Source of the DNA: Barthelona sp. PCE
Lineage: Eukaryota
Direction of reading: 5' to 3'
NCBI GenBank assembly: GCA_040285745.1
Contig: JAUFOR010000001.1
Coordinates: 248,001 to 312,000 of the forward strand
Length of the DNA stretch: 64,000 nt
Numbering within the stretch: position 1 is the first letter of the stretch; every line of letters begins with the position of its first letter. Positions 1 to 64,000 of the stretch are shown here, piece after piece. The position numbers and the translations under genes were made by a program. Below the pieces are notes generated by a model that was not told the origin of the DNA, made no database searches, and saw nothing but the letters and a program-made list of their open reading frames with translations.

Positions 1-882
1 ATGAGTGATGTTTTACACTTTAAAGCGAACGATGCTGCTGTTTGCGGTCTTTCAACTTATACTATTATACCCATTCGCGGTATTGCACTAAACAGGGCTT
101 TTTTGAGGCAAAAGCTCTTGAGTTTCCGCACCAATGCGATCCATGGGCTTGGAATCAGGGAGAGCGACATCCCAAGTGTCGAGCAACTCGTTAAAAGGGC
201 AATTTCTTCAGCCAGCCAGTCATCTTATGATAATGCTCAATTAGTGATCATTGCATCACCAGGCGAGGCCAAATGGGGCATGTTTGGCGATCTGGGAACA
301 CCACACGTACTCATGAACGTTATTGATAACACAAGGTGTCCTAACACCATTTCACTTGGCACAGTTGCTGTGACTGATGAATACAAGGTCTCACATCGCA
401 AGAGCATGGAGCTGGGCTGGAACCGTCTCGTTGCACACCGTGTTCAGAAGGATGGGTACGATGATGCGCTTCTTTATTCAACTGATTATTGTGTTTTGCA
501 GGGAAGTCACAACAACGTGTTCTGGATTAAAGGGGACCAAGTCTTCACGCCAGAGATCATCCCGGGCTTGGTTTTTGACGGTATTAGCCGTTGTATTGTT
601 CAAACGATTTGTGAGAATCTCAACGTCGACTTTATTGAGAAAAAAGCAGTTGTTGAGGAGCTACAGCAGGCTGACGCTATCTTTATGGGGGAGTTCAAAC
701 CGGTAGACAGAGTTGATGGTGTTTTTATCACATCAAAGAATAATGCATTGTTTTCAGCATTGAATAATCATTATATCGAAGCTTATGCGTATCCGTCAGA
801 GACTACAGGCATTGGTAGCACGATGTTTGGTGAACAAAGCCTTCCTTCAATGGTCAAATGCGTTGAAGGTTTGGCAGAGTAA
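1..882 (+). CDS. Class IV PLP-dependent aminotransferase (branched-chain/D-amino acid aminotransferase-like), divergent; may extend left of the window
   Basis: Motifs GYDDALL, QGSHNNVFWIK..VFTP, DGISRCIV, EELQQADAIF match the fold-type IV pattern (G.DEAL, EG..SNIF, TP, GITR, EL..ADE.F). Confidence 0.75.
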   Translation: MSDVLHFKANDAAVCGLSTYTIIPIRGIALNRAFLRQKLLSFRTNAIHGLGIRESDIPSVEQLVKRAISSASQSSYDNAQLVIIASPGEAKWGMFGDLGTPHVLMNVIDNTRCPNTISLGTVAVTDEYKVSHRKSMELGWNRLVAHRVQKDGYDDALLYSTDYCVLQGSHNNVFWIKGDQVFTPEIIPGLVFDGISRCIVQTICENLNVDFIEKKAVVEELQQADAIFMGEFKPVDRVDGVFITSKNNALFSALNNHYIEAYAYPSETTGIGSTMFGEQSLPSMVKCVEGLAE

Positions 883-1099
883 ATATAATTATTGTCTAAC
901 AGGCGTGATTATGATACAAAGAATAATAATAAAGAGAGATAAAGTTTTAGTTTTGTTGGAGATGCAGGCATATTATACTAGTGTTTAAACTATTATTTAG
1001 AAGGGTAAAAGGTGCAAATCATGTCATCAAAAGTGTTTAAAGGATACATACACATAAATTTGTGCTTTAAGTATTGAAACCCAATTCATTTTGTAGAAT

Positions 1100-1564
1100 A
1101 TGGTTTCACCCTTTACCCTTGAGTCAGCTCATGAAGCTGTCGAAGTAGATCTACTGGACGATGAATTTTTGGCTGAATTAATTGATTCAGCTCAATATGC
1201 AGAGGAAAATGAAATCGAAGAGATTCCAGAGCTTTTATTAGAAAAATTGACAAACCTGCACCATATACTTGATGTGGGTGCAGAGGATTTTGACGAAGAA
1301 AAGTATGAGGAACTTAGATTTGTACTTCACAATGATACAACTGTTTTCATGGTGTATTCACTGCTTAGAATATCTTGTATTATGCATACAATCCATGAAG
1401 CGGCGCGGTGTCAGGATAACGAGATCATTGATGAGTTTAGTTATCTTCTCTTTTCATATGAAGATGTTTTGGAACCAAGTTTCCGTTCATTCTTTTCAAA
1501 AACAGGGTTTCCACAGCCTTCAAATTTCTTTTCTAAGTTAAAAGCAATTTCGGTGGAAGAATAG
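1100..1564 (+). CDS. Hypothetical acidic protein, 154 aa
   Basis: ATG-started ORF with protein-like E/D/L-rich composition in AT-rich surroundings; no recognised motif. Confidence 0.55.
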   Translation: MVSPFTLESAHEAVEVDLLDDEFLAELIDSAQYAEENEIEEIPELLLEKLTNLHHILDVGAEDFDEEKYEELRFVLHNDTTVFMVYSLLRISCIMHTIHEAARCQDNEIIDEFSYLLFSYEDVLEPSFRSFFSKTGFPQPSNFFSKLKAISVEE

Positions 1565-2210
1565 GCGTAGGCAAAACATTGCTTGTTTATTATTTGTGTA
1601 TCAGACTAATTTTTGTTTTTAACCGTTGTCACTAAGCTAAATGTGTAAATTTTCAAACGGGATATTGAGCAATTTTCGTTTCAGTTTGTACGCAGTTCTT
1701 CGGAATTTTATTTTTTGTTCTCTTTAAATGGTTTGGCTGTTATATACTCTTACAATGTTATGTTTAAGATGTGCAAACCATGTTTTTACATCAATATGAA
1801 AGTAAACTTTCTGTTGTTAACAATGTGACGATGTTATACATTATTATGCATTACTAAGAGGCATACAATAGTTCTAAAATGCAAATTACAGGTGATATTA
1901 GTAGATTAAACTGAAGTTAGATAACCTCCATTTTCAACCTTTGTGTATTAATATAATTTGAGCTTTACCTGTCTATAAAGCGGAGTTAAATAAGAAGTTA
2001 ACGAAATATACGCTACTTATTAAAATTTTTTGCAAAGCTCTAATGAATTTGGGACATCTTTCGGTACAAACCTATTAGTACAATTTTACATGTGTCAAAG
2101 CTGAGTAAAGTCGAGGTCATAGCAGGCAAGAAGTGTGAGAATGTTGTCCAAACTCAACCACTCCTACTTTGTCTTTTTTCTAGCTTTTAAGTTTTTAAAG
2201 GAATTTAGTC

Positions 2211-4856
2211 ATGCCGAACTTCACCGTTGAAGAGCTTTTAGCTCAAATGAGGTATGCATACCTTCCAACGAGCTTCAAATATTCACAACCCATTTTTTTT
2301 TAACTTGTGTTTGTGATTTAGTTCGTTTACCACACTGAACATGCTCACACCTAGTCAACGCGATACTATCCGTTCACTTTCCGTTATTGCACACGTCGAT
2401 CGTATGGATTTATTTTTTTAGAGACGAAAAACTTATATTTAGACGGTAAGTCCACCCTTACCGATTCCCTCGTCGCACGTGCTGGTATCATCGCCGATCA
2501 GAACGCCGGTGAGGCCCGTCACACTGACACCCGTAAGGATGAGCAGGAGCGTGGTATTACCATCAAGAGTACCGGTATTTCTATGTTCTTCGAGTACAAG
2601 AAGCACGGTGAGGACGATGAGAAGGGTTACTTGATTAACCTTGTCGATTCTCCTGGTCACGTTGATTTCTCTTCTGAAGTCACTGCTGCCCTCCGTATCA
2701 CCGATGGTGCTCTTGTTGTTGTTGATGCTATCTCTGGTGTTTCTGTCCAGACTGAGACCGTCCTTCGTCAAGCCCTTTCTGAGCGTGTTCGTCCCGTTCT
2801 TATGCTTAACAAGCTCGATCGTGTCTTCCTTGAGACCAAGCTTCCCCCGGAGGAGGCTTACCAGTCTTTCAACAAGAACATCGAGAACATCAACGTCCTT
2901 ATCTCTACCTACGGTGATCCCGCCGTTGGTAACCACACCTGTGACCCCCGTGATGGTACCGTTGCCTTTGGTGCCGGTCTCCACGGTTGGGGTTTCACCC
3001 TTACTCACTTTGCTGAGATGTATGCTGCCCGTTTCGGTATTCCTTTCGAGAAGATGATGACCCGTCTTTGGGGCAACAACTTCTTCGATGCCAAGGCCAA
3101 GAAGTGGCGTAAGCGCGCTCAGGAGGGTATCCAGCGTGCCTTCTGTCAGTTCATCCTTGACCCCATCTACCGTGTTTTCAACGCATGCATGGGTGAGGAT
3201 AACACTGCCCTTGATCGTATGATCCCCGTCTTTGGTATCGATCTCACTCCTCAGGAGCGTGCCTTGACCTCCAAGCCCCTTCTTAAGACCGTTATGCGTA
3301 AGTGGCTCAACGCTGCCGACGCTCTTCTTGAGATGATTGTCCTCCACCTTCCTTCTCCCGTCGTCGCCCAGAAGTACCGTGCTGAACACCTCTACACTGG
3401 TCCCCACGATGATGAGTGTTATCAGGCCATTGCTAACTGTGACCCCAACGGTCCCGTTATGGTTTACATCTCCAAGATGATTCCTTCCGGTGATGGTTCC
3501 CGTTTCACCTGTTTCGGTCGTGTCTTTTCTGGTACCGTCCGTTCTGGTCAGCGTGTCCGTATCCTCGGTACTGATTACAACCCTGAGGTTTCCAACAAGG
3601 ATCACTGTGATGTCAAGAACGTCCAGCGTACCTGTATTATGATGGGTAAGATCAACGAGGCTGTGTCTGCCATTCCTTGTGGTAACACTTGCGGTCTTGT
3701 CGGTATTGATCAGGTCCTCAAGAAGACCGGTACAATCACCACTTCTGATGTCGCCTATCCTATCAAGACCATGAAGTTCTCTGTCTCACCCGTTGTGCGT
3801 GTCGCCGTCGAGTGTAAGAACACTTCTGATCTTCCTAAATTGATTGCCGGTCTCGACCGTCTCTCCAAGTCCGATCCTTGTGTCCAGATTACCGTCTCCG
3901 AGGGTAACGAGCACATTGTCGCTGGTGCTGGTGAGCTCCACATTGAGATCTGTATCAAGGATCTTCGTGAGGATTACGCTGGTGTTCCTCTCATCGTCTC
4001 TGAGCCCGTCGTCTCTTTCCGTGAGACCATCAAGGGTGAATCCGAGCGTGAGTGTCTTGCCAAGTCCGCTAACAAGCACAACCGTCTCCACGTCATTGCT
4101 AAGGAGCTTCCTGAGGAGGTCGTCAACGCCCTCTGTGACAAGAAGATCAACCTTCGTCTTGACCCCAAGACTCGTGCCAAGTTCATGGCTGACGAGTACG
4201 GTTACGATGTCGAGCTCGGCCGTGGTATCTTTGGTTTCGGTCCCGACTCCCGTGGTCCTAATGTTATTATTGATTCCACCAAGGGTGTTCAGTACCTTAA
4301 CGAGACCAAGGAAACCATCAACGCCGGTTTCCAACTCGCTACCCGTGCCGGTCCTCTTTGTGAGGAGCCTGTTCAGGGTGTTGAGTGGCATCTTCTTGAT
4401 GCTACTTTCCACGGAGATGCTATGCACCGTGGTGGTTCCCAGGTTACTCCTGCTGCTCGTCGTGTCCTTTGCGGTTCTATGATCTGCGCTGAGCCTACTC
4501 TCCTCGAGCCTTTCTATCTCGCTGAGATCACTGTTCCCCAGGGTTACATCTCTGCTTGTTACAACGTTCTCATGCAGCGTCGTGCTGAAATCCTCGGTGA
4601 GGATCCTTCAGGCCGTGGTGATCTGACCAAGCTTTCTGCTTTGATCCCCGTCCTTGAGTCTTTCGGTGTCGATCGTGCTCTCCGTCAAGCTACCTCCGGT
4701 TACGCTTTCTGTCAGCTCGTCTTCGATCGTTGGGCCAAGCTCAACTCCAACGCTACTGAGGAAGGTTCCAAGGCTAACGAGCTTGCCATGGCCACCCGTC
4801 AACGTAAGGAGATTGGTGAGATCAGAGGTCTTAGCTACTGGACCGACCGTATGTAG
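2211..4856 (+). CDS. EEF2: Translation elongation factor 2; exons 2211-2251, 2355-2401, 2443-4856
   Basis: Spliced N-terminus [39 protein letters not shown], then RGITIKST, DSPGHVDFSSEV, NKLD, GAGELH and diphthamide loop DAMHRGG; strong C/T-ending codon bias. Confidence 0.97.
2252..2354 (+). other. Spliceosomal intron 1 of EEF2 (103 nt)
   Basis: GTATGC...GCTCACACCTAG; removal joins AG|T (Ser) and restores the eEF2 N-terminus. Confidence 0.9.
2402..2442 (+). other. Spliceosomal intron 2 of EEF2 (41 nt)
   Basis: GTATGG...ACTTATATTTAG; removal joins C|AC and restores the invariant AHVDHGKS G1 motif. Confidence 0.96.
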
Positions 4857-4922
4857 ATTTGAACGTCTAAATAAATTACATTGAAAATAGTTTCAAATTG
4901 ATACAAGAATTTATTGTAGTTT

Positions 4923-7184
4923 CTACTCTTCTTTCTCGACACGATCAATCATGGTGATGGCATCAGCGGGACAGTAAAGTTTGGCACAAATACCACAACC
5001 AATACACTTATCCTCGTTGGTAACGAGCATTCTTTGCTTGTTACGAACAATAGCAAGATAAGGACATCTGGTACAGTTTCCGCAGTTAATACACTCATCA
5101 TTGTTAACCAAAGAAATGCGCTTGACACCGGTGAGGTCCATAAAGTCAGTGATAGGTTCGGGAGCAGCACGACCAATAAATGAGTCAATGTCGCTGATAT
5201 TGAGCTCTTGGAACATATGGCTGAGACCACTGCAAAGATCCTTAACGATGTTAACACCGGAGTGATAAGCTATTGAGCAGAATTGAAGTCCGCCCTTGAC
5301 ACCTAAAGCGAGGAAATCAGCACAGTCGCGGTAGTTCATGAGACCACCATTACCAGAGATGGTAACACCAAGATTAATGACGCTGGCCAGTGACAGGCAG
5401 GAGATGGGGAAGACGCCTGATCCGTGCATACCGGTGGTTCTGGCTTCGAACCAACCGTTGGGGTTGAACTTGACGGGGTCACGGTTGAAACCAAGAGAGG
5501 GGAATGAGTTGGCGAGTGTGACGGCTGGTTGTTTCTCGGGGTACTTGTCAAAAACGGCCTTAAGTGCTTTGATGATCGTGGCAATTGAAGTAACGGCAGC
5601 GGTGAGTTTGAAAATCTTGGGGACTTCGGGCTTTGAAGCTTCGAGAATCCAATCAACAATCTGGGCTGCCTTTCTGGCGCTTTGGGATACAATATTGCCT
5701 TCAGAACCATCACCTCCCTGTGGACAACTGAGGGAGTATTCGACGGCGTGACATCCGCTGTCGTCAAGCATACGGGTATTGCGTTGCCATCCTGCCTTGT
5801 CGAACTCGGGATCGCCAGTAACAGGACCACCAGTAGCACCAATGATGATACGATCCGGGAACTTCTCTCTTAAAATCTTGATTTCCTCAATGACGCGCGT
5901 GAGGGGATGATGACTGACGTTGTCACAGTTACCATACGTACCATCGTCGAACATGTGCATGTACTCGTTAGGGATATGTATGTCGACCTCATGGAATGCG
6001 GTCTTTAAGACAACACCTCCCCATCCTGCGCGGAGACCCTTCATACAGGGCTCTAAGCCGTCAGAGAAAGGTGATGCGCTGAGGATGAAGGGGTTCACCA
6101 TCTTGTGACCGAAGAAAGAACACTCCAGGGACACAGGCATCTCATCATAAAGATCCATGGTTTGACGGGCACGCAGCTTGCCAACACCCTTTGACTTCAT
6201 GAAATCACCAGCAATCTTCTTTCCAAAGGCAACTGCCTCAACAACGCTACCATTCTTGTTCTTCTCAAGAGATAAGCAGTCAATCTTGATCTCAGCACAT
6301 GGAGGCATGTGATAAGCAATGGCAATTCTGAGCTTCTTCAAAACTTCGAGATATTGAGTAGGCAGCTCCAACTCCTCACCCTCAGGAACTACAATAACTG
6401 TCTTGTTGCCCAGCTGATAAGAGCGGACGGCGACGTCAAATGTGACATGGGTGTAACCAAAAACTGCAACGTGGTTTTCAACCTTTGGTGCTGTTTCGAA
6501 GAAGGTGAAGGGAGTCATGTGCTCCTCCAGGAAGTCAGTGCGGGGGTTAGTGGCATCGATTTTATCGGTCATGGCCTCGGCCTCTTCCTCGTTGATTACT
6601 TCAACAAGGGGATGCTCTAAAACGGCAGAAATATCAGCGGTGCGGATTTCGGCAGGGAGGCGGTATTCAGGAATCATGTTCATACCTCCACCGAGAGTTT
6701 TGGCAGAGATGCGTGCTGGGACACCTTGGGAAGCAAGAGCAGCAGCAGCGCTGATAGCAGCGGGACCACCACCGATGACACAGACGGGTTCCTCCACAAC
6801 GGGCTCAACGGTTTTGTACTCAAGACCAAGCTGACGGGCTCTGTGTACAATGGTGGCTTGAATACGAGGAATGTCAACTGGAGTACCCAAATTCTTCCTT
6901 ACGCACTTCTTGACGCAGAACTCGTCAAGACAGACGGCTCCACATATTCCACCAAGTGGGTTTTTGTTTAAAATAAGCTTTGCGGCCCTAATGTAGTCAC
7001 TATCACGGCCCATCTTGATAGAACGAATCATATCACGGGGGTTAATGCCGACAGGGCATCCTGCAGTACATTTGGGGGCTTCACAATTGAGACAGCTCTT
7101 AATTGCTTCATTAAAAGCACCTGGGCTTAAGATTGCGGGAGAAGTGTTGGTGGAGGAGAAAATATCTTCAATATCAATAAGCAT
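4923..7184 (-). CDS. Dihydropyrimidine dehydrogenase-like Fe-S flavoprotein (PreT-PreA type fusion)
   Basis: N-terminal CLNC..PKCTAGCP and NPLGGICGAVC clusters, IGGGPA FAD motif, FMN barrel (NPFILSASP, GWGGVVLKT, LSCPQG, ISGNGG), C-terminal 2x[4Fe-4S] CINCGNC / CIGCGIC. Confidence 0.88.
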   Translation of the reverse strand: MLIDIEDIFSSTNTSPAILSPGAFNEAIKSCLNCEAPKCTAGCPVGINPRDMIRSIKMGRDSDYIRAAKLILNKNPLGGICGAVCLDEFCVKKCVRKNLGTPVDIPRIQATIVHRARQLGLEYKTVEPVVEEPVCVIGGGPAAISAAAALASQGVPARISAKTLGGGMNMIPEYRLPAEIRTADISAVLEHPLVEVINEEEAEAMTDKIDATNPRTDFLEEHMTPFTFFETAPKVENHVAVFGYTHVTFDVAVRSYQLGNKTVIVVPEGEELELPTQYLEVLKKLRIAIAYHMPPCAEIKIDCLSLEKNKNGSVVEAVAFGKKIAGDFMKSKGVGKLRARQTMDLYDEMPVSLECSFFGHKMVNPFILSASPFSDGLEPCMKGLRAGWGGVVLKTAFHEVDIHIPNEYMHMFDDGTYGNCDNVSHHPLTRVIEEIKILREKFPDRIIIGATGGPVTGDPEFDKAGWQRNTRMLDDSGCHAVEYSLSCPQGGDGSEGNIVSQSARKAAQIVDWILEASKPEVPKIFKLTAAVTSIATIIKALKAVFDKYPEKQPAVTLANSFPSLGFNRDPVKFNPNGWFEARTTGMHGSGVFPISCLSLASVINLGVTISGNGGLMNYRDCADFLALGVKGGLQFCSIAYHSGVNIVKDLCSGLSHMFQELNISDIDSFIGRAAPEPITDFMDLTGVKRISLVNNDECINCGNCTRCPYLAIVRNKQRMLVTNEDKCIGCGICAKLYCPADAITMIDRVEKEE

Positions 7185-7338
7185 GTGTATTTAAGGTTGT
7201 TTGAAAGGTGAAAAACAACTGAAAAGGGATAGAAAAGGTGTAATGATAAGAGGCTGTTGATGTTGTTTTAAAGGGAAGTGCATCGTTTTAACAGAGCGGA
7301 TTGTGATCTAAGAGCACAGATGATAGCTGAATATCTGT

Positions 7339-7557
7339 CTAATATGAACTTAGGGGGTTGCAGAATTTTTTTGTTGGGTTTCGCTCATCTTTATAGGAAA
7401 TTTGCATTGTTTTATTGGCTAATCTAAGCTTTATTGGTACTTTTCGAGCAAGGTTAAGTTGTCTGGATCGCTGGAATAGAGCATAGCGAGAATTTGTTGA
7501 ATATTTTAAGCAGGAACATTGGCTAAAAATGTAAACAACTAATATGAATACGATCAT
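7339..7557 (-). CDS. Possible small secreted/basic protein, 72 aa
   Basis: ATG start, signal-peptide-like N-terminus (MIVFILVVYIFSQCSC); fills the gap between two same-strand genes; no homology recognised. Confidence 0.3.
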   Translation of the reverse strand: MIVFILVVYIFSQCSCLKYSTNSRYALFQRSRQLNLARKVPIKLRLANKTMQISYKDERNPTKKFCNPLSSY

Positions 7558-7595
7558 TTATTGTGTCTATATGCACTCATGCACACGTACAATGC

Positions 7596-8630
7596 CTACT
7601 CTTCAGTTTTTTGCAATTTCAAGGGAAGACCTTCAGCTTCAGCAGCAGCTTCAGCTTCTCTCATCCTTTCTTGTTGCCTGGCACGCTCCTCATCCATGTC
7701 ACTGATGTAACGGTGATAGATTGTGTTGCCATCAAGTAAACCATCCAAAATCTTGATTAACTCCAAACTAATACGTGGGCCTATCTCAACCAACCTTATT
7801 CTCTGATTCTTTTGGTTAATTTTGATCGATGGCTTGGGCATCTTGTCCGACTCATCCTCTGTTTCTGTTTCAACGTCTGTAGTATCAAATTCAGCATCAT
7901 AATCAAAATTGGGGTTATGCTCCAAGAAATCTTCAAATGAGTCAAACTTCCCAAGATAATCAGCCTTCTTCTTGAGCTTCCTCTCCAAAAAGGTTTCTTC
8001 GTCCTCCAAACGTACTGCATAGTGTCTCATCTCGATTAAGTCAGTCTCAGCATTGCGCTGAAAAAGAACAACTCGTTGGCATGCGCTAATTGAGATCTCA
8101 TTTACCTTGATTGGCGGGAAACTGTTCTGTATGGTCCTGGAGACGATTGCAAGCACGTCTTCCGACATTCTAATGTAACCATCAGTTTTGCCTTTGAACA
8201 CTTGCCTCCTCTTAAACCCATTAAGAATGCACAGGGCGGGTGTGATGTATCTGGTTGAGCCCAAAACAGGACGCTTCTGTGATCTAGCGATATCAGACAT
8301 ATTACTGTATTGTTTAACACGGAAAATCAAGCTAGGTCCATCCTGTAAGCGTAAGAATTTTAGAGTGGCGCCTTCCCGTGGTGTGGACAGTACCAACATA
8401 TGTGAAATCTTAAGTGGAACACTGAGTTTAACAAGATCGTTCAGTGTATTGCTTTTGCGAAACTTTAAGTTAGTTGCTGTTCGTGGCTCCCACACTCTAC
8501 GTAGGTTTCCCATTAAATCTTTTAGTTCTGGAGCACATTTTCCTCTAACGATGATAACAGTTCTTGGGCCCTCGTCTTCTTCAATAACATCCCTCACATG
8601 CGTTCGCTTCTTTCTGTGTCTAAGTGACAT
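7596..8630 (-). CDS. PPAN: Brix-domain ribosome biogenesis protein Ssf1/Peter Pan
   Basis: RKKRTHV N-terminus, LRRVWEPRTATNL, GPSLIFRVKQYS, IEMRHY, IRLVEIGPRISLELIKI. Confidence 0.92.
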   Translation of the reverse strand: MSLRHRKKRTHVRDVIEEDEGPRTVIIVRGKCAPELKDLMGNLRRVWEPRTATNLKFRKSNTLNDLVKLSVPLKISHMLVLSTPREGATLKFLRLQDGPSLIFRVKQYSNMSDIARSQKRPVLGSTRYITPALCILNGFKRRQVFKGKTDGYIRMSEDVLAIVSRTIQNSFPPIKVNEISISACQRVVLFQRNAETDLIEMRHYAVRLEDEETFLERKLKKKADYLGKFDSFEDFLEHNPNFDYDAEFDTTDVETETEDESDKMPKPSIKINQKNQRIRLVEIGPRISLELIKILDGLLDGNTIYHRYISDMDEERARQQERMREAEAAAEAEGLPLKLQKTEE

Positions 8631-8934
8631 TGCTAAAAAACACTGATATGGGTGAAATTTAGGATATGTTGGCGATTCTTTATGAAATTTCTCGAGGAAT
8701 GGGACGCATAAGTCTAATCAGATGTATTAACCACAGTACAGTGTGAAAACTGCACTAAACAATTACAGAACCCTACAAAACACAATCTAACCCTTTTGTT
8801 TTTACAGGGCGGCAATTTTTGTTGTAACCACTTGGATTAACCACACCTTTTTGTTTTTGCTATCTTTATTTGTTTAGGCAGTTTTTACTATTCTTAATTT
8901 TTTTTACCTTTCGTTGCTTAACTTTTATATCTAA

Positions 8935-9933
8935 ATGTCCGAAGAAAACGAAATACCAATCGAAGAAACCACGATCTCTGAAGAAGTTGTTGAGGAACAA
9001 GAACATATTGAAGAAACTATTTCTGACGAACCAGCTCCTATCGAAGAAGCTGAGCATGAACCTGTTCAAGAAGACGAAGAGGTTACCGAGCACCCAGTCG
9101 CAGTCCTGTATATTATGAATTTTGCGGAGAAGGATCGAAATTTTTTGACCAAGTACTTCAGCGATTTCGGTAAAGTACTGAACATTGATTTTAAAGTAAG
9201 AAACGACGGTATCCCTTACTGCTTTGTTCATTTGAAGCCGGATGATGATCCGGAACTGATTTATGGAGAGCATTCCGTGGAGGACCGTTTTTTCGAGGTC
9301 AAGCCGTATGTGCGTTCTTCAGGTCCTTCATCTGTTCATGTTTCTTACGAACGCGCGCCATCGGAGACGGATCTTATGGAGGCATTCAGTGTCTTTGGGG
9401 AAGTTTCTTTCATTTATCTAAGTCGCAATTTCGCAAGAGTTCGTTTTGACACAAGAGAACCAGCGGAAGAGGCTATCCGTTTGGGAAAGGTCACAATCAA
9501 CGGCGAGGTAATGGGTGTCAAACCGTGGCATGGTTTCAAGGAGGAAGACCGAGTGCAAACGCATCAGACTTATCCTGTGCTTCCCAACTCATCATCTAAT
9601 GCATCTCCGTTTGTATACAACCAGCCACAGCAGCCTATTGCACAGGAGGTTCCGCCTCCGCCAATGGACATGCCAATGGAAGTGCGTATGGCCTACCAGA
9701 CTTACATGAACTGGTATTCCTATGCTCAACGTCCTCATCATGTACAGCCACAACCTCAGCATCATCATCATCATCACCAACAGCCCCAGTACAATAGATA
9801 TAGTCAACCACAGCACCATCACCATCATGCGGCACCTCAGCATGCTACGTATCAACCTGTCATGCCAGTCCAGGCACCTGTTCATCAGTGGGGAGGATAT
9901 CCAAAGACTTGGGGGAATGATTATCATCGTTAA
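8935..9933 (+). CDS. RNA-binding protein with two RRMs, acidic N-terminus and P/Q/H-rich tail
   Basis: YFSDFGKV...YCFVHL and AFSVFGEV...NFARVRF RNP-like motifs. Confidence 0.8.
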   Translation: MSEENEIPIEETTISEEVVEEQEHIEETISDEPAPIEEAEHEPVQEDEEVTEHPVAVLYIMNFAEKDRNFLTKYFSDFGKVLNIDFKVRNDGIPYCFVHLKPDDDPELIYGEHSVEDRFFEVKPYVRSSGPSSVHVSYERAPSETDLMEAFSVFGEVSFIYLSRNFARVRFDTREPAEEAIRLGKVTINGEVMGVKPWHGFKEEDRVQTHQTYPVLPNSSSNASPFVYNQPQQPIAQEVPPPPMDMPMEVRMAYQTYMNWYSYAQRPHHVQPQPQHHHHHHQQPQYNRYSQPQHHHHHAAPQHATYQPVMPVQAPVHQWGGYPKTWGNDYHR

Positions 9934-9949
9934 TAAAGTTTATTTTCCT

Positions 9950-11236
9950 TTAGTCAATGATTCTGTTGATGTTAAATTCGTTAGATAAAGGGCTTTCCGT
10001 TTCTGAACGAGGACTCACCAATGTAAGGGAATTGAACTCCAAATTTTCATCGTTAATCGATATAACAACGTTCTCAGGTGGGATAATAGGTGAAATAACT
10101 GATGAAGTGGTTGGAATTTCGTTCATTTGAGTGAGATCTGTATGATCAACCTCTTTTGTTGGTGTTTCACTTCTCTCGCTCTCTGTTTCGGTATCAGTTG
10201 ATGCTGCCACTATTGTTTCATTCGTTTTGACTTCTTCTTCAGAGTTCAGGTATTGATTGCTTATTCTTTGACTGTTTGCTGGTCTCGACGGCCTATTCGT
10301 GGCGTTATCTATGCAACGTGGCACGCATGCACTCCCTTCATTTGCTTCCTCTTGCGTAGGTGCTCGTAGTCTCTCCTCATTTGCAGGTGTCGTTGGTTTA
10401 ACTTCCACTTCTTCCTCATCATCAGAAGTCGGATTGCGTGAAATTACCACTGCCCGCGATGTCCTTCGTACTTTAGGCATGCGATGCCTTCCTAACTCTG
10501 CTTTCTGTTTCGCCATTCTCTGTTTGACAATAAACTCAAAAGTAGTCATATTATGGGCGATAAGGTTGATGTGGAAGAATAGAAGTTGTAAAATCAAAAC
10601 ACAACATGGTATTGATATTACTGTAACGACTGTGATACCAATGAGCAGGAAAATTGGTGATGAATGACGGAGATACTCGTTGTATACAGGCTGAAGCTTG
10701 AACAACCACGAGCAAACAAGATAAACGCCCAAAAATAGAAATACTAACACTAAGAAGCTGGATATAGATAGAAAAACAAAGAACGCTTTATAGTTTGCGT
10801 TTCCAATACAATTATTTAACCATACACAGTGGTGATCAAAGCGTTCGGTGCATTTGTTGCATATCCTGCAGTGTTTTGATTCCTTTCTTACAGTCGTATT
10901 GCAGTAATTACAGAAATTCTTTCGACTGATTGTTCGTTTTCCCCTCTGTAAAGGTTGCCATATGATAAACTTGCGTGACCTATCGAGGTTTCTATCTGCA
11001 GGATTGATTGCTGTGCATATGATGTTTGATATCCACATGCAAACATAAAAAAAGACACCAACCCATAAAAACCATGTGCTGAGGGGATATGGGAGTACAG
11101 CTATGTAGAAAAAGACATAACAAAAGCCAAATACAACCATTAGAATCCATGCAACAATTTGAAGTCCTGCCAAGGGACGATTAAACCCGTTTCTTCGCAC
11201 AGGAACCTTGGTGCCCGGGGGGTATGAGCGCACCAT
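9950..11236 (-). CDS. DHHC palmitoyltransferase (ZDHHC1/11-like)
   Basis: SKHCRICNKCTERFDHHCVWLNNCIG, TTFE motif, 4 TM segments, N-terminal RRNGF. Confidence 0.93.
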   Translation of the reverse strand: MVRSYPPGTKVPVRRNGFNRPLAGLQIVAWILMVVFGFCYVFFYIAVLPYPLSTWFLWVGVFFYVCMWISNIICTAINPADRNLDRSRKFIIWQPLQRGKRTISRKNFCNYCNTTVRKESKHCRICNKCTERFDHHCVWLNNCIGNANYKAFFVFLSISSFLVLVFLFLGVYLVCSWLFKLQPVYNEYLRHSSPIFLLIGITVVTVISIPCCVLILQLLFFHINLIAHNMTTFEFIVKQRMAKQKAELGRHRMPKVRRTSRAVVISRNPTSDDEEEVEVKPTTPANEERLRAPTQEEANEGSACVPRCIDNATNRPSRPANSQRISNQYLNSEEEVKTNETIVAASTDTETESERSETPTKEVDHTDLTQMNEIPTTSSVISPIIPPENVVISINDENLEFNSLTLVSPRSETESPLSNEFNINRIID

Positions 11237-11314
11237 AAGATATACTTACCAATGAATTCGTTCCCAACGACGAAAAAAGATGAAAAAAATTTAACACGCC
11301 AACAATCAATTTAC

Positions 11315-12400
11315 TTAAATTGGAACCGAATTTCCACTGTAATTGAACACAAAGTCCGAATTGAATGCAACATCATCAACATCAGCTGCCTGATCATCAG
11401 TATAAGTTTTCCTTTTCGCCAAAATCGACATTTGCAACCGTTCCATCAACGTTCGCATGACAATTATGTTGGTTTCTATAGAACTGAGACGGTCAATGGT
11501 TATTTCCTTTTTTGTGTGAGTATTCCAATGGGCTATGGAAATATGTGCACAAATAAGGAGGATCCTTACTGTAACAAATGCAATTGAGCCGAACCCCAAA
11601 TGTATCCTATATCTTTGATTGCAAAAAACAAACACAAAAAACAAGAGAAAATGAAAAAGTCTTCGTTTTTCGAGAAAGAGAAATAAAAACAGGCAATACA
11701 CAATGTACTGTAATAGAGACCCTATTGTAACATGTCTTGAAAGCAAAAAAGTGTTCAAACTATTCAAACTTTTTTGTAAACCTCCAAGTAAACCGCTATA
11801 TGCCTCTAGTAACTCTATTTGCTGAGAATGTACCTCGTCATGCAACACAACAAACTCATTGAAACCCTCATTGAGTTTAGAAAAAGAACTGAAAAATTTT
11901 TTCTGTAGAAGGTTTGCATCTTCTATTAGCTCCAAAGTTATTGCACTACTTTCTAACAAACTCTCGAAATGGGTTACAAAGAACTCATTGAACTTGGTTT
12001 GGTCAAGAAAATGACAGAAATTGTGTGCAAAATTTAGGTAGATTGAAAAACTTGTAAATAGTTGATATTTCAATAATTCTCCCTTGCATCCCCTTGCATT
12101 CCAGGCACTGCACCGCAGTTCCTGATCGAAAATTTTCTCTACATAGCAGTTAAGAAGTCGGAGAGCCACATACTCACGATCAACATCTCCTAGCATATTA
12201 CAGTGTTCTTTGATGTCTCTGTCCTCGTAAAGACTCACCCAGCACGTTGAATAGTTGCCAGGAAGCTCTATATTAGATATTACATCCCTATATCGTTTGG
12301 AGAAGTTTTTTAATATAAAATTGCCCTCAGAAACAATATTATCTATCTTTGCCGTCGATATAACTAACAAGAAGAAAAAAAAAATTAGCCTGTAAGACAT
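11315..12400 (-). CDS. GEX1: GEX1/KAR5/Brambleberry-family nuclear membrane fusion protein
   Basis: Signal peptide, Cys-rich domain CW...C...ALRLLNC...C...C...F..F...CHFL, coiled-coil-like segment, about 3 C-terminal TM helices. Confidence 0.75.
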   Translation of the reverse strand: MSYRLIFFFFLLVISTAKIDNIVSEGNFILKNFSKRYRDVISNIELPGNYSTCWVSLYEDRDIKEHCNMLGDVDREYVALRLLNCYVEKIFDQELRCSAWNARGCKGELLKYQLFTSFSIYLNFAHNFCHFLDQTKFNEFFVTHFESLLESSAITLELIEDANLLQKKFFSSFSKLNEGFNEFVVLHDEVHSQQIELLEAYSGLLGGLQKSLNSLNTFLLSRHVTIGSLLQYIVYCLFLFLFLEKRRLFHFLLFFVFVFCNQRYRIHLGFGSIAFVTVRILLICAHISIAHWNTHTKKEITIDRLSSIETNIIVMRTLMERLQMSILAKRKTYTDDQAADVDDVAFNSDFVFNYSGNSVPI

Positions 12401-12571
12401 TGAAAACAAAAAAACACGTATTACTATGTTTTTTGCATATAGTTGTCCTAAATTCCTTTAAAATATCTAAATACACCATAATTAGCTTGAAAAATACGCA
12501 AAACAAAGAAATACAATGATTTATCGTTTATCACCATTTTCAAATCTTTTGGCTGGTCATATCCTGTATAT

Positions 12572-14182
12572 GTGGATCTAAATATGAAAGCATACGCGTT
12601 TAGCCTTTTTGAATCTGTTCAATCACAGCTGGAGGATGATGGTGATTTGACTCTTAGTGTACAAATTGCAACTACCTATCTTCAACTCGCACACACGAAA
12701 AGGGCCCAGTTTACAAGCTCATTTGATTTTTTCCGGAATTCTCACGCCTTATGGTGGCCCAATGTACCAAAGAAATTTCTACTCAACAACCACAGAGATA
12801 TCAAGGCTTTGACAAAGAAGAAAGCTCTTGATTTGGCGGTCAAGGGCATTCCATATTCCCTTAAAACCGTTGCTTATAAGCTCATTTGTTTTAATGATGC
12901 CCATTGTTCTGTTAATGGTTTATTTAACGAGCACACGAATGTTTTATTCGATGATTTCAAGATCACAGGCGGAATTGATGAAATCCTTGTGAAGCTTAAA
13001 AGTCATATTGGAGTCTTGTATACTCCACATTTCGAATCTTTGCGTCTAGTAGGCAGGAAGCTTACCATTCTTATGCTTATTTGCCTTGAGCGCTTGCTGG
13101 GGAGTAACATTCCTTCATTATTCGGTACTATAGCTTATCTTTTGTTATTTTTTGTTTCAAGTGATATGACACTAAATTTACTTGTTTTTCTTATGAATCT
13201 AAGTCGCGCAGAGACCCCCACCAAGCTCCTTTTACCGTTGGAGGAGGACCGGATGCTGAAGTTTACTTCCAGTATTTTGCCAGCATTGTCAGCTGATTTT
13301 ATTCTTTGGTGCAACGGTCGCTTTGATTTACTGTATTTCCTGCTGGAAACTATTGAGTTCTTCGGTTTAAACGTATTTGATAATATTCATGTTGCTTTTT
13401 TAATGCTGGATATGTATATGGGTCATGGTCTACATGCTATACTTGTTTTTTTGGCAGCTACACTTAACTACATCACAGACGCTTTCTTGGAGGGTAACGG
13501 AACACTGTTGAGTTTGAAAACACTCTTGAGTGGTTTGAATTACGATGATTTTTCAAAGATTTTAAAATTGCAAAAGAGAATTGTTATTTCAATTAATGAC
13601 GACGATGACATGGCATTGTACAACACAGCAACGCTGAACACACATAGTTTAACCCGTAATTCTAATCTGAACATACCGCCTGAGTTGCCTTTGGAGTTTA
13701 CAGAATTTTTGTACGAATTGGAAGCGTTGGATGCATTCCCGCAACGTATGTATTTTAGAAAGAGCCACGTGGTGTTTGATAGTCATGTCGACGGTCTTAG
13801 CATGCAGACTTTTCACAGCAAAATTGTTAGTGGAAAGCCTGCTGTTTTTATGTGTGATACAAAGGATTTCTGGTTCGCAATGCTGTTTTCCCCATACTTT
13901 CACGTGTCCAATACCCATTTCTACGGTGATTCATATAGTTTCGTAGCTATAAAGAACAAGGAAACCAATGAAGTAACGGTATCTCATCCAATAAGAGATA
14001 GGTGTAAGCTGTTCTGCTCAGACAATGTTATCAGTGCAGGTGCAGATGAAGGACATGCGGTGTGTTACTTCAACACTTTGAAATGGGTTACTCTTGAGGT
14101 CAGCACAGCTTATCAGCCTAACATTGTGGATAGGAGTATTAAAGTGCGTGTGTTACATTCATTTGTAGCTAGTTTTATGTAA
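12572..14182 (+). CDS. TLDc-domain protein with degenerate TBC-like N-terminus (TBC1D24-like architecture); exact start uncertain
   Basis: VFDSHVDGLSMQTFHSK and FYGDSYSFV are TLDc hallmarks; KGIPYSLK resembles the TBC GIP..LR motif. Confidence 0.7.
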   Translation: MDLNMKAYAFSLFESVQSQLEDDGDLTLSVQIATTYLQLAHTKRAQFTSSFDFFRNSHALWWPNVPKKFLLNNHRDIKALTKKKALDLAVKGIPYSLKTVAYKLICFNDAHCSVNGLFNEHTNVLFDDFKITGGIDEILVKLKSHIGVLYTPHFESLRLVGRKLTILMLICLERLLGSNIPSLFGTIAYLLLFFVSSDMTLNLLVFLMNLSRAETPTKLLLPLEEDRMLKFTSSILPALSADFILWCNGRFDLLYFLLETIEFFGLNVFDNIHVAFLMLDMYMGHGLHAILVFLAATLNYITDAFLEGNGTLLSLKTLLSGLNYDDFSKILKLQKRIVISINDDDDMALYNTATLNTHSLTRNSNLNIPPELPLEFTEFLYELEALDAFPQRMYFRKSHVVFDSHVDGLSMQTFHSKIVSGKPAVFMCDTKDFWFAMLFSPYFHVSNTHFYGDSYSFVAIKNKETNEVTVSHPIRDRCKLFCSDNVISAGADEGHAVCYFNTLKWVTLEVSTAYQPNIVDRSIKVRVLHSFVASFM

Positions 14183-14255
14183 ATATTAAGGTCATGTTTT
14201 TTTTTATTTCCCTTTTCACTTATTTTCAAGGTGCAGTTTTTAAAGCGGTGATTAT

Positions 14256-15743
14256 ATGCATATAAAGGATGCTAAACAGATTGCGAAGTTGCAAATTCAT
14301 GAAGCTCCATCATCTTTTTCTAATAACTCGTTGATATTTAACGAGGAACATCATTGTTTGATGATAATGACGGACAGGGCCTCAATATTCTACGATTGCG
14401 AAGTTCAAAGCGCAATAGCAACACTCAAGCACATTTTTTATTTATCTGACGATGGAGAGCAGTGTGTGGCTCATTGTACTTGTGACAATCTTTACTTTGT
14501 CGCATCCAACACAAACATTTTCGCATTTCGACTTGACAAGCCTCTCACAGAATATCGCAGCGTTGCTCTTCCTTTTCGTTGTTTTGATATTACTTACATA
14601 AATAACAGCATCGTTTTGGCTGGTGGGAACGGTCTTCTGGTCGCTTCATACCCAGATATATTTTTGAAAACAGGCTTCAGTACTGCTGTTCGCATCAGTG
14701 AGAATACTGCTATTCTTCGTATTTTCTCAAGCCAAAAGCATCAAAGTATGGGAGTTCTCTGTCTCAGCGGGAGGATAGGTGCATATTTTGATGTCAAGAC
14801 TTTTTTTGACGTTGATGCCGACGACAGTTTTGTGTTATTTCCTCCAGTATCACGCCACAATGTAGAGTCCACTGATATGGTCTTTACCTCCGACGGCGGA
14901 GCAATATACGGCAATTCGAATAGATACGTTAAGGTATCAAAACGCACAGATGAATTCTTTTGTGATTTTTTAAGTATGTTTGATTCTAAGCAAAAAGTTT
15001 CGTTTTGTGGTGAATTTTCTGATTATTGTGTTTTATCGCAGCGTTATAATAACAAAAATGGCTCATCAGAGAATTTTATTCTAGGTTCACTTTTTCTGGA
15101 TGGAGAAGGAATGATTATACATATACTAAACAAGAATACTATGCAACCAGTTGCAAAATATGACATGAAAGGCGTTAATCGTATTCTAGGTCTTTCTTTA
15201 TGTAGTATAGGGTTGTTTGTGCATGTTTGTGAGGGTAATACTTGCAGTATACATCTTGTAGAGCCATATCCCACAGAAGCACGCATACATAGGCCCGTAT
15301 TTGTATCCTGGTATGGAAACGTATACTATTTTGAGGATGTTTTTATTTGGAGGGAGAAAAGAGTCGATACTGGAGGAAAAAGAATAGAAGAGTTGGTGTG
15401 GATCAGTGATAATGAGCTATTAGTCCAGTTTAAGGACCAAGCGCTGCTTTTAAGCGATGGGGAAATGGAAGAGTTCAGTGCACAGCCAGGATCTGTGTTT
15501 TTAGATGGAGTATTTTCTGTTGAGATGATCCAGGGGATGCACTTTCTGTACAACAGACGCACACACGAAGCGTATTTGCTGAACAAGAAGCTTGGATTAC
15601 GATCCATTTTGAGTTATTTTCTGGAGGATAATATTCTCACAATATCTTACAAAAGATATGATTTAGTTGAAGAAATACAGTACCACCTCACTCTTTTTAC
15701 AACAAACAAAATTATTCATCTTTCTGAGGAACGCCAATGCTAA
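14256..15743 (+). CDS. Hypothetical protein, probable beta-propeller
   Basis: 495-aa ORF with repeated short beta-strand patterns; no specific family recognised. Confidence 0.6.
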   Translation: MHIKDAKQIAKLQIHEAPSSFSNNSLIFNEEHHCLMIMTDRASIFYDCEVQSAIATLKHIFYLSDDGEQCVAHCTCDNLYFVASNTNIFAFRLDKPLTEYRSVALPFRCFDITYINNSIVLAGGNGLLVASYPDIFLKTGFSTAVRISENTAILRIFSSQKHQSMGVLCLSGRIGAYFDVKTFFDVDADDSFVLFPPVSRHNVESTDMVFTSDGGAIYGNSNRYVKVSKRTDEFFCDFLSMFDSKQKVSFCGEFSDYCVLSQRYNNKNGSSENFILGSLFLDGEGMIIHILNKNTMQPVAKYDMKGVNRILGLSLCSIGLFVHVCEGNTCSIHLVEPYPTEARIHRPVFVSWYGNVYYFEDVFIWREKRVDTGGKRIEELVWISDNELLVQFKDQALLLSDGEMEEFSAQPGSVFLDGVFSVEMIQGMHFLYNRRTHEAYLLNKKLGLRSILSYFLEDNILTISYKRYDLVEEIQYHLTLFTTNKIIHLSEERQC

Positions 15744-17316
15744 AACCAACTAAACCAAAGATTAGACCGAGAATAAATATAACAATGAACCACAATGGTT
15801 GGTCGATGATCGATTCGATAGTAATATTTCCGCTGTTCTTCTCAAGTACTTCAATCGCTGTCTTTAATTCTTTAATCTCTGTAACTTTGGTTTCCAATGT
15901 TTCACCGCTCTCCTTCAGCAATAAACCGCGCTCTTCTACTGTTGTCTGCAAACGGCCAAGGTCTAAAACGGCTTCATCGTTCTTCTGTTTGAGGTTAATA
16001 ATTTCAGCATTTTTCTCTGCGACAGCAGTTTGAATTTCCTCAATTGCAACTTCTTTCTCCTTAACCACATCGTTCAAGCGATCTACTTCAAGAGTAGAAT
16101 CGTCCAATAGCTTCTTTGTTGAGTTCAATTGGAACTCTGTATCGATCACAGATTCTTCCATTTTTCCCAATTCACTGTTTTTCCTCTCCAATTCTCCATG
16201 AAGAACAGTGTACTCGGCTTCCTTTGTATTGATATCCCGCTCATATTCACTAATTTCACGATTCAAAGTTTTCACTTGCTGTGAGAGAGAGTCGATTGTG
16301 ACTGCCATTTCATCCTCAGTCTTATCAGCCCTCAGGTCGTCAATGGTCTTGTTAAGCTCCTTGATCTCATCGGTGTTGACATTCTTATAATCATCAAACA
16401 TTTTGTGCTGGGTATCTAATTCCCCATTCAGGGTTTCGATTTTAATTTTCAACTCTGATACTTCCGTCTCGAGGTTTCCCTTCAAGTTTTTCATTAAGCG
16501 CATAGATTCCCTTGCTTCATTTAACTCTCTTGTGGTTGTCTGTATTTCAATGTCATTCTGCTCCTTTTTCTGTCTGAGCTCAGTGATCTCATCGTTAAGT
16601 TCCTTGCGATCGGCTGTTGCGCTTTCATCCATCTCCTTCAGCTTGTTGTTCAGTGTAATCTTGATATCTTCAGTCTCCGATCGGCAATCATCTACAGTTC
16701 TTTTCAAACTTGAAACCTGCTTGCGCATGATCTCGCTGCTCTCCCTCAATTCGTGATTCACCTCCTCAAGCTCCTTAATACGTGATTCAAGACTTGCCTT
16801 GATAGCAAGCAACTTCACCGTCTCTCCATCGTTCCTATCGGTTGTGGGCGGACGAATGAGTTTACCAGGAGAAACTGCACGGCGGAACGCAGCAGGGCTC
16901 AGAGCGGACGTGCTTCTGTTCCTCTGCATCGGTGCTGCTGTTGCATCGAAACTGAGACGAAGTGGCGTTGTTGAGTTTACGTTTTCTCCGTAAATCGTCC
17001 AAATTTCACGTGAAAAGGGGTCGATCTCGGGGTCTACATCTTTAAGATCCATGTGCAGAATGAGAAAACGATCTCCGCTAATATCAGTATCAACATTAAG
17101 GTTATTTTCGGTGACAGCAACCTTTAGAACCTTGGTTTCCCTCGGGCCAATAACACCTACGGGTTCTTGGACACCGTATCTCTTTGGCTTGTTTGTTTTA
17201 AACTTGAAAAGCACTGCATTGTCACAATTGCTAGTAAGGGTTACCTTTGCATGGCTATTCTTCTCAAAACTTGAGAAATGCACCAGATTTGTGTCTAAAC
17301 TAACCAAATCACTCAT
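15712..17316 (-). CDS. VAP-family protein: MSP domain, long coiled coil, C-terminal TM anchor
   Basis: VLFKFKTNKPKRYGV...DRFLI MSP signature, heptad-rich region, tail anchor LWFIVIFILGLIFG; first ATG at 17316. Confidence 0.85.
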   Translation of the reverse strand: MSDLVSLDTNLVHFSSFEKNSHAKVTLTSNCDNAVLFKFKTNKPKRYGVQEPVGVIGPRETKVLKVAVTENNLNVDTDISGDRFLILHMDLKDVDPEIDPFSREIWTIYGENVNSTTPLRLSFDATAAPMQRNRSTSALSPAAFRRAVSPGKLIRPPTTDRNDGETVKLLAIKASLESRIKELEEVNHELRESSEIMRKQVSSLKRTVDDCRSETEDIKITLNNKLKEMDESATADRKELNDEITELRQKKEQNDIEIQTTTRELNEARESMRLMKNLKGNLETEVSELKIKIETLNGELDTQHKMFDDYKNVNTDEIKELNKTIDDLRADKTEDEMAVTIDSLSQQVKTLNREISEYERDINTKEAEYTVLHGELERKNSELGKMEESVIDTEFQLNSTKKLLDDSTLEVDRLNDVVKEKEVAIEEIQTAVAEKNAEIINLKQKNDEAVLDLGRLQTTVEERGLLLKESGETLETKVTEIKELKTAIEVLEKNSGNITIESIIDQPLWFIVIFILGLIFGLVGFSIGVPQKDE

Positions 17317-17450
17317 TGAAAAGGATAAAAAAATGTAAGTCGAGTGTACAATGATAAACTCACACAATTAAAGGATAAACAACCAGCAATAGCAATATGT
17401 AAACTGTTAAACATTATAGAGTCTTTGGCGGAACAAGCACAGTTATTTAT

Positions 17451-18017
17451 TTAGTATGTAAAACACACGGAATCTCTGATATTATCAGATACTTCAGCGC
17501 TGACTATGTGGCGGACCATCTCCAATGCCCACTCAACAGAAGTTCCCAAAGCACGAGAGGTGATAATCTTAGCTTCAATCTCGACAACAACATTATCAGT
17601 TTTATAAGTGACGTTATCAGCAGCAGAGATGATCTCATCCTCAACACCAGGCCAGCTTGTACATGAAAGATTATCAAGTAAGCCACATCTGGCGAGAATC
17701 ATTGGAGCTGCACAAACAGCACAAATCCATACACCGCGTTCCTTGGCGCGTTTGAGCTCTTCATGTAAGATTTCATGCTCAGCAACAACGCTAAAGGTAC
17801 CAGGACCACCAGGGACAACAAAAGCATCATAATCATTGCCATTAAAATCTTCCCAAGTGATGTCAGCCCTAAAAGTGAACCCATGTGCGCCATTTATCAT
17901 GATTGCATTGGTTAGAGAGATCATATCGACATCTACTTTGGCTCTTCTTAAGATATCTACAGCTGAAATCATCTCACATGGCTCAATACCATTAAATGTA
18001 AAAACCGCAAACTTCAT
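17451..18017 (-). CDS. DJ-1/PfpI (ThiJ/YajL) family protein
   Basis: GIEPCE..SAVDILRRA, YDAFVVPGG, AVCAAP nucleophile elbow, IITSR. Confidence 0.92.
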   Translation of the reverse strand: MKFAVFTFNGIEPCEMISAVDILRRAKVDVDMISLTNAIMINGAHGFTFRADITWEDFNGNDYDAFVVPGGPGTFSVVAEHEILHEELKRAKERGVWICAVCAAPMILARCGLLDNLSCTSWPGVEDEIISAADNVTYKTDNVVVEIEAKIITSRALGTSVEWALEMVRHIVSAEVSDNIRDSVCFTY

Positions 18018-18340
18018 CTATGTGTGTGTGTGTAGTTGAAAACGTTAAAAATGTGAACAACGTAAAAAAGCAGGAAACAATGCTTTGGAATGCAGAATGT
18101 ACTAATTGTGGTTTTTCATGAATTATTGTGTACTTTGACCACCCATTTGATTGGAAAAGACTATATTCTTTGTTGTGCTTGGTTTTGACACTCAAAGCAT
18201 TGTTTTTGCATAATTATGGTTTGAATGTGTAGAATACGGATTAAAATATTAACTACCTTAATATTTTACCAATGAATATCGGATCATTGAACATAGAAAT
18301 GTTTTAGCAATACAAACCCATTTCAAGGAGCATTTATAGT

Positions 18341-20050
18341 ATGAATGCCCAAAACGTGCTCCAAAAGGCGGAGCAATTCTTCCAAGATGCCCCAGACCTC
18401 TATCCAGGGGAAACCTTTACACACAAAATTCCAAATATTAAACTTTTAAGTTCAAACCCATCATCCGTGCGTGGATCGCTAGCTTTGACGAGCCATCGCA
18501 TTACATTCAAGAGGTACGGTCTCTCAAGCACGCAAGGGGACTTTTTTATTAATATTCCTTACGCTGCAATCAGAAATATTCAAAAGGTAGGCAACAGATC
18601 TCGCACAAGAAGTGCATACTACATTGAAATCGAGACTAAGGACTTTCGTGTGTATCGTTTCGGCTTTGTTCGTCATAATTCTCAGAGAGGAACTGTGTTC
18701 ACACATGTTCTTGAGCAGCTATCAATGGTTCCTCTTCCAATGTTATGCACTCTCCCCGTGCAGGGCATATCGAGTGAGAAGAAGGCAGGTAACGGATGGC
18801 ATTTGTATAATGATGTTGTTGATTATCATCGAATGGGCCTTGTGGGACCCAAGAGTGACGGGAAGCTCGTCATCACTAACCAGAACAGGAACTTCCAGAT
18901 CTCCCCAACATACCCACCTCAATTTGTTATTCCAAGACATGCGGAGAATATTCTTCAAGACGTTTGTGCATTTCGGTCACGAGCACGCGTCCCCGTTGCC
19001 ACTTTCAAGTACAACGATTCGGCACTGTGGCGTTCCTCGCAGCCATGTGTAGGTATCCTGAACACATTGAGCGAGGAGGACGTGAGCTATCTGGGTATGA
19101 TTGGTCCGACCGTTTTTGTCCTCGATTGCAGACCAATGGCGAACGCGTACGGTAATAGGGCGACAGGCAAGGGGTTTGAGACAGCACAGTACCGTAACGT
19201 CCAGCTATGGTGGGCTAATATCGAGAACATCCACGTCATGAGGGAGAGCATGTGTCGAGTTAAAGCTGCAGTCTTTGAGCCATTGGTTGACGAAACTACC
19301 CGCAGTGCCTTTGGCATAGTTAACGGAGATGTAGCACACAGCGTTCCAAAACCTTCATTCATGCCTGTAATTGATGATAGCGCATTCTATCACATCTTGC
19401 ACCAAAGCGGCTGGCTGCAGCACATCAGGACGATGCTCCAGGCGGCAGCAGTTGGCGTGGAGGTTCTGAGAGGAGGAACTAGCGTCCTCGTACACTGCTC
19501 AGACGGGTGGGATCGAACTGCACAGGTTTGCTGTTTGATAGAGATGTGTTTAGATCCATTTTATAGGACATCTCGCGGCCTATGCTCTCTTATAGAGAAG
19601 CATTTCATCACATACGGTCATAAGTTTTTAGATCGGACCCTTTTTTATCAACATGAGTCCAAGAAATCATTCGGGCTCAAAATAGGTTCATCAATGAATC
19701 ATAAGGAGAAGCAGAGGGAGGAGTCGCCCATTTTCTTACAGTTTATCGATGGCGTCTATCAGCTACTCAATCAATTTCCGAATCATTTTGAATTCAACCA
19801 AACTTTGCTCATTGACATTTTAGACGGTTTCTTTGACGGAATTAGTGGAACATTCCTTTCGAATACAATCAAAGAGCGGTTTCAGAATAGTTTGATGATG
19901 TATCCAAGTTTATGGGATCTGTTAGAGTTGGAGCACGTTAAATATCTCAATTTGGATTATTCTCCGTTTTCTGAGAGCATCCTTCCGAAGATTAAGATGA
20001 GAAACATCGCGTTCTGGAAGGATTATTACTGTAGGTATAGTGAACAATAG
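18341..20050 (+). CDS. Myotubularin-family phosphoinositide phosphatase (GRAM + PTP domains)
   Basis: VLVHCSDGWDRTAQ catalytic motif, FRSRARVP, IENIHVMR, SPIFLQFID. Confidence 0.96.
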   Translation: MNAQNVLQKAEQFFQDAPDLYPGETFTHKIPNIKLLSSNPSSVRGSLALTSHRITFKRYGLSSTQGDFFINIPYAAIRNIQKVGNRSRTRSAYYIEIETKDFRVYRFGFVRHNSQRGTVFTHVLEQLSMVPLPMLCTLPVQGISSEKKAGNGWHLYNDVVDYHRMGLVGPKSDGKLVITNQNRNFQISPTYPPQFVIPRHAENILQDVCAFRSRARVPVATFKYNDSALWRSSQPCVGILNTLSEEDVSYLGMIGPTVFVLDCRPMANAYGNRATGKGFETAQYRNVQLWWANIENIHVMRESMCRVKAAVFEPLVDETTRSAFGIVNGDVAHSVPKPSFMPVIDDSAFYHILHQSGWLQHIRTMLQAAAVGVEVLRGGTSVLVHCSDGWDRTAQVCCLIEMCLDPFYRTSRGLCSLIEKHFITYGHKFLDRTLFYQHESKKSFGLKIGSSMNHKEKQREESPIFLQFIDGVYQLLNQFPNHFEFNQTLLIDILDGFFDGISGTFLSNTIKERFQNSLMMYPSLWDLLELEHVKYLNLDYSPFSESILPKIKMRNIAFWKDYYCRYSEQ

Positions 20051-20332
20051 CATAGTTAAGTAAATCCATAGTTTTTGGTGCCAGTCACATCATCATAAGT
20101 TTTTCTTGTTTTTACAATTCATGAGAGAGAGATAGAGAGGCTGGCGTGACTGATGTTCTTGTGGACAGTTCTAAATTTATCCAAAGAAGAATTTGTTTCT
20201 TGGTTTACAACCCATTCGTGTGCTTTTGAACACTTTTCTTTTGCACTAGCTTCACTAAAGAACCGTTTTTATCCTACTCAAACATTCAAAACAACTTTCA
20301 AACGTTTCTACACCTTTTTACATATTGTCATA

Positions 20333-20764
20333 ATGATTCACTTTGTATTATTACAAAATAAGCAAGGAAAAACCCGATTCTCAAAGTTTTTCACATCTTG
20401 CAGCGAACAAGAACAGCGTCAAACTGAAGAAGAAGTTCTAAATTTAGTCTTACCTCGTAAAGATAAACAAACAAACTTTCTTGAATACAAATCATACCGC
20501 TTGATCTATAGAAGGTATCAGGCATTATATTTTATTCTCTGTGTTGATTTAGAAGACAATGAATTGATGTATCTTGAGTTCATTCACTTTTTAGTTGAAT
20601 GCCTAGATGCTGTATTCGAGGAAGTGTCTGAGCTGGACCTTGTCTATGGATTCCATAGAGTATATGCTGTAATTGATGAATTGATTTTAGCTGGAGAAAT
20701 TCAAGAAACTAGTCCAGAGGTAGTATTAGATAGAATGAGAGAAATGCATAATGCAGCACTGTAA
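20333..20764 (+). CDS. AP2S1: Clathrin adaptor complex sigma subunit, most like AP-2 sigma
   Basis: MIHFVLLQNKQGKTR, TNFLEY, IYRRY..LYF, ELDLV, LAGEIQETS; the family N-terminus aligns with the ATG at 20333. Confidence 0.85.
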   Translation: MIHFVLLQNKQGKTRFSKFFTSCSEQEQRQTEEEVLNLVLPRKDKQTNFLEYKSYRLIYRRYQALYFILCVDLEDNELMYLEFIHFLVECLDAVFEEVSELDLVYGFHRVYAVIDELILAGEIQETSPEVVLDRMREMHNAAL

Positions 20765-20853
20765 TTATGACATTAAAATAATTAAAAAGCAGTCAGTTTG
20801 TGTTAATAAAGAAAAAATGAAAAATTTTACAAACAATTCAGCTGTCTGACATT

Positions 20854-21741
20854 CTAAATCATAAAGGCAAGATCTCTGTTGGCAAGACCATCACCAAAAT
20901 AACATCCTAAGTAAACAGAAGAGTTGACAACGTTGGAGAAAACAAATCCAGGCCACTTCAAGTTAACAATGTAGATACAATTACGAACAGAATCATAGTT
21001 CAGGTTCCAGCTTGATGTTAAAGCATCATCCAAGACTAAGGAATCCATGAATTCAACAGCAGCATCTAGTTGAGTTTGTGCACTACTTGCTGTGCTTGTC
21101 TTTTCACGGTTGTGGAAGTAATAGCCGAGATCCTTACATTTCTCCAGAGGAAGACCATTGTATGTGGGGTTCTGTCTGACGATATCAGAAACTAAATCTT
21201 TAATAAGAGCGCCACGAGGAACAATGTCATTGTCGTAGCTGATGAGGCTGAATACGTATGCGAGTCTCACTGCCTCTGTTACATCATTAGGATTTGGCTT
21301 ATCCTCATCCTCTTCTTCTTCTTCTTCTTCTTCTTCCTCGCCTTCTTCTTTCTCAGGTTTAGGCTCGGGTTCGGGCTTAGGACCAGGGTATATGTAACTG
21401 GGATCACCCCTGAAAGGTACATCGATCATCTTTGCGTTTTGAGCATTAACTTCAGAAAATTGTGGCATCATAACCCAATCCATGCAGTTGTGACTAAATG
21501 TAAGGTGAATATGTTGTTTAAATGGTTAAAAATACGAATAAAATGCTTGTTTCTCAGAGTTCTTGGTTTTTCCTTCGACAATAAAGTAATCCTTGTACAG
21601 ACCGGAAATTTTACCCCAAAATTTTACGTCAACAAGGTGATATGAGTCTCTAAGAATGGGCAATGACAACCTTAAAGCTGCCTTATGCTCAGGACTAAGG
21701 ACACATCCGTACGTTTCTAATAGCTCCAAATCGTGAATCAT
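20854..21741 (-). CDS. RSPH9: Radial spoke head protein 9; exons 21741-21536, 21493-20854
   Basis: G..LSPE.KAAL..SL, FWGKISG..KDYFI, F.GDPSY, IVPRGA, LKWPG, YFGDG..NRDLAFM; two ORFs joined by a 42-nt intron. Confidence 0.92.
21494..21535 (-). other. Spliceosomal intron of RSPH9 (42 nt)
   Basis: Minus strand GTATTT...CCTTACATTTAG; contains a stop; removal gives FYS|HNCMDW in frame. Confidence 0.9.
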
Positions 21742-22638
21742 GATTCAATATCAAGCAATGATCTGCGTGAAAGAAAAGCGAGATAAGTTAGGAAAGCAAA
21801 ATCAAGTTTTACCTCTTCTTTTTGAATGCTGTTTTGGTGGGAGATCTTTTAGACATTTCACCTGTTTAGTGCGCTGGAAATTCAGACGAAAACAAAATAA
21901 AACAAAGAGAAAATTTTTATTATACCAAACATCATTATTGTGCACATATGAACATATAAAAACCATGAACAGAGGTTTTGTATCCCAGGAACACTCTTCA
22001 AATATCAATTCATCCACTAAAAAAATATCAATGACGCAAAAAGCATCAAAATCGACATGCAAGAAAAATCTGCCCCATCTTATCAACACATATACCCATT
22101 TTGAATGCTCTTACCCAGTAAAACAAATGAAACTTTCAGAAAAGGGTTGAAAAAAGTACAACTAATTTATTTTTGCTAATACACTTCTCTTTAGTGGGTA
22201 AATATAACTGCAGATGTGTGTAGAAGGAGTTGTTCCATAATTTTTTTTGATACTGCACAAACTTTATTTTCACCTTTTATACAATTGTTTTTAGGGTTAA
22301 ACATGGGCAACCATCGCATAGGATAGGGTTTTGAAATCAGAACGTTTGTAATATAAAGTTTAAGTGTACCAGCGTATTTTGTTCATTGTACCAATGATTT
22401 TCTTCAAATCATACTGCATTTAAGGGTATAATATAGATCAGGGGCCTCATTTCCATGACAAAATAAGTGAACCAATGATTCATTATCCATAATTCATTTT
22501 CTCTTCTTAATAAAAATGTAGAGCTCTTTTTTTATGTAACTTACGTTCGTTATATCTCCAACGAGCGTTTCAGAGTTGAGACACCCGCCTCTATTAACAT
22601 AACTTCTTCTTTTCACTTTCTCCACTCTTTGACTTATA

Positions 22639-23075
22639 ATGGTATGAATCTTAAGCATCTGCCGTGTCTAGACTCTTACATTTAGGTTTTCAAGCGTTTC
22701 TTCGAGGTTGGTCGCCTTTGCCTCGTAAATTACGGCCAAAACAGTGGCAAGCTGGGCCTTGTCATTGATATTATCGATGCCAACCGTGTCATCTTCGGTT
22801 TCGAGAGCGGCGAGCGTGCCGTTGTTCCCACCAAGCGTCTCACATTGACTCCTCAAGTTGTTACCATGCCCAGAGGTGTCCGTACCGCCAAGCTGTTAAA
22901 GATTGCCGATGAGACCAAGGTTTTCAAGCAGTTCCACGAATCCAAGTGGGGTCAGCGTCGCGTTGCCGCTGAGAAGAAGAGATCTCTCAACGATTTCGAG
23001 AAGTTCGCTGCTATGGTCGAGCGTCGCGAGCGTGCCAAGCTCATTAACCGCAAGGTTAAGGAGCTCAAGCAGTAA
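22639..23075 (+). CDS. RPL14: 60S ribosomal protein L14 (eL14); exons 22639-22641, 22686-23075
   Basis: Spliced MVFKRFFEVGRLCLVNYG..GKLGLVIDIIDANRV; LNDFEKF; high-expression codon bias. Confidence 0.95.
22642..22685 (+). other. Spliceosomal intron of RPL14 (44 nt), immediately after the ATG
   Basis: ATG|GTATGA...TCTTACATTTAG|GTT. Confidence 0.92.
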
Positions 23076-23196
23076 TTTATTAAGGACTTGTTGAAAGACA
23101 CTTGTCAGTAAATCGGAGCTGGTTTTATACTCTATTTTTTATTAAATTGGAACCAACATATCTACATTATCACATTAAGTGAGTTAAATAATGAAA

Positions 23197-25041
23197 TTAA
23201 AAAGCAAAAACTGCAGCTTCGCGTTTTCGTTCAGCTTTATCCTCCATTAGCTCCTTATACTTTAAGAAAGCAATGATGATGCCCAGCACAGCCAAACAGA
23301 TCAATGTGACAACTAAAATGAAAACCCAATTTGAAGAAGGAGTTACAAATAACTCTAAAAACCAAAAAGTGGGGTTATTCCATGGATATGGGAAGATATA
23401 CACTCTTCCCTTGGGAACAATAGTGTTCCACGCGCCTACATAATTCTGTGAAGAACTGGGGACACCAATAACGAGCTCATCAATATAATTACCTTCCTGG
23501 CCTAATCCAAAAATTGTGTGGGGCAACGGACTTACTCCAAACGTGCTTTGTATCATCTGCATGCCCTGGACAACACGCTTCATGCCAAAGAGATCAGTGT
23601 ATGTGAATTTGATAGAGACACCGGGAGAAAATGCACCATATGGTTTTCCGTGAGGGAATCTTGACTCACCAATGTGGTTGTATCTGACTCCATCCAGAAC
23701 TGAAACACGCATAAATAAAGGTGCTGCATCAACCCAAGGAGCAAAAACTCGGATTCCACCACTTTCGGTCTCAATTAGTGGTGCAAGTCTTGCATCGTAG
23801 TTAAAATCATAGAATTTGACTGCAACAGCATTGTCAACCGTTCGTAATGACGTGTAAGAGTCAACCAGATGATACTCAATACCGTTCCTAATCTCAAAAA
23901 CAGTAACAAAGGTATCCAACGATGTGGTGTTCTTGAGCACAACAGAGAGGTCGGGTGTTCTGTCAAGTGTGAGATCTCCAAGTTGCAGGATGACAGGATG
24001 ATTGGGTTTTGCATAGAACTCCAAATCAGAAGGGAGATCAAATGTTCTGTCTGGATGAGTAAAGTTCATCTTGAACCAGGTCTTTGAACACAAATCATCA
24101 CGACACTGAGTCTCAATGATGCTCAACCCACACATTGGCATCTGTGTGTTGAAAATGGTATGAAGCTTATTGGTTTCAGTATTGGCAAAGACCGCATCAA
24201 TGGTTCCATCACTGTCCACATCAACGAAACTGGGCGACTGAGTCCCCTTTGGCATCTCAACAGTGAAATTGTGAGTGAAACGACTACCAGTATTCTGCCA
24301 GAGTTGGAAAAATGGACACTTCCCGGAGGTACCAGTACAATCTCCCTCTCGGACGACAAACAAGTCTGCGAGGCAGTCACCAGTCAGATCTACAAAGGCA
24401 TGACGACCAGTTGCTGCTAGAGGAAGAACATCTTCGTCACAGTCGTTACACAAAGCACTGAACTCAAATTGGTTCGAATTGACCCAGAATCCAGTTTGGC
24501 GCTCATTTCCGTCCACGTCAGCACGTTCTCCGAAAAGATCAAACCGAGAATTACCACCATAGTTAACAATCGTTGGACGACCATACGCATGATCGAATGA
24601 AATATCAGATTTAGAGAAGTTGAGGTACTTGTACGAGTACATGTCCCACATTTCCATTGTTGTTACTGTTTTTGTTTCAATTGTATTCTTTAACAACAAT
24701 ATCATTGATAAAGTACCGGAAAACGTAAAATCACCGACAATTACATCAAGGATCTCTGTTCCTTGGGATGCTGTAAATGAACTACCGGGATTATGCTTAT
24801 ATTTACCCAAATTTGTATCGTAAAGGTAGATATCAATATCTAATCCGTTCACAATGACAGCACTGGCTGCTCTGCTGTTCTCAAAGTCCGCAAATGCTGC
24901 AATACGGCCTGTAACACTCTCTAATCCCGATGTGCATTCTAAATAATCGTTGTTATCGGTATCATGTGACTTGCAGTTCTCAAGCAGTCCGAAGCAAACC
25001 TGCACACATGCCACAAACAAAAAAAGCTTTAACCAGCTCAT
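23197..25041 (-). CDS. ITFG1: ITFG1/TIP/LINKIN-like FG-GAP type I membrane protein
   Basis: Signal peptide, AFVDLTGDCLADLF, DVDSDGTID, PHTIFGLG..NYID, single TM, tail EDKAERKREAAVFAF. Confidence 0.88.
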   Translation of the reverse strand: MSWLKLFLFVACVQVCFGLLENCKSHDTDNNDYLECTSGLESVTGRIAAFADFENSRAASAVIVNGLDIDIYLYDTNLGKYKHNPGSSFTASQGTEILDVIVGDFTFSGTLSMILLLKNTIETKTVTTMEMWDMYSYKYLNFSKSDISFDHAYGRPTIVNYGGNSRFDLFGERADVDGNERQTGFWVNSNQFEFSALCNDCDEDVLPLAATGRHAFVDLTGDCLADLFVVREGDCTGTSGKCPFFQLWQNTGSRFTHNFTVEMPKGTQSPSFVDVDSDGTIDAVFANTETNKLHTIFNTQMPMCGLSIIETQCRDDLCSKTWFKMNFTHPDRTFDLPSDLEFYAKPNHPVILQLGDLTLDRTPDLSVVLKNTTSLDTFVTVFEIRNGIEYHLVDSYTSLRTVDNAVAVKFYDFNYDARLAPLIETESGGIRVFAPWVDAAPLFMRVSVLDGVRYNHIGESRFPHGKPYGAFSPGVSIKFTYTDLFGMKRVVQGMQMIQSTFGVSPLPHTIFGLGQEGNYIDELVIGVPSSSQNYVGAWNTIVPKGRVYIFPYPWNNPTFWFLELFVTPSSNWVFILVVTLICLAVLGIIIAFLKYKELMEDKAERKREAAVFAF

Positions 25042-25555
25042 CAAAAAAGTCGAATTTGTGAAAACAAGAATATTATGACTTTTTTACAAGGTGAGGCGGT
25101 TTAAATAGTAAATAGAGAACGAAAATCCATGATTTGTTGAAAGTGTAAACAATTCCAAAAAAGCTCATTTTTGTACAATCTAAGCATTTAAAAAACACGC
25201 TATGGTTATATATTGCGATAAAATATGCAGGACAAACCGTATTTATTGCGACAGATATGGCACAATCAAAGAACAAGATAAATACTATAGCATTCGGCGT
25301 ATAATTGATATACTAAAAAAAATACCCGTGTAAAAGGGTTATAATTTAGAATACACCACATGTGATCGAGATTAATCCTCTTACAATTCAAGGAAAGATG
25401 TTGTTCTTGAATACTCTCACCTACTTTAATTCAATTCAATCGAACTCATTCATCAAGATCATTGCGCAATCAGGAAGCATATAGAGTCGCACAAACAAGA
25501 AAGTACCAAACATCATTGTTTGGTATTACTTTTATCTCCCTTACACAGCTCAAAT

Positions 25556-27746
25556 ATGATGTACACCTTCAGCGAAGTACTAGAACTCTTCGTTGAGACA
25601 GATGAAAGACCAGAGCTAAAAGAAGATCTCAAAGCTTTTGGTTTCGAGATTTTCACGCGTGAAGCAATCAAACCATTCTCCTTTTTCGACTTCGACATGG
25701 AAGCTGTATGTATTAACCACACCTAAGCATAGTTGCGCACATTGTGGTCCCTTTTTTATTTTAGCTAACCTTTAGGCATTGAAGAAAGCTCAGCAAGAAA
25801 ACCAGAAAAACTCTAGAAACTCGTATAGAAAGGGTAAGAAGCGTGGATCACGCCGAGAATACAATCGTGACCGTCATGAGCCAAAACAGCAAGTCCAAGG
25901 TAAGAACTTAAAGAAGTTCCAATTGCCAACTAACAACCAGGCCGGGCTCATTGGTGAGCTTGAGGAAACGAGTTTCCAAATGTCAAAAGTTGAAAAGAAA
26001 GAGGTGGCCGTAGAAGGGTGCTGGTTTTACAAGGATGATGACAATAACGTTCAGGGACCTTGGGATTCTGCATCCATGGACCGCTGGTATGCTAGTGGAT
26101 ACTTCCATAATCTGATTTTATTGCGATATAAGAACGATGCAGCTTTTACTTCTCTTGAAGCTCGATTTTCTGGTTTCGATGGTGTTTCATTCGTCGAGGC
26201 AGAACAACGTTGCAAACAGCGTGGTAAGAAAAAGCCCAAGAAGCAACAACCCAAAATAGTTGCACAGAAACCAGTTGTTGTTGAAAAACCAGTTGAAGAA
26301 AAAGCAGAAAAGGAAGAACCTGCCTTTGGTGCGTTCTCGTCCTTCATGGAGCCAAACAAGCCTCTCTCCTTTGATTTTAACGCAAACCAAAACGATTCTT
26401 TCTGGGACAGCAAGCCGTCCTTCAGTTTCGGTTCAATGCAACCAGCTGATGTACCTTCTACCATTGTGCCAGATAGAAACTTAAAAGATGTATTCTTCGA
26501 GTCACCTGTCGCTGAGCAGCCAGCTATTGAAGTTGAGCCTAAAGTTGATCAAGTTGAAAAACCAGCTGAAAAACCCATGCGCGTTATCGTGCCGGATCCC
26601 GAACCTATCAAACCTCGCAAGAAGAAGAAGAAGAAGAACAAGCAGCAACACGAACAGTCCTTCTCCAACAATGACCTTCCTGCTGCTAATCGAGCCAAGA
26701 ACGTCACCAAACCAGCTCCCAAGAAGACGACCGAGGGAATCGTTGTCCCAAAGGCGGTCATCACTGAGAAACCAATGACGAAGGTTGAGAAGATTCAAGC
26801 CCATGCCAGTAACGTTGTAGTTAGCAAGGTGAGCAAACCGTCCAAGAATTTACTCCCTGCGATATTTGGAAACTCGCCCAGCACTCCCATCACAGCAGGC
26901 AACAAGTATTCATCAAACACGACACCAAACAACGCTGGTGCCAAGTTTTCGTCAAAGGTGAAGGTGATGAAGGTCAAGCCCACCGCTCACCAATTCTCAA
27001 CGGCTGATTTCTTCCCTGGAATGAATGCTTCACCTACGCCAGTTAAGAAGCAAGCGGGTATCAGAGCAGCCGAGACGACATCTATTAAGTCGATGCAGGA
27101 AGAGGCCAAGCGAACCAAGAAAGTTGTCAAGAAACCCGCACCTGTAGCAGCAGGACCGAAGAAAGTGAAAGTCACCCGCGTTCAGAAGCAGCCCAAGCCT
27201 ACCGGTACGATTGCATCCCTCGCATCTCGTCTTTCACAGAAGGCGCCTGCCGTTAACGTTGAGAAGCCCAAACCCAAGCCAAAGAAGCCTATCATCAACG
27301 TTCGTGTTGGAGAAATTGAAGTTCATAGACAACCCAAACCATCTGCCAAGAAGCCTGTCGTTGTTCGCAATGTCACTGTATCCCGTGCCAAGAAACCAGT
27401 TGTTGTTGCCGTTGAGAAGCCTGCTCAGGTTCGTTCTACAAAGAGAAGCAACCGTAAAGGTGTCGATTTGAACTCCGATTTGTGGTCTGCCAACAAACCA
27501 AAGAAGACAACAAAGAAGACTCTCGAGTATAATTCCCTCTCTGACCCTTTCAAACGTTGGATTAGAACTGAATTAACCAGTTTATCAAGCGGAAAACTTG
27601 ATATCGACATTAACACTTTTATCGATATGGTTCTACCCATGGATGACAGCACAACTCAAACGTTATGCATGCAGACTCTGCGTGGTCGTAAAGATAGAGT
27701 TCGAGAGTTTACTACTGAGTTTATCAGGCGTCGTAACTTTGAATAA
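25556..27746 (+). CDS. GIGYF/Smy2-like GYF-domain protein; exons 25556-25705, 25776-27746
   Basis: GYF domain WFYKDD..VQGPW..MDRWYASGYF; GIGYF-type C-terminus F.RW...DINTF...EF..EF.RRR; N-terminal YTFSEVLELF. Confidence 0.85.
25706..25775 (+). other. Spliceosomal intron of the GYF gene (70 nt)
   Basis: GTATGT...GCTAACCTTTAG; phase 0, joins MEA|ALKKAQ and supplies the ATG missing from the 655-aa ORF. Confidence 0.88.
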
Positions 27747-27761
27747 AAATTTTCCTTTTGA

Positions 27762-28586
27762 TTACTCAAATTCAGGATACCACCATTGTTGATTAGCTAT
27801 ATATTCATAGAAAAGGCGTGCAATTTCATCCAGATCAGTCGAAATCTCAATTTGCGTTTGACACATTATTTCGACAAATACTCGTCTACTATCATACAAA
27901 TCATCAATGACGATCTCATCTAGCCTGTTGTAGACCTCCAGTTCTGTAAGGTCGAGATCAAAAACGTTCTTGATCTGATACTCTATTCCTGCAATAATAT
28001 CAAACGTAATATTTGTTAAGAGGCTCAGATAATCTATGGGCATGTGTTTTGAGAGTTTAACTGCTTTCACAGCTGTGAGACGATTTGCTTTTTTGCCAAA
28101 CAGCGTTTTTTTTAAAACTGACATTGATAATTCGTCACTTTTAAATAAAGGGGAATCCCATTTGTGGTAGGAACGCGGCCTTTCCACGCGCTTGCATACA
28201 TCTACTAGATAAGAAAGCTCATACCTGTCAGCTTCATCCTCTGGGAAAGACTCAGGTTCATCTTTATACTCTGAATCACAAAAAACTGTGCAGAATGTGC
28301 TGCTAACGGCCCTTGCGACGCAGAAAAGTTCATATCTAAATCCCTTTATAAAGTTATTACTGTCAACTATGCAAAATGATTCTCCATTAACCATTTGAGT
28401 TTCTGCAGCTGACCTCAAAGCAAAATTTAGCGAAAATTCGTTTGTCAGATCGAAACTATCCACATTCAAACTCTCTGCATTTATCAAACTTACATTATGC
28501 CCTCTTTCCTCAAAGAATTCTTTAATCTGTGTCGCAACCGTCGTTTTTCCTGAGCGGGGGTACCCACACACCGTAATAAACGGCAT
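27762..28586 (-). CDS. KTI12: KTI12 (Elongator-associated P-loop protein)
   Basis: MPFITVCGYPRSGKTT, IVDSNNFIKGFRYELFC.AR, WDSPLF. Confidence 0.93.
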   Translation of the reverse strand: MPFITVCGYPRSGKTTVATQIKEFFEERGHNVSLINAESLNVDSFDLTNEFSLNFALRSAAETQMVNGESFCIVDSNNFIKGFRYELFCVARAVSSTFCTVFCDSEYKDEPESFPEDEADRYELSYLVDVCKRVERPRSYHKWDSPLFKSDELSMSVLKKTLFGKKANRLTAVKAVKLSKHMPIDYLSLLTNITFDIIAGIEYQIKNVFDLDLTELEVYNRLDEIVIDDLYDSRRVFVEIMCQTQIEISTDLDEIARLFYEYIANQQWWYPEFE

Positions 28587-28619
28587 AAAATTGGAAAGGA
28601 GTTGAAAAAAATTTTACAC

Positions 28620-29567
28620 CTATTCAGTTGTTGGATCACCTTCTTCAGCAGTTTCCATTTTTGCTTCTTCCTCCTCGTCCTTGGGGGCTTCAACAGGTTC
28701 TTCAACAGTGTTCTCAGAAACAATCTCTTCCTGCTTCTCCATCTCTTTAGATGGGATAGTTGCATCGAGGGAATAATCGGCAGATGGCTCAACAGCTTCT
28801 TCCTCCTTCTTCTCCATATTCTCCTTCAATTCTTTCAACTCACTAAGCTCAGCATCAGCTTTTTTCAGTTGATGTTCGAATGTCTCAATCGAATCATCAA
28901 AAGTGAGATTAGCCATGTTCTTGATACTCTCTATCTTTTTTTGCATATCTCTGACAAATTCTTCATTCTGTTTAAATAATTCACGCTCAAACGAATCCTT
29001 TTGTCTTTCAAACTCATCATTTAGATCCTCCAATGTTATGATAGGGGCTGAATTGTATTGAATCTCTCCCTCATCCATCTCTTCTCCTTCTTCTCCTTTA
29101 GGAAGAGCAGTAACTGATACACTATTCAAAATACGTAATTTGGGTAATTTAACACGTAATTGCATCATCAAATGGTCGTTCTCGCTTATGGGGTTGCTGT
29201 TCAGATTCAGTACTTCAAGATTCGATGGAAGAAGAGAAGGTTCCAATGTTAAAATTTGATTTGAGCTCAAATCAAGTTCCTTCAAGTTAATGAGCGCACT
29301 GATGTCGTTCACGAGCTTGATCTCGTTGTTGCAAATTTTAAGTTCCTCAAGATTGGGCAAAAAATAAAGGTTTTCTAGTTTTTGGATGGTGTTATCGCTT
29401 AAATCGAGTGTGCGAAGACGTGAGTAGACTTCAAGATTGTCAATCTTCTCAATGTGTTTGTTTGAAAGGTTAAGCTCTTCAATCTTTAGCAATTCATTCA
29501 CGAAACTTTGTCTGTCAGAATGGTCGATGCCACAGCACTCGGCTACAAGCTTGAAATCAATCTCCAT
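28620..29567 (-). CDS. SDS22-type leucine-rich repeat protein with acidic coiled-coil tail
   Basis: LNLSNKHIEKIDNL, LDLSDNTIQKLENL, LDLSSNQI, LNLNSNPI, LPKLRILN cap. Confidence 0.85.
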   Translation of the reverse strand: MEIDFKLVAECCGIDHSDRQSFVNELLKIEELNLSNKHIEKIDNLEVYSRLRTLDLSDNTIQKLENLYFLPNLEELKICNNEIKLVNDISALINLKELDLSSNQILTLEPSLLPSNLEVLNLNSNPISENDHLMMQLRVKLPKLRILNSVSVTALPKGEEGEEMDEGEIQYNSAPIITLEDLNDEFERQKDSFERELFKQNEEFVRDMQKKIESIKNMANLTFDDSIETFEHQLKKADAELSELKELKENMEKKEEEAVEPSADYSLDATIPSKEMEKQEEIVSENTVEEPVEAPKDEEEEAKMETAEEGDPTTE

Positions 29568-29671
29568 TGATATTCTTTTGTTGGAAATAGAACGCAAACG
29601 GTAAAACAACAAAACAATTCGTTAAACTGCTTAACACCCCTTTTCTATATATTTTTATTTGCAAAGATGTC

Positions 29672-32600
29672 ATGATCCGCTTACAAACGCCCCTATTTTG
29701 GACAATATGTCTTTTAGCATTATGTAATGCAGTTATACACACTATTGATTGTCAAGACAGTACTGTTATTAACCCACATCTCGTCGACTCATCAGATGTC
29801 GTCTTTTTTGAACTCACAGAGGGTTGTGACGGTAAAAAAGTTTCTTTGTTGAACATTCAAGCTAACAACCTTCATTTTACCCGAAAATCTAAATTTTCAG
29901 ATACCAAAAACTTGGAACTGTTTTTATCAAACATAACAGCCAACAATGTTTCCGTCAGTGATTGTGATTTGATTGCAAAACAGGTTGATTTTCTATTCTC
30001 TTCAAGCAATGATCGTATGGTGACGATAAACTTTGAGGGTGGCACTGTCAACCTCAATTACCTTATCAACCTGAAGATCAATACACATGGTACAACGGTA
30101 ACTTGTTATAATTCATTCTTTGCACAAGTTGCCATTAGCATTTATTCATCAGTTGAACTTTCTTTCGTGTTCATAAATCACGACAGAACAGATACTTCGT
30201 TTGGAATTTTTGATTCCAGTATTCATTTAATGATTTTGAATTCAGAAAGTATCTCGATTCATAACTGTACTGGAACTATTGGAGTTCTAAATTCTGATAA
30301 TTTATTGATAGCACGCAGTTTTATAACAAGTGCATCGTCCAATATTGATACTAAAAGATTCACATTCACAGACGTATCATGGAATGGTACATTTGAGTTA
30401 CGGCAGAGCCATGGATCGATGCTACAAAGATCCACAATGACAAATGTTACAGTCGATGGAAGAGTAACAGTAACGTCATCTGCATTTATAACTTTCAAGA
30501 ATTTAAAAATTTATGACCTAAAAGTATTGGGTGACTCAACAGGACCAACGCATATTTTTGAAGATTGTAGATTTGTGCATTTATCAACAAAATTTTCTTC
30601 CACTATCAAAAGCACAGTAGTTGAAGAAAGTGCTTCATTCATGGGAGAGAAAGACATTTACATACGGTCATCAGAGTTCAATAGTATGACGGGGGTAATC
30701 AAGAAGCTTGAAGTTAGCCGCTCTTTGATGAGAAGATTCATCGTCTCAGCCACGACTGTTTCTTTACACACTGTATTCATTCCATGTTACAATGGGGAAT
30801 GGGTATTGGGCACGAGTGACGCGAGATTGGTTAAAATAGATACGGTAGAGTGCAATGCCAACTCAACATTTTCACTTTTTTCAACTTCACAAATCCACAT
30901 ACAGAATACAAGGGTATCAAAGGAGTCGAGTGTTTACATTGAGAACCTATTATTAGAAAGTTGTATTTTCATAAGTCTTGACAAATTTAACGAGATAAAA
31001 GTTGCACAACTTACAATGCGTCCAGATAAATCAGCGTTTTTGGACTGCTCACGACCGCTTTTCTTTCTGCAGAGCGATGCAATTTTTGAAAATGTCACGA
31101 TCATGTATTCTCGTGTTGCTCTGTTGTCAGGAAACGATGTCAGTGATGCTACGGTTAGTATAAACACAATTTCTGTGTCAAATGCTATTTTCCATTTCGC
31201 CGCTGACGTATCCTTATTATTACACGATGTATTTATCATCAATTCCATTCTTTATGGAGGAAACCCTGTCAAAAGCGAGCATTCATTTGCAAATGAGCAG
31301 ATTATTTTTGACAATGTCGCTTTTTATTCATATAACGATGATGTTATTTCACAAACTATAAGGGACGTTGTTATTTCTGGCCGTGAATTCGACAAATCTT
31401 TGGATCTGGAATGTACAGAGACGGCCCTCGAAGCGTTGTTCATTTCTTCAAACAATAGCTGTCATGATCGTCATACACATAATCTTCGATTTTTAAATAT
31501 TCAAATGAATCATGTAAGATCATGCATCAGTTTCATTAAGAGTTGCGTCGATGTTCGCATCTATAACAGCTCAATCACCAATTCTTTCTTTAGTGGAGCT
31601 ATTTTTCAGAGCGAACAAACCAGAAATGACACTGAAAGTTTTCTTAACAACACCTTAATAAGTAACATTACATTTTCCAGTCCAATGTTCATGGTTGATG
31701 TCAACAATGGTGTTAAGCACGCCTCTTTAGCGTTTTGGCACTCTAGATTTGATGGGATAAAAACCGACACGTCATCAAGTCTTATCCACTGTCGTCACTC
31801 ATGCACGCTTCGGTTTTATCACAGTAAGATCCATGATAGTGAGGGTACTGTAGCTCTGTTTTCCGCGGCCGATGAGTTGGACGTTCATTTCAATTCCGTA
31901 GTGTTCAGTAAGATTAGAACAATAACAGGTTGCACTGCTTACAGTATGAAGCTCGAATTAAGAAATTCAAATATTAGCAATTCTGTTGGTGTTTATTTAA
32001 CTCTTTTCTTTACTTACAACATGCGGTTGAATAATGAAGGAGGAAACATAATCGCACCACGGGTCATCTGCACGCAGTTCCCTCACCCATTTGCTAGTGG
32101 AATAATTCTACGAAACACAACGCATGTATCTCAGGATGACAGTCCTTTTGAAACGCCGTTCTTAACTAATAGATTGATTGAGTTGGTCCCACAATATGCG
32201 CTATTGCCCAACCGAATCAAAAATGTCTTCTTTGTGTCCAGCAACAATGCAAGTTTAAAATCCAATGCAGTCATTGATCAAGATTTTAAGTTTAAGTTCG
32301 ACCATAATTCTAAACCTGCCACTGACAAGGGTGTGTGTTTCTACGCCAGTGAATTTGACTACTTAAGCGTTAACGGCCATGTCATAGACATCACCATTGC
32401 ATATATTCAACGGTTCCTCATCAAAAAATCATTTAGTAATGCAATTTGTACAACTGACCTTAAGATATCAGCATTCTACCACGGAACACTCTTGGTCTTG
32501 GACCACTTCGAGGCAAATTTGTTAGAGCCTAATACAATGAAGCATCTGAATTTTTCAATTTCAAACTGCGATTATGGATACTACAGATTATCAGACTATG

Positions 32601-34174
32601 AAATGTCGTTTAGCCGCCTCTGTGGACTGTGCTCGATGGGCACAATATTGAACTCAGTCGTCAGCGCAAAGTCCATACCATCAATAAGTAATATGAACAC
32701 AAAGTGTATCACAACGTCATCGTACTCGTCATTCCAGCGGTTCTCGCATGAGTTGCAGGTGGCGCTTAGCAGCGGATACTACCGTGTCAATCCCGGTCGC
32801 TTTGTGTACGAGGATGGTGTGTTTGATGGATCTGTTGATGGTGAATCACTCTTGAACTCCACGCTCTTTGGGGAATACAAGTGCGTGAACCGTTTTCTGT
32901 GCACAGGAGGCGACATACCAATAGGATACTCGGCATCGAACAACCAACTACGCAGAGAACGGAATGTCTTGGAGTATCCATCAGGATGTGTTCCACGTCA
33001 TCAGGGTTTTAACTGCCTTGAATGCGATGACCCTGAAAACAGGATGATTCGGTCACCAGGCCGAATGGTGTGCCTGGAGTGCCCTTCAGCATTGGGCATG
33101 ATGTGGCGCGTGTTTATATATATGGGTGTCTTCTTCCTGTACTCGTACGGATACAAGCTTCCATGGTCTCGCGTGTTCCAGATGAACAACATCCTTGATA
33201 TTGAGGTACACGCCGTCTTCCAGACCATATGCCGAATGTTAGTGCATTATATCATCGTAATTGACTACAGTCTGACAACGTTCCTCTTCAATAACGTGTC
33301 GGAGACCAAGTACACGACCGTGATATACCCGGTTGACGCGATACTGTGTCTTTTAAACAAAATGGGCAAATACACTGCAGACATCCCTATACCAATCATG
33401 TCGCTCTTGTGTTCCCTTTTCCTCGCCTTCATGCTTATTCTTCCGCGTCTCATATTCCTGGTCCGAAGGGTGTTACGGTTGTACAGGCCTGACAGGCTCA
33501 AATTCATCGACACTTGGTCACGACAGAGTACACTGACTCTGTCCATTCTCTTGACACCGGTCCTCTTCAGCGATTTCCTGACCAATATCATCCTGTTCCA
33601 CGCAAGTAACGAGTTTTTAAACCTGAATTCAGCAGCAAAGATCGATTGGGAAAGGATACGCTTCATGGTTGATCCTATATTCGTGTACTCGTACACCGAA
33701 GCCATTGCGCAGCTCGCGGGGAAGCTTATCCTCGTCGTTTTGGGGCTGGCGATGTATAGATGGAGTCAGAAGACGACAGAACACACATCGCTAGGTTTGA
33801 AGTACAGCTGCAGAAATTTCGATCTTTGGATTAGTTTATATCGTACCCTCATGTACTATATTCTCATGCAGGACCATAACACGCTTGAAATTGCACAAAT
33901 TCTATATTTGGTGTTGATTTTGTTGTACGTTGTGTATCGTAAACCCTACACTCAGCAGTTTTTGAACAAAATCATGGTCAGTCTGGATGTGAGCGTAATA
34001 GTCATCTTCAGTTTATCGCTGTACAAGCCCCCCTCGCTGTTTACACAATTTGAATTCATAGAAATAATCATCTTCATACTTTTCTTGCTGTCACCCCTGT
34101 TTATATTGAAGATTAAGCCGGAAAGTACATACGAAGGGCGTCACATTGATGCTTTTGATGTATTATTAGAATAA
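29672..34174 (+). CDS. Large surface membrane protein: signal peptide, beta-helix-like ectodomain, Cys-rich linker, multi-pass TM region
   Basis: 1500-aa ORF with S/N/I/F-rich repeats, C.PRHQGFNCLEC and CLECP linker, and several hydrophobic C-terminal segments. Confidence 0.7.
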   Translation: MIRLQTPLFWTICLLALCNAVIHTIDCQDSTVINPHLVDSSDVVFFELTEGCDGKKVSLLNIQANNLHFTRKSKFSDTKNLELFLSNITANNVSVSDCDLIAKQVDFLFSSSNDRMVTINFEGGTVNLNYLINLKINTHGTTVTCYNSFFAQVAISIYSSVELSFVFINHDRTDTSFGIFDSSIHLMILNSESISIHNCTGTIGVLNSDNLLIARSFITSASSNIDTKRFTFTDVSWNGTFELRQSHGSMLQRSTMTNVTVDGRVTVTSSAFITFKNLKIYDLKVLGDSTGPTHIFEDCRFVHLSTKFSSTIKSTVVEESASFMGEKDIYIRSSEFNSMTGVIKKLEVSRSLMRRFIVSATTVSLHTVFIPCYNGEWVLGTSDARLVKIDTVECNANSTFSLFSTSQIHIQNTRVSKESSVYIENLLLESCIFISLDKFNEIKVAQLTMRPDKSAFLDCSRPLFFLQSDAIFENVTIMYSRVALLSGNDVSDATVSINTISVSNAIFHFAADVSLLLHDVFIINSILYGGNPVKSEHSFANEQIIFDNVAFYSYNDDVISQTIRDVVISGREFDKSLDLECTETALEALFISSNNSCHDRHTHNLRFLNIQMNHVRSCISFIKSCVDVRIYNSSITNSFFSGAIFQSEQTRNDTESFLNNTLISNITFSSPMFMVDVNNGVKHASLAFWHSRFDGIKTDTSSSLIHCRHSCTLRFYHSKIHDSEGTVALFSAADELDVHFNSVVFSKIRTITGCTAYSMKLELRNSNISNSVGVYLTLFFTYNMRLNNEGGNIIAPRVICTQFPHPFASGIILRNTTHVSQDDSPFETPFLTNRLIELVPQYALLPNRIKNVFFVSSNNASLKSNAVIDQDFKFKFDHNSKPATDKGVCFYASEFDYLSVNGHVIDITIAYIQRFLIKKSFSNAICTTDLKISAFYHGTLLVLDHFEANLLEPNTMKHLNFSISNCDYGYYRLSDYEMSFSRLCGLCSMGTILNSVVSAKSIPSISNMNTKCITTSSYSSFQRFSHELQVALSSGYYRVNPGRFVYEDGVFDGSVDGESLLNSTLFGEYKCVNRFLCTGGDIPIGYSASNNQLRRERNVLEYPSGCVPRHQGFNCLECDDPENRMIRSPGRMVCLECPSALGMMWRVFIYMGVFFLYSYGYKLPWSRVFQMNNILDIEVHAVFQTICRMLVHYIIVIDYSLTTFLFNNVSETKYTTVIYPVDAILCLLNKMGKYTADIPIPIMSLLCSLFLAFMLILPRLIFLVRRVLRLYRPDRLKFIDTWSRQSTLTLSILLTPVLFSDFLTNIILFHASNEFLNLNSAAKIDWERIRFMVDPIFVYSYTEAIAQLAGKLILVVLGLAMYRWSQKTTEHTSLGLKYSCRNFDLWISLYRTLMYYILMQDHNTLEIAQILYLVLILLYVVYRKPYTQQFLNKIMVSLDVSVIVIFSLSLYKPPSLFTQFEFIEIIIFILFLLSPLFILKIKPESTYEGRHIDAFDVLLE

Positions 34175-34193
34175 ATCACTTTTTATGATTATT

Positions 34194-37100
34194 TTATTTA
34201 TTTTGATTGGTAACTACTGGATCGTCAAAATCTAACTTGCCACGTACGTCATTGAGCATGACCTCGTCAAAAAAGTTACTCTCATCAATGAAAGATGCCT
34301 GTATACCTATTGAATGTGACTTTGGGGGTATTTTAATAAATGGAGAAATACTGCGAATAACATAAGGATTCTCATAGATCCACATATTGGCCTCGTCTGG
34401 ATTAATAAATGTATGCTGTGCCTTCATTGGTGATCCCTTCAAAAGTTTTTGTTTGGTTGGTGTTTCCTCTGAATCTAGTGCTCTATTCGGCTTAGCACTT
34501 GCCTGACGTAGTGACAGGCGGTATGGGGTCTCCTCTGGAGCAATGGGTGAGTTATCCATGTCCAAAATGCGTAACATCTCGTTGGATATGACTGGAACAC
34601 GGAATGGGTTCAAGATATCGATGTTTGGATCGTAAGACTTGGTTTGCGTCTCTGCGTCATGCAACTTGTGCAAACGTGACACTTCCGTCTCAATATCTTC
34701 GTCCGAATCATACTGTCTTCCACTCTGTTGCTCCAAACGCTCTTGCTTTCCTACCAACGCGTGATCAAGTCTCTTCAGAACCTTCTTTTTCTGTAATATC
34801 TGTGTCTCTAGGATATCAAGCTTCATACTAAAGTCCTCACGACGACTCACGTACTTATCCTGCAAATTGTTGAGCTCTTCCCTCATCTTCTTTTGCTTCT
34901 TAGTGGCCATGTCTCTAAGATCATCCATCTGAGCAAGAATCAAGTCCCTTGCGTCATAAACAGAGGTCGTCTTTGCACTTTCCGCCTTTGACTGCTCCTT
35001 CAGCACTGCAACCTCACGGATTGCCTGTTTCCGCTCCTGCAACGACTCTTTCAGCTCCTGACGTGCCTGCAACACTTCAGTGCGAACACGTTCGTACTCG
35101 AGAAGCACCTCAGCACTGAGCTGCGTGCCACTTTCAATAAGATTAGGCCCGTGGGCAACACCAACGTTTTCGGTCTCTGGTATCGCCTGATTCCCCATGT
35201 TACTCACGATTGGCACCCCGCGGATCTTGAACGGTGTTTGGCAGCGCTGCGTGTACTTCTTTGCTCCAACCTGCACCTCTGCTTCGCACAATTCGACCGG
35301 TTCGTATTCGAACTCCTCTTCATTTTCTGCATCTTCTTGCTTGGGTTCTTCTACTTCACTACGTTTATCAGTGGGTACTTCTGCTCTTGGAGCTGTTGGC
35401 GGTCTTGGTTTCTTGAAACGGTGGTATTTCTGGGTATCGACATCCTTCATAAACACAAAAGTTTGAGTCTCGACGGATTTAAGCTCTTTAGCAAAGTTTA
35501 AAGATTTTTGCTTCTGCATCTCAGCAACTCTGGGCGTCGATAGCATGCTAGATGTAGGCGTTGCAAAGTTCTCCTTCACCGGTGTGGCATCAGTTTCGAT
35601 CAAATTCATAGAAATTGATTGGTCAGGAATTGCATAAAACTCATCATCCATATCATCCTCAACAGTATCTACACTCTCCTTGAAATCCCTAAACTGCTGT
35701 TTGAATCCACTTACAGTCACTGCAGTTACATCCATCAACCGGCTCTGAAGTAGCATGTAGTCCGAAGCAAGAGTTGATTGACTCGTACCAATCTCCGTAT
35801 CTGTATCGGTGAGATGTACAGAATCCTCAGGGATAGCACTGATGCTTGGTTGATGCACCTTGAATCGGTCAATATCCTGCTGTGTCATCTCGTGTTCGTG
35901 TAAGTCACTCATGCGGAATTCATCCATTTCAAATGCTTCAAGTAATTCATCAGCTATCTGACTATCAAAAACAAAACCGCTAGATTCCAGTTTATCCAAT
36001 CTGTCCTTCACGTTGTCCTCTTCCTCCGTGCTCACACCGTAGTTCTGTGCGTCCGAATGCAGCTCCGGAGTTGTAGGCTGTGATGGCCAACTATGTTCGG
36101 TAAGACGACTTGTCGATTTCTGGTTCTGTAGCATATTTAACGCTGTACGTGCGCTCATGAGCGCTTTATACGCGCCGTGTAATGAAGAATTAGATCTTTG
36201 TGTATTCATTTCACTTATTTCACTGCCCAATTCGCTACCGAACTCACTAAACTCCCGATCAGTAATGCCACCATCCGCGCACTGCGACCGCTGATCTTCA
36301 ACATCAACAGCACGCAATACAGTAATGTTCTCCTCCACCTCAACAGCAACAGAATTAATGAGGGCAAGGGCACCAGCTATAACCTCAGGTCTATCCCAGT
36401 TCTCCTCTACAGTTTCTCGGGCCATCGACCTTACGTCCTCCAGCTCCATAAGTAAAATGCACTCAGAGCGAGCCATGTCATCAAGCAAGCGTTCCCTCTC
36501 CTGCAACACATGTTCCTGCTGTGTAGTAGGATCCAGTACGATCGTTTTTAAGCGCTGTTGTGTTTCTACAAGCTCTATTCGCGTGTCGATTAACTCAGTC
36601 TTTGTTAGCTCCAAATCGTTCTGCAGCTTGCGTACAAATGCTACCTTTGGCAGTGAAATTTCAGGAACACTAGCTGGTTTCGGTGAATCTTGGTGTCTTG
36701 GTTCATCCAAAACGGCTGTCAATTGTAACTCACTGATACGCGCCTTATCAAGCACACTTTGCTCCTTCAGGTGACGAAGTTCCCTGCGCATCGCATCGAC
36801 TTCATCCAACAGATGCTCCTTCTCTTCCCTCAATTCATTAATAATCCCATCCTGCTTGTGCGTTGTCCTTTCCATTTCTGAGTATATCTTGATACCTTGC
36901 TTATCTCGCATGAGCATTGCAGCACGATTATTTTCTCGTTGTGCGCGCATAAAAGCCATAACAATGTCGGCCATCGTTGGCTGCTCAAGAGCCAGATCTC
37001 GCATAATTTGCAGTGTCTGTCTCTGCCAAATATGTTTCAAGGGACGTTCTTCCTCTGAAACACACTCATGCAACTCCGCAATAATATGCCTCTCGCCTGA

Positions 37101-38687
37101 ATCAAGACTGAAGCGATTATCCTCAGCCAACGAATAGGTGTCCAATGTGGCCATCTCTGCTCGGGTGTGTGCTTCAGAGGATTTCTGCATACGAATATAA
37201 TCTTGTGGAAAATTCATTTTTAGCTTTTCTATACGGTCGACAACGACTTCAACAACGGATTCCGGTTCAACAGGTGTGATTGGTCGGGAAAAGGTGACTA
37301 GACCAACAGTTTGCGTCTGTATTGAGCGCCCCATTGGTGCTTTTCTCTCCTTTAACTTTGGTTTTCTCCTTCTCTTCTCTTTTTCCTCTTCAACACGTTG
37401 CCAAACAGTATCCAACATCCCGCGGGAGTTGCTCCTACTCTTAAGCCCTCCCTTTTTGTCAATCTTATTGTTTAACGATTGCACTTCAGATTGCAAAGTC
37501 ATATTCTTCTGCATGAGTTCTTCAACCTCCTCCTGCAGAAGAGACACATCACCTTCTAGCAACGCAGTGACCTCCTTCTCTGTCACCAGCGCGCTATTCG
37601 CCTTATCAAGCTTTGACCGCATCTTCAACTGACTGAGAGAGTTGTCATCAATGTGTGCCTGAACAATATGCAACTTATCAACCACTTCATCTAAAACTTT
37701 CTTGAGCTTTTGATTCTGAACAGCGAGAGATGAAAGCTCCACGTTCTGGATCTCTATCGTGGAGCTCATTTCTTCTGCAGGCATATTACTTATAGTTTGC
37801 TTGATTGTATCTTTCACCATATCACTGTAATCAGTTTCAAGTTTCAATTGTAACTCCCTTAAAAGGTGCTTTTTGATCTTGTTATGTGTACATTCTTCAT
37901 GTTTTGCTTTGTTTCCTTCCAAAAACAGAATCTTTTGATCCGTTCTAAAAATCTCTTCCTCAATCACTATGGAAGATGAACCGTATAGGGATAGGAGCTC
38001 AGAACTCGTCTTTTTCGTATCAAATTTCGTTAGAACACGGATAGCCTCGTGTGCTGTACTCGATCCCATACGCACCACCTCATTATTTGTATACAATGCT
38101 ATATTATCAGTTTCTGTGCTTGCTTCTGACATTTCTACCTTTTTGGCTGTTAATTGATTGCTCCTCTTTGTGGATTGTATATTGAAGGTTTGAAAAGAGC
38201 CTGTGCGTAATAAAGGTTGAGTTGAATCATCCATCTTTGCACTAAATACTCCGTCAGGTATCCTTGGTGTCTCCATATCATGTGTATATTTCTCCTTTTT
38301 CGCCTTAAACTCGATTGGTAGAAGAGGTGGAAGCGCTTCAGGTGGTGTGGGAAGCCTTTTCAAATTTTTAGTACGTGGTTTGCTAGGGCTAGCCATTCTA
38401 TTCAATGCTTTCGGTCGCTTTGTACTAAGTACATTTTTTGTATGCGGGGGTACATAGTCCTTTGGGATATCATCCATATGAGGAAGTGATTTATATGCAT
38501 TTTTCCGTTTATCACGAACCAATGGTGCAGATATCGACCTGTTTTGTGGTTTAGAATCAGAGTTCCTGCGTTTTTTGCTCATTCGGTCCATAAGAACCTT
38601 TGACATCTCAGAATCGTTGAGCAAACCCGATTTCAAAACGGGAATTGCGAGTTCTCCGGAATTCCTTGTTTCAACTGCGTAAGACAT
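34194..38687 (-). CDS. Hypothetical large coiled-coil protein, 1497 aa
   Basis: Long uninterrupted ORF, E/K/Q/L heptad regions, recurring short xQT motifs. Confidence 0.7.
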   Translation of the reverse strand: MSYAVETRNSGELAIPVLKSGLLNDSEMSKVLMDRMSKKRRNSDSKPQNRSISAPLVRDKRKNAYKSLPHMDDIPKDYVPPHTKNVLSTKRPKALNRMASPSKPRTKNLKRLPTPPEALPPLLPIEFKAKKEKYTHDMETPRIPDGVFSAKMDDSTQPLLRTGSFQTFNIQSTKRSNQLTAKKVEMSEASTETDNIALYTNNEVVRMGSSTAHEAIRVLTKFDTKKTSSELLSLYGSSSIVIEEEIFRTDQKILFLEGNKAKHEECTHNKIKKHLLRELQLKLETDYSDMVKDTIKQTISNMPAEEMSSTIEIQNVELSSLAVQNQKLKKVLDEVVDKLHIVQAHIDDNSLSQLKMRSKLDKANSALVTEKEVTALLEGDVSLLQEEVEELMQKNMTLQSEVQSLNNKIDKKGGLKSRSNSRGMLDTVWQRVEEEKEKRRRKPKLKERKAPMGRSIQTQTVGLVTFSRPITPVEPESVVEVVVDRIEKLKMNFPQDYIRMQKSSEAHTRAEMATLDTYSLAEDNRFSLDSGERHIIAELHECVSEEERPLKHIWQRQTLQIMRDLALEQPTMADIVMAFMRAQRENNRAAMLMRDKQGIKIYSEMERTTHKQDGIINELREEKEHLLDEVDAMRRELRHLKEQSVLDKARISELQLTAVLDEPRHQDSPKPASVPEISLPKVAFVRKLQNDLELTKTELIDTRIELVETQQRLKTIVLDPTTQQEHVLQERERLLDDMARSECILLMELEDVRSMARETVEENWDRPEVIAGALALINSVAVEVEENITVLRAVDVEDQRSQCADGGITDREFSEFGSELGSEISEMNTQRSNSSLHGAYKALMSARTALNMLQNQKSTSRLTEHSWPSQPTTPELHSDAQNYGVSTEEEDNVKDRLDKLESSGFVFDSQIADELLEAFEMDEFRMSDLHEHEMTQQDIDRFKVHQPSISAIPEDSVHLTDTDTEIGTSQSTLASDYMLLQSRLMDVTAVTVSGFKQQFRDFKESVDTVEDDMDDEFYAIPDQSISMNLIETDATPVKENFATPTSSMLSTPRVAEMQKQKSLNFAKELKSVETQTFVFMKDVDTQKYHRFKKPRPPTAPRAEVPTDKRSEVEEPKQEDAENEEEFEYEPVELCEAEVQVGAKKYTQRCQTPFKIRGVPIVSNMGNQAIPETENVGVAHGPNLIESGTQLSAEVLLEYERVRTEVLQARQELKESLQERKQAIREVAVLKEQSKAESAKTTSVYDARDLILAQMDDLRDMATKKQKKMREELNNLQDKYVSRREDFSMKLDILETQILQKKKVLKRLDHALVGKQERLEQQSGRQYDSDEDIETEVSRLHKLHDAETQTKSYDPNIDILNPFRVPVISNEMLRILDMDNSPIAPEETPYRLSLRQASAKPNRALDSEETPTKQKLLKGSPMKAQHTFINPDEANMWIYENPYVIRSISPFIKIPPKSHSIGIQASFIDESNFFDEVMLNDVRGKLDFDDPVVTNQNK

Positions 38688-38781
38688 ATGATATCAAATC
38701 AGCTTACTTTTGAGTAAAATGCCCAAACATAATAAGAATATTGAAAAGAGTTGTTATTCGTTTTACATCTTTTTCTGCTGT

Positions 38782-40005
38782 ATGGACTTTGATCTGGAGA
38801 TCAAGCAGGAGCCTGAATACGCCGAAGAGTTTGATTTTTTAGCGTATCAGCGTGTTAAACATACAGAAAGTTTATTTGTCACACAGCATATCGTGGAGAA
38901 TGTTTTAAACCGTGTATTCGATGCAGAAATTACATGTATTGCCCTACCCAACGCAGCAAAAGCTGTTTTTGAGAAGTTAACAGATAGTCTTTGTAACCTA
39001 CCAGCATTCCCTTCTGAATATCCTTCTGAAAATGACTCTACTGACTGGATAATTGATACATCTCCCAGCTATTCTCCTCCTGATACATATTGCAGAGGCT
39101 TCTTACCAAAATCAAAAGAGGAACAAAACACCACACCCGCATTTCCTTTGCCAGATCTCAAGGCTGTACACATACAGTCTACAGTGCAACGCCCGCCATC
39201 CAGGTATTCTGGAACAGTGCGACCAAGAACAGCAAAGAAACGTTCAAAGATTAAACTTATTAAGCCAAAAGTGGAGAAGGAGGACCTAAAACAGAAGGCA
39301 ATCGACGCTTTGGCAAAGCTACATGTTTCTTTAAGGAATAAGAAGTGGACATACAACGATGAAGGAGAAGTTGTGGTAATTGAGGAAGTTAAAAAGATTT
39401 CAAGTGGTTTAAAGTCAGCATCGGTTAATCAGAAGCAAAAGATAGCGCCTGGAAGACTGAGGGGATCGAAATCCGATGGAAAGAAGAAGAAGAAGGGCGG
39501 TGTAAGATTCAAGATGCCGAATGCAATGAAGAATCAACAGCTAGATAAAAGGAAGTTGATGCGAAGTTCTATGAAGGGTATAAAGACCAAAAATGGTGTC
39601 AAGATATCAGGAGAGATGATTGAAAAGCCGCAAGCACAGAAGAAACAGGTTGTTGAAATTGAAAAAGAAAAACCACAAAAACAAACTGTTGTTGCAGAAA
39701 CACCACCGCCAAAGGTGCAAAAAGAGGATAGAACAGAGTTACCAAAGCACAAAAACTCTCGTATTGTTATTGATGGAGGTCATGATGTACCACAAAAGCC
39801 AAGTGAAGTTCCTCATAAAGATGTATTATTACAAACCACGATGAAACGGAAGAAGGTTTCACATATATCCAGTAATCCTCGTGTGACACATCAGTCCAAT
39901 TTAGATCATGATTTAACCTCGTTCAGATCTTTCCCCAGAGCACCTACAAAAACTATTAAACCAAAGGATAAGGGTTTGTATGACACGATTAGAAGTGAAT
40001 TGTAA
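38782..40005 (+). CDS. Hypothetical basic protein with an N-terminal region resembling C2orf81-like proteins
   Basis: Long ORF; WIIDTSPSYSPPDTYCRG recalls the W..D.EP.....D.WA.G motif; start placed at MDFDLE (an earlier ATG is possible). Confidence 0.55.
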   Translation: MDFDLEIKQEPEYAEEFDFLAYQRVKHTESLFVTQHIVENVLNRVFDAEITCIALPNAAKAVFEKLTDSLCNLPAFPSEYPSENDSTDWIIDTSPSYSPPDTYCRGFLPKSKEEQNTTPAFPLPDLKAVHIQSTVQRPPSRYSGTVRPRTAKKRSKIKLIKPKVEKEDLKQKAIDALAKLHVSLRNKKWTYNDEGEVVVIEEVKKISSGLKSASVNQKQKIAPGRLRGSKSDGKKKKKGGVRFKMPNAMKNQQLDKRKLMRSSMKGIKTKNGVKISGEMIEKPQAQKKQVVEIEKEKPQKQTVVAETPPPKVQKEDRTELPKHKNSRIVIDGGHDVPQKPSEVPHKDVLLQTTMKRKKVSHISSNPRVTHQSNLDHDLTSFRSFPRAPTKTIKPKDKGLYDTIRSEL

Positions 40006-40069
40006 ATGAATTTCAATCAAGTTAAATTGATAAATTGATTGATACTTTTTACAACGCATTGAATAATGA

Positions 40070-40914
40070 TTAGTTAAAGGCACTGTTATTAGGTAAAGGA
40101 CAGGTTACGCCATCAATAGGCTTCCTGAAAATAGTGGCCTTTTCATCATAAATGGCAAAATAACCGGAGACATAAATAAAGTGATCACGGCTGCAAGTTT
40201 TGCTGGCATTCATTGTGGTACCATCGATTGTAAGGTACTCGCCAACGGGCATGGCCTCATCGGGAATGAGTGGAATGACTTGATCAGCGTTAGTTCCGCA
40301 CAATATCATACCCTGCGATACAACGCCAGCAAGCTTTGTGTGTTTAAGATTGGTGACGACAACAACGCGCTTGTTAATGAGCTCCTCAGCGCTGAAGTAC
40401 TGGGAAATGCCAGCAACAACTGTGATTGGCTCTGATGAGCCAATGTTCATGGTAGTGATCATTAGCTTATCGCTCTTAGGGTGAGGTTCAGCATTTTCGA
40501 TCTGTCCCACACGGAGAGCAAGCCTGGAGATGGCCCTTTGGTTGCCTTCTGAACTTAAGTTGTGTAAGTCCAAAGGATGCATTTTGAGTGCACAAGATTG
40601 TGATCCCTTAAAGTGACAGACTGGACACTCTGTTTCGAATGGATATGTCATGAGGAATCCACAGTCCTTACAACGTTGCATTGATGTGATTGGAGTAAGT
40701 AGACCATTAAATTCAATAGCCCAAGGAGCGTCAGGATGTACGTGAACAGCAGGCACATCATGCTTTTCCTCTAAGCCAGATATGAGTTCGTCGAGCATTT
40801 CTGCTAAATGTTAGGTAAAATTATTGTTGTTTATCACGTGATAGGCGCCCAGTAGGTCATTATGTGTACTTTTCCCGTAGCCCCGTACCCGTCTAACATA
40901 CTTGCTTTAGACAT
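40070..40914 (-). CDS. tRNA-binding OB-fold protein (Trbp111/Arc1p/EMAP II-like) with an N-terminal CxxC...CxxC zinc ribbon; exons 40914-40902, 40803-40070
   Basis: LRVGQI..AEPHPKSDKL, VVAGI, VVTNLK..KLAGVVSQGMILC; RCKDCG...CPVC. Confidence 0.85.
40804..40901 (-). other. Spliceosomal intron (98 nt) of the tRNA-binding protein gene
   Basis: Minus strand ATGTCTAAAGCAA|GTATGT...CCTAACATTTAG|CAGAAATG gives in-frame MSKATEMLDEL. Confidence 0.8.
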
Positions 40915-41822
40915 ATTTAAGTCTTGAATGAGTAATAAAATGCAAAAGTGATTTCCTAATCTCATTATACTCACATATGCCAAATATTTGAGTTTAATAC
41001 ACTTTTTACTCCACAATAATACTCTGTATTTTCGTAATATAGGATGTAAATGCAGAAAAGTTTTGCACTTTACAAAAATTCTAATATGCTGATTTATGGC
41101 TTGTTGTTGAGGTTTAATCGTCAGACTATTGTGTCAACAATGCATGAAATATGTACAAATTCATTTTGTACAAGTTTTCAACTCAAAACAGAAAACTATC
41201 ATCGTGTAACCATATATCTAGCGCTAACAATGTAATCTTTCCAATATAACCACTGCAGTTTACTTTTATTCATAATAAGTGCAGCATAAAACTCCCGGCA
41301 CAAGTAAAAACTACATGCTCACAGTTAAAACTAAATTTGTTCACATAGTATAATATATTTACTATAATTTTACTAATTATTGATTCTTACCACACATATA
41401 ATCATTAATTAGGAAAGAAAGAAAAATTACTTCTTCGCATGTACAGATGCAGATATATTGTATCGTGCATACCCGTATAATCTCTTTTTTATTCTTCTAT
41501 CGATAAAATATTGAAATTTTGATTAGATCAAGTAGTTTTATATACTTTACTAAAAGCATATTGAAATCTTCTTTTTAATCAAAATCAAATTAATTGAACT
41601 TTATTTTTAAAATAAAAGCAGTTAATAAAGTTTTTTTTTTTGAAAAGTATCACAACGTCGATATTTAGAAGAAAGTTAATTTATCCTGCGTTAAGGATGT
41701 TGTGTGTGTGTCATAATGAATAGCGTAAAGGGAATTTACCTTAATATTTGCTGCAAACAAGGCATGGACCTTATGCTCATGCTTGAAAGTGAATAACTTA
41801 TGCTTCAACATTCTTTCACCTT

Positions 41823-43106
41823 ATGCAAAACAATAACAGTCTCAAGAGCGAGATATGCAGTAGGTACAACCTATGCTCAGTATGTTATGAACGTTTTTTT
41901 CAGTATACACTTGACAATTTTTCTCAAATAGCTGGAGAATCACGAGATCGTATTTGTAGGGGCTGTTTTGGTATTTTTCATAACGGAGTCGGTATGTACA
42001 GCATCATTAAAGAACAGATTGCAGATTTTGTAACGACTTCTGATTTTTTTGTCGACAGTGTTCATCTCAATGATGCTTTTACACTTACTGTCTCAAACAA
42101 GGCACTCAAAAGCGAGCTTATAGAGTATGATTGCGGGTTTAAATCAGTATATTCAGTATTTCCATCAGTATTTTCAGTGAACCCCAATAGTAGGTCAATA
42201 GATCACACATCTTCCGCTCATCTTTCCCTCATCGAGCCCGATTTCAACCTGAAGGATATTAGAATTGCAGGTAGAAAGCGTTCAGCTGAAGATTTGGACA
42301 ACAAGCGAAAAGAATTGGTTTTGTCTGACATTTCGACTTACATGGAGAAAGTCCTTGCCTCATCACCCACCGACCGTTGTGATATTAAGTTGCGTCACCA
42401 TGTTAAACCAATTGTATTTGGTGGCCAGTATTCAAAATATTCGCGTTCGATTTCACAAACACCGTATGTACACGGGAAAACAACTGCAAGTGTTAGTAGC
42501 CTGATCGGGGACTGTGTGCAAGGGATTGTTGATTGTGATAAGTGGGAGTTTCACGGGAGCGGTCGCGAAGACATGGATGTTCGTATGCTAGGTGGTCGTC
42601 CATTTTATCTTAGAGTATACAACCCGCAATGTATTGTTTCAAGCAAAATTGAAGAGCTCAGAGATGCTCTTTCTTCTTTAGCAGATGGCGCAGTTGTCGT
42701 TAGAGAGTTTAATATTGAGGACGAGGAGTATGCTGATTTGATAAAGGAAGGACAGGATAGCAAGAGGAAAAGTTACCGTTGCCTTATTGTATGTGATGAG
42801 GCACCATCACAAGACTCTATCAACACATTAAATTCGATTGATGTTCTTGAGATCACACAAGGAACACCAATCCGAACTTTACACAGACGTAGTTTACTAG
42901 GAAGGAAGCGGAACATATACACACCACGGGTAGAGTTTTTCCAAGATACTAAACTGGCAATATTTTCTTTAGATACAGATGCAGGAACATACATTAAAGA
43001 ATTTGTTTCAAGTGATTTTAATCGAACCAAACCTAGTTTATCTTCGTTATTGCAACGAAAAACTGAAATTATTCAACTGGATGTTGCAGAAGTTAAATTG
43101 AATTAA
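41823..43106 (+). CDS. PUS10: tRNA pseudouridine synthase Pus10
   Basis: GQYSKYSRSISQTP, FHGSGREDMDVRMLGGRPF, Q.TPIR.LHRR, AGTYIKEFV..DFNRTKPSL. Confidence 0.95.
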   Translation: MQNNNSLKSEICSRYNLCSVCYERFFQYTLDNFSQIAGESRDRICRGCFGIFHNGVGMYSIIKEQIADFVTTSDFFVDSVHLNDAFTLTVSNKALKSELIEYDCGFKSVYSVFPSVFSVNPNSRSIDHTSSAHLSLIEPDFNLKDIRIAGRKRSAEDLDNKRKELVLSDISTYMEKVLASSPTDRCDIKLRHHVKPIVFGGQYSKYSRSISQTPYVHGKTTASVSSLIGDCVQGIVDCDKWEFHGSGREDMDVRMLGGRPFYLRVYNPQCIVSSKIEELRDALSSLADGAVVVREFNIEDEEYADLIKEGQDSKRKSYRCLIVCDEAPSQDSINTLNSIDVLEITQGTPIRTLHRRSLLGRKRNIYTPRVEFFQDTKLAIFSLDTDAGTYIKEFVSSDFNRTKPSLSSLLQRKTEIIQLDVAEVKLN

Positions 43107-43114
43107 TTAGGCAA

Positions 43115-43705
43115 TTAGTTACCAATCATTTTGGCTTTCATAGATTCAAGAGTATTTAAGAAATTAGTAAATTCGGTCAAGTTTAACTGGAAATTATATC
43201 GTTTCTCATCACCAATACCATACGGATCACAATCAATTAAAAGTGACATTTCAACAAAGATTTCCATTGCTTTCTTTACGTTTTTGGAATGGACAGTGGT
43301 GCCAAACACCCACTCGACATCAACAAGTTTGTTAAATGTAAGGATAGAATCTAAAACTTGCTTGTTAAGCTGCATGAACTGCTTAGAGTAATTTGATATG
43401 ATTGTGGTGATGATTTCCTCAACAAAACCGGCTTCTTCCAACATGGAACGTAACTGGGTTAATGAGAGTGCGTTTTTCACACAGTCAATAAGAAATGGTA
43501 AGAATCGCTTAAGTGTACTTTTGTAAAGAGGCTTTGAAAGACTGTATCTCGTGAAGCACTCTGCTAATTCTGATACAGAGTTGTCAAAACTACCAGAACC
43601 AGTTAAAAACCCAAATAGTTCAGAAAAGAACTCTTCCTTCTGCGTGTGCTGCGCTAACTCCTCACTCATGAGCTGCCCCATCGCTGCAAATTGTTTTGAC
43701 GACAT
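43115..43705 (-). CDS. COMM domain-containing protein (COMMD7-like)
   Basis: C-terminal NKLVDVEWVFG...FV.M.L...FQLNLTEFTNFL..LE COMM signature; about 196 aa. Confidence 0.82.
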   Translation of the reverse strand: MSSKQFAAMGQLMSEELAQHTQKEEFFSELFGFLTGSGSFDNSVSELAECFTRYSLSKPLYKSTLKRFLPFLIDCVKNALSLTQLRSMLEEAGFVEEIITTIISNYSKQFMQLNKQVLDSILTFNKLVDVEWVFGTTVHSKNVKKAMEIFVEMSLLIDCDPYGIGDEKRYNFQLNLTEFTNFLNTLESMKAKMIGN

Positions 43706-43744
43706 TGATAATGGTGTTATTCTGTTTTTCACTGGTTCTTTCTT

Positions 43745-45568
43745 ATGAGCACTTTTTACAACTTATTACCTGCGATAAGGGAGAATTACGCAAAGGATAG
43801 GGGATATGATTTAGATACAAAATACAGAATGCGCAGCCTTACAAGTGCTGAAGCATTTCATTCGATGGATTCGCGTTTTAGCAAGCATCCAGAAATATTA
43901 TCCGCTCGCAAGGTGATCGAGGAACTTCCTGATGAATTCTTTACGGTTGATAAAATCACTCAACACATGAACGCTGATGTTCAGTTGTTTGTTCTCTTCT
44001 TTTGTGGATATAATTTTTTTGATACACTAGCACTGTGCCCTTTTTTGTGCCAGCTGATGGAAGAAACAGACCTTTATGTTGAGACAAATCCTGTATTAAG
44101 GCAATGGCACACATTTTTCGCCTATGCTTTAGTCCAGTTTATGTTTGCTTTGAATGAGGCAGAGAGCAGGTTCCAGGCTGACTATGTCCGTACGAGTATC
44201 AGGAACGAGGTGCGTTGTCTGCTTGATCATTTCATGTCGGTCGATTATTCAATGATTGAAACCAACTGTATTGAGGGGCATGATGCATTCAAGATTATGA
44301 GATTCATGTTGAACCTACTGGACTTCGAGAGGATCCCATCGCCGTTCGACGGTGTTCATTGTGTAGATGGATTTAATTTAACTTTGGATACTTCAGATTT
44401 AGAACAATTGGTAAGTAATGGCTTTTCGTTTCAGATGGGAACAATCAAGGACTCAGCAGTCAGCCCACACATACGACCGCACCACGATGGTAGAGAACTG
44501 ATTAAGAAAGAGCTGTTGGGTATTAATAGAATCCTGGAGGATTTTCTAACAACAACCAACCATTTTGACTTTTTTTCTGTTTATTGCTTAAATAATTACG
44601 CAGACTGTCACATGTCTCCGTTTGAGCGGGTGGCGCTTGGTAATATAATTGATTCTATGGATATGATTAGTTCGCTCAAGGCTTTGTGCAAAAGTTTCGA
44701 TTTTGATTATGATACTTTACCGACCACGTTAGTCAACGATATGGCCGCCATGGTCGACGTATTCCTGGTGGCATTATCATTACCACGTGGTAAGGACAGT
44801 GCGGGGTTAGTCACCCGTCTGGGCGATTTTGTTCGTCTTGATGATGTATGTGACACTGCATTCGACCCTCTTCTTTTCTACTTTCTGGTCGCACAGTTCA
44901 TTCACGTAAGCTTCTACGCACGTGACCAGCTGATGTCACATCATGAGATGAGTTTATTCACTTTCATCGCACTCATGACTGTAGCACACTTATCAATAGC
45001 AGTGAAGCAGATGACCCCCATCGATAGCGTACCGGGCGTTCGCGGTGAGCCGATCCAGCATGTCACGTTGGAAATGGTTAGGTCTTTTCTTAAAGATTTA
45101 ACTGATGCGCTTGAAGTCCAGTTGATGGCGTTTATTTTTCTCGAAAAAATGGGTAATATCCCGAGTGCCTCACGTGAGCAACTGCATAATATCTTTAATA
45201 CTAGGTATTCACATCAAGTTAAACACTTGAATATCAGTTTCGAATCATTTTTACAATATCACGAACAAGAACCACTAATGCTAGCACATAAGTTGACTGA
45301 AATTGATACAACCCGCTTCGCAAGGAATCGTTTTGCAAAGCTAATCGGCAAACAATTGAAAGTTGTACAATTAAGTATAAAAATGAACAACAAACCAAAA
45401 AAGATGAAATTCACATTCACTTCATCATTGATTTTAACCAACATGAGGGATGGGAGATTGTTTAAGCCAACAGAGAAATATATGAACATGTTAATTGGGC
45501 AATCAATTTTTGATGACTTGAACTCGTTGATTGTTACATTTTCAATTAAAAATAATGCAAAGCGATGA
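43745..45568 (+). CDS. Probable NatC auxiliary subunit Mak10/NAA35, divergent
   Basis: LTSAEAFHSMDSRF and GYNFFDTLALCPFL resemble the Mak10 motifs MSAIE.MDPKMD and GHSLAQTVFTCLY; helical composition. Confidence 0.5.
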   Translation: MSTFYNLLPAIRENYAKDRGYDLDTKYRMRSLTSAEAFHSMDSRFSKHPEILSARKVIEELPDEFFTVDKITQHMNADVQLFVLFFCGYNFFDTLALCPFLCQLMEETDLYVETNPVLRQWHTFFAYALVQFMFALNEAESRFQADYVRTSIRNEVRCLLDHFMSVDYSMIETNCIEGHDAFKIMRFMLNLLDFERIPSPFDGVHCVDGFNLTLDTSDLEQLVSNGFSFQMGTIKDSAVSPHIRPHHDGRELIKKELLGINRILEDFLTTTNHFDFFSVYCLNNYADCHMSPFERVALGNIIDSMDMISSLKALCKSFDFDYDTLPTTLVNDMAAMVDVFLVALSLPRGKDSAGLVTRLGDFVRLDDVCDTAFDPLLFYFLVAQFIHVSFYARDQLMSHHEMSLFTFIALMTVAHLSIAVKQMTPIDSVPGVRGEPIQHVTLEMVRSFLKDLTDALEVQLMAFIFLEKMGNIPSASREQLHNIFNTRYSHQVKHLNISFESFLQYHEQEPLMLAHKLTEIDTTRFARNRFAKLIGKQLKVVQLSIKMNNKPKKMKFTFTSSLILTNMRDGRLFKPTEKYMNMLIGQSIFDDLNSLIVTFSIKNNAKR

Positions 45569-45571
45569 CAC

Positions 45572-46366
45572 TTAATTGATATTCTTTGTTCTAGGACTGA
45601 TTTTAAGTAAATTGTTAGATAAATCATCGTAATATGAATTTTCTTCCAATGGGCTAATGTTCAAATCAATGGAACTACTACTTAACGTCACAAAATATAC
45701 ACAATGGATGGCATATATGATTGTATATAGGTCATAAAAACGGAAAGTACCAAACAAGGAATCTTCGGTTGAAAACCACAGAAAAATGACACCAACAAAA
45801 AGAATTAAGCAGCCTAATAAACCTTTCTTTGAGAAGTCCAACTTGTATGCATGCAAAAACTTCTTTGAAGGTTTGAAATAATGCAGTATAAGAAAACCAG
45901 CACATAGGATAAAAAAAACAAAGTGAATAATTGTATAAAAAAAGGTAACTGTTTGTTCAACTCCTTCTCTACCATTGGCAAAACTTTCTTCAAATATTAT
46001 AAAAACAAGACAGACTACTATATCAAATAGAAGAACAAAGATAAGGTATGGTTGGCGTTTTCGTCCATCAATATAAACACAAAACCATGCTGCAAGGACG
46101 GCAAATGCAGATGAGGTCTGGAAACATGCAAGTGCTGCAATGATTGAATCAACCAAAAGAGTATCGTTTTGTGAAAAATAAAAACTAATATCAAGTGCGG
46201 CAGTGAACACTGCTTCAAAACCAGTGAGGAAAAAAAACCCAAAAAGAAGGATACGAGCAAGTTGCTGAGTATATCTGTTTCGTTTATATACCTTTAGAGC
46301 GTAGACGAAACAGAAAATTGAAAGAAGGACATTAGTTACGATCGACGGTATGTGTATATGAGCCAT
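45572..46366 (-). CDS. Hypothetical multi-pass (about 7 TM) membrane protein
   Basis: 264-aa ORF with repeated hydrophobic segments. Confidence 0.65.
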   Translation of the reverse strand: MAHIHIPSIVTNVLLSIFCFVYALKVYKRNRYTQQLARILLFGFFFLTGFEAVFTAALDISFYFSQNDTLLVDSIIAALACFQTSSAFAVLAAWFCVYIDGRKRQPYLIFVLLFDIVVCLVFIIFEESFANGREGVEQTVTFFYTIIHFVFFILCAGFLILHYFKPSKKFLHAYKLDFSKKGLLGCLILFVGVIFLWFSTEDSLFGTFRFYDLYTIIYAIHCVYFVTLSSSSIDLNISPLEENSYYDDLSNNLLKISPRTKNIN

Positions 46367-46550
46367 GTGTGATTAAGGTAGTTGAAAACTTGGAAATGAC
46401 AGAATTTAGGTGGGAAATCGCATAACGCCATTTTTGTGTTCAATAATGATGCAGATGGGATTATTCTCTTAAGTTTGGTAGTTTGGATCATCTATGATTT
46501 ATAAAAATCCGATATACAGGAGAGAACGCGAGAAAATCTTGATTTTCAGT

Positions 46551-46557
46551 TTTTCAC
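46551..46557 (+). promoter_or_regulatory. TTTTCAC initiator-like element (one example of a recurrent motif)
   Basis: TTTCAC occurs within about 45 nt upstream of at least 12 start codons in this window. Confidence 0.55.
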
Positions 46558-46590
46558 CTTTTTCGACTTACAAGCTTACTTTTTGAGTAT

Positions 46591-47586
46591 ATGAGCGTAG
46601 GAAACACCATCATTTTCGCGTTAATCGCGTTACTGATTATATATATTATCGTTAAGATGATTGGAGCATGCTATCTCGTCAGAGAGAAGGAAGTTATCGT
46701 TATTGAGAGCTTTGGAAAGTTCAAGAAGGTTCTTCATGCAGGTTTCAACATCACAACACCCTTTGTTGATCGTCCCAAGAAATATTGGTATCGTTATTTG
46801 AAGGCAGACACTAACAATGTTGTTGGACTTCACGAGAGACACAATATGACCCGCATCAACATTGCTAAGGTTGTAGAAGATTTTGCTGAGCAATCAGTCA
46901 TTTCTAAAGATAATGCCAGTGTTGTTCTTGATGCAACCATTTCTTACTATATTAGCAACCCACAAAAGATGATTTATTCAACTGTCAACCTCCCACAAAT
47001 GATATCCAAGCTTCTTCAAGCACAATTACGTAACGTTGCAGGAATGTTTGAAGTCGATCAGCTTATTGAGGATGCAAGCATTACCAACACCGTACAGGCT
47101 CAGATGCAGACAGATTGCGCCCGCTGGGGTGTGACAGTTGAATTTGTCAAGATTGCGCAGGTTAAATGTGGATCATTGGAGAAAGATCTTGAGAAGAAAA
47201 AGACTGCCGATTTGAACAACGAGAAGTTGATTATTGATGCAAAGGGTACCAACTCGACAACCACAATTGAGGCACAGGGTATTGCTAATAAGTTGAGAGC
47301 AGAAAGTGAAGGTATGAAGCAAGAGGTATGTGCTAAAGCAACTGGTCAAGCTGAAGCCGTTGTGAATAGGGCTACTGCAGAGGCTAGAAGTATTGCAGGT
47401 ATCAGCGCAGCCATTAAAAATGTCGGTGACCCAGATCCTATTGGTTATTTCATGTCAGTCAAGTACCTTCAGGTATTAAATCACCTCATTGCATCAAAGA
47501 AGGTTAATGTTGACATGTTACCTTCTCATTTGGCTAATTTACAGACGATGAAGAAGTTGGGCATGAATTCTGTCATTCCAAAATAG
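46591..47586 (+). CDS. SPFH/Band 7 family protein (stomatin-like/QmcA-like)
   Basis: N-terminal TM, VIESFGKF..VLHAG....PFVD, QSVISKDN, QLRNVAG, RWGVTV, A.G.A coiled repeats. Confidence 0.92.
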   Translation: MSVGNTIIFALIALLIIYIIVKMIGACYLVREKEVIVIESFGKFKKVLHAGFNITTPFVDRPKKYWYRYLKADTNNVVGLHERHNMTRINIAKVVEDFAEQSVISKDNASVVLDATISYYISNPQKMIYSTVNLPQMISKLLQAQLRNVAGMFEVDQLIEDASITNTVQAQMQTDCARWGVTVEFVKIAQVKCGSLEKDLEKKKTADLNNEKLIIDAKGTNSTTTIEAQGIANKLRAESEGMKQEVCAKATGQAEAVVNRATAEARSIAGISAAIKNVGDPDPIGYFMSVKYLQVLNHLIASKKVNVDMLPSHLANLQTMKKLGMNSVIPK

Positions 47587-47854
47587 AGAATCCGAAAATA
47601 ATAATGCTTTTGCTTTGTAAATATTAAATTCCTAAGGTGTAGATGAATTTATGTTGGGTGAATGTTACATTCACAAGGATAGGAATGTTGAATAGTGTGA
47701 AAATAGTGATATCATAGTTTTAACGGTTTTCGGTAACAATAGGGATATTTTATTTCAGGTAAAGCACATAAGATGCTATTATTGACACGGGGGAACTGAA
47801 GAAATAGTAAAAATAACGGCAGAACCTTCCTTTTTATATATTCACTCCTTCTAA

Positions 47855-48651
47855 ATGGCTATCGGTAAGAATAAGAAACGCTGGAAGGCTGTTAAGCGTA
47901 AGGTGTATGTTACCGCATCGTATACGTGTGTATGAAGCTTACATTTAGTGATCCCTTTGATCGCAAGGAATGGTACAGAATTCAAGCTCCCATCTCCATT
48001 TTCAACACCAAGTTCGCTGGTGAAACTGTTATCAACAAGACTCAAGGTCTTATCAAGGCTGAGGATCGTTTATTAGGTCGTGTCTTCGAGCTTTATGCTG
48101 GTGACCTCAACGCTGATCCTTCTGATCACTTCCGCGTCATCACTCTTCGTTGTGATATGGTTGAGGGTGACACTTGTTTGTGTAACTTCCACGGAATGCG
48201 TCTCACCACTGACCGTCTTCGTGGCCTCATCAAGAAGCGCCAGTCTCTCATTGAGGGTTACGCTGATGTTGTAACTGAGGATGGTTTCCGTCTCCGTGTC
48301 TTTGCCATTGGTTTCACCAACCGTCACCGCAACCAGATCCGTGAGGGTATCTACTCCAAGAACTACGCCAACGCTCAGCAAACCAAGAAGATCCGTGAGG
48401 CTTTCCTCACCGTTATCCGTGAGGAGGTTGAGGGAGTTACTCTTAGCGCTTTCTTGAAGAAGGTCCTTACCAAGGATTCCATTACCAAGAAGATGGTCTC
48501 TGCTGCTAACAAGTTCTACCCCGTCAAGGATGTTTACATTAGCAAGATTAAGACTCTTAAGGGTTCCACCAGAATGACTACTGACGTCGTTAGAGCTTTC
48601 CACTCCGGTTCTGCTCCTACTGCTGAGGGTCAATCCACCAAGCGTGACTAG
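47855..48651 (+). CDS. RPS3A: 40S ribosomal protein S3a (eS1); exons 47855-47904, 47949-48651
   Basis: Spliced MAIGKNK...KRKVDPFDRKEWY; GRVFE, NFHGM.LTTD.LR. Confidence 0.96.
47905..47948 (+). other. Spliceosomal intron of RPS3A (44 nt)
   Basis: GTATGT...GCTTACATTTAG; joins GT|T (Val). Confidence 0.94.
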
Positions 48652-48699
48652 ATCCGTGTTACAAAGTAGCCAAATAAAGAGTTACTATCTTTTATTGTT

Positions 48700-49989
48700 T
48701 TATGACTGTTTGTCTTCATCGTCATCGTCATCATTCGCTTGAATAAATTCCATACGTCCTGAATCAACTACTGTAAAGTTATTCCTTTGCTCATTTTCGC
48801 TGTTCTCTAAAGAATGTATTTCGATGTCAACTGTATCTTCAATGCAAAAATCTGATATTTCAGTATCGGTAGAATCCTTTTCGATTTGTTGGATCTCAAC
48901 TATAGGCTGTACATTATGTGCGTGATTCAAGGATTCACTCTTTTGCGTTCGGTAAAAATTATAACGACGTTCATTAGCTCGTTCAGGCCGTACCAGTTTT
49001 GGTTTTGTTGCAAGATGTGGATACTTCACATAACTAGGCTTTATCTTCCCAAAAAGCATATTCTTCCAATTATTCCACGTACCTTTTGAAAAACTTTCAC
49101 ATTTAATACCATATTTGATACTTTCATAAGTACCCAAATTCTTGTTGACCAGCATTATATGTAATTTCACAAGAAGAACAGGCCATGTGACGCCAATTGC
49201 AGTGTATACAAACACTATGAATGTTGCGGGATGATCTCCAATAGCTTCAGATAATCCACGAACTCTTGCGATAGTATCGTTTGACCACATAGATGTGGAA
49301 TTGATGTTAGAGTAGGTCTCAGCATACGATCCTGATAGACCATAGAGACGGATAATGGAAGCAATAATTAAAAAAATTCCAAGCAACGAAATTCCTAAGA
49401 TGAACAAAAAAAAGTTGCGATAATTTCGTTCGCCGATACATGTACCTAAATAAGGGCAGTGGTGGTCGAAGCGCTTGACGCAGTTGTTGCACACTGCGCA
49501 ATGTGATGTTCGAGGATGGCGGTAGATGTAACAAGTATCACAGTGTTTGCCCAAATCGGTATCGTTGTCCCAATATATCTCAACAAGAACAGGTGGAAGG
49601 TCGTCGGGGATAGGCACGTAGTCTTCTTCGCCTTCTCTTTGAACATAATCTGATCTTGGTAAGATTCCCGGATCAGTCAAAGCTGCTGCAAAGTTATTGT
49701 ACAGTGTAAATCCAAAAAGCAGAAGGAATACAATGACCACCCACGCAAGATCTTCATCCCATAGAGGAGATGCGTCTAGAAATAAAAATAAAAGACTTGG
49801 AATTACATATAGACATATTGTTATGATGGCAATTGGCTTATCTGGGCCAACAAATAGCCTTTTTCCACATTTTAACTGGACCTTTCCAGCCATTTTGTCA
49901 TATTTGTACAAATCTGATCGTAGTTCGGGTTCATGCTTCATTTGCTCTGCTTCATGCGTTTCACATTCCCCATCATGTTCAGTTGACAT
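48700..49989 (-). CDS. DHHC palmitoyltransferase (Erf2/ZDHHC9-like)
   Basis: TDPGILPR, CDTC.IYR.PRTSHC.VCNNCV.RFDHHCPYLGTCIG.RNYR. Confidence 0.95.
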   Translation of the reverse strand: MSTEHDGECETHEAEQMKHEPELRSDLYKYDKMAGKVQLKCGKRLFVGPDKPIAIITICLYVIPSLLFLFLDASPLWDEDLAWVVIVFLLLFGFTLYNNFAAALTDPGILPRSDYVQREGEEDYVPIPDDLPPVLVEIYWDNDTDLGKHCDTCYIYRHPRTSHCAVCNNCVKRFDHHCPYLGTCIGERNYRNFFLFILGISLLGIFLIIASIIRLYGLSGSYAETYSNINSTSMWSNDTIARVRGLSEAIGDHPATFIVFVYTAIGVTWPVLLVKLHIMLVNKNLGTYESIKYGIKCESFSKGTWNNWKNMLFGKIKPSYVKYPHLATKPKLVRPERANERRYNFYRTQKSESLNHAHNVQPIVEIQQIEKDSTDTEISDFCIEDTVDIEIHSLENSENEQRNNFTVVDSGRMEFIQANDDDDDEDKQS

Positions 49990-50390
49990 TAATAAATGCA
50001 GTGAAAAGGTAAGATAATGCTTAACCGCTTAAAAAAGTACCCTCAAGTTTAGAGATAATTTTTGTTGCTTTGAGGGTTATTTATACAAGCTTTCACTTGA
50101 AATTTTGTCATAAATTACGTATAAACACATATTTTTTTCAACCCATTTTTGTTACATATTATAACTGTTTAGCACGATTGTTGTGGGCTATAATATATTG
50201 TATAGTAATATGATGTACTATTTGCAGCTTTAAGAAGTTACCTGCGGTTTTTTTTGAGCGTTGGCTTTTTATTGTTTTAAAAGAAAAAGAGGTTGGTAAA
50301 CGAACTTTAAATTGCAGTTGTCACTCGATTTTCGGTACTTACTGAACTAAAAGTCATAAATTGCATTTTTCTTCCTTTTTCCAAACAAAC

Positions 50391-51836
50391 ATGGGGTTAG
50401 GCAAGGAACGCAGAGAAGAAGAAGAGATATACATCACAGAGGGCCTCGAAAACGAAGAGATGGGGCTTCCACTTCTTTCAGTTGAGAAGGGTACAGACGA
50501 AAAGGACGATGTTGACGTTGAGAAGTTAGTTTCGTGGTCTAACATTTGGAAGATGTCACTTCCCGCACTTGTCAAGGAGTCATTGGCATTTTTACCTGGT
50601 TTAGTACGAACAGCAGTAATTGGTCACACAAGTTACTCTGAGATAGGACAACAGGCCTTTTCTATAATCAGCTCCATCATGTCACCGATCGGATGGGTGT
50701 TTGTATTTCTTATTAATGGTGTCACAAGTCAGGTAGGTGGCGAATACGGCAAGAGTAAGTTCAAGAACATTGGTCGAATGATTCGTTTGGTTATCACCGC
50801 CGCACTCCTTCTCGGTTTTCTCACACAGATCCCGCTCCTCATCCTTACACCAAGTATCCTGCGCTGGTTTGATGCAAAGGATAAAATTTTTGAGCTGACA
50901 GTACCTTTTTTGCGCATGCGATTGATAACAGTACCATTCCTATTGCTCGCCAGAGGGACCACGGGCATCCTACAGGGCCTCCAACGTGTGAATTCCGCAA
51001 TGATTGTGCAGTTTATGATTGTCGGCTTTGATTTAGTTGGACATTACGTTTTTCTCACTTTACAGAAGAAACCATTGATTTATAGCGCCTACAGCACATG
51101 TTTTGCCCAGGTTGCTGCCAGTATGATTGGCTTTTTGATATTGGTTGTTCCCAAATCAAGCAAAAGATTGAGGATTTTTTCATCTTCCTCTTCTAAAGAG
51201 AAGAAAGAGGTGACTTGGAGTGCCTTCATTTCGTCGTCTTTCGTTCTATTCCTGCGTTCAGTTGCACTGCAAATGAGCTTTGTCCTCGCTGCAAAGGTTA
51301 CTTCCAATCAGCTGCCAACAAAGTACATGAGCGCATATCTCATCATTCTACAGCTTTGGTTTTTCAACTCATTTGTTATTGATGGTTTCGCTATTGTCGC
51401 CAACATGGTGGGGTCAAGACTCATTGCGGCTGGGGAACTGCCAGCGTTCCGACTGCTGAGAGCACGACTACTGTCTGTCACCGTTACTTTGGGATTCATC
51501 CTCATGGGAATCTTTTGGTTGTTTGAGGAGCGTATCCTTGGTATCGTTTCTAACTCCGACGCAACAATTGAGTTGTGTCGAAATGTATGGTACATTCTGT
51601 TAATAATGCAGGTACCTAACTCCCTCTGTTTCTATGGTGACGGATTGCTTCTTGCTGCAAAAGAATTCAAGTTCCTGTCAAAATATATGTGGGTTGGCTT
51701 CCTTGGCTTCTATTTACCTATTATGATGTTCCAATATATCGTCCCACCAATGTTGGATTTCACATTCATTGCAATCGCCTCGATGTCGTGTGTTCGTTTC
51801 ATGTCGGGCCTTTCTCTTTCGTACTACAAGTATTAG
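50391..51836 (+). CDS. MATE family efflux transporter (DinF-like)
   Basis: About 12 TM segments, GILQGLQ, LFLRS..L, DGFAI.A, DGLL.A. Confidence 0.88.
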   Translation: MGLGKERREEEEIYITEGLENEEMGLPLLSVEKGTDEKDDVDVEKLVSWSNIWKMSLPALVKESLAFLPGLVRTAVIGHTSYSEIGQQAFSIISSIMSPIGWVFVFLINGVTSQVGGEYGKSKFKNIGRMIRLVITAALLLGFLTQIPLLILTPSILRWFDAKDKIFELTVPFLRMRLITVPFLLLARGTTGILQGLQRVNSAMIVQFMIVGFDLVGHYVFLTLQKKPLIYSAYSTCFAQVAASMIGFLILVVPKSSKRLRIFSSSSSKEKKEVTWSAFISSSFVLFLRSVALQMSFVLAAKVTSNQLPTKYMSAYLIILQLWFFNSFVIDGFAIVANMVGSRLIAAGELPAFRLLRARLLSVTVTLGFILMGIFWLFEERILGIVSNSDATIELCRNVWYILLIMQVPNSLCFYGDGLLLAAKEFKFLSKYMWVGFLGFYLPIMMFQYIVPPMLDFTFIAIASMSCVRFMSGLSLSYYKY

Positions 51837-51852
51837 TACTAGTAAATATTAT

Positions 51853-53385
51853 TTATTCCTCTTCCTCTTTATCCGAGAGCAGACGTCGACTCTGAACTTC
51901 ATTAACGAAATATAGACTGCTGACTTTAATATTCGACTTCCTATTACGACGCGGAAGTCTGATTCCAACGTAGTGACGGTGCGCTATGAGAGGTGGTGCA
52001 TACATACGCTTCCAAAATGAGGTTTTTGGCTGCAAAATAGGTAATCCTAATCGTCTCCTGCGCTTAAACGGACAGAGGCGGTGCTGTAAGTCATTAACAT
52101 TCAGAAACTCATGAATGAGCGTACTGTTATCGAAACCAATGAACTTAGTTCCGTTGGGATACCTAACTTCGAAAAGCTCAGGGTGATTATGGGCAGTAAT
52201 GATCTTAACACCGCAGCTGCGGTATCCCATCGCATTCGTGGGCAGTGACGGTACGATGTCACCAACATTCACCACTCGAAAGTACACCGGTATGATGTGG
52301 TTCATCACCTTGCACGCATTCTTGTTACCTATACGCGGCTGACCGAACGTGTAACACACAACCAAGGGCATGTCATCTGGGGGGATCTTGGCGTGAAATG
52401 GCGGAGGAGTCTTATCCAAAGCAGACACATCTGTGCCATCGGGGGCGAAGCTGTGCAGAAAGCTACTGAAGAATTCCTGGTGCGAAGATGCTCTGAACCG
52501 GTTCAAAATAAAGATACGCGATAGATGCATTGCACAAAGCGATGCATACGCTCCTCCTGCACTGTGGCCAGTGCACAAAACAGTTCTAAACCGAAAAATA
52601 GGCAGTGAGTCGGGAATGAAGCGCATGGACTGCTCATAGCATGGTTTTTCTGGGTGGATGTTTTGATCAATATCAACAATACAAACATTGTTGTCTTCTG
52701 TGTAACTTCTCCCAGCGTTTCGGTCGAGCAGGTCCTCCCACAGCTTGGCGGCGCACAACTCGTAGTTGCGAACATAACCATTGTGGAATTTAGCGCCTGG
52801 AACCGAGTCACAGTCTAATGCTGTCTGTACGTAGTCAAAATTAGTGCGCACGTTCATCTTGTCGGATGGATCTGTTCCCCTGAACGCGACGACATAGACA
52901 TCATCAATCTCTGCTGTGGCAAAAAAAACATGTGTGTTTTTAACATGATAAATGTTCACATTTTTTAGACCGAACCTTGATTGCTCCAGCATCCACAGCG
53001 TCGAAAACGGAGGTAAATACACAATAGAACTAAGATACATGAGCGCGTTCGCTAACCGAGGATCAAAAAATTTCCACTGCTTACGTGCTTCATATAAAAT
53101 GTTATGAGTACTTCGTGTCATCACGAGATTATTGAGCAGGAATAAGGGTTCGGTGATCAGGTATCTTAGCGATTCATAGACTGGATTTCCAAGAGCGGAA
53201 GGAGGTGGTCCGATCCCAGCATTTGGGGTTGCCAGTGTTGGCTTCACATTCTTTGTTCTTCTGCGCTCCTCTCTGGGTTTAACGCTCTTCACACCCTTCC
53301 CGTGATACAAGTGTTGCATAGAAGTTATTGAAAACGGCAGAATCAATTTCTTGGAAAGTTGGTAATAGGTCATTGTATTCGACAT
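51853..53385 (-). CDS. Class 3 lipase (alpha/beta hydrolase); start codon uncertain
   Basis: VVAFRGT, TGHSAGGA nucleophile motif, YTFGQPRIGN, RVVNVGDIVPSLP. Confidence 0.9.
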   Translation of the reverse strand: MSNTMTYYQLSKKLILPFSITSMQHLYHGKGVKSVKPREERRRTKNVKPTLATPNAGIGPPPSALGNPVYESLRYLITEPLFLLNNLVMTRSTHNILYEARKQWKFFDPRLANALMYLSSIVYLPPFSTLWMLEQSRFGLKNVNIYHVKNTHVFFATAEIDDVYVVAFRGTDPSDKMNVRTNFDYVQTALDCDSVPGAKFHNGYVRNYELCAAKLWEDLLDRNAGRSYTEDNNVCIVDIDQNIHPEKPCYEQSMRFIPDSLPIFRFRTVLCTGHSAGGAYASLCAMHLSRIFILNRFRASSHQEFFSSFLHSFAPDGTDVSALDKTPPPFHAKIPPDDMPLVVCYTFGQPRIGNKNACKVMNHIIPVYFRVVNVGDIVPSLPTNAMGYRSCGVKIITAHNHPELFEVRYPNGTKFIGFDNSTLIHEFLNVNDLQHRLCPFKRRRRLGLPILQPKTSFWKRMYAPPLIAHRHYVGIRLPRRNRKSNIKVSSLYFVNEVQSRRLLSDKEEEE

Positions 53386-53974
53386 CTCTTTCCATATTAG
53401 AAGAGTTCAGCGTACATTTGGCGAGATTCGGGCACATTTCACGTATGTATTCCACCATATCACTCTGACGAAAGCGGAAATTGAACGAATCAAAACAGTA
53501 AAAGGTGTGCAGATATTCCATGCAAATAGGTTTGGTGTTAAGATCAGCAACGATGCGGTTATATGAGACAGTAAGGCGTTCCAATTTGGGAAACATATGT
53601 AGGAAGTCGAAAGACCTGAGCTTATTGTGTGATAATAATAGCTTTGTAATGTTGTTTTCAGGAAATTCAATATCGCAGATCTCATTACTCGCCAGATCAA
53701 CGGTTTTCAGTGACTCAGGAACGAAATCGAACTTTATGCTGGTGATGGAATTTGCAAAAAGTGTTAGCATCTCGAGGTTGGGAAAACTATGCAGGAAAGT
53801 GCTACTTACATCACTGATGAAACTTCGGTCGACAACTAAAACTTTGCAATTTGGATATATCCCCGAGAAATTCTCAAGGTTCCCTATATTTGTCTGTGAG
53901 AACATAATCTCTTCCATATCATGGTTCAAAGTTTCTTCAGGTATATACTCCATTTCATTTCGTGTTGAAAGCAT
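53279..53974 (-). CDS. Leucine-rich repeat protein, 231 aa
   Basis: LTLFANSI, VDLASNEI, LLLSHNKL, LTVSYNRI, CPNL cap. Confidence 0.82.
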   Translation of the reverse strand: MLSTRNEMEYIPEETLNHDMEEIMFSQTNIGNLENFSGIYPNCKVLVVDRSFISDVSSTFLHSFPNLEMLTLFANSITSIKFDFVPESLKTVDLASNEICDIEFPENNITKLLLSHNKLRSFDFLHMFPKLERLTVSYNRIVADLNTKPICMEYLHTFYCFDSFNFRFRQSDMVEYIREMCPNLAKCTLNSSNMERDVEYNDLLPTFQEIDSAVFNNFYATLVSREGCEER

Positions 53975-54064
53975 TGTGAAAAGGAAGGAAGTAGTTGTAA
54001 CAAAAAATTTTTGACATATCTAAGGTTTATTATGGATGGGGAAATTGAATCAGTAAAGGGTATA

Positions 54065-57000
54065 TTACTCTTCAGCGTTTTGAACTTGGATGAGGGCATC
54101 CCATTGCTTCCATGTGTAGTCAACATCTTGTTGAAGACGATCTTGAAGCATCTGAGCACGTTCAGGTTCGCTACGCTCCAGTACAAGGAACCTGTTTTGA
54201 ATTTCAGTGAATTCACGAACAGGTTTTGAGGGTTTTCTGGAGTGAAGCTTAAGAGGCTTGGGGAGACGAGGATCTCTAGTCATCAAGGTCCAGAGACCGG
54301 TCTGACACATGAGATCAAGTGCAAGAGGGGAGTTAGCCATACCAGCGGCATGACCACGGATACCCCATGCAATACAGGGGCAAGCAGCAACAATAAGAGA
54401 TGGACCATCATAGCTGTCAGCATCGACAAATGCCTTCATAGCTTGTTGAGGTCTAGTATGTACTGCAATGGTTGAGACAAAGACATCAGGGTAGGTAGAT
54501 ACAATCATACGTGCAAGATCCTTGCGCATAGTATCCTTACCCTCTGAGCAGAACTTAGCGACTGCAGAACGGGATGTAGCCTTGGTGACTTGACCACCAG
54601 TGTTAGCATAGACTTCGTTCTGGAAGACCAAAACGTTAACGTTTTTACCGGAAGCGAGAATGTGATCAAGACCATCGAAATCGATATCGTAAGCAGCACC
54701 ATCGCCCATAAGGATCCAGTTAGACTTGGGAACAAAGAGATCAGAGTAGTCAACGAGCTTCTTGAGACTGGGAGAGGTGTGCTCAGCAAGTGTGTGTTGT
54801 ACCTTCTTGGCAATTGCAACCTTTCCTTCTCTATCTGCTTCCTTCCACTGAGTGAGGACCTCACGGAGGGGCTCGGGCATAGTCTCGTCCTCAACGGCTT
54901 CCTCAACGAAACCAACTAAACGACGCTGCTTCTGCTGAATGCCGAGGGCAGATCCAAGACCGAATGTTGTGACGTTCTCGAAGAGAGAAGACTGGGTGAC
55001 GGGACCATTGCCGTCCTCATCAACAGTGTAAGGATCAACGAGCATCTGGGAGTATATGAGCACACATCCAATGGCAATGCTCAACATGAGACGGTTGGAT
55101 CCAAAGATCTGCGTTAAGAGACGGACTGTGGATGCCTCAACACAACCGGGACAGGCACCACTAAATTGGAACACCTGGTCAAGGAACTGTGCATTCTTAA
55201 TGTTCTTGGCATCGCCAAATCCGTGGAGTGAGGGCTTGGCCTCCTTCTCGGTAAATTCGATAAGAGGTCTGTTCTGCTGAACGTGCTCCTCAGTGTTGTC
55301 AACCATAGTCAGGCAGTCCTTGGGGCACATCTTGGTACACACAGTGCAGCCCATACAGTCTTCAGTAAAGACCTGGATACGGTAGTCGAAGCCTTCATTG
55401 TTCTTACCACGCATGGGCATTGCATCCCAGCCTACAGGCGCGGCCTGTTCACTGGGGCAAACAGCTGGACGGATGGTAGCATGGGGGCATGAGTTGACGC
55501 ATCGACCGCACTGAATACAGTTGTCTTTCTCCCAAGTGGGGACCTTAACAGCGGTACGGCGCTTCTCCCATCTGGTAGTGTCTGTGGGCCATACACCAAG
55601 ATGGAAAGAGCTATCCTTTAGAACAGAAACGGGAACGTTAGGACCATCGAAACGAAGAACGGGCATGATGATGTTGTTCACAACGTCAGGAGCATCCTTG
55701 ATGACAAGGTTAAGTGTTGGATCGCACTCCATCCAGTGAGCGGGGAGCTCGAACTTATGGAGTCTCTCCAGAGATCCGTCGACGGCATCAATGTTCATAC
55801 GAACAATCTCAGGACCCTTAACAGAGAACATCTTAGTGATGGCATCCTTGAAAAGAGGAATAGCGGCTTCAACGTCCATCAACTTTGAGAGGGCGAAGAA
55901 AGCTGTTGTGAGGATGTTGTTAATACGTTGGGATCCAAGACCGACCTCCTCTGCGAGGGAGTGGGCATCGAGGAAGAAGATCTGGGCCTTCTTCTCAGCC
56001 AGAGAGCGTTTAACAGAATCAGGAATGAACTCATCAGCCTGCTCTGGAGTCCAGTCACAATTGATCAAGAAAATACCGCCAGGCTTGAGGTGATTTGTGA
56101 TGAGGTTAGGGTACAACTGCAGATATGCAGCTTTATGAATGGCAACGTAGGCAGCAGAATCCTTATCAACAAGGTAGGGGGCTCTGATTTCTTCCTTTGC
56201 GAAACGAATGTGTGAAATAGTTGTTCCGCTTGTCTTCTTTGCATCAAACACAAAGTAAGCCTGTGCGTTAAGCTCGGTCTGACTGGAAACAATAGCAGTC
56301 ATGTTACGGTTGGCAGAGATGGTACCATCACCACCGCAACCCCACACGACAGCCTCTGTGGTACCCTCAGGGAGGACATCAAAGGCCTGCTTGGGCATTT
56401 CGAGTCCACGACCATTAATATCATCGTAAATACCAATATTGAAATCGTGTTTGGGTAAATCCTGAGTCATGTTCTCAAACACACGGAGAACCATACCGGG
56501 GGTGAATTCGTAACCACTGATACCGTAAGTACCACCATACACCATAGGAACGGTCTTTCCGGTGTGCATTTGGCGTTGTAAGACACCGAGAACATCGGCG
56601 TAGACGGGTTGGACGGATGCACCCATTTCCCTGGTCTTGTCAAGGACTGTAATGCGCTTGCAAGATTCTGGAAGAACAGATAAAAAGTGTTTGGCGGAGA
56701 AAGGACGATAAAGGTGAATTGCAATAACACCAACCTTCTTTCCTTCCGCGACAAGACGCTTTACGGTTTCTTCAGTGGTGGAAGCACCTGAGCCCATCAT
56801 AACAACAACGTGCTCAGCTTCGGGGTGACCTGTGTAGTCGAAAGGCTTATAGAGCTTTCCGTCGAAAGCGGATTGGAACTTTGCAAAAACATCAGCGGCC
56901 TTGTCAGCAGCTTCGTCCCAGTAGTGGGAACCGGCTTCTGTGATCTGCCAGTGAATGGAATTGGTACAAGCAGGATTGCGAGATGAAGGGGTCTTGTTAG

Positions 57001-57622
57001 AGACACCACGGTTACGGTATTCATCAGCCTTATCGTGAGGGAAGACCTCTGAAATATCCTCTCTGCTGGGGACTTGAACATTGTTTACGGAACGACCAAT
57101 ACGGAGTCCATCAAAAAAGTGAACAACGGGAAGGTTACACTCAAGACCAATAGCCATTGCGCAAGCTGCGTGGTGGACAGCCTCCTGAGCGCTGTTACTG
57201 GAGAGCATAATTGCACCAGTTCTTGCGACAGTCATCACATCGGAGTGATCGCAGTCTAAAACACCGGAGTGTGTGCAAACACCACGAGAAGCAACATGAA
57301 AAACAACACCACCCGTGTAGGCACCAGCCATTTGATAAATGGAAGGAAGCATTAAAAGAAGACCCTGTGAGCAAGTGGCAGTCATGGTAAGACAACCTGC
57401 TTGAGTAGCACCAAGCATGGCACTGGCCACACCTTTCTCGGATTGCATCATGTTGTACTCAACAACCTCACCAAAAATGTTCTTGCGCTTAGCAAAGCAG
57501 AGCTTGTTGGCAGCTTCAGCAACACCACTGGATGGAGTAATAGGATATGCCATCACGACGTCGTTCTGGCCGTATGAGGCCTTACTGACAAGAGAATTGA
57601 TTTCAGCACACTCGTATGTCAT
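54065..57622 (-). CDS. PFO: Pyruvate:ferredoxin oxidoreductase (homodimeric NifJ/PFO type), divergent
   Basis: YPITPSS, MQSE.G, SQGLLLM, DHSDV, G.DGT.SAN, CIQCGRC...CP, CMGCTVC...CP, FSGACPGC, GDG.AYDI, EVYANTGGQ. Confidence 0.95.
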   Translation of the reverse strand: MTYECAEINSLVSKASYGQNDVVMAYPITPSSGVAEAANKLCFAKRKNIFGEVVEYNMMQSEKGVASAMLGATQAGCLTMTATCSQGLLLMLPSIYQMAGAYTGGVVFHVASRGVCTHSGVLDCDHSDVMTVARTGAIMLSSNSAQEAVHHAACAMAIGLECNLPVVHFFDGLRIGRSVNNVQVPSREDISEVFPHDKADEYRNRGVSNKTPSSRNPACTNSIHWQITEAGSHYWDEAADKAADVFAKFQSAFDGKLYKPFDYTGHPEAEHVVVMMGSGASTTEETVKRLVAEGKKVGVIAIHLYRPFSAKHFLSVLPESCKRITVLDKTREMGASVQPVYADVLGVLQRQMHTGKTVPMVYGGTYGISGYEFTPGMVLRVFENMTQDLPKHDFNIGIYDDINGRGLEMPKQAFDVLPEGTTEAVVWGCGGDGTISANRNMTAIVSSQTELNAQAYFVFDAKKTSGTTISHIRFAKEEIRAPYLVDKDSAAYVAIHKAAYLQLYPNLITNHLKPGGIFLINCDWTPEQADEFIPDSVKRSLAEKKAQIFFLDAHSLAEEVGLGSQRINNILTTAFFALSKLMDVEAAIPLFKDAITKMFSVKGPEIVRMNIDAVDGSLERLHKFELPAHWMECDPTLNLVIKDAPDVVNNIIMPVLRFDGPNVPVSVLKDSSFHLGVWPTDTTRWEKRRTAVKVPTWEKDNCIQCGRCVNSCPHATIRPAVCPSEQAAPVGWDAMPMRGKNNEGFDYRIQVFTEDCMGCTVCTKMCPKDCLTMVDNTEEHVQQNRPLIEFTEKEAKPSLHGFGDAKNIKNAQFLDQVFQFSGACPGCVEASTVRLLTQIFGSNRLMLSIAIGCVLIYSQMLVDPYTVDEDGNGPVTQSSLFENVTTFGLGSALGIQQKQRRLVGFVEEAVEDETMPEPLREVLTQWKEADREGKVAIAKKVQHTLAEHTSPSLKKLVDYSDLFVPKSNWILMGDGAAYDIDFDGLDHILASGKNVNVLVFQNEVYANTGGQVTKATSRSAVAKFCSEGKDTMRKDLARMIVSTYPDVFVSTIAVHTRPQQAMKAFVDADSYDGPSLIVAACPCIAWGIRGHAAGMANSPLALDLMCQTGLWTLMTRDPRLPKPLKLHSRKPSKPVREFTEIQNRFLVLERSEPERAQMLQDRLQQDVDYTWKQWDALIQVQNAEE

Positions 57623-58170
57623 TAAATGAGATGAAAATGTAAAATCGCTTCATTTCGATGTTTACTGTCGCTTTGAATGGGTGTTGCGCCTATATATAAG
57701 CCATTTAGCAACATCAATAATAGTAAAAACGACATTCTGGAGAGTCCACGAATTTCTCAGAAATTGATAAGCTCTCAGACAAATCGTTCTGGATACGAGT
57801 TATAATTTTCATCTTGTATCCAAATTGCGATGCTAAATTGTTGAATTGTAGTGATAATTCACTTAGGAGAAAAACAATGTAGAGTTGCATATATGAAAAA
57901 TTAGACTTTTGTGATGCATTAATTTGCAACAGAAAACTCAGGGAGATTTATTGCATAAACTAAATGTTGAACAATAATGATAAAAACTGAAGCAATACTT
58001 GTATGTGCTAGTAGTTAGTTTACTTGTTGGTTTGTGGTAAATATTCAATAGACATTCTTCATACCTGTTAATTAGTGTGAAATGTTAAATTGTGAAAACC
58101 TGATCAAATTATATAGTAAGTGAATTCCAACAAAGTAAACAATCAATCTTACACACCTTTATTATCACTA

Positions 58171-58668
58171 CTACACCTGATCTGAAACCCCATGTTGAGA
58201 TGCTTTGAGCAAGGGAAGATATTTCTGAAGCTCGAACATAAAGAATACTTCAATGGAAAATACGATAAACATAAGGATTGAAGATCCATTTCTTGATTTC
58301 TTATTAATGAAGAAATTACTCAAAGCTATCAAAGCTGTAACTAATCTATAGTAAAAGATATAGACAATATGCTTAATATTTGAACCGTTTTTTAGGGTAA
58401 GCAGGCATACCCACTCAACAAATGCCATAAAACAAATAAATAATAGGCTGGCAACCATCATTAAACTGAAATTTGTAAAAATCATCATTAAAACTACAAG
58501 AGCTAGGAAAGAATATGAAAATGCTCTTATGTATGTGAGAAATAGGCCTATCCATTGACCTCTACGGCATTTTTGAAATAATTTCTCTGGGTTAAGAACG
58601 TTAGACATTCTACTAAGTTGATTATTTGTTACATTGCCCTCTTCATCGATATTAACGTAGTCAGACAT
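58171..58668 (-). CDS. Hypothetical small multi-pass membrane protein
   Basis: 165-aa ATG ORF with about 4 hydrophobic segments and an upstream TTTCAC motif. Confidence 0.6.
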   Translation of the reverse strand: MSDYVNIDEEGNVTNNQLSRMSNVLNPEKLFQKCRRGQWIGLFLTYIRAFSYSFLALVVLMMIFTNFSLMMVASLLFICFMAFVEWVCLLTLKNGSNIKHIVYIFYYRLVTALIALSNFFINKKSRNGSSILMFIVFSIEVFFMFELQKYLPLLKASQHGVSDQV

Positions 58669-58734
58669 GAATGAACTTTTTTAAAAAAAGTGAAATTGGA
58701 CGAAATTGGAAAAATAAAATCGTTTACATGATAA

Positions 58735-61700
58735 CTAGTTGGTTGCCCAACCGGAAAGTGCCACAATACCGGCATGTGAATTATGAGGTTCCACAAATGA
58801 TGAGTCAAGTACAAGAACTGAGTTCAGATTTCTAACCATATTAACCATAGGGGAAGCCAATTTAATACTTGTTGTTGTGACAGGATGTTTTTGTAAGACC
58901 TGATGCCTACAGATTCTTACTTGTGCTAATGGTAGATGTGTGTTGTTGATCATTGAAGGTAAGAAGTTCATGTGAACCCATTCATCATTACCCTCTTTTT
59001 TCTCCTCATAGCTGATACACACACCGTTGATTGGGAACTGATCGATTGTTAAGTATGACTTCGAAAGAACACCATCACCAATGAGACCTGCAATCTCACC
59101 TCTAATGTTTTCTTTGAGAACCACAACCATATCGAACTCATAATCTATTTTTTTGAACTCAGGGAGAAGATAGTGCATGAAGAAAGTTGGGAATATCGGA
59201 TTGGCACGTCCGCAATATGGGTGATCAATAAGGACGTCGGAAAGCATTGACGTTTCGATATTGTCACCGCATATCTTACTCAACAGATCCTTGATGCTCT
59301 TGATTTGCATCTGTATGTCACCGATGAAATCGTGAAGTGGATAACGCAACATCTCAGACTTCGAATACGACATGGAATAGCTTGAACAAAATCCATCGCT
59401 AGTGGGATTTAGCAATGCAATGACGTTGTTTGGAATGAGATCGTTGAGATAAGTGTACATAAGTGCATATACCTCATCAGAACATGGCTGTTTCAAAGCC
59501 TTGAGAGCATCCAGAATTTTGTTACAATCATTGATCAGCTCCTGACGAATAATCTTAATTGAAGAGACAAGATTAAAGACGATTGTAGCCAAAGGATGTG
59601 AAGAAATACGTGCATACTCTTCTCTTGTAATTGAAAGTTTATCATTCAATGAAATTGAAATGAAATTCACTAGATTTTGCAAACGATCAAATAATGAAAG
59701 GGTGGATGTTCTATTGTTATCTGGAAGGTGTGCTCTGAAAGTAATACCAGCTGAATTGGCAAATTTAATACTTTCATTAAGAATTAATGGATTGTCGTTC
59801 TGCAAAGCTGTGATGCCATTAATGAAATCAATCATTTTGCTTGATGACAACCACTTCATCAATTCAGGCATGGGAATCTCCACAACCTTTGATTCTAATG
59901 GGAAAATAAATACACTCTTCACCACAGAGTCGAATGAAGAATTAATGAGATCAACTACGTCCATTATTTGATGTGGATGACATTTAACAGGAAGCATTGA
60001 TCGATACGTGTTATCCTTGATGTCTTCCATCACGTTAACAGGGCCAATGCGGTGGAAAAGATTAACCTGTGGACGTGAACCAATTCTTGGCATGTTAAGC
60101 TGCATCAATGAAAGCGAAACCATGGTGTTGAAAGTAAAACCACCACATGTTTGTTGGTATAAAATGGTTTTTTCAGTAAAATGAACTTGGTGACTAACCA
60201 ACGACCAAATAACGTTCGAGAGCCACAATCTCTTGAGTTCTTGTGGTGATGATAGAATTGTCTCATCATACAAGTGTCCGTCATTGGCAATTAATGATTT
60301 GATTAAGATTGCTGGCTTTATCTGTGAGATAGAGTGTACATCACAGAACAAAACTACTTTTGACGTGGCAGGGAGATCACATAATACTCGTAATACTTCC
60401 TTACTATCCAGTTGTGCTGATGTGATTCCAAATATTGGCTGAGATTGAATTATTTCATCTGTTACATCATCAATCTTATATGTATTCATCATCCCACCAA
60501 TTATAGACATATATCTGGAACTAATAACGTAAGATGAGTACTCACCGAAATCGATACCAGCTTCAGACAGTCTGATATAGCATTCCAGACCCAGCAATCC
60601 CTTTAGACTATTCAAACAAACAAATTGAGAGAGCATATCGAAGATTCCATCTGGTTTGAGCATGATGAACAGAAGAGTATACGTAAAATGATCTAAATGC
60701 TGTAATTCTTGTGGGATATGATCATAATCAATTGGAGCATTAAGGTCTATGTTGCAAAAGAAAGATCCCTCGATGAAATCAACTGTTTGATCATCAAACA
60801 TCTCAGGGAACGTATTGAACAGCATGTCAAAATCGCACTCACCAGAAAATAATTTCATGACAAGAGCAAACTGCACTTTTTTAACAATTTTCATGTTCTT
60901 AAGGAAAGACATAGCAAGCAAAAGACGATCACGAGTACGTGGTATACGTGAAAACACGTCCAATACAATTTTAGAGATGAGCTTATCAAGGAAAGTTTGA
61001 TCACCATCCTCACTTCGGTCACCCTTTAACACATGTTCATTGATCATCTTAAAATAACCTTCAACACGGGGTACTAGATGGAAAATTTGAGATGACTCCT
61101 GGACAAAAGCTATTGATGCTTGCATAGATGAAACTACATTGCAAAAGTAAGCGTATTTGTCAATAGAATAATCAAGAATAGTACCGCTCAATGTATTAAA
61201 TACATCAAGAATACTACCCGATTCTATGAACTCCTCTTTCAGAGTTTTGAGCTGATTTGCAAGAGATTGAACATCTTTATGGTCAGTAGACCTTTTATAA
61301 CCCTTGATTTTATCAATGATCTTTTCAGAAAGCTCCGATCTTTGCTTTTTAAACTTATGCATAAGACCTACATTGATACGCATTAGTTCCCACACATCAG
61401 GTTCGTATTTCTCAATCATCTTTAGAGAATATATACGAATGAGAGTGTCATGATTAATGTCAAAGTAATTAAAATTGTAATTGCAAAGTTTAGCCGAATA
61501 AAAACTAGAATGTGTTGAAGATTGCATTGTTTGAATAAAGATCTTTGAAGTGGAGGGAAGTTCAATGGTTGTCCCATTGTATTGGAGCAGTTTCATTGAT
61601 TCATCCTTCTGTTGTAATACATCTAATAAATCATAGATGAATTCTGGTAAAGGAATCAAGAGATCAATTTGTTTTAGTACAACAACCTTACCTTCCTTCA

Positions 61701-64000
61701 ATTTATCATACACAACGTTCTTGAACTGCAAGTCGCATCGATATGAATAATAGTCAAGATAACTCACATCTTCGTGGATAACATCAACTAAATCAATAAC
61801 TAAAGAAAATGGATCATAAAATGAAAGCGCTCTGAGGGAAGCAAGTCCTGTTAGAATAGCAATGATTTGTTCATCTTTAAGGAAGATTTCAGGAGCGATA
61901 CGTGGAGACAACTCATTGTGTTCCTTGAGAAGCTCGATTGTACGGTCAGGATTAATAATAATCTTACTGGGATCCAAACTATGGTGTGAAGATACAGAAT
62001 TCTTTGAGGTGAGAATAGTATGAGAGAGTGAACTAGGTGCAAAGGAGCTAGGATTCAAGGCTCTCTCTCTCTCCTTCTCCTTAATCTGTTTTGAGAATGA
62101 GCAGACTTTTTGAACAGCTTCAACAGATACTTCAAGTTGTTCAAGACCAGTCTGCTTATGATTTCTGATGAATTCCCTTGATAAGAGGTCAGTAATAACC
62201 TTAAAAGTGCGCAAACTGACATCCTTATCAGAGTCCATATCATCAATCATTGATGATGGAACAAGCTGCTTGGAAATAAGATTGTTAACAGCATGTTCGA
62301 AAACCAAGTGTGATCTGGTCTGAGGGAACATGACGAATAATGGAAGACAACTCAAGACAGCACCTTCAAACAGAGACATTTCATTGGGATCATTCTGCTT
62401 CAATTTAACATCTTTCTCATCAAAATTGATTGAGCTCATAATCTTAACAGGTGTAGCTAATTCATCCATCATACTCTGAGTAGTAGCAGTGTTGTAATTA
62501 GGTTCTGTCTCAAGAACATCTTCAAAATCATCGGTTAAAGACCACTCAGTTGTTAGAGGAACACCTTCACTACCAGATTCTATTTCACTAAATTCATGGT
62601 CGATTACTGAAGTAGATTTGATGATGTTAGGGAATTGATCCGAAATAACATCTAGCGATTGATAGATCTGATTGAACAAGTGACCTACCGCTTCGATGTC
62701 CTGTATATTGATATGATAGCGGCTTTGCTTAACATTTAAATCAACAAATTGTTTGAAATCAGCAGAATACAAGTTGTTTGCGTTTTTAATTAATTGAATC
62801 TTTGATAAATGATTGCTTTCTAAGATGTTCAACTCACGGTTACAGTTAAGAATCATAAGATGCTTATCTTCAACCTTGTGGTATTTTTGACCTAACTCTA
62901 AAGATAAAATACAGAAATCGAATAGAATAACAAGCGTGGGGGAGTTTAGTGAACGAATACACGATTCACATTGAATTAGCTTTTGGTGAATATTCTGAAC
63001 GAATAATCCACTTAAAGACTCAAAACTAAAACTCTCAATAGAGCTAAAGAAAGTATTGAGTGAAAAGAAACACTTGCGGAAATCATCAAAGTTTGCAAAC
63101 TTATCTCCTTGATTGAATAGGCCACTGAAAGCAGAGGCAAACATATTGAGAGAAGATATATCATCTGCGTCATTTCTGAGCAGAAGAACATCATTGACGC
63201 TGTTTTGGTCAAACTCTAAAATTCGTTGCATGAACGCACTGTGCTTTTCTTGACATTCCCCAAATTCATTCTTAAGATTATCATGTTCCTGAGTCAAACC
63301 ATTGATCTTACCTTGTAGTTTTGCAATATTGTCCTGTTGAACAACGACAGTCTCTTCAAACTCTGAAATTTTAATCTTGATTCCAGATAACTTCTTTCTC
63401 AATTTTCTTGATTTCTCCTGTACTTTTGACAAGTTGCAGGATGTGCTTAAAAGCTGTTGGTGATTTTGATTCATAGATTGTTGCATCCATCCGATGAAAG
63501 AGATTAGGAGAATACGAACATGGTTCTTCTCAAGCTCAAATTTCTTCAAGTTACCAACGATGTGATAAAATGAGTTGATTATATTCATGAAAAGAGTGTC
63601 AAACTGTACATCTTGAACTCCTGGACTGATACTGTTGCGTCCCCAAGCGAATTGGAAACCGTATGGACTACTAGGTAAATAAATCAGTTTTTGCATCAGT
63701 GATTTTGTCGTTAGGAACATAAAACTGAAAAAGTGTGCATAATCTTCTTTCGATTGAGTACTGCAAAGTTGATATGCACTATCCATAGTTGAACGATGGA
63801 ACATACGTTGCATTCGTTGAATGTCCTTACTCTTCTCATTGCTCTTTTGCTTACGCTCAAGAATTAAGATAAGATCAGTAACTATCTGAACATAATCGAC
63901 TTTGTTGTAACTAACATTTTGGAATACAATGGTACGTGATAGGATAGGAAGTACTCTCTTAACACATGATGGGTTACTGAAAAGTGATGGAGGGAAAAGA
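58735..64000 (-). CDS. Highly divergent dynein heavy chain-like protein (C-terminal part); the frame stays open to the window edge
   Basis: Two coiled coils flanking a globular segment (stalk/MTBD layout), then AAA5-like LKEGKVVVLKQID...LLQYNGTTIELPSTSKIFIQT and EKYEPDVWE; no stop found between 63813 and the edge. Confidence 0.65.
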   Translation of the reverse strand, partial: LFPPSLFSNPSCVKRVLPILSRTIVFQNVSYNKVDYVQIVTDLILILERKQKSNEKSKDIQRMQRMFHRSTMDSAYQLCSTQSKEDYAHFFSFMFLTTKSLMQKLIYLPSSPYGFQFAWGRNSISPGVQDVQFDTLFMNIINSFYHIVGNLKKFELEKNHVRILLISFIGWMQQSMNQNHQQLLSTSCNLSKVQEKSRKLRKKLSGIKIKISEFEETVVVQQDNIAKLQGKINGLTQEHDNLKNEFGECQEKHSAFMQRILEFDQNSVNDVLLLRNDADDISSLNMFASAFSGLFNQGDKFANFDDFRKCFFSLNTFFSSIESFSFESLSGLFVQNIHQKLIQCESCIRSLNSPTLVILFDFCILSLELGQKYHKVEDKHLMILNCNRELNILESNHLSKIQLIKNANNLYSADFKQFVDLNVKQSRYHINIQDIEAVGHLFNQIYQSLDVISDQFPNIIKSTSVIDHEFSEIESGSEGVPLTTEWSLTDDFEDVLETEPNYNTATTQSMMDELATPVKIMSSINFDEKDVKLKQNDPNEMSLFEGAVLSCLPLFVMFPQTRSHLVFEHAVNNLISKQLVPSSMIDDMDSDKDVSLRTFKVITDLLSREFIRNHKQTGLEQLEVSVEAVQKVCSFSKQIKEKERERALNPSSFAPSSLSHTILTSKNSVSSHHSLDPSKIIINPDRTIELLKEHNELSPRIAPEIFLKDEQIIAILTGLASLRALSFYDPFSLVIDLVDVIHEDVSYLDYYSYRCDLQFKNVVYDKLKEGKVVVLKQIDLLIPLPEFIYDLLDVLQQKDESMKLLQYNGTTIELPSTSKIFIQTMQSSTHSSFYSAKLCNYNFNYFDINHDTLIRIYSLKMIEKYEPDVWELMRINVGLMHKFKKQRSELSEKIIDKIKGYKRSTDHKDVQSLANQLKTLKEEFIESGSILDVFNTLSGTILDYSIDKYAYFCNVVSSMQASIAFVQESSQIFHLVPRVEGYFKMINEHVLKGDRSEDGDQTFLDKLISKIVLDVFSRIPRTRDRLLLAMSFLKNMKIVKKVQFALVMKLFSGECDFDMLFNTFPEMFDDQTVDFIEGSFFCNIDLNAPIDYDHIPQELQHLDHFTYTLLFIMLKPDGIFDMLSQFVCLNSLKGLLGLECYIRLSEAGIDFGEYSSYVISSRYMSIIGGMMNTYKIDDVTDEIIQSQPIFGITSAQLDSKEVLRVLCDLPATSKVVLFCDVHSISQIKPAILIKSLIANDGHLYDETILSSPQELKRLWLSNVIWSLVSHQVHFTEKTILYQQTCGGFTFNTMVSLSLMQLNMPRIGSRPQVNLFHRIGPVNVMEDIKDNTYRSMLPVKCHPHQIMDVVDLINSSFDSVVKSVFIFPLESKVVEIPMPELMKWLSSSKMIDFINGITALQNDNPLILNESIKFANSAGITFRAHLPDNNRTSTLSLFDRLQNLVNFISISLNDKLSITREEYARISSHPLATIVFNLVSSIKIIRQELINDCNKILDALKALKQPCSDEVYALMYTYLNDLIPNNVIALLNPTSDGFCSSYSMSYSKSEMLRYPLHDFIGDIQMQIKSIKDLLSKICGDNIETSMLSDVLIDHPYCGRANPIFPTFFMHYLLPEFKKIDYEFDMVVVLKENIRGEIAGLIGDGVLSKSYLTIDQFPINGVCISYEEKKEGNDEWVHMNFLPSMINNTHLPLAQVRICRHQVLQKHPVTTTSIKLASPMVNMVRNLNSVLVLDSSFVEPHNSHAGIVALSGWATN

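What the first reader, a model, noticed from the sequence alone, without database searches (positions are those of the whole stretch)
2252..2354. The long EEF2 intron folds back to the standard ~42-nt effective length
Seen: AACGAGCT (2267-2274) can pair with AGTTCGTT (2320-2327, one G-U), and inner TCACAA (2283-2288) with TTGTGA (2311-2316). The unpaired flanks are 15 + 27 = 42 nt, matching the 41-44 nt of the four short introns. Known: stem-loops that shorten long cis-introns have been described in diplomonads and parabasalids and are considered related to their trans-spliced introns. Inference: a length-constrained spliceosome accepts long introns only through RNA structure, which could also be a regulatory handle.
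Basis: partly seen in the sequence, partly recalled or inferred. Interest (0 to 1): 0.7.

Follow-up and report, generated by a model that had tools for sequence, protein, structure and literature searches.

The report
Zipper stem in long Barthelona intron
The unusually long first intron of the elongation factor 2 gene of the tiny-genome flagellate Barthelona carries a stable internal hairpin that leaves about as much unfolded RNA as the organism's normal 41-44-base introns, a trick already known from Giardia, Spironucleus, Trichomonas and yeast.

Summary
The window is Barthelona sp. PCE. The 103-nt GT..AG intron at 2252-2354 is real. The annotated 833-aa EF2 needs exactly this splice. Contigs of two public runs join 2251|2355 and 2401|2443 with no mismatch.

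The fold beats shuffles: z -2.66, 1 of 200; z -2.75, 12 of 1000 with splice signals held open. Unpaired flanks are 15+27 = 42 nt.

The window's two other long annotated introns (70 and 98 nt) fold the same way, to 37 and 41 nt. Their stability is not clearly better than shuffles.

The length match alone is weak evidence. Shuffles of the EF2 intron leave a median of 41 nt.

Best reading: a length-compensating "zipper" stem, described for Giardia, Spironucleus and Trichomonas (PMC6679479) and for yeast (PMC12350175), here in their sister lineage. It is a new member of a known kind. Necessity for splicing and any regulatory role are untested.

The parts
2211..2251 (+). EF2 exon 1 (ATG to the first two bases of codon 14)
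   Evidence: Sequence. N-terminus [14 protein letters not shown] of the annotated protein P0002. The transcript-like contig starts at 2175.
2252..2354 (+). EF2 intron 1, 103 nt, GT..AG, phase 2: the finding
   Evidence: P0002 requires its removal. Contigs of runs X1 and X2 skip 103 nt GT..AG here with 0 other letters.
2252..2257 (+). 5' splice site GTATGC (window consensus GTATG/GTATT, 7 of 7 begin GTAT)
2267..2274 (+). 5' arm of the outer 8-bp zipper stem, AACGAGCT
   Evidence: Pair probabilities 0.74-1.00.
2320..2327 (+). 3' arm of the outer stem, AGTTCGTT (one G-U)
2279..2316 (+). Inner part of the stem-loop. The MFE pairs 2279-2281 with 2312-2314 and 2284-2288 with 2305-2309. The loop holds a U9 run.
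2344..2354 (+). Fused branch-point / 3' splice-site motif CTCAC-ACCTAG, inferred branch A at 2347 (7 nt before the intron end)
   Evidence: Same CTNAY-NNNTAG spacing in 7 of 7 introns of the window. The branch A is inferred, not mapped.
2355..2401 (+). EF2 exon 2 (47 nt)
2402..2442 (+). EF2 intron 2, 41 nt, short class
   Evidence: skips 41, GT..AG
2443..4856 (+). EF2 exon 3 to the stop codon
   Evidence: Translation P0001 is 100% identical to P0002. The contig runs to 4867.
21494..21535 (-). 42-nt short intron (GTATTT...CCTTACATTTAG) in a radial-spoke-head-like gene
   Evidence: Joins a 68-codon exon with a Radial_spoke hit to a 212-codon open frame. The splice is inferred from motif and frame only.
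22642..22685 (+). 44-nt short intron directly after the ATG of ribosomal protein L14e
47905..47948 (+). 44-nt short intron in ribosomal protein S3Ae
25706..25775 (+). 70-nt long intron of a GYF-domain gene. Stem ACCACA 25716-25721 / TGTGGT 25743-25748. 10+27 = 37 nt left unpaired.
   Evidence: The annotated 706-aa protein P0123 equals 50 + 656 codons joined here. Fold.
40804..40901 (-). 98-nt long intron of a tRNA-binding-domain gene. Interrupted 15-bp helix spanning 40836-40892. 9+32 = 41 nt left unpaired.
   Evidence: The annotated 248-aa protein P0122 begins MSKATE-MLDEL, which needs this splice. Fold.

Best explanation
The 103-nt first intron of the Barthelona sp. PCE EF2 gene contains a zipper-type stem-loop. 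The outer 8-bp helix is 2267-2274 / 2320-2327. [quoted passage not shown] That leaves 15 nt on the 5' side and 27 nt on the 3' side (19 nt up to the inferred branch A at 2347). The single-stranded path across the intron is then 42 nt, like the organism's 41-44-nt standard introns. The proposed mechanism follows. Barthelona has rigid splice signals: GTATG at the 5' end and a branch motif fused to the 3' splice site at a fixed 7-nt spacing. [quoted passage not shown] The stem brings the two reactive sites of a long intron to that span, so the early spliceosome can bridge them. Shown: the intron and its exact borders, the stem and its thermodynamic excess over shuffles, and the same architecture in the two other long introns of the window. 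Inferred: that the stem forms in vivo, that the branch A is at -8, and that the stem helps or is needed for splicing.
For: Organism and splice: P0001 is 100% identical to the NCBI protein of Barthelona sp. PCE. That protein's N-terminus needs removal of 2252-2354 and 2402-2442. One contig each in runs X1 and X2 (one study) joins across both introns with 0 other letters. Stem: it is in the MFE with or without constraints, at 37 and 22 C. Pair probabilities are 0.74-1.00. z is -2.66, 1 of 200, and -2.75, 12 of 1000. Only 3 of 159 native 100-nt windows reach z <= -2.6. A stem of this quality with flanks of 41-44 occurs in 39 of 5000 shuffles. Boltzmann sampling gives a median of 42 exterior unpaired nt, 10-90% range 39-44. 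Replication in the window: 3 of 3 long annotated introns (103, 70, 98 nt) fold into a single stem-loop leaving 42, 37 and 41 nt, with 5' flanks of 15, 10, 9 and 3' flanks of 27, 27, 32. From the shuffle nulls, the chance that all three lie within 5.75 nt of the short-intron mean is 0.034; for a range of at most 5 nt inside 35-48 it is 0.023. Signals: 7 of 7 introns have GTAT... and CTNAY-NNNTAG. Precedent: the same arrangement is described for Giardia, Spironucleus and Trichomonas (PMC6679479) and for yeast zipper stems (PMC12350175).
Against: The effective-length match is weak alone. Shuffled EF2 introns leave a median of 41 nt (5-95%: 23-66), and 11.9% fall in 41-44. Of native 100-nt windows, 9.4% fall in 41-44. 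An 8-bp stem occurs in 687 of 5000 shuffles. The two other long introns are not clearly more stable than shuffles: unconstrained z -1.06 (30 of 200) and -0.40 (63 of 200); constrained z -2.61 and -1.12. Measured the same way, 3 of 4 short introns fold to a median of 20-27 unpaired nt through weak hairpins of -0.7 to -4.4 kcal/mol. The equality therefore holds only if weak hairpins are ignored. The sample is 3 long and 4 short introns from one 64-kb window. There is no covariation evidence, no structure probing and no mutational test. The ranges used in the positional tests were chosen after seeing the data.
Confidence: 0.6

Rival explanations
1. Chance fold. The stem is an accident of a 103-nt A+U-rich sequence, and the Barthelona spliceosome tolerates long introns without help from structure.
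For: 8-bp stems occur in 687 of 5000 shuffles. The null median of unpaired length is already 41 nt. Two of the three long introns are not significantly stable in unconstrained shuffles. Short introns also 'fold' under the same measure.
Against: Overall fold z is about -2.7 under two control designs, and only 3 of 159 native windows do as well. The joint chance of energy at least as good and length 37-44 is 0.003. The single-stem architecture with similar flanks recurs in 3 of 3 long introns. The pattern is also known from related lineages.
Confidence: 0.27
2. The structure is real but serves another purpose. It might mask a cryptic 5' site (GTGATT at 2313-2318, exactly 42 nt from the 3' end). 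It might act as a switch with the alternative helix that pairs the 5' splice site (2252-2258) with 2336-2344. It might be the remnant of an inserted inverted-repeat element, or a small RNA gene.
For: The unconstrained MFE adds a 7-bp helix between GUAUGCA and UG..CAUGC next to the branch motif, worth about -2.7 kcal/mol. GTGATT lies inside the stem-loop. In yeast, structures around cryptic sites are reported, as are zipper stems used in autoregulation (PMC12350175 passages; PMC12311795, start of the abstract as printed in the search listing only).
Against: No Rfam family matches the window at gathering score; in 2150-2500 the best of 3 weak matches has E 2.1. No second copy of any of the three long introns is in the window beyond 10-14-nt chance matches. 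GTGATT departs from the GTAT seen in 7 of 7 introns. Nothing links EF2 to splicing-level regulation here.
Confidence: 0.1

Closest known systems
Stem-loops in 'long' cis-introns of Giardia lamblia, Spironucleus vortens/salmonicida and Trichomonas vaginalis (Hudson et al. 2019, PMC6679479; abstract and passages read)
   Same: An intron-poor metamonad with a uniform short intron class (S. vortens 40-42 nt, S. salmonicida 43 nt, Giardia 35-45 nt effective). An extended 5' splice site and a branch point at an invariant distance from the 3' splice site. Introns over 50 nt with an internal stem-loop that brings the single-stranded distance to the short-class length. Here the short class is 41-44 nt and the long introns fold to 37-42 nt.
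   Different: A different lineage: barthelonids, which the genome paper places in the BaSk clade, sister to Fornicata (PMC11316075). The 3' motif here ends in TAG in 7 of 7 introns. The host gene is EF2 rather than a ribosomal protein gene. That paper gave no shuffle statistics in the passages I read. No trans-spliced introns were looked for here.
Zipper stems of Saccharomyces cerevisiae introns, e.g. RPS17B (Rangan et al. 2025, PMC12350175; passages read)
   Same: [quoted passage not shown] At least 6 bp. It begins about 10 nt or more from the 5' splice site (here 15, 10, 9).
   Different: [quoted passage not shown] Here the linkers sum to about 34 nt to the branch A, and the stem ends 19 nt from it. 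Yeast introns are several hundred nt long, and their branch point is not fused to the 3' splice site.
Trichomonas type A (over 50 nt) and type B (much under 50 nt) introns (PMC12316389; passages read)
   Same: Two length classes with extended conserved motifs. The authors cite stem-loops as the reason length does not hinder splicing.
   Different: The Trichomonas short class is about 25 nt (stated in PMC6679479) against 41-44 nt here.

Membership tests
Length-compensating stem-loops of long metamonad introns (Giardia/Spironucleus/Trichomonas type) | Host genome has a uniform class of short introns that sets the reference length | tested here: met
   4 of the 7 introns in the window are 41, 42, 44 and 44 nt. 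This covers the window only, not the genome.
Length-compensating stem-loops of long metamonad introns (Giardia/Spironucleus/Trichomonas type) | Extended 5' splice site and a branch motif at an invariant distance from the 3' splice site | tested here: met
   7 of 7 introns begin GTAT(G/T) and end CTNAY-NNNTAG with the A 7 nt before the end. The branch A is inferred from the motif, not mapped.
Length-compensating stem-loops of long metamonad introns (Giardia/Spironucleus/Trichomonas type) | [quoted passage not shown] | tested here: met
   42 nt for the EF2 intron; 37 and 41 nt for the 70- and 98-nt introns. The null expectation is also near 40 nt.
Length-compensating stem-loops of long metamonad introns (Giardia/Spironucleus/Trichomonas type) | Structure exceeds what composition gives by chance | tested here: met
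   EF2 intron z -2.66 (1 of 200) and -2.75 (12 of 1000). For the other two long introns it is inconclusive.
Length-compensating stem-loops of long metamonad introns (Giardia/Spironucleus/Trichomonas type) | Stem kept, or compensated, in orthologous introns of relatives | not testable with these tools
   No genome is held. The next-best EF2 proteins are at most 58% identical. The metagenome scan gave one locus at 51% identity. Runs X1 and X2 are identical to the window.
Length-compensating stem-loops of long metamonad introns (Giardia/Spironucleus/Trichomonas type) | Stem forms in vivo and contributes to splicing | not testable with these tools
   Needs structure probing and mutagenesis.
Yeast zipper stem (numerical definition of Rangan et al. 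2025) | [quoted passage not shown] | tested here: met
   8 bp, beginning after 15 nt. Definition.
Yeast zipper stem (numerical definition of Rangan et al. 2025) | [quoted passage not shown] | tested here: not met
   19 nt to the inferred branch A, and 15+19 = 34 linker nt. It works like a zipper stem but lies outside the yeast-derived limits.
Intron-encoded small RNA (snoRNA, miRNA or any Rfam family) | Match to a curated covariance model | tested here: not met
   0 matches at gathering score in the window. In 2150-2500 there are 3 weak matches; the best has E 2.1 and lies far below its gathering score.

The most novel reading that the evidence does not exclude
In Barthelona, described by its genome paper as apparently the smallest genome known for a free-living eukaryote, the spliceosome may act as a molecular ruler. 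[quoted passage not shown] Every longer intron would then carry one stem-loop placed 9-15 nt after the 5' splice site and 19-24 nt before the branch A. Because barthelonids are sister to Fornicata, the rule would predate the Giardia/Spironucleus lineage and perhaps all metamonads. It would also predict that fragmented, trans-spliced introns can arise in barthelonids, and that stems such as the EF2 one could be used to tune splicing.
Probability: 0.3. Interest if true: 0.55.

Novelty: new member of a known kind. Interest (0 to 1): 0.35.

Why it matters
Barthelonids were sequenced only recently, and their genome paper mentions introns only in its methods (PMC11316075: 1 occurrence of 'intron'). 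My library searches for Barthelona plus intron and barthelonid plus splic- found no paper that treats their intron structure.

If the pattern holds genome-wide, the 'fixed spatial distance' rule extends beyond diplomonads and parabasalids to a free-living sister lineage. That would support an old, shared simplification of splicing in metamonads. It would also offer a compact genome in which to test how a reduced spliceosome measures introns.

For annotation, it gives a practical rule. Introns here are either 41-44 nt, or longer with one stem-loop. All have GTAT at the 5' end and CTNAY-NNNTAG at the 3' end.

Tried and rejected
- **Whole genome:** none is held for this window, so the genome-wide census of introns over 60 nt could not be run.
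- **Sequencing runs:** The look-up of sequencing runs listed no RNA holder, only three runs whose kind is guessed as DNA.
- **Read laying:** not answered, and answered. Most of 5335-21999 had no cover there, so nothing can be said about the 42-nt intron at 21494-21535 from these runs. X1 and X2 showed no differing letters, so they give no variation to test the stem. A 153-nt 'joint' at 3358/3512 and one at 11659/20282 rest on 21-22-nt sides and on records with other letters; I set them aside as other organisms or low-complexity sequence.
- **Relatives:** the metagenome scan with EF2 gave 1 locus at 51% identity (L001), too distant. Among proteins, the next-best EF2 after the Barthelona entry is at most 58% identical.
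- **Small-RNA reading:** Rfam found nothing.
- **Mobile-element reading:** no repeats of the three long introns in the window.
- **57-nt intron-like element:** 58064-58008 on the minus strand (GTATGA...CTAACTACTAG), 386 nt upstream of the pyruvate:ferredoxin oxidoreductase ATG. It has no coding context, folds no better than shuffles (z +0.97), and could not be tested for splicing. I left it out of all counts.
- **Other motif pairs inside long ORFs:** searches list about 20. I rejected them as chance because the unspliced frames are open and long.
- **Supplementary files:** those of PMC6679479 (folds of all T. vaginalis introns) and PMC11316075 (possible intron statistics) were closed. They may hold numbers that bear on the comparison.
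Full report
**What the window is.** The long exon downstream of the finding translates to an elongation factor 2 (P0001). It is 100% identical to the NCBI entry 'hypothetical protein PCE1_004518 [Barthelona sp. PCE]' (P0002, 833 aa, on a 1.33-Mb contig). The next-best EF2 proteins are at most 58% identical. Barthelona sp. PCE is a free-living anaerobic metamonad of the 'BaSk' clade, sister to Fornicata. Its genome is 10.2 Mb with 40.3% G+C and 5064 predicted proteins. Its gene models were trained on RNA-seq (PMC11316075, passages read). That paper uses the word 'intron' once, in its methods.

**The intron is real, and its borders are exact.**
- P0002 begins [35 protein letters not shown]. That is what the DNA gives if 2252-2354 (103 nt, GTATGC...CCTAG) and 2402-2442 (41 nt) are removed.
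- One 2550-nt contig of run X1 and one 359-nt contig of run X2 cover 2175-2249/2181-2249, 2353-2401 and 2443 onward. They carry two joints, 'skips 103, GT..AG (cut +2)' and 'skips 41, GT..AG', with no differing letters.
- The two runs belong to one study, and their kind is only guessed as DNA.
- In the 20 kb that was laid, the only long error-free pieces from X1 and X2 lie on this gene. The share of words they hold fits the spliced mRNA. I therefore read these contigs as transcript copies. This is my inference, and the tool's label is a guess.
- No unspliced contig was listed, but contigs drop rare forms.

**The observation.** All four sequence strings sit at the stated coordinates.
- The outer helix AACGAGCT (2267-2274) / AGTTCGTT (2320-2327) has 8 pairs with one G-U.
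- It is in the minimum-energy fold with or without constraints, at 37 and 22 C. Its pairs have probabilities of 0.74-1.00.
- The inner helix is ambiguous.
- The flanks are 15 and 27 nt, 42 together. Boltzmann sampling gives a median of 42 exterior unpaired nt (10-90%: 39-44).

**Is it more than chance?**
- Energy: -16.0 kcal/mol against -9.6 +/- 2.4 in 200 dinucleotide shuffles, z -2.66, 1 shuffle as good.
- With the 5' splice site (6 nt) and the branch/3' motif (12 nt) held open and fixed: -13.3 against -7.1 +/- 2.3, z -2.75, 12 of 1000.
- Random 100-nt windows from the same 64 kb have z 0.02 +/- 1.08, and 3 of 159 reach -2.6.
- The stem alone is not rare. 687 of 5000 shuffles have a stem of at least 8 bp with at most one G-U. 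With flanks summing to 41-44 the count is 39 of 5000.
- The length match alone is weak. Shuffles leave a median of 41 unpaired nt (5-95%: 23-66), and 11.9% fall in 41-44.
- The case for this intron therefore rests mainly on the excess stability, and on where the stable helix sits.

**The other introns of the window.** A motif and reading-frame scan finds seven introns.
- Short class:
  - 2402-2442 (41 nt, EF2).
  - 21535-21494 on the minus strand (42 nt), in a radial-spoke-head-like gene. Exon 1 hits Pfam Radial_spoke. This splice is inferred from motif and frame only.
  - 22642-22685 (44 nt), right after the ATG of ribosomal protein L14e.
  - 47905-47948 (44 nt), in ribosomal protein S3Ae.
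- Long class, besides the finding:
  - 25706-25775 (70 nt), in a GYF-domain gene.
  - 40901-40804 on the minus strand (98 nt), in a tRNA-binding-domain gene.
  - Both splices are in the public annotation. P0123 has 706 aa, which is 50 + 656 codons. P0122 has 248 aa and begins MSKATE-MLDEL.
- All seven begin GTAT(G/T) and end CTNAY-NNNTAG, so the likely branch A is always 7 nt before the intron end. Hudson et al. describe an invariant branch point to 3' splice site distance for Giardia.

**Do the other long introns behave alike?** With the splice signals held open, each of the three long introns folds into a single stem-loop.

| Intron | Unpaired nt | 5' flank + 3' flank |
|---|---|---|
| 103 nt (EF2) | 42 | 15 + 27 |
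| 70 nt | 37 | 10 + 27 |
| 98 nt | 41 | 9 + 32 |

- The medians in the ensemble are the same.
- Drawing from each intron's shuffle null gives three estimates. The chance that all three lie within 5.75 nt of the short-intron mean is 0.034. The chance of a range of at most 5 nt is 0.065. The chance of such a range inside 35-48 nt is 0.023.
- These ranges were chosen after seeing the data.

Results against the reading:
- The 70- and 98-nt introns are not clearly more stable than shuffles. Constrained z is -2.61 (19 of 1000) and -1.12 (132 of 1000). With the tool's unconstrained shuffles z is only -1.06 (30 of 200) and -0.40 (63 of 200).
- Under the same measure, 3 of 4 short introns fold to a median of 20-27 unpaired nt, through weak hairpins with ensemble energies of -0.7 to -4.4 kcal/mol. 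The equality of lengths holds only if such weak hairpins are taken not to form.

**Other readings tested.**
- No Rfam family matches the window at gathering score. Only chance-level matches lie in 2150-2500. An intron-borne snoRNA or similar RNA is therefore not supported.
- None of the three long introns has a second copy in the window, so nothing suggests a repeated inserted element. The rest of the genome could not be searched.

**Mechanism.** I think the helix acts as a zipper stem.
- About 34 single-stranded nt then lie ahead of the branch A. The short introns have 33-36 nt there (their lengths minus 8).
- In a spliceosome with rigid signals and a fused branch/3' site, this would let the early complexes bridge the two sites.
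[quoted passage not shown] The Barthelona stems sit at 15, 10 and 9 nt, and at 19, 19 and 24 nt. That is about as close as the yeast models allow.
- The total linker (about 34 nt) is below the yeast minimum of 42 nt. It works like a yeast zipper stem but does not fit that numerical definition.
- That the stem forms in vivo, and that it is needed, is inference.

**Comparison and novelty.** Hudson et al. 2019 (PMC6679479) report the same arrangement for Giardia, two Spironucleus species and Trichomonas. They suggest it may be more widespread. The 2025 Trichomonas paper repeats the idea (PMC12316389).
- The finding is therefore a new member of a known kind, in a lineage where it has not been described. 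Searches for Barthelona plus intron and barthelonid plus splic- found no paper on it in the held library.

**Limits.** The sample is three long and four short introns from one window. There was no whole genome, no DNA from relatives, no structure probing, and the supplementary files of the cited papers were closed.

Noticed in passing
window 2175-4867: The spliced EF2 contig of run X1 spans 2175-4867. That implies a 5' UTR of at least 36 nt before the ATG at 2211, and about 11 nt after the stop codon that ends at 4856, so the UTRs are very short. Runs X1 and X2 are guessed to be DNA but hold the spliced form.
   Followed up: partly
window 2251-2262: The exon-intron junction lies in a perfect 12-nt palindrome, GGTATGCATACC. 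In the unconstrained fold the 5' splice site GUAUGCA pairs with UG..CAUGC (2336-2344), directly before the branch motif, which adds about -2.7 kcal/mol.
   Followed up: partly
window 40893-40899 and 40808-40814 (minus strand): In the 98-nt intron the 5' splice site region AUGUUAG is a perfect 7-nt complement of the branch motif region CUAACAU. Weaker pairing of the intron's 5' end with its branch-motif region also appears in the unconstrained folds of the L14e and S3Ae introns. It may be a by-product of the two consensus sequences, or a way to juxtapose the sites.
   Followed up: no
window 2313-2318: GTGATT lies exactly 42 nt from the 3' end of the long intron, inside the stem-loop. It is a possible cryptic 5' site of ideal spacing, though it departs from the GTAT seen in 7 of 7 introns. 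Using it would run into a stop codon.
   Followed up: no
window 58008-58064 (minus strand): A 57-nt intron-like element, GTATGA...AAACTAACTACTAG, lies 386 nt upstream of the pyruvate:ferredoxin oxidoreductase start (57622). It has no coding context and no better-than-shuffle fold (z +0.97). It could be a 5' UTR intron or a chance match.
   Followed up: partly
window 8727-8735, 8837-8845, 16061-16069, 25713-25721: TTAACCACA occurs 4 times against 0.93 expected, and 0 of 100 shuffles reach 4. Two copies lie in the intergenic region upstream of the gene starting at 8935. One forms the 5' arm region of the 70-nt intron's stem. It may be a promoter or protein-binding motif.
   Followed up: partly
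window 2291-2300, 25751-25762, 2411-2419: U-rich runs recur in these introns: U9 in the loop of the EF2 stem-loop, TTTTTTATTTT before the branch motif of the 70-nt intron, and T7 in EF2 intron 2.
   Followed up: no
window 4923-7184 and 54065-57622 (minus strand): The neighbouring genes are typical of an anaerobe. One is a 753-aa protein with a dihydropyrimidine-dehydrogenase-type 4Fe-4S domain and a C-terminal dicluster. The other is a 1185-aa pyruvate:ferredoxin oxidoreductase.
   Followed up: no
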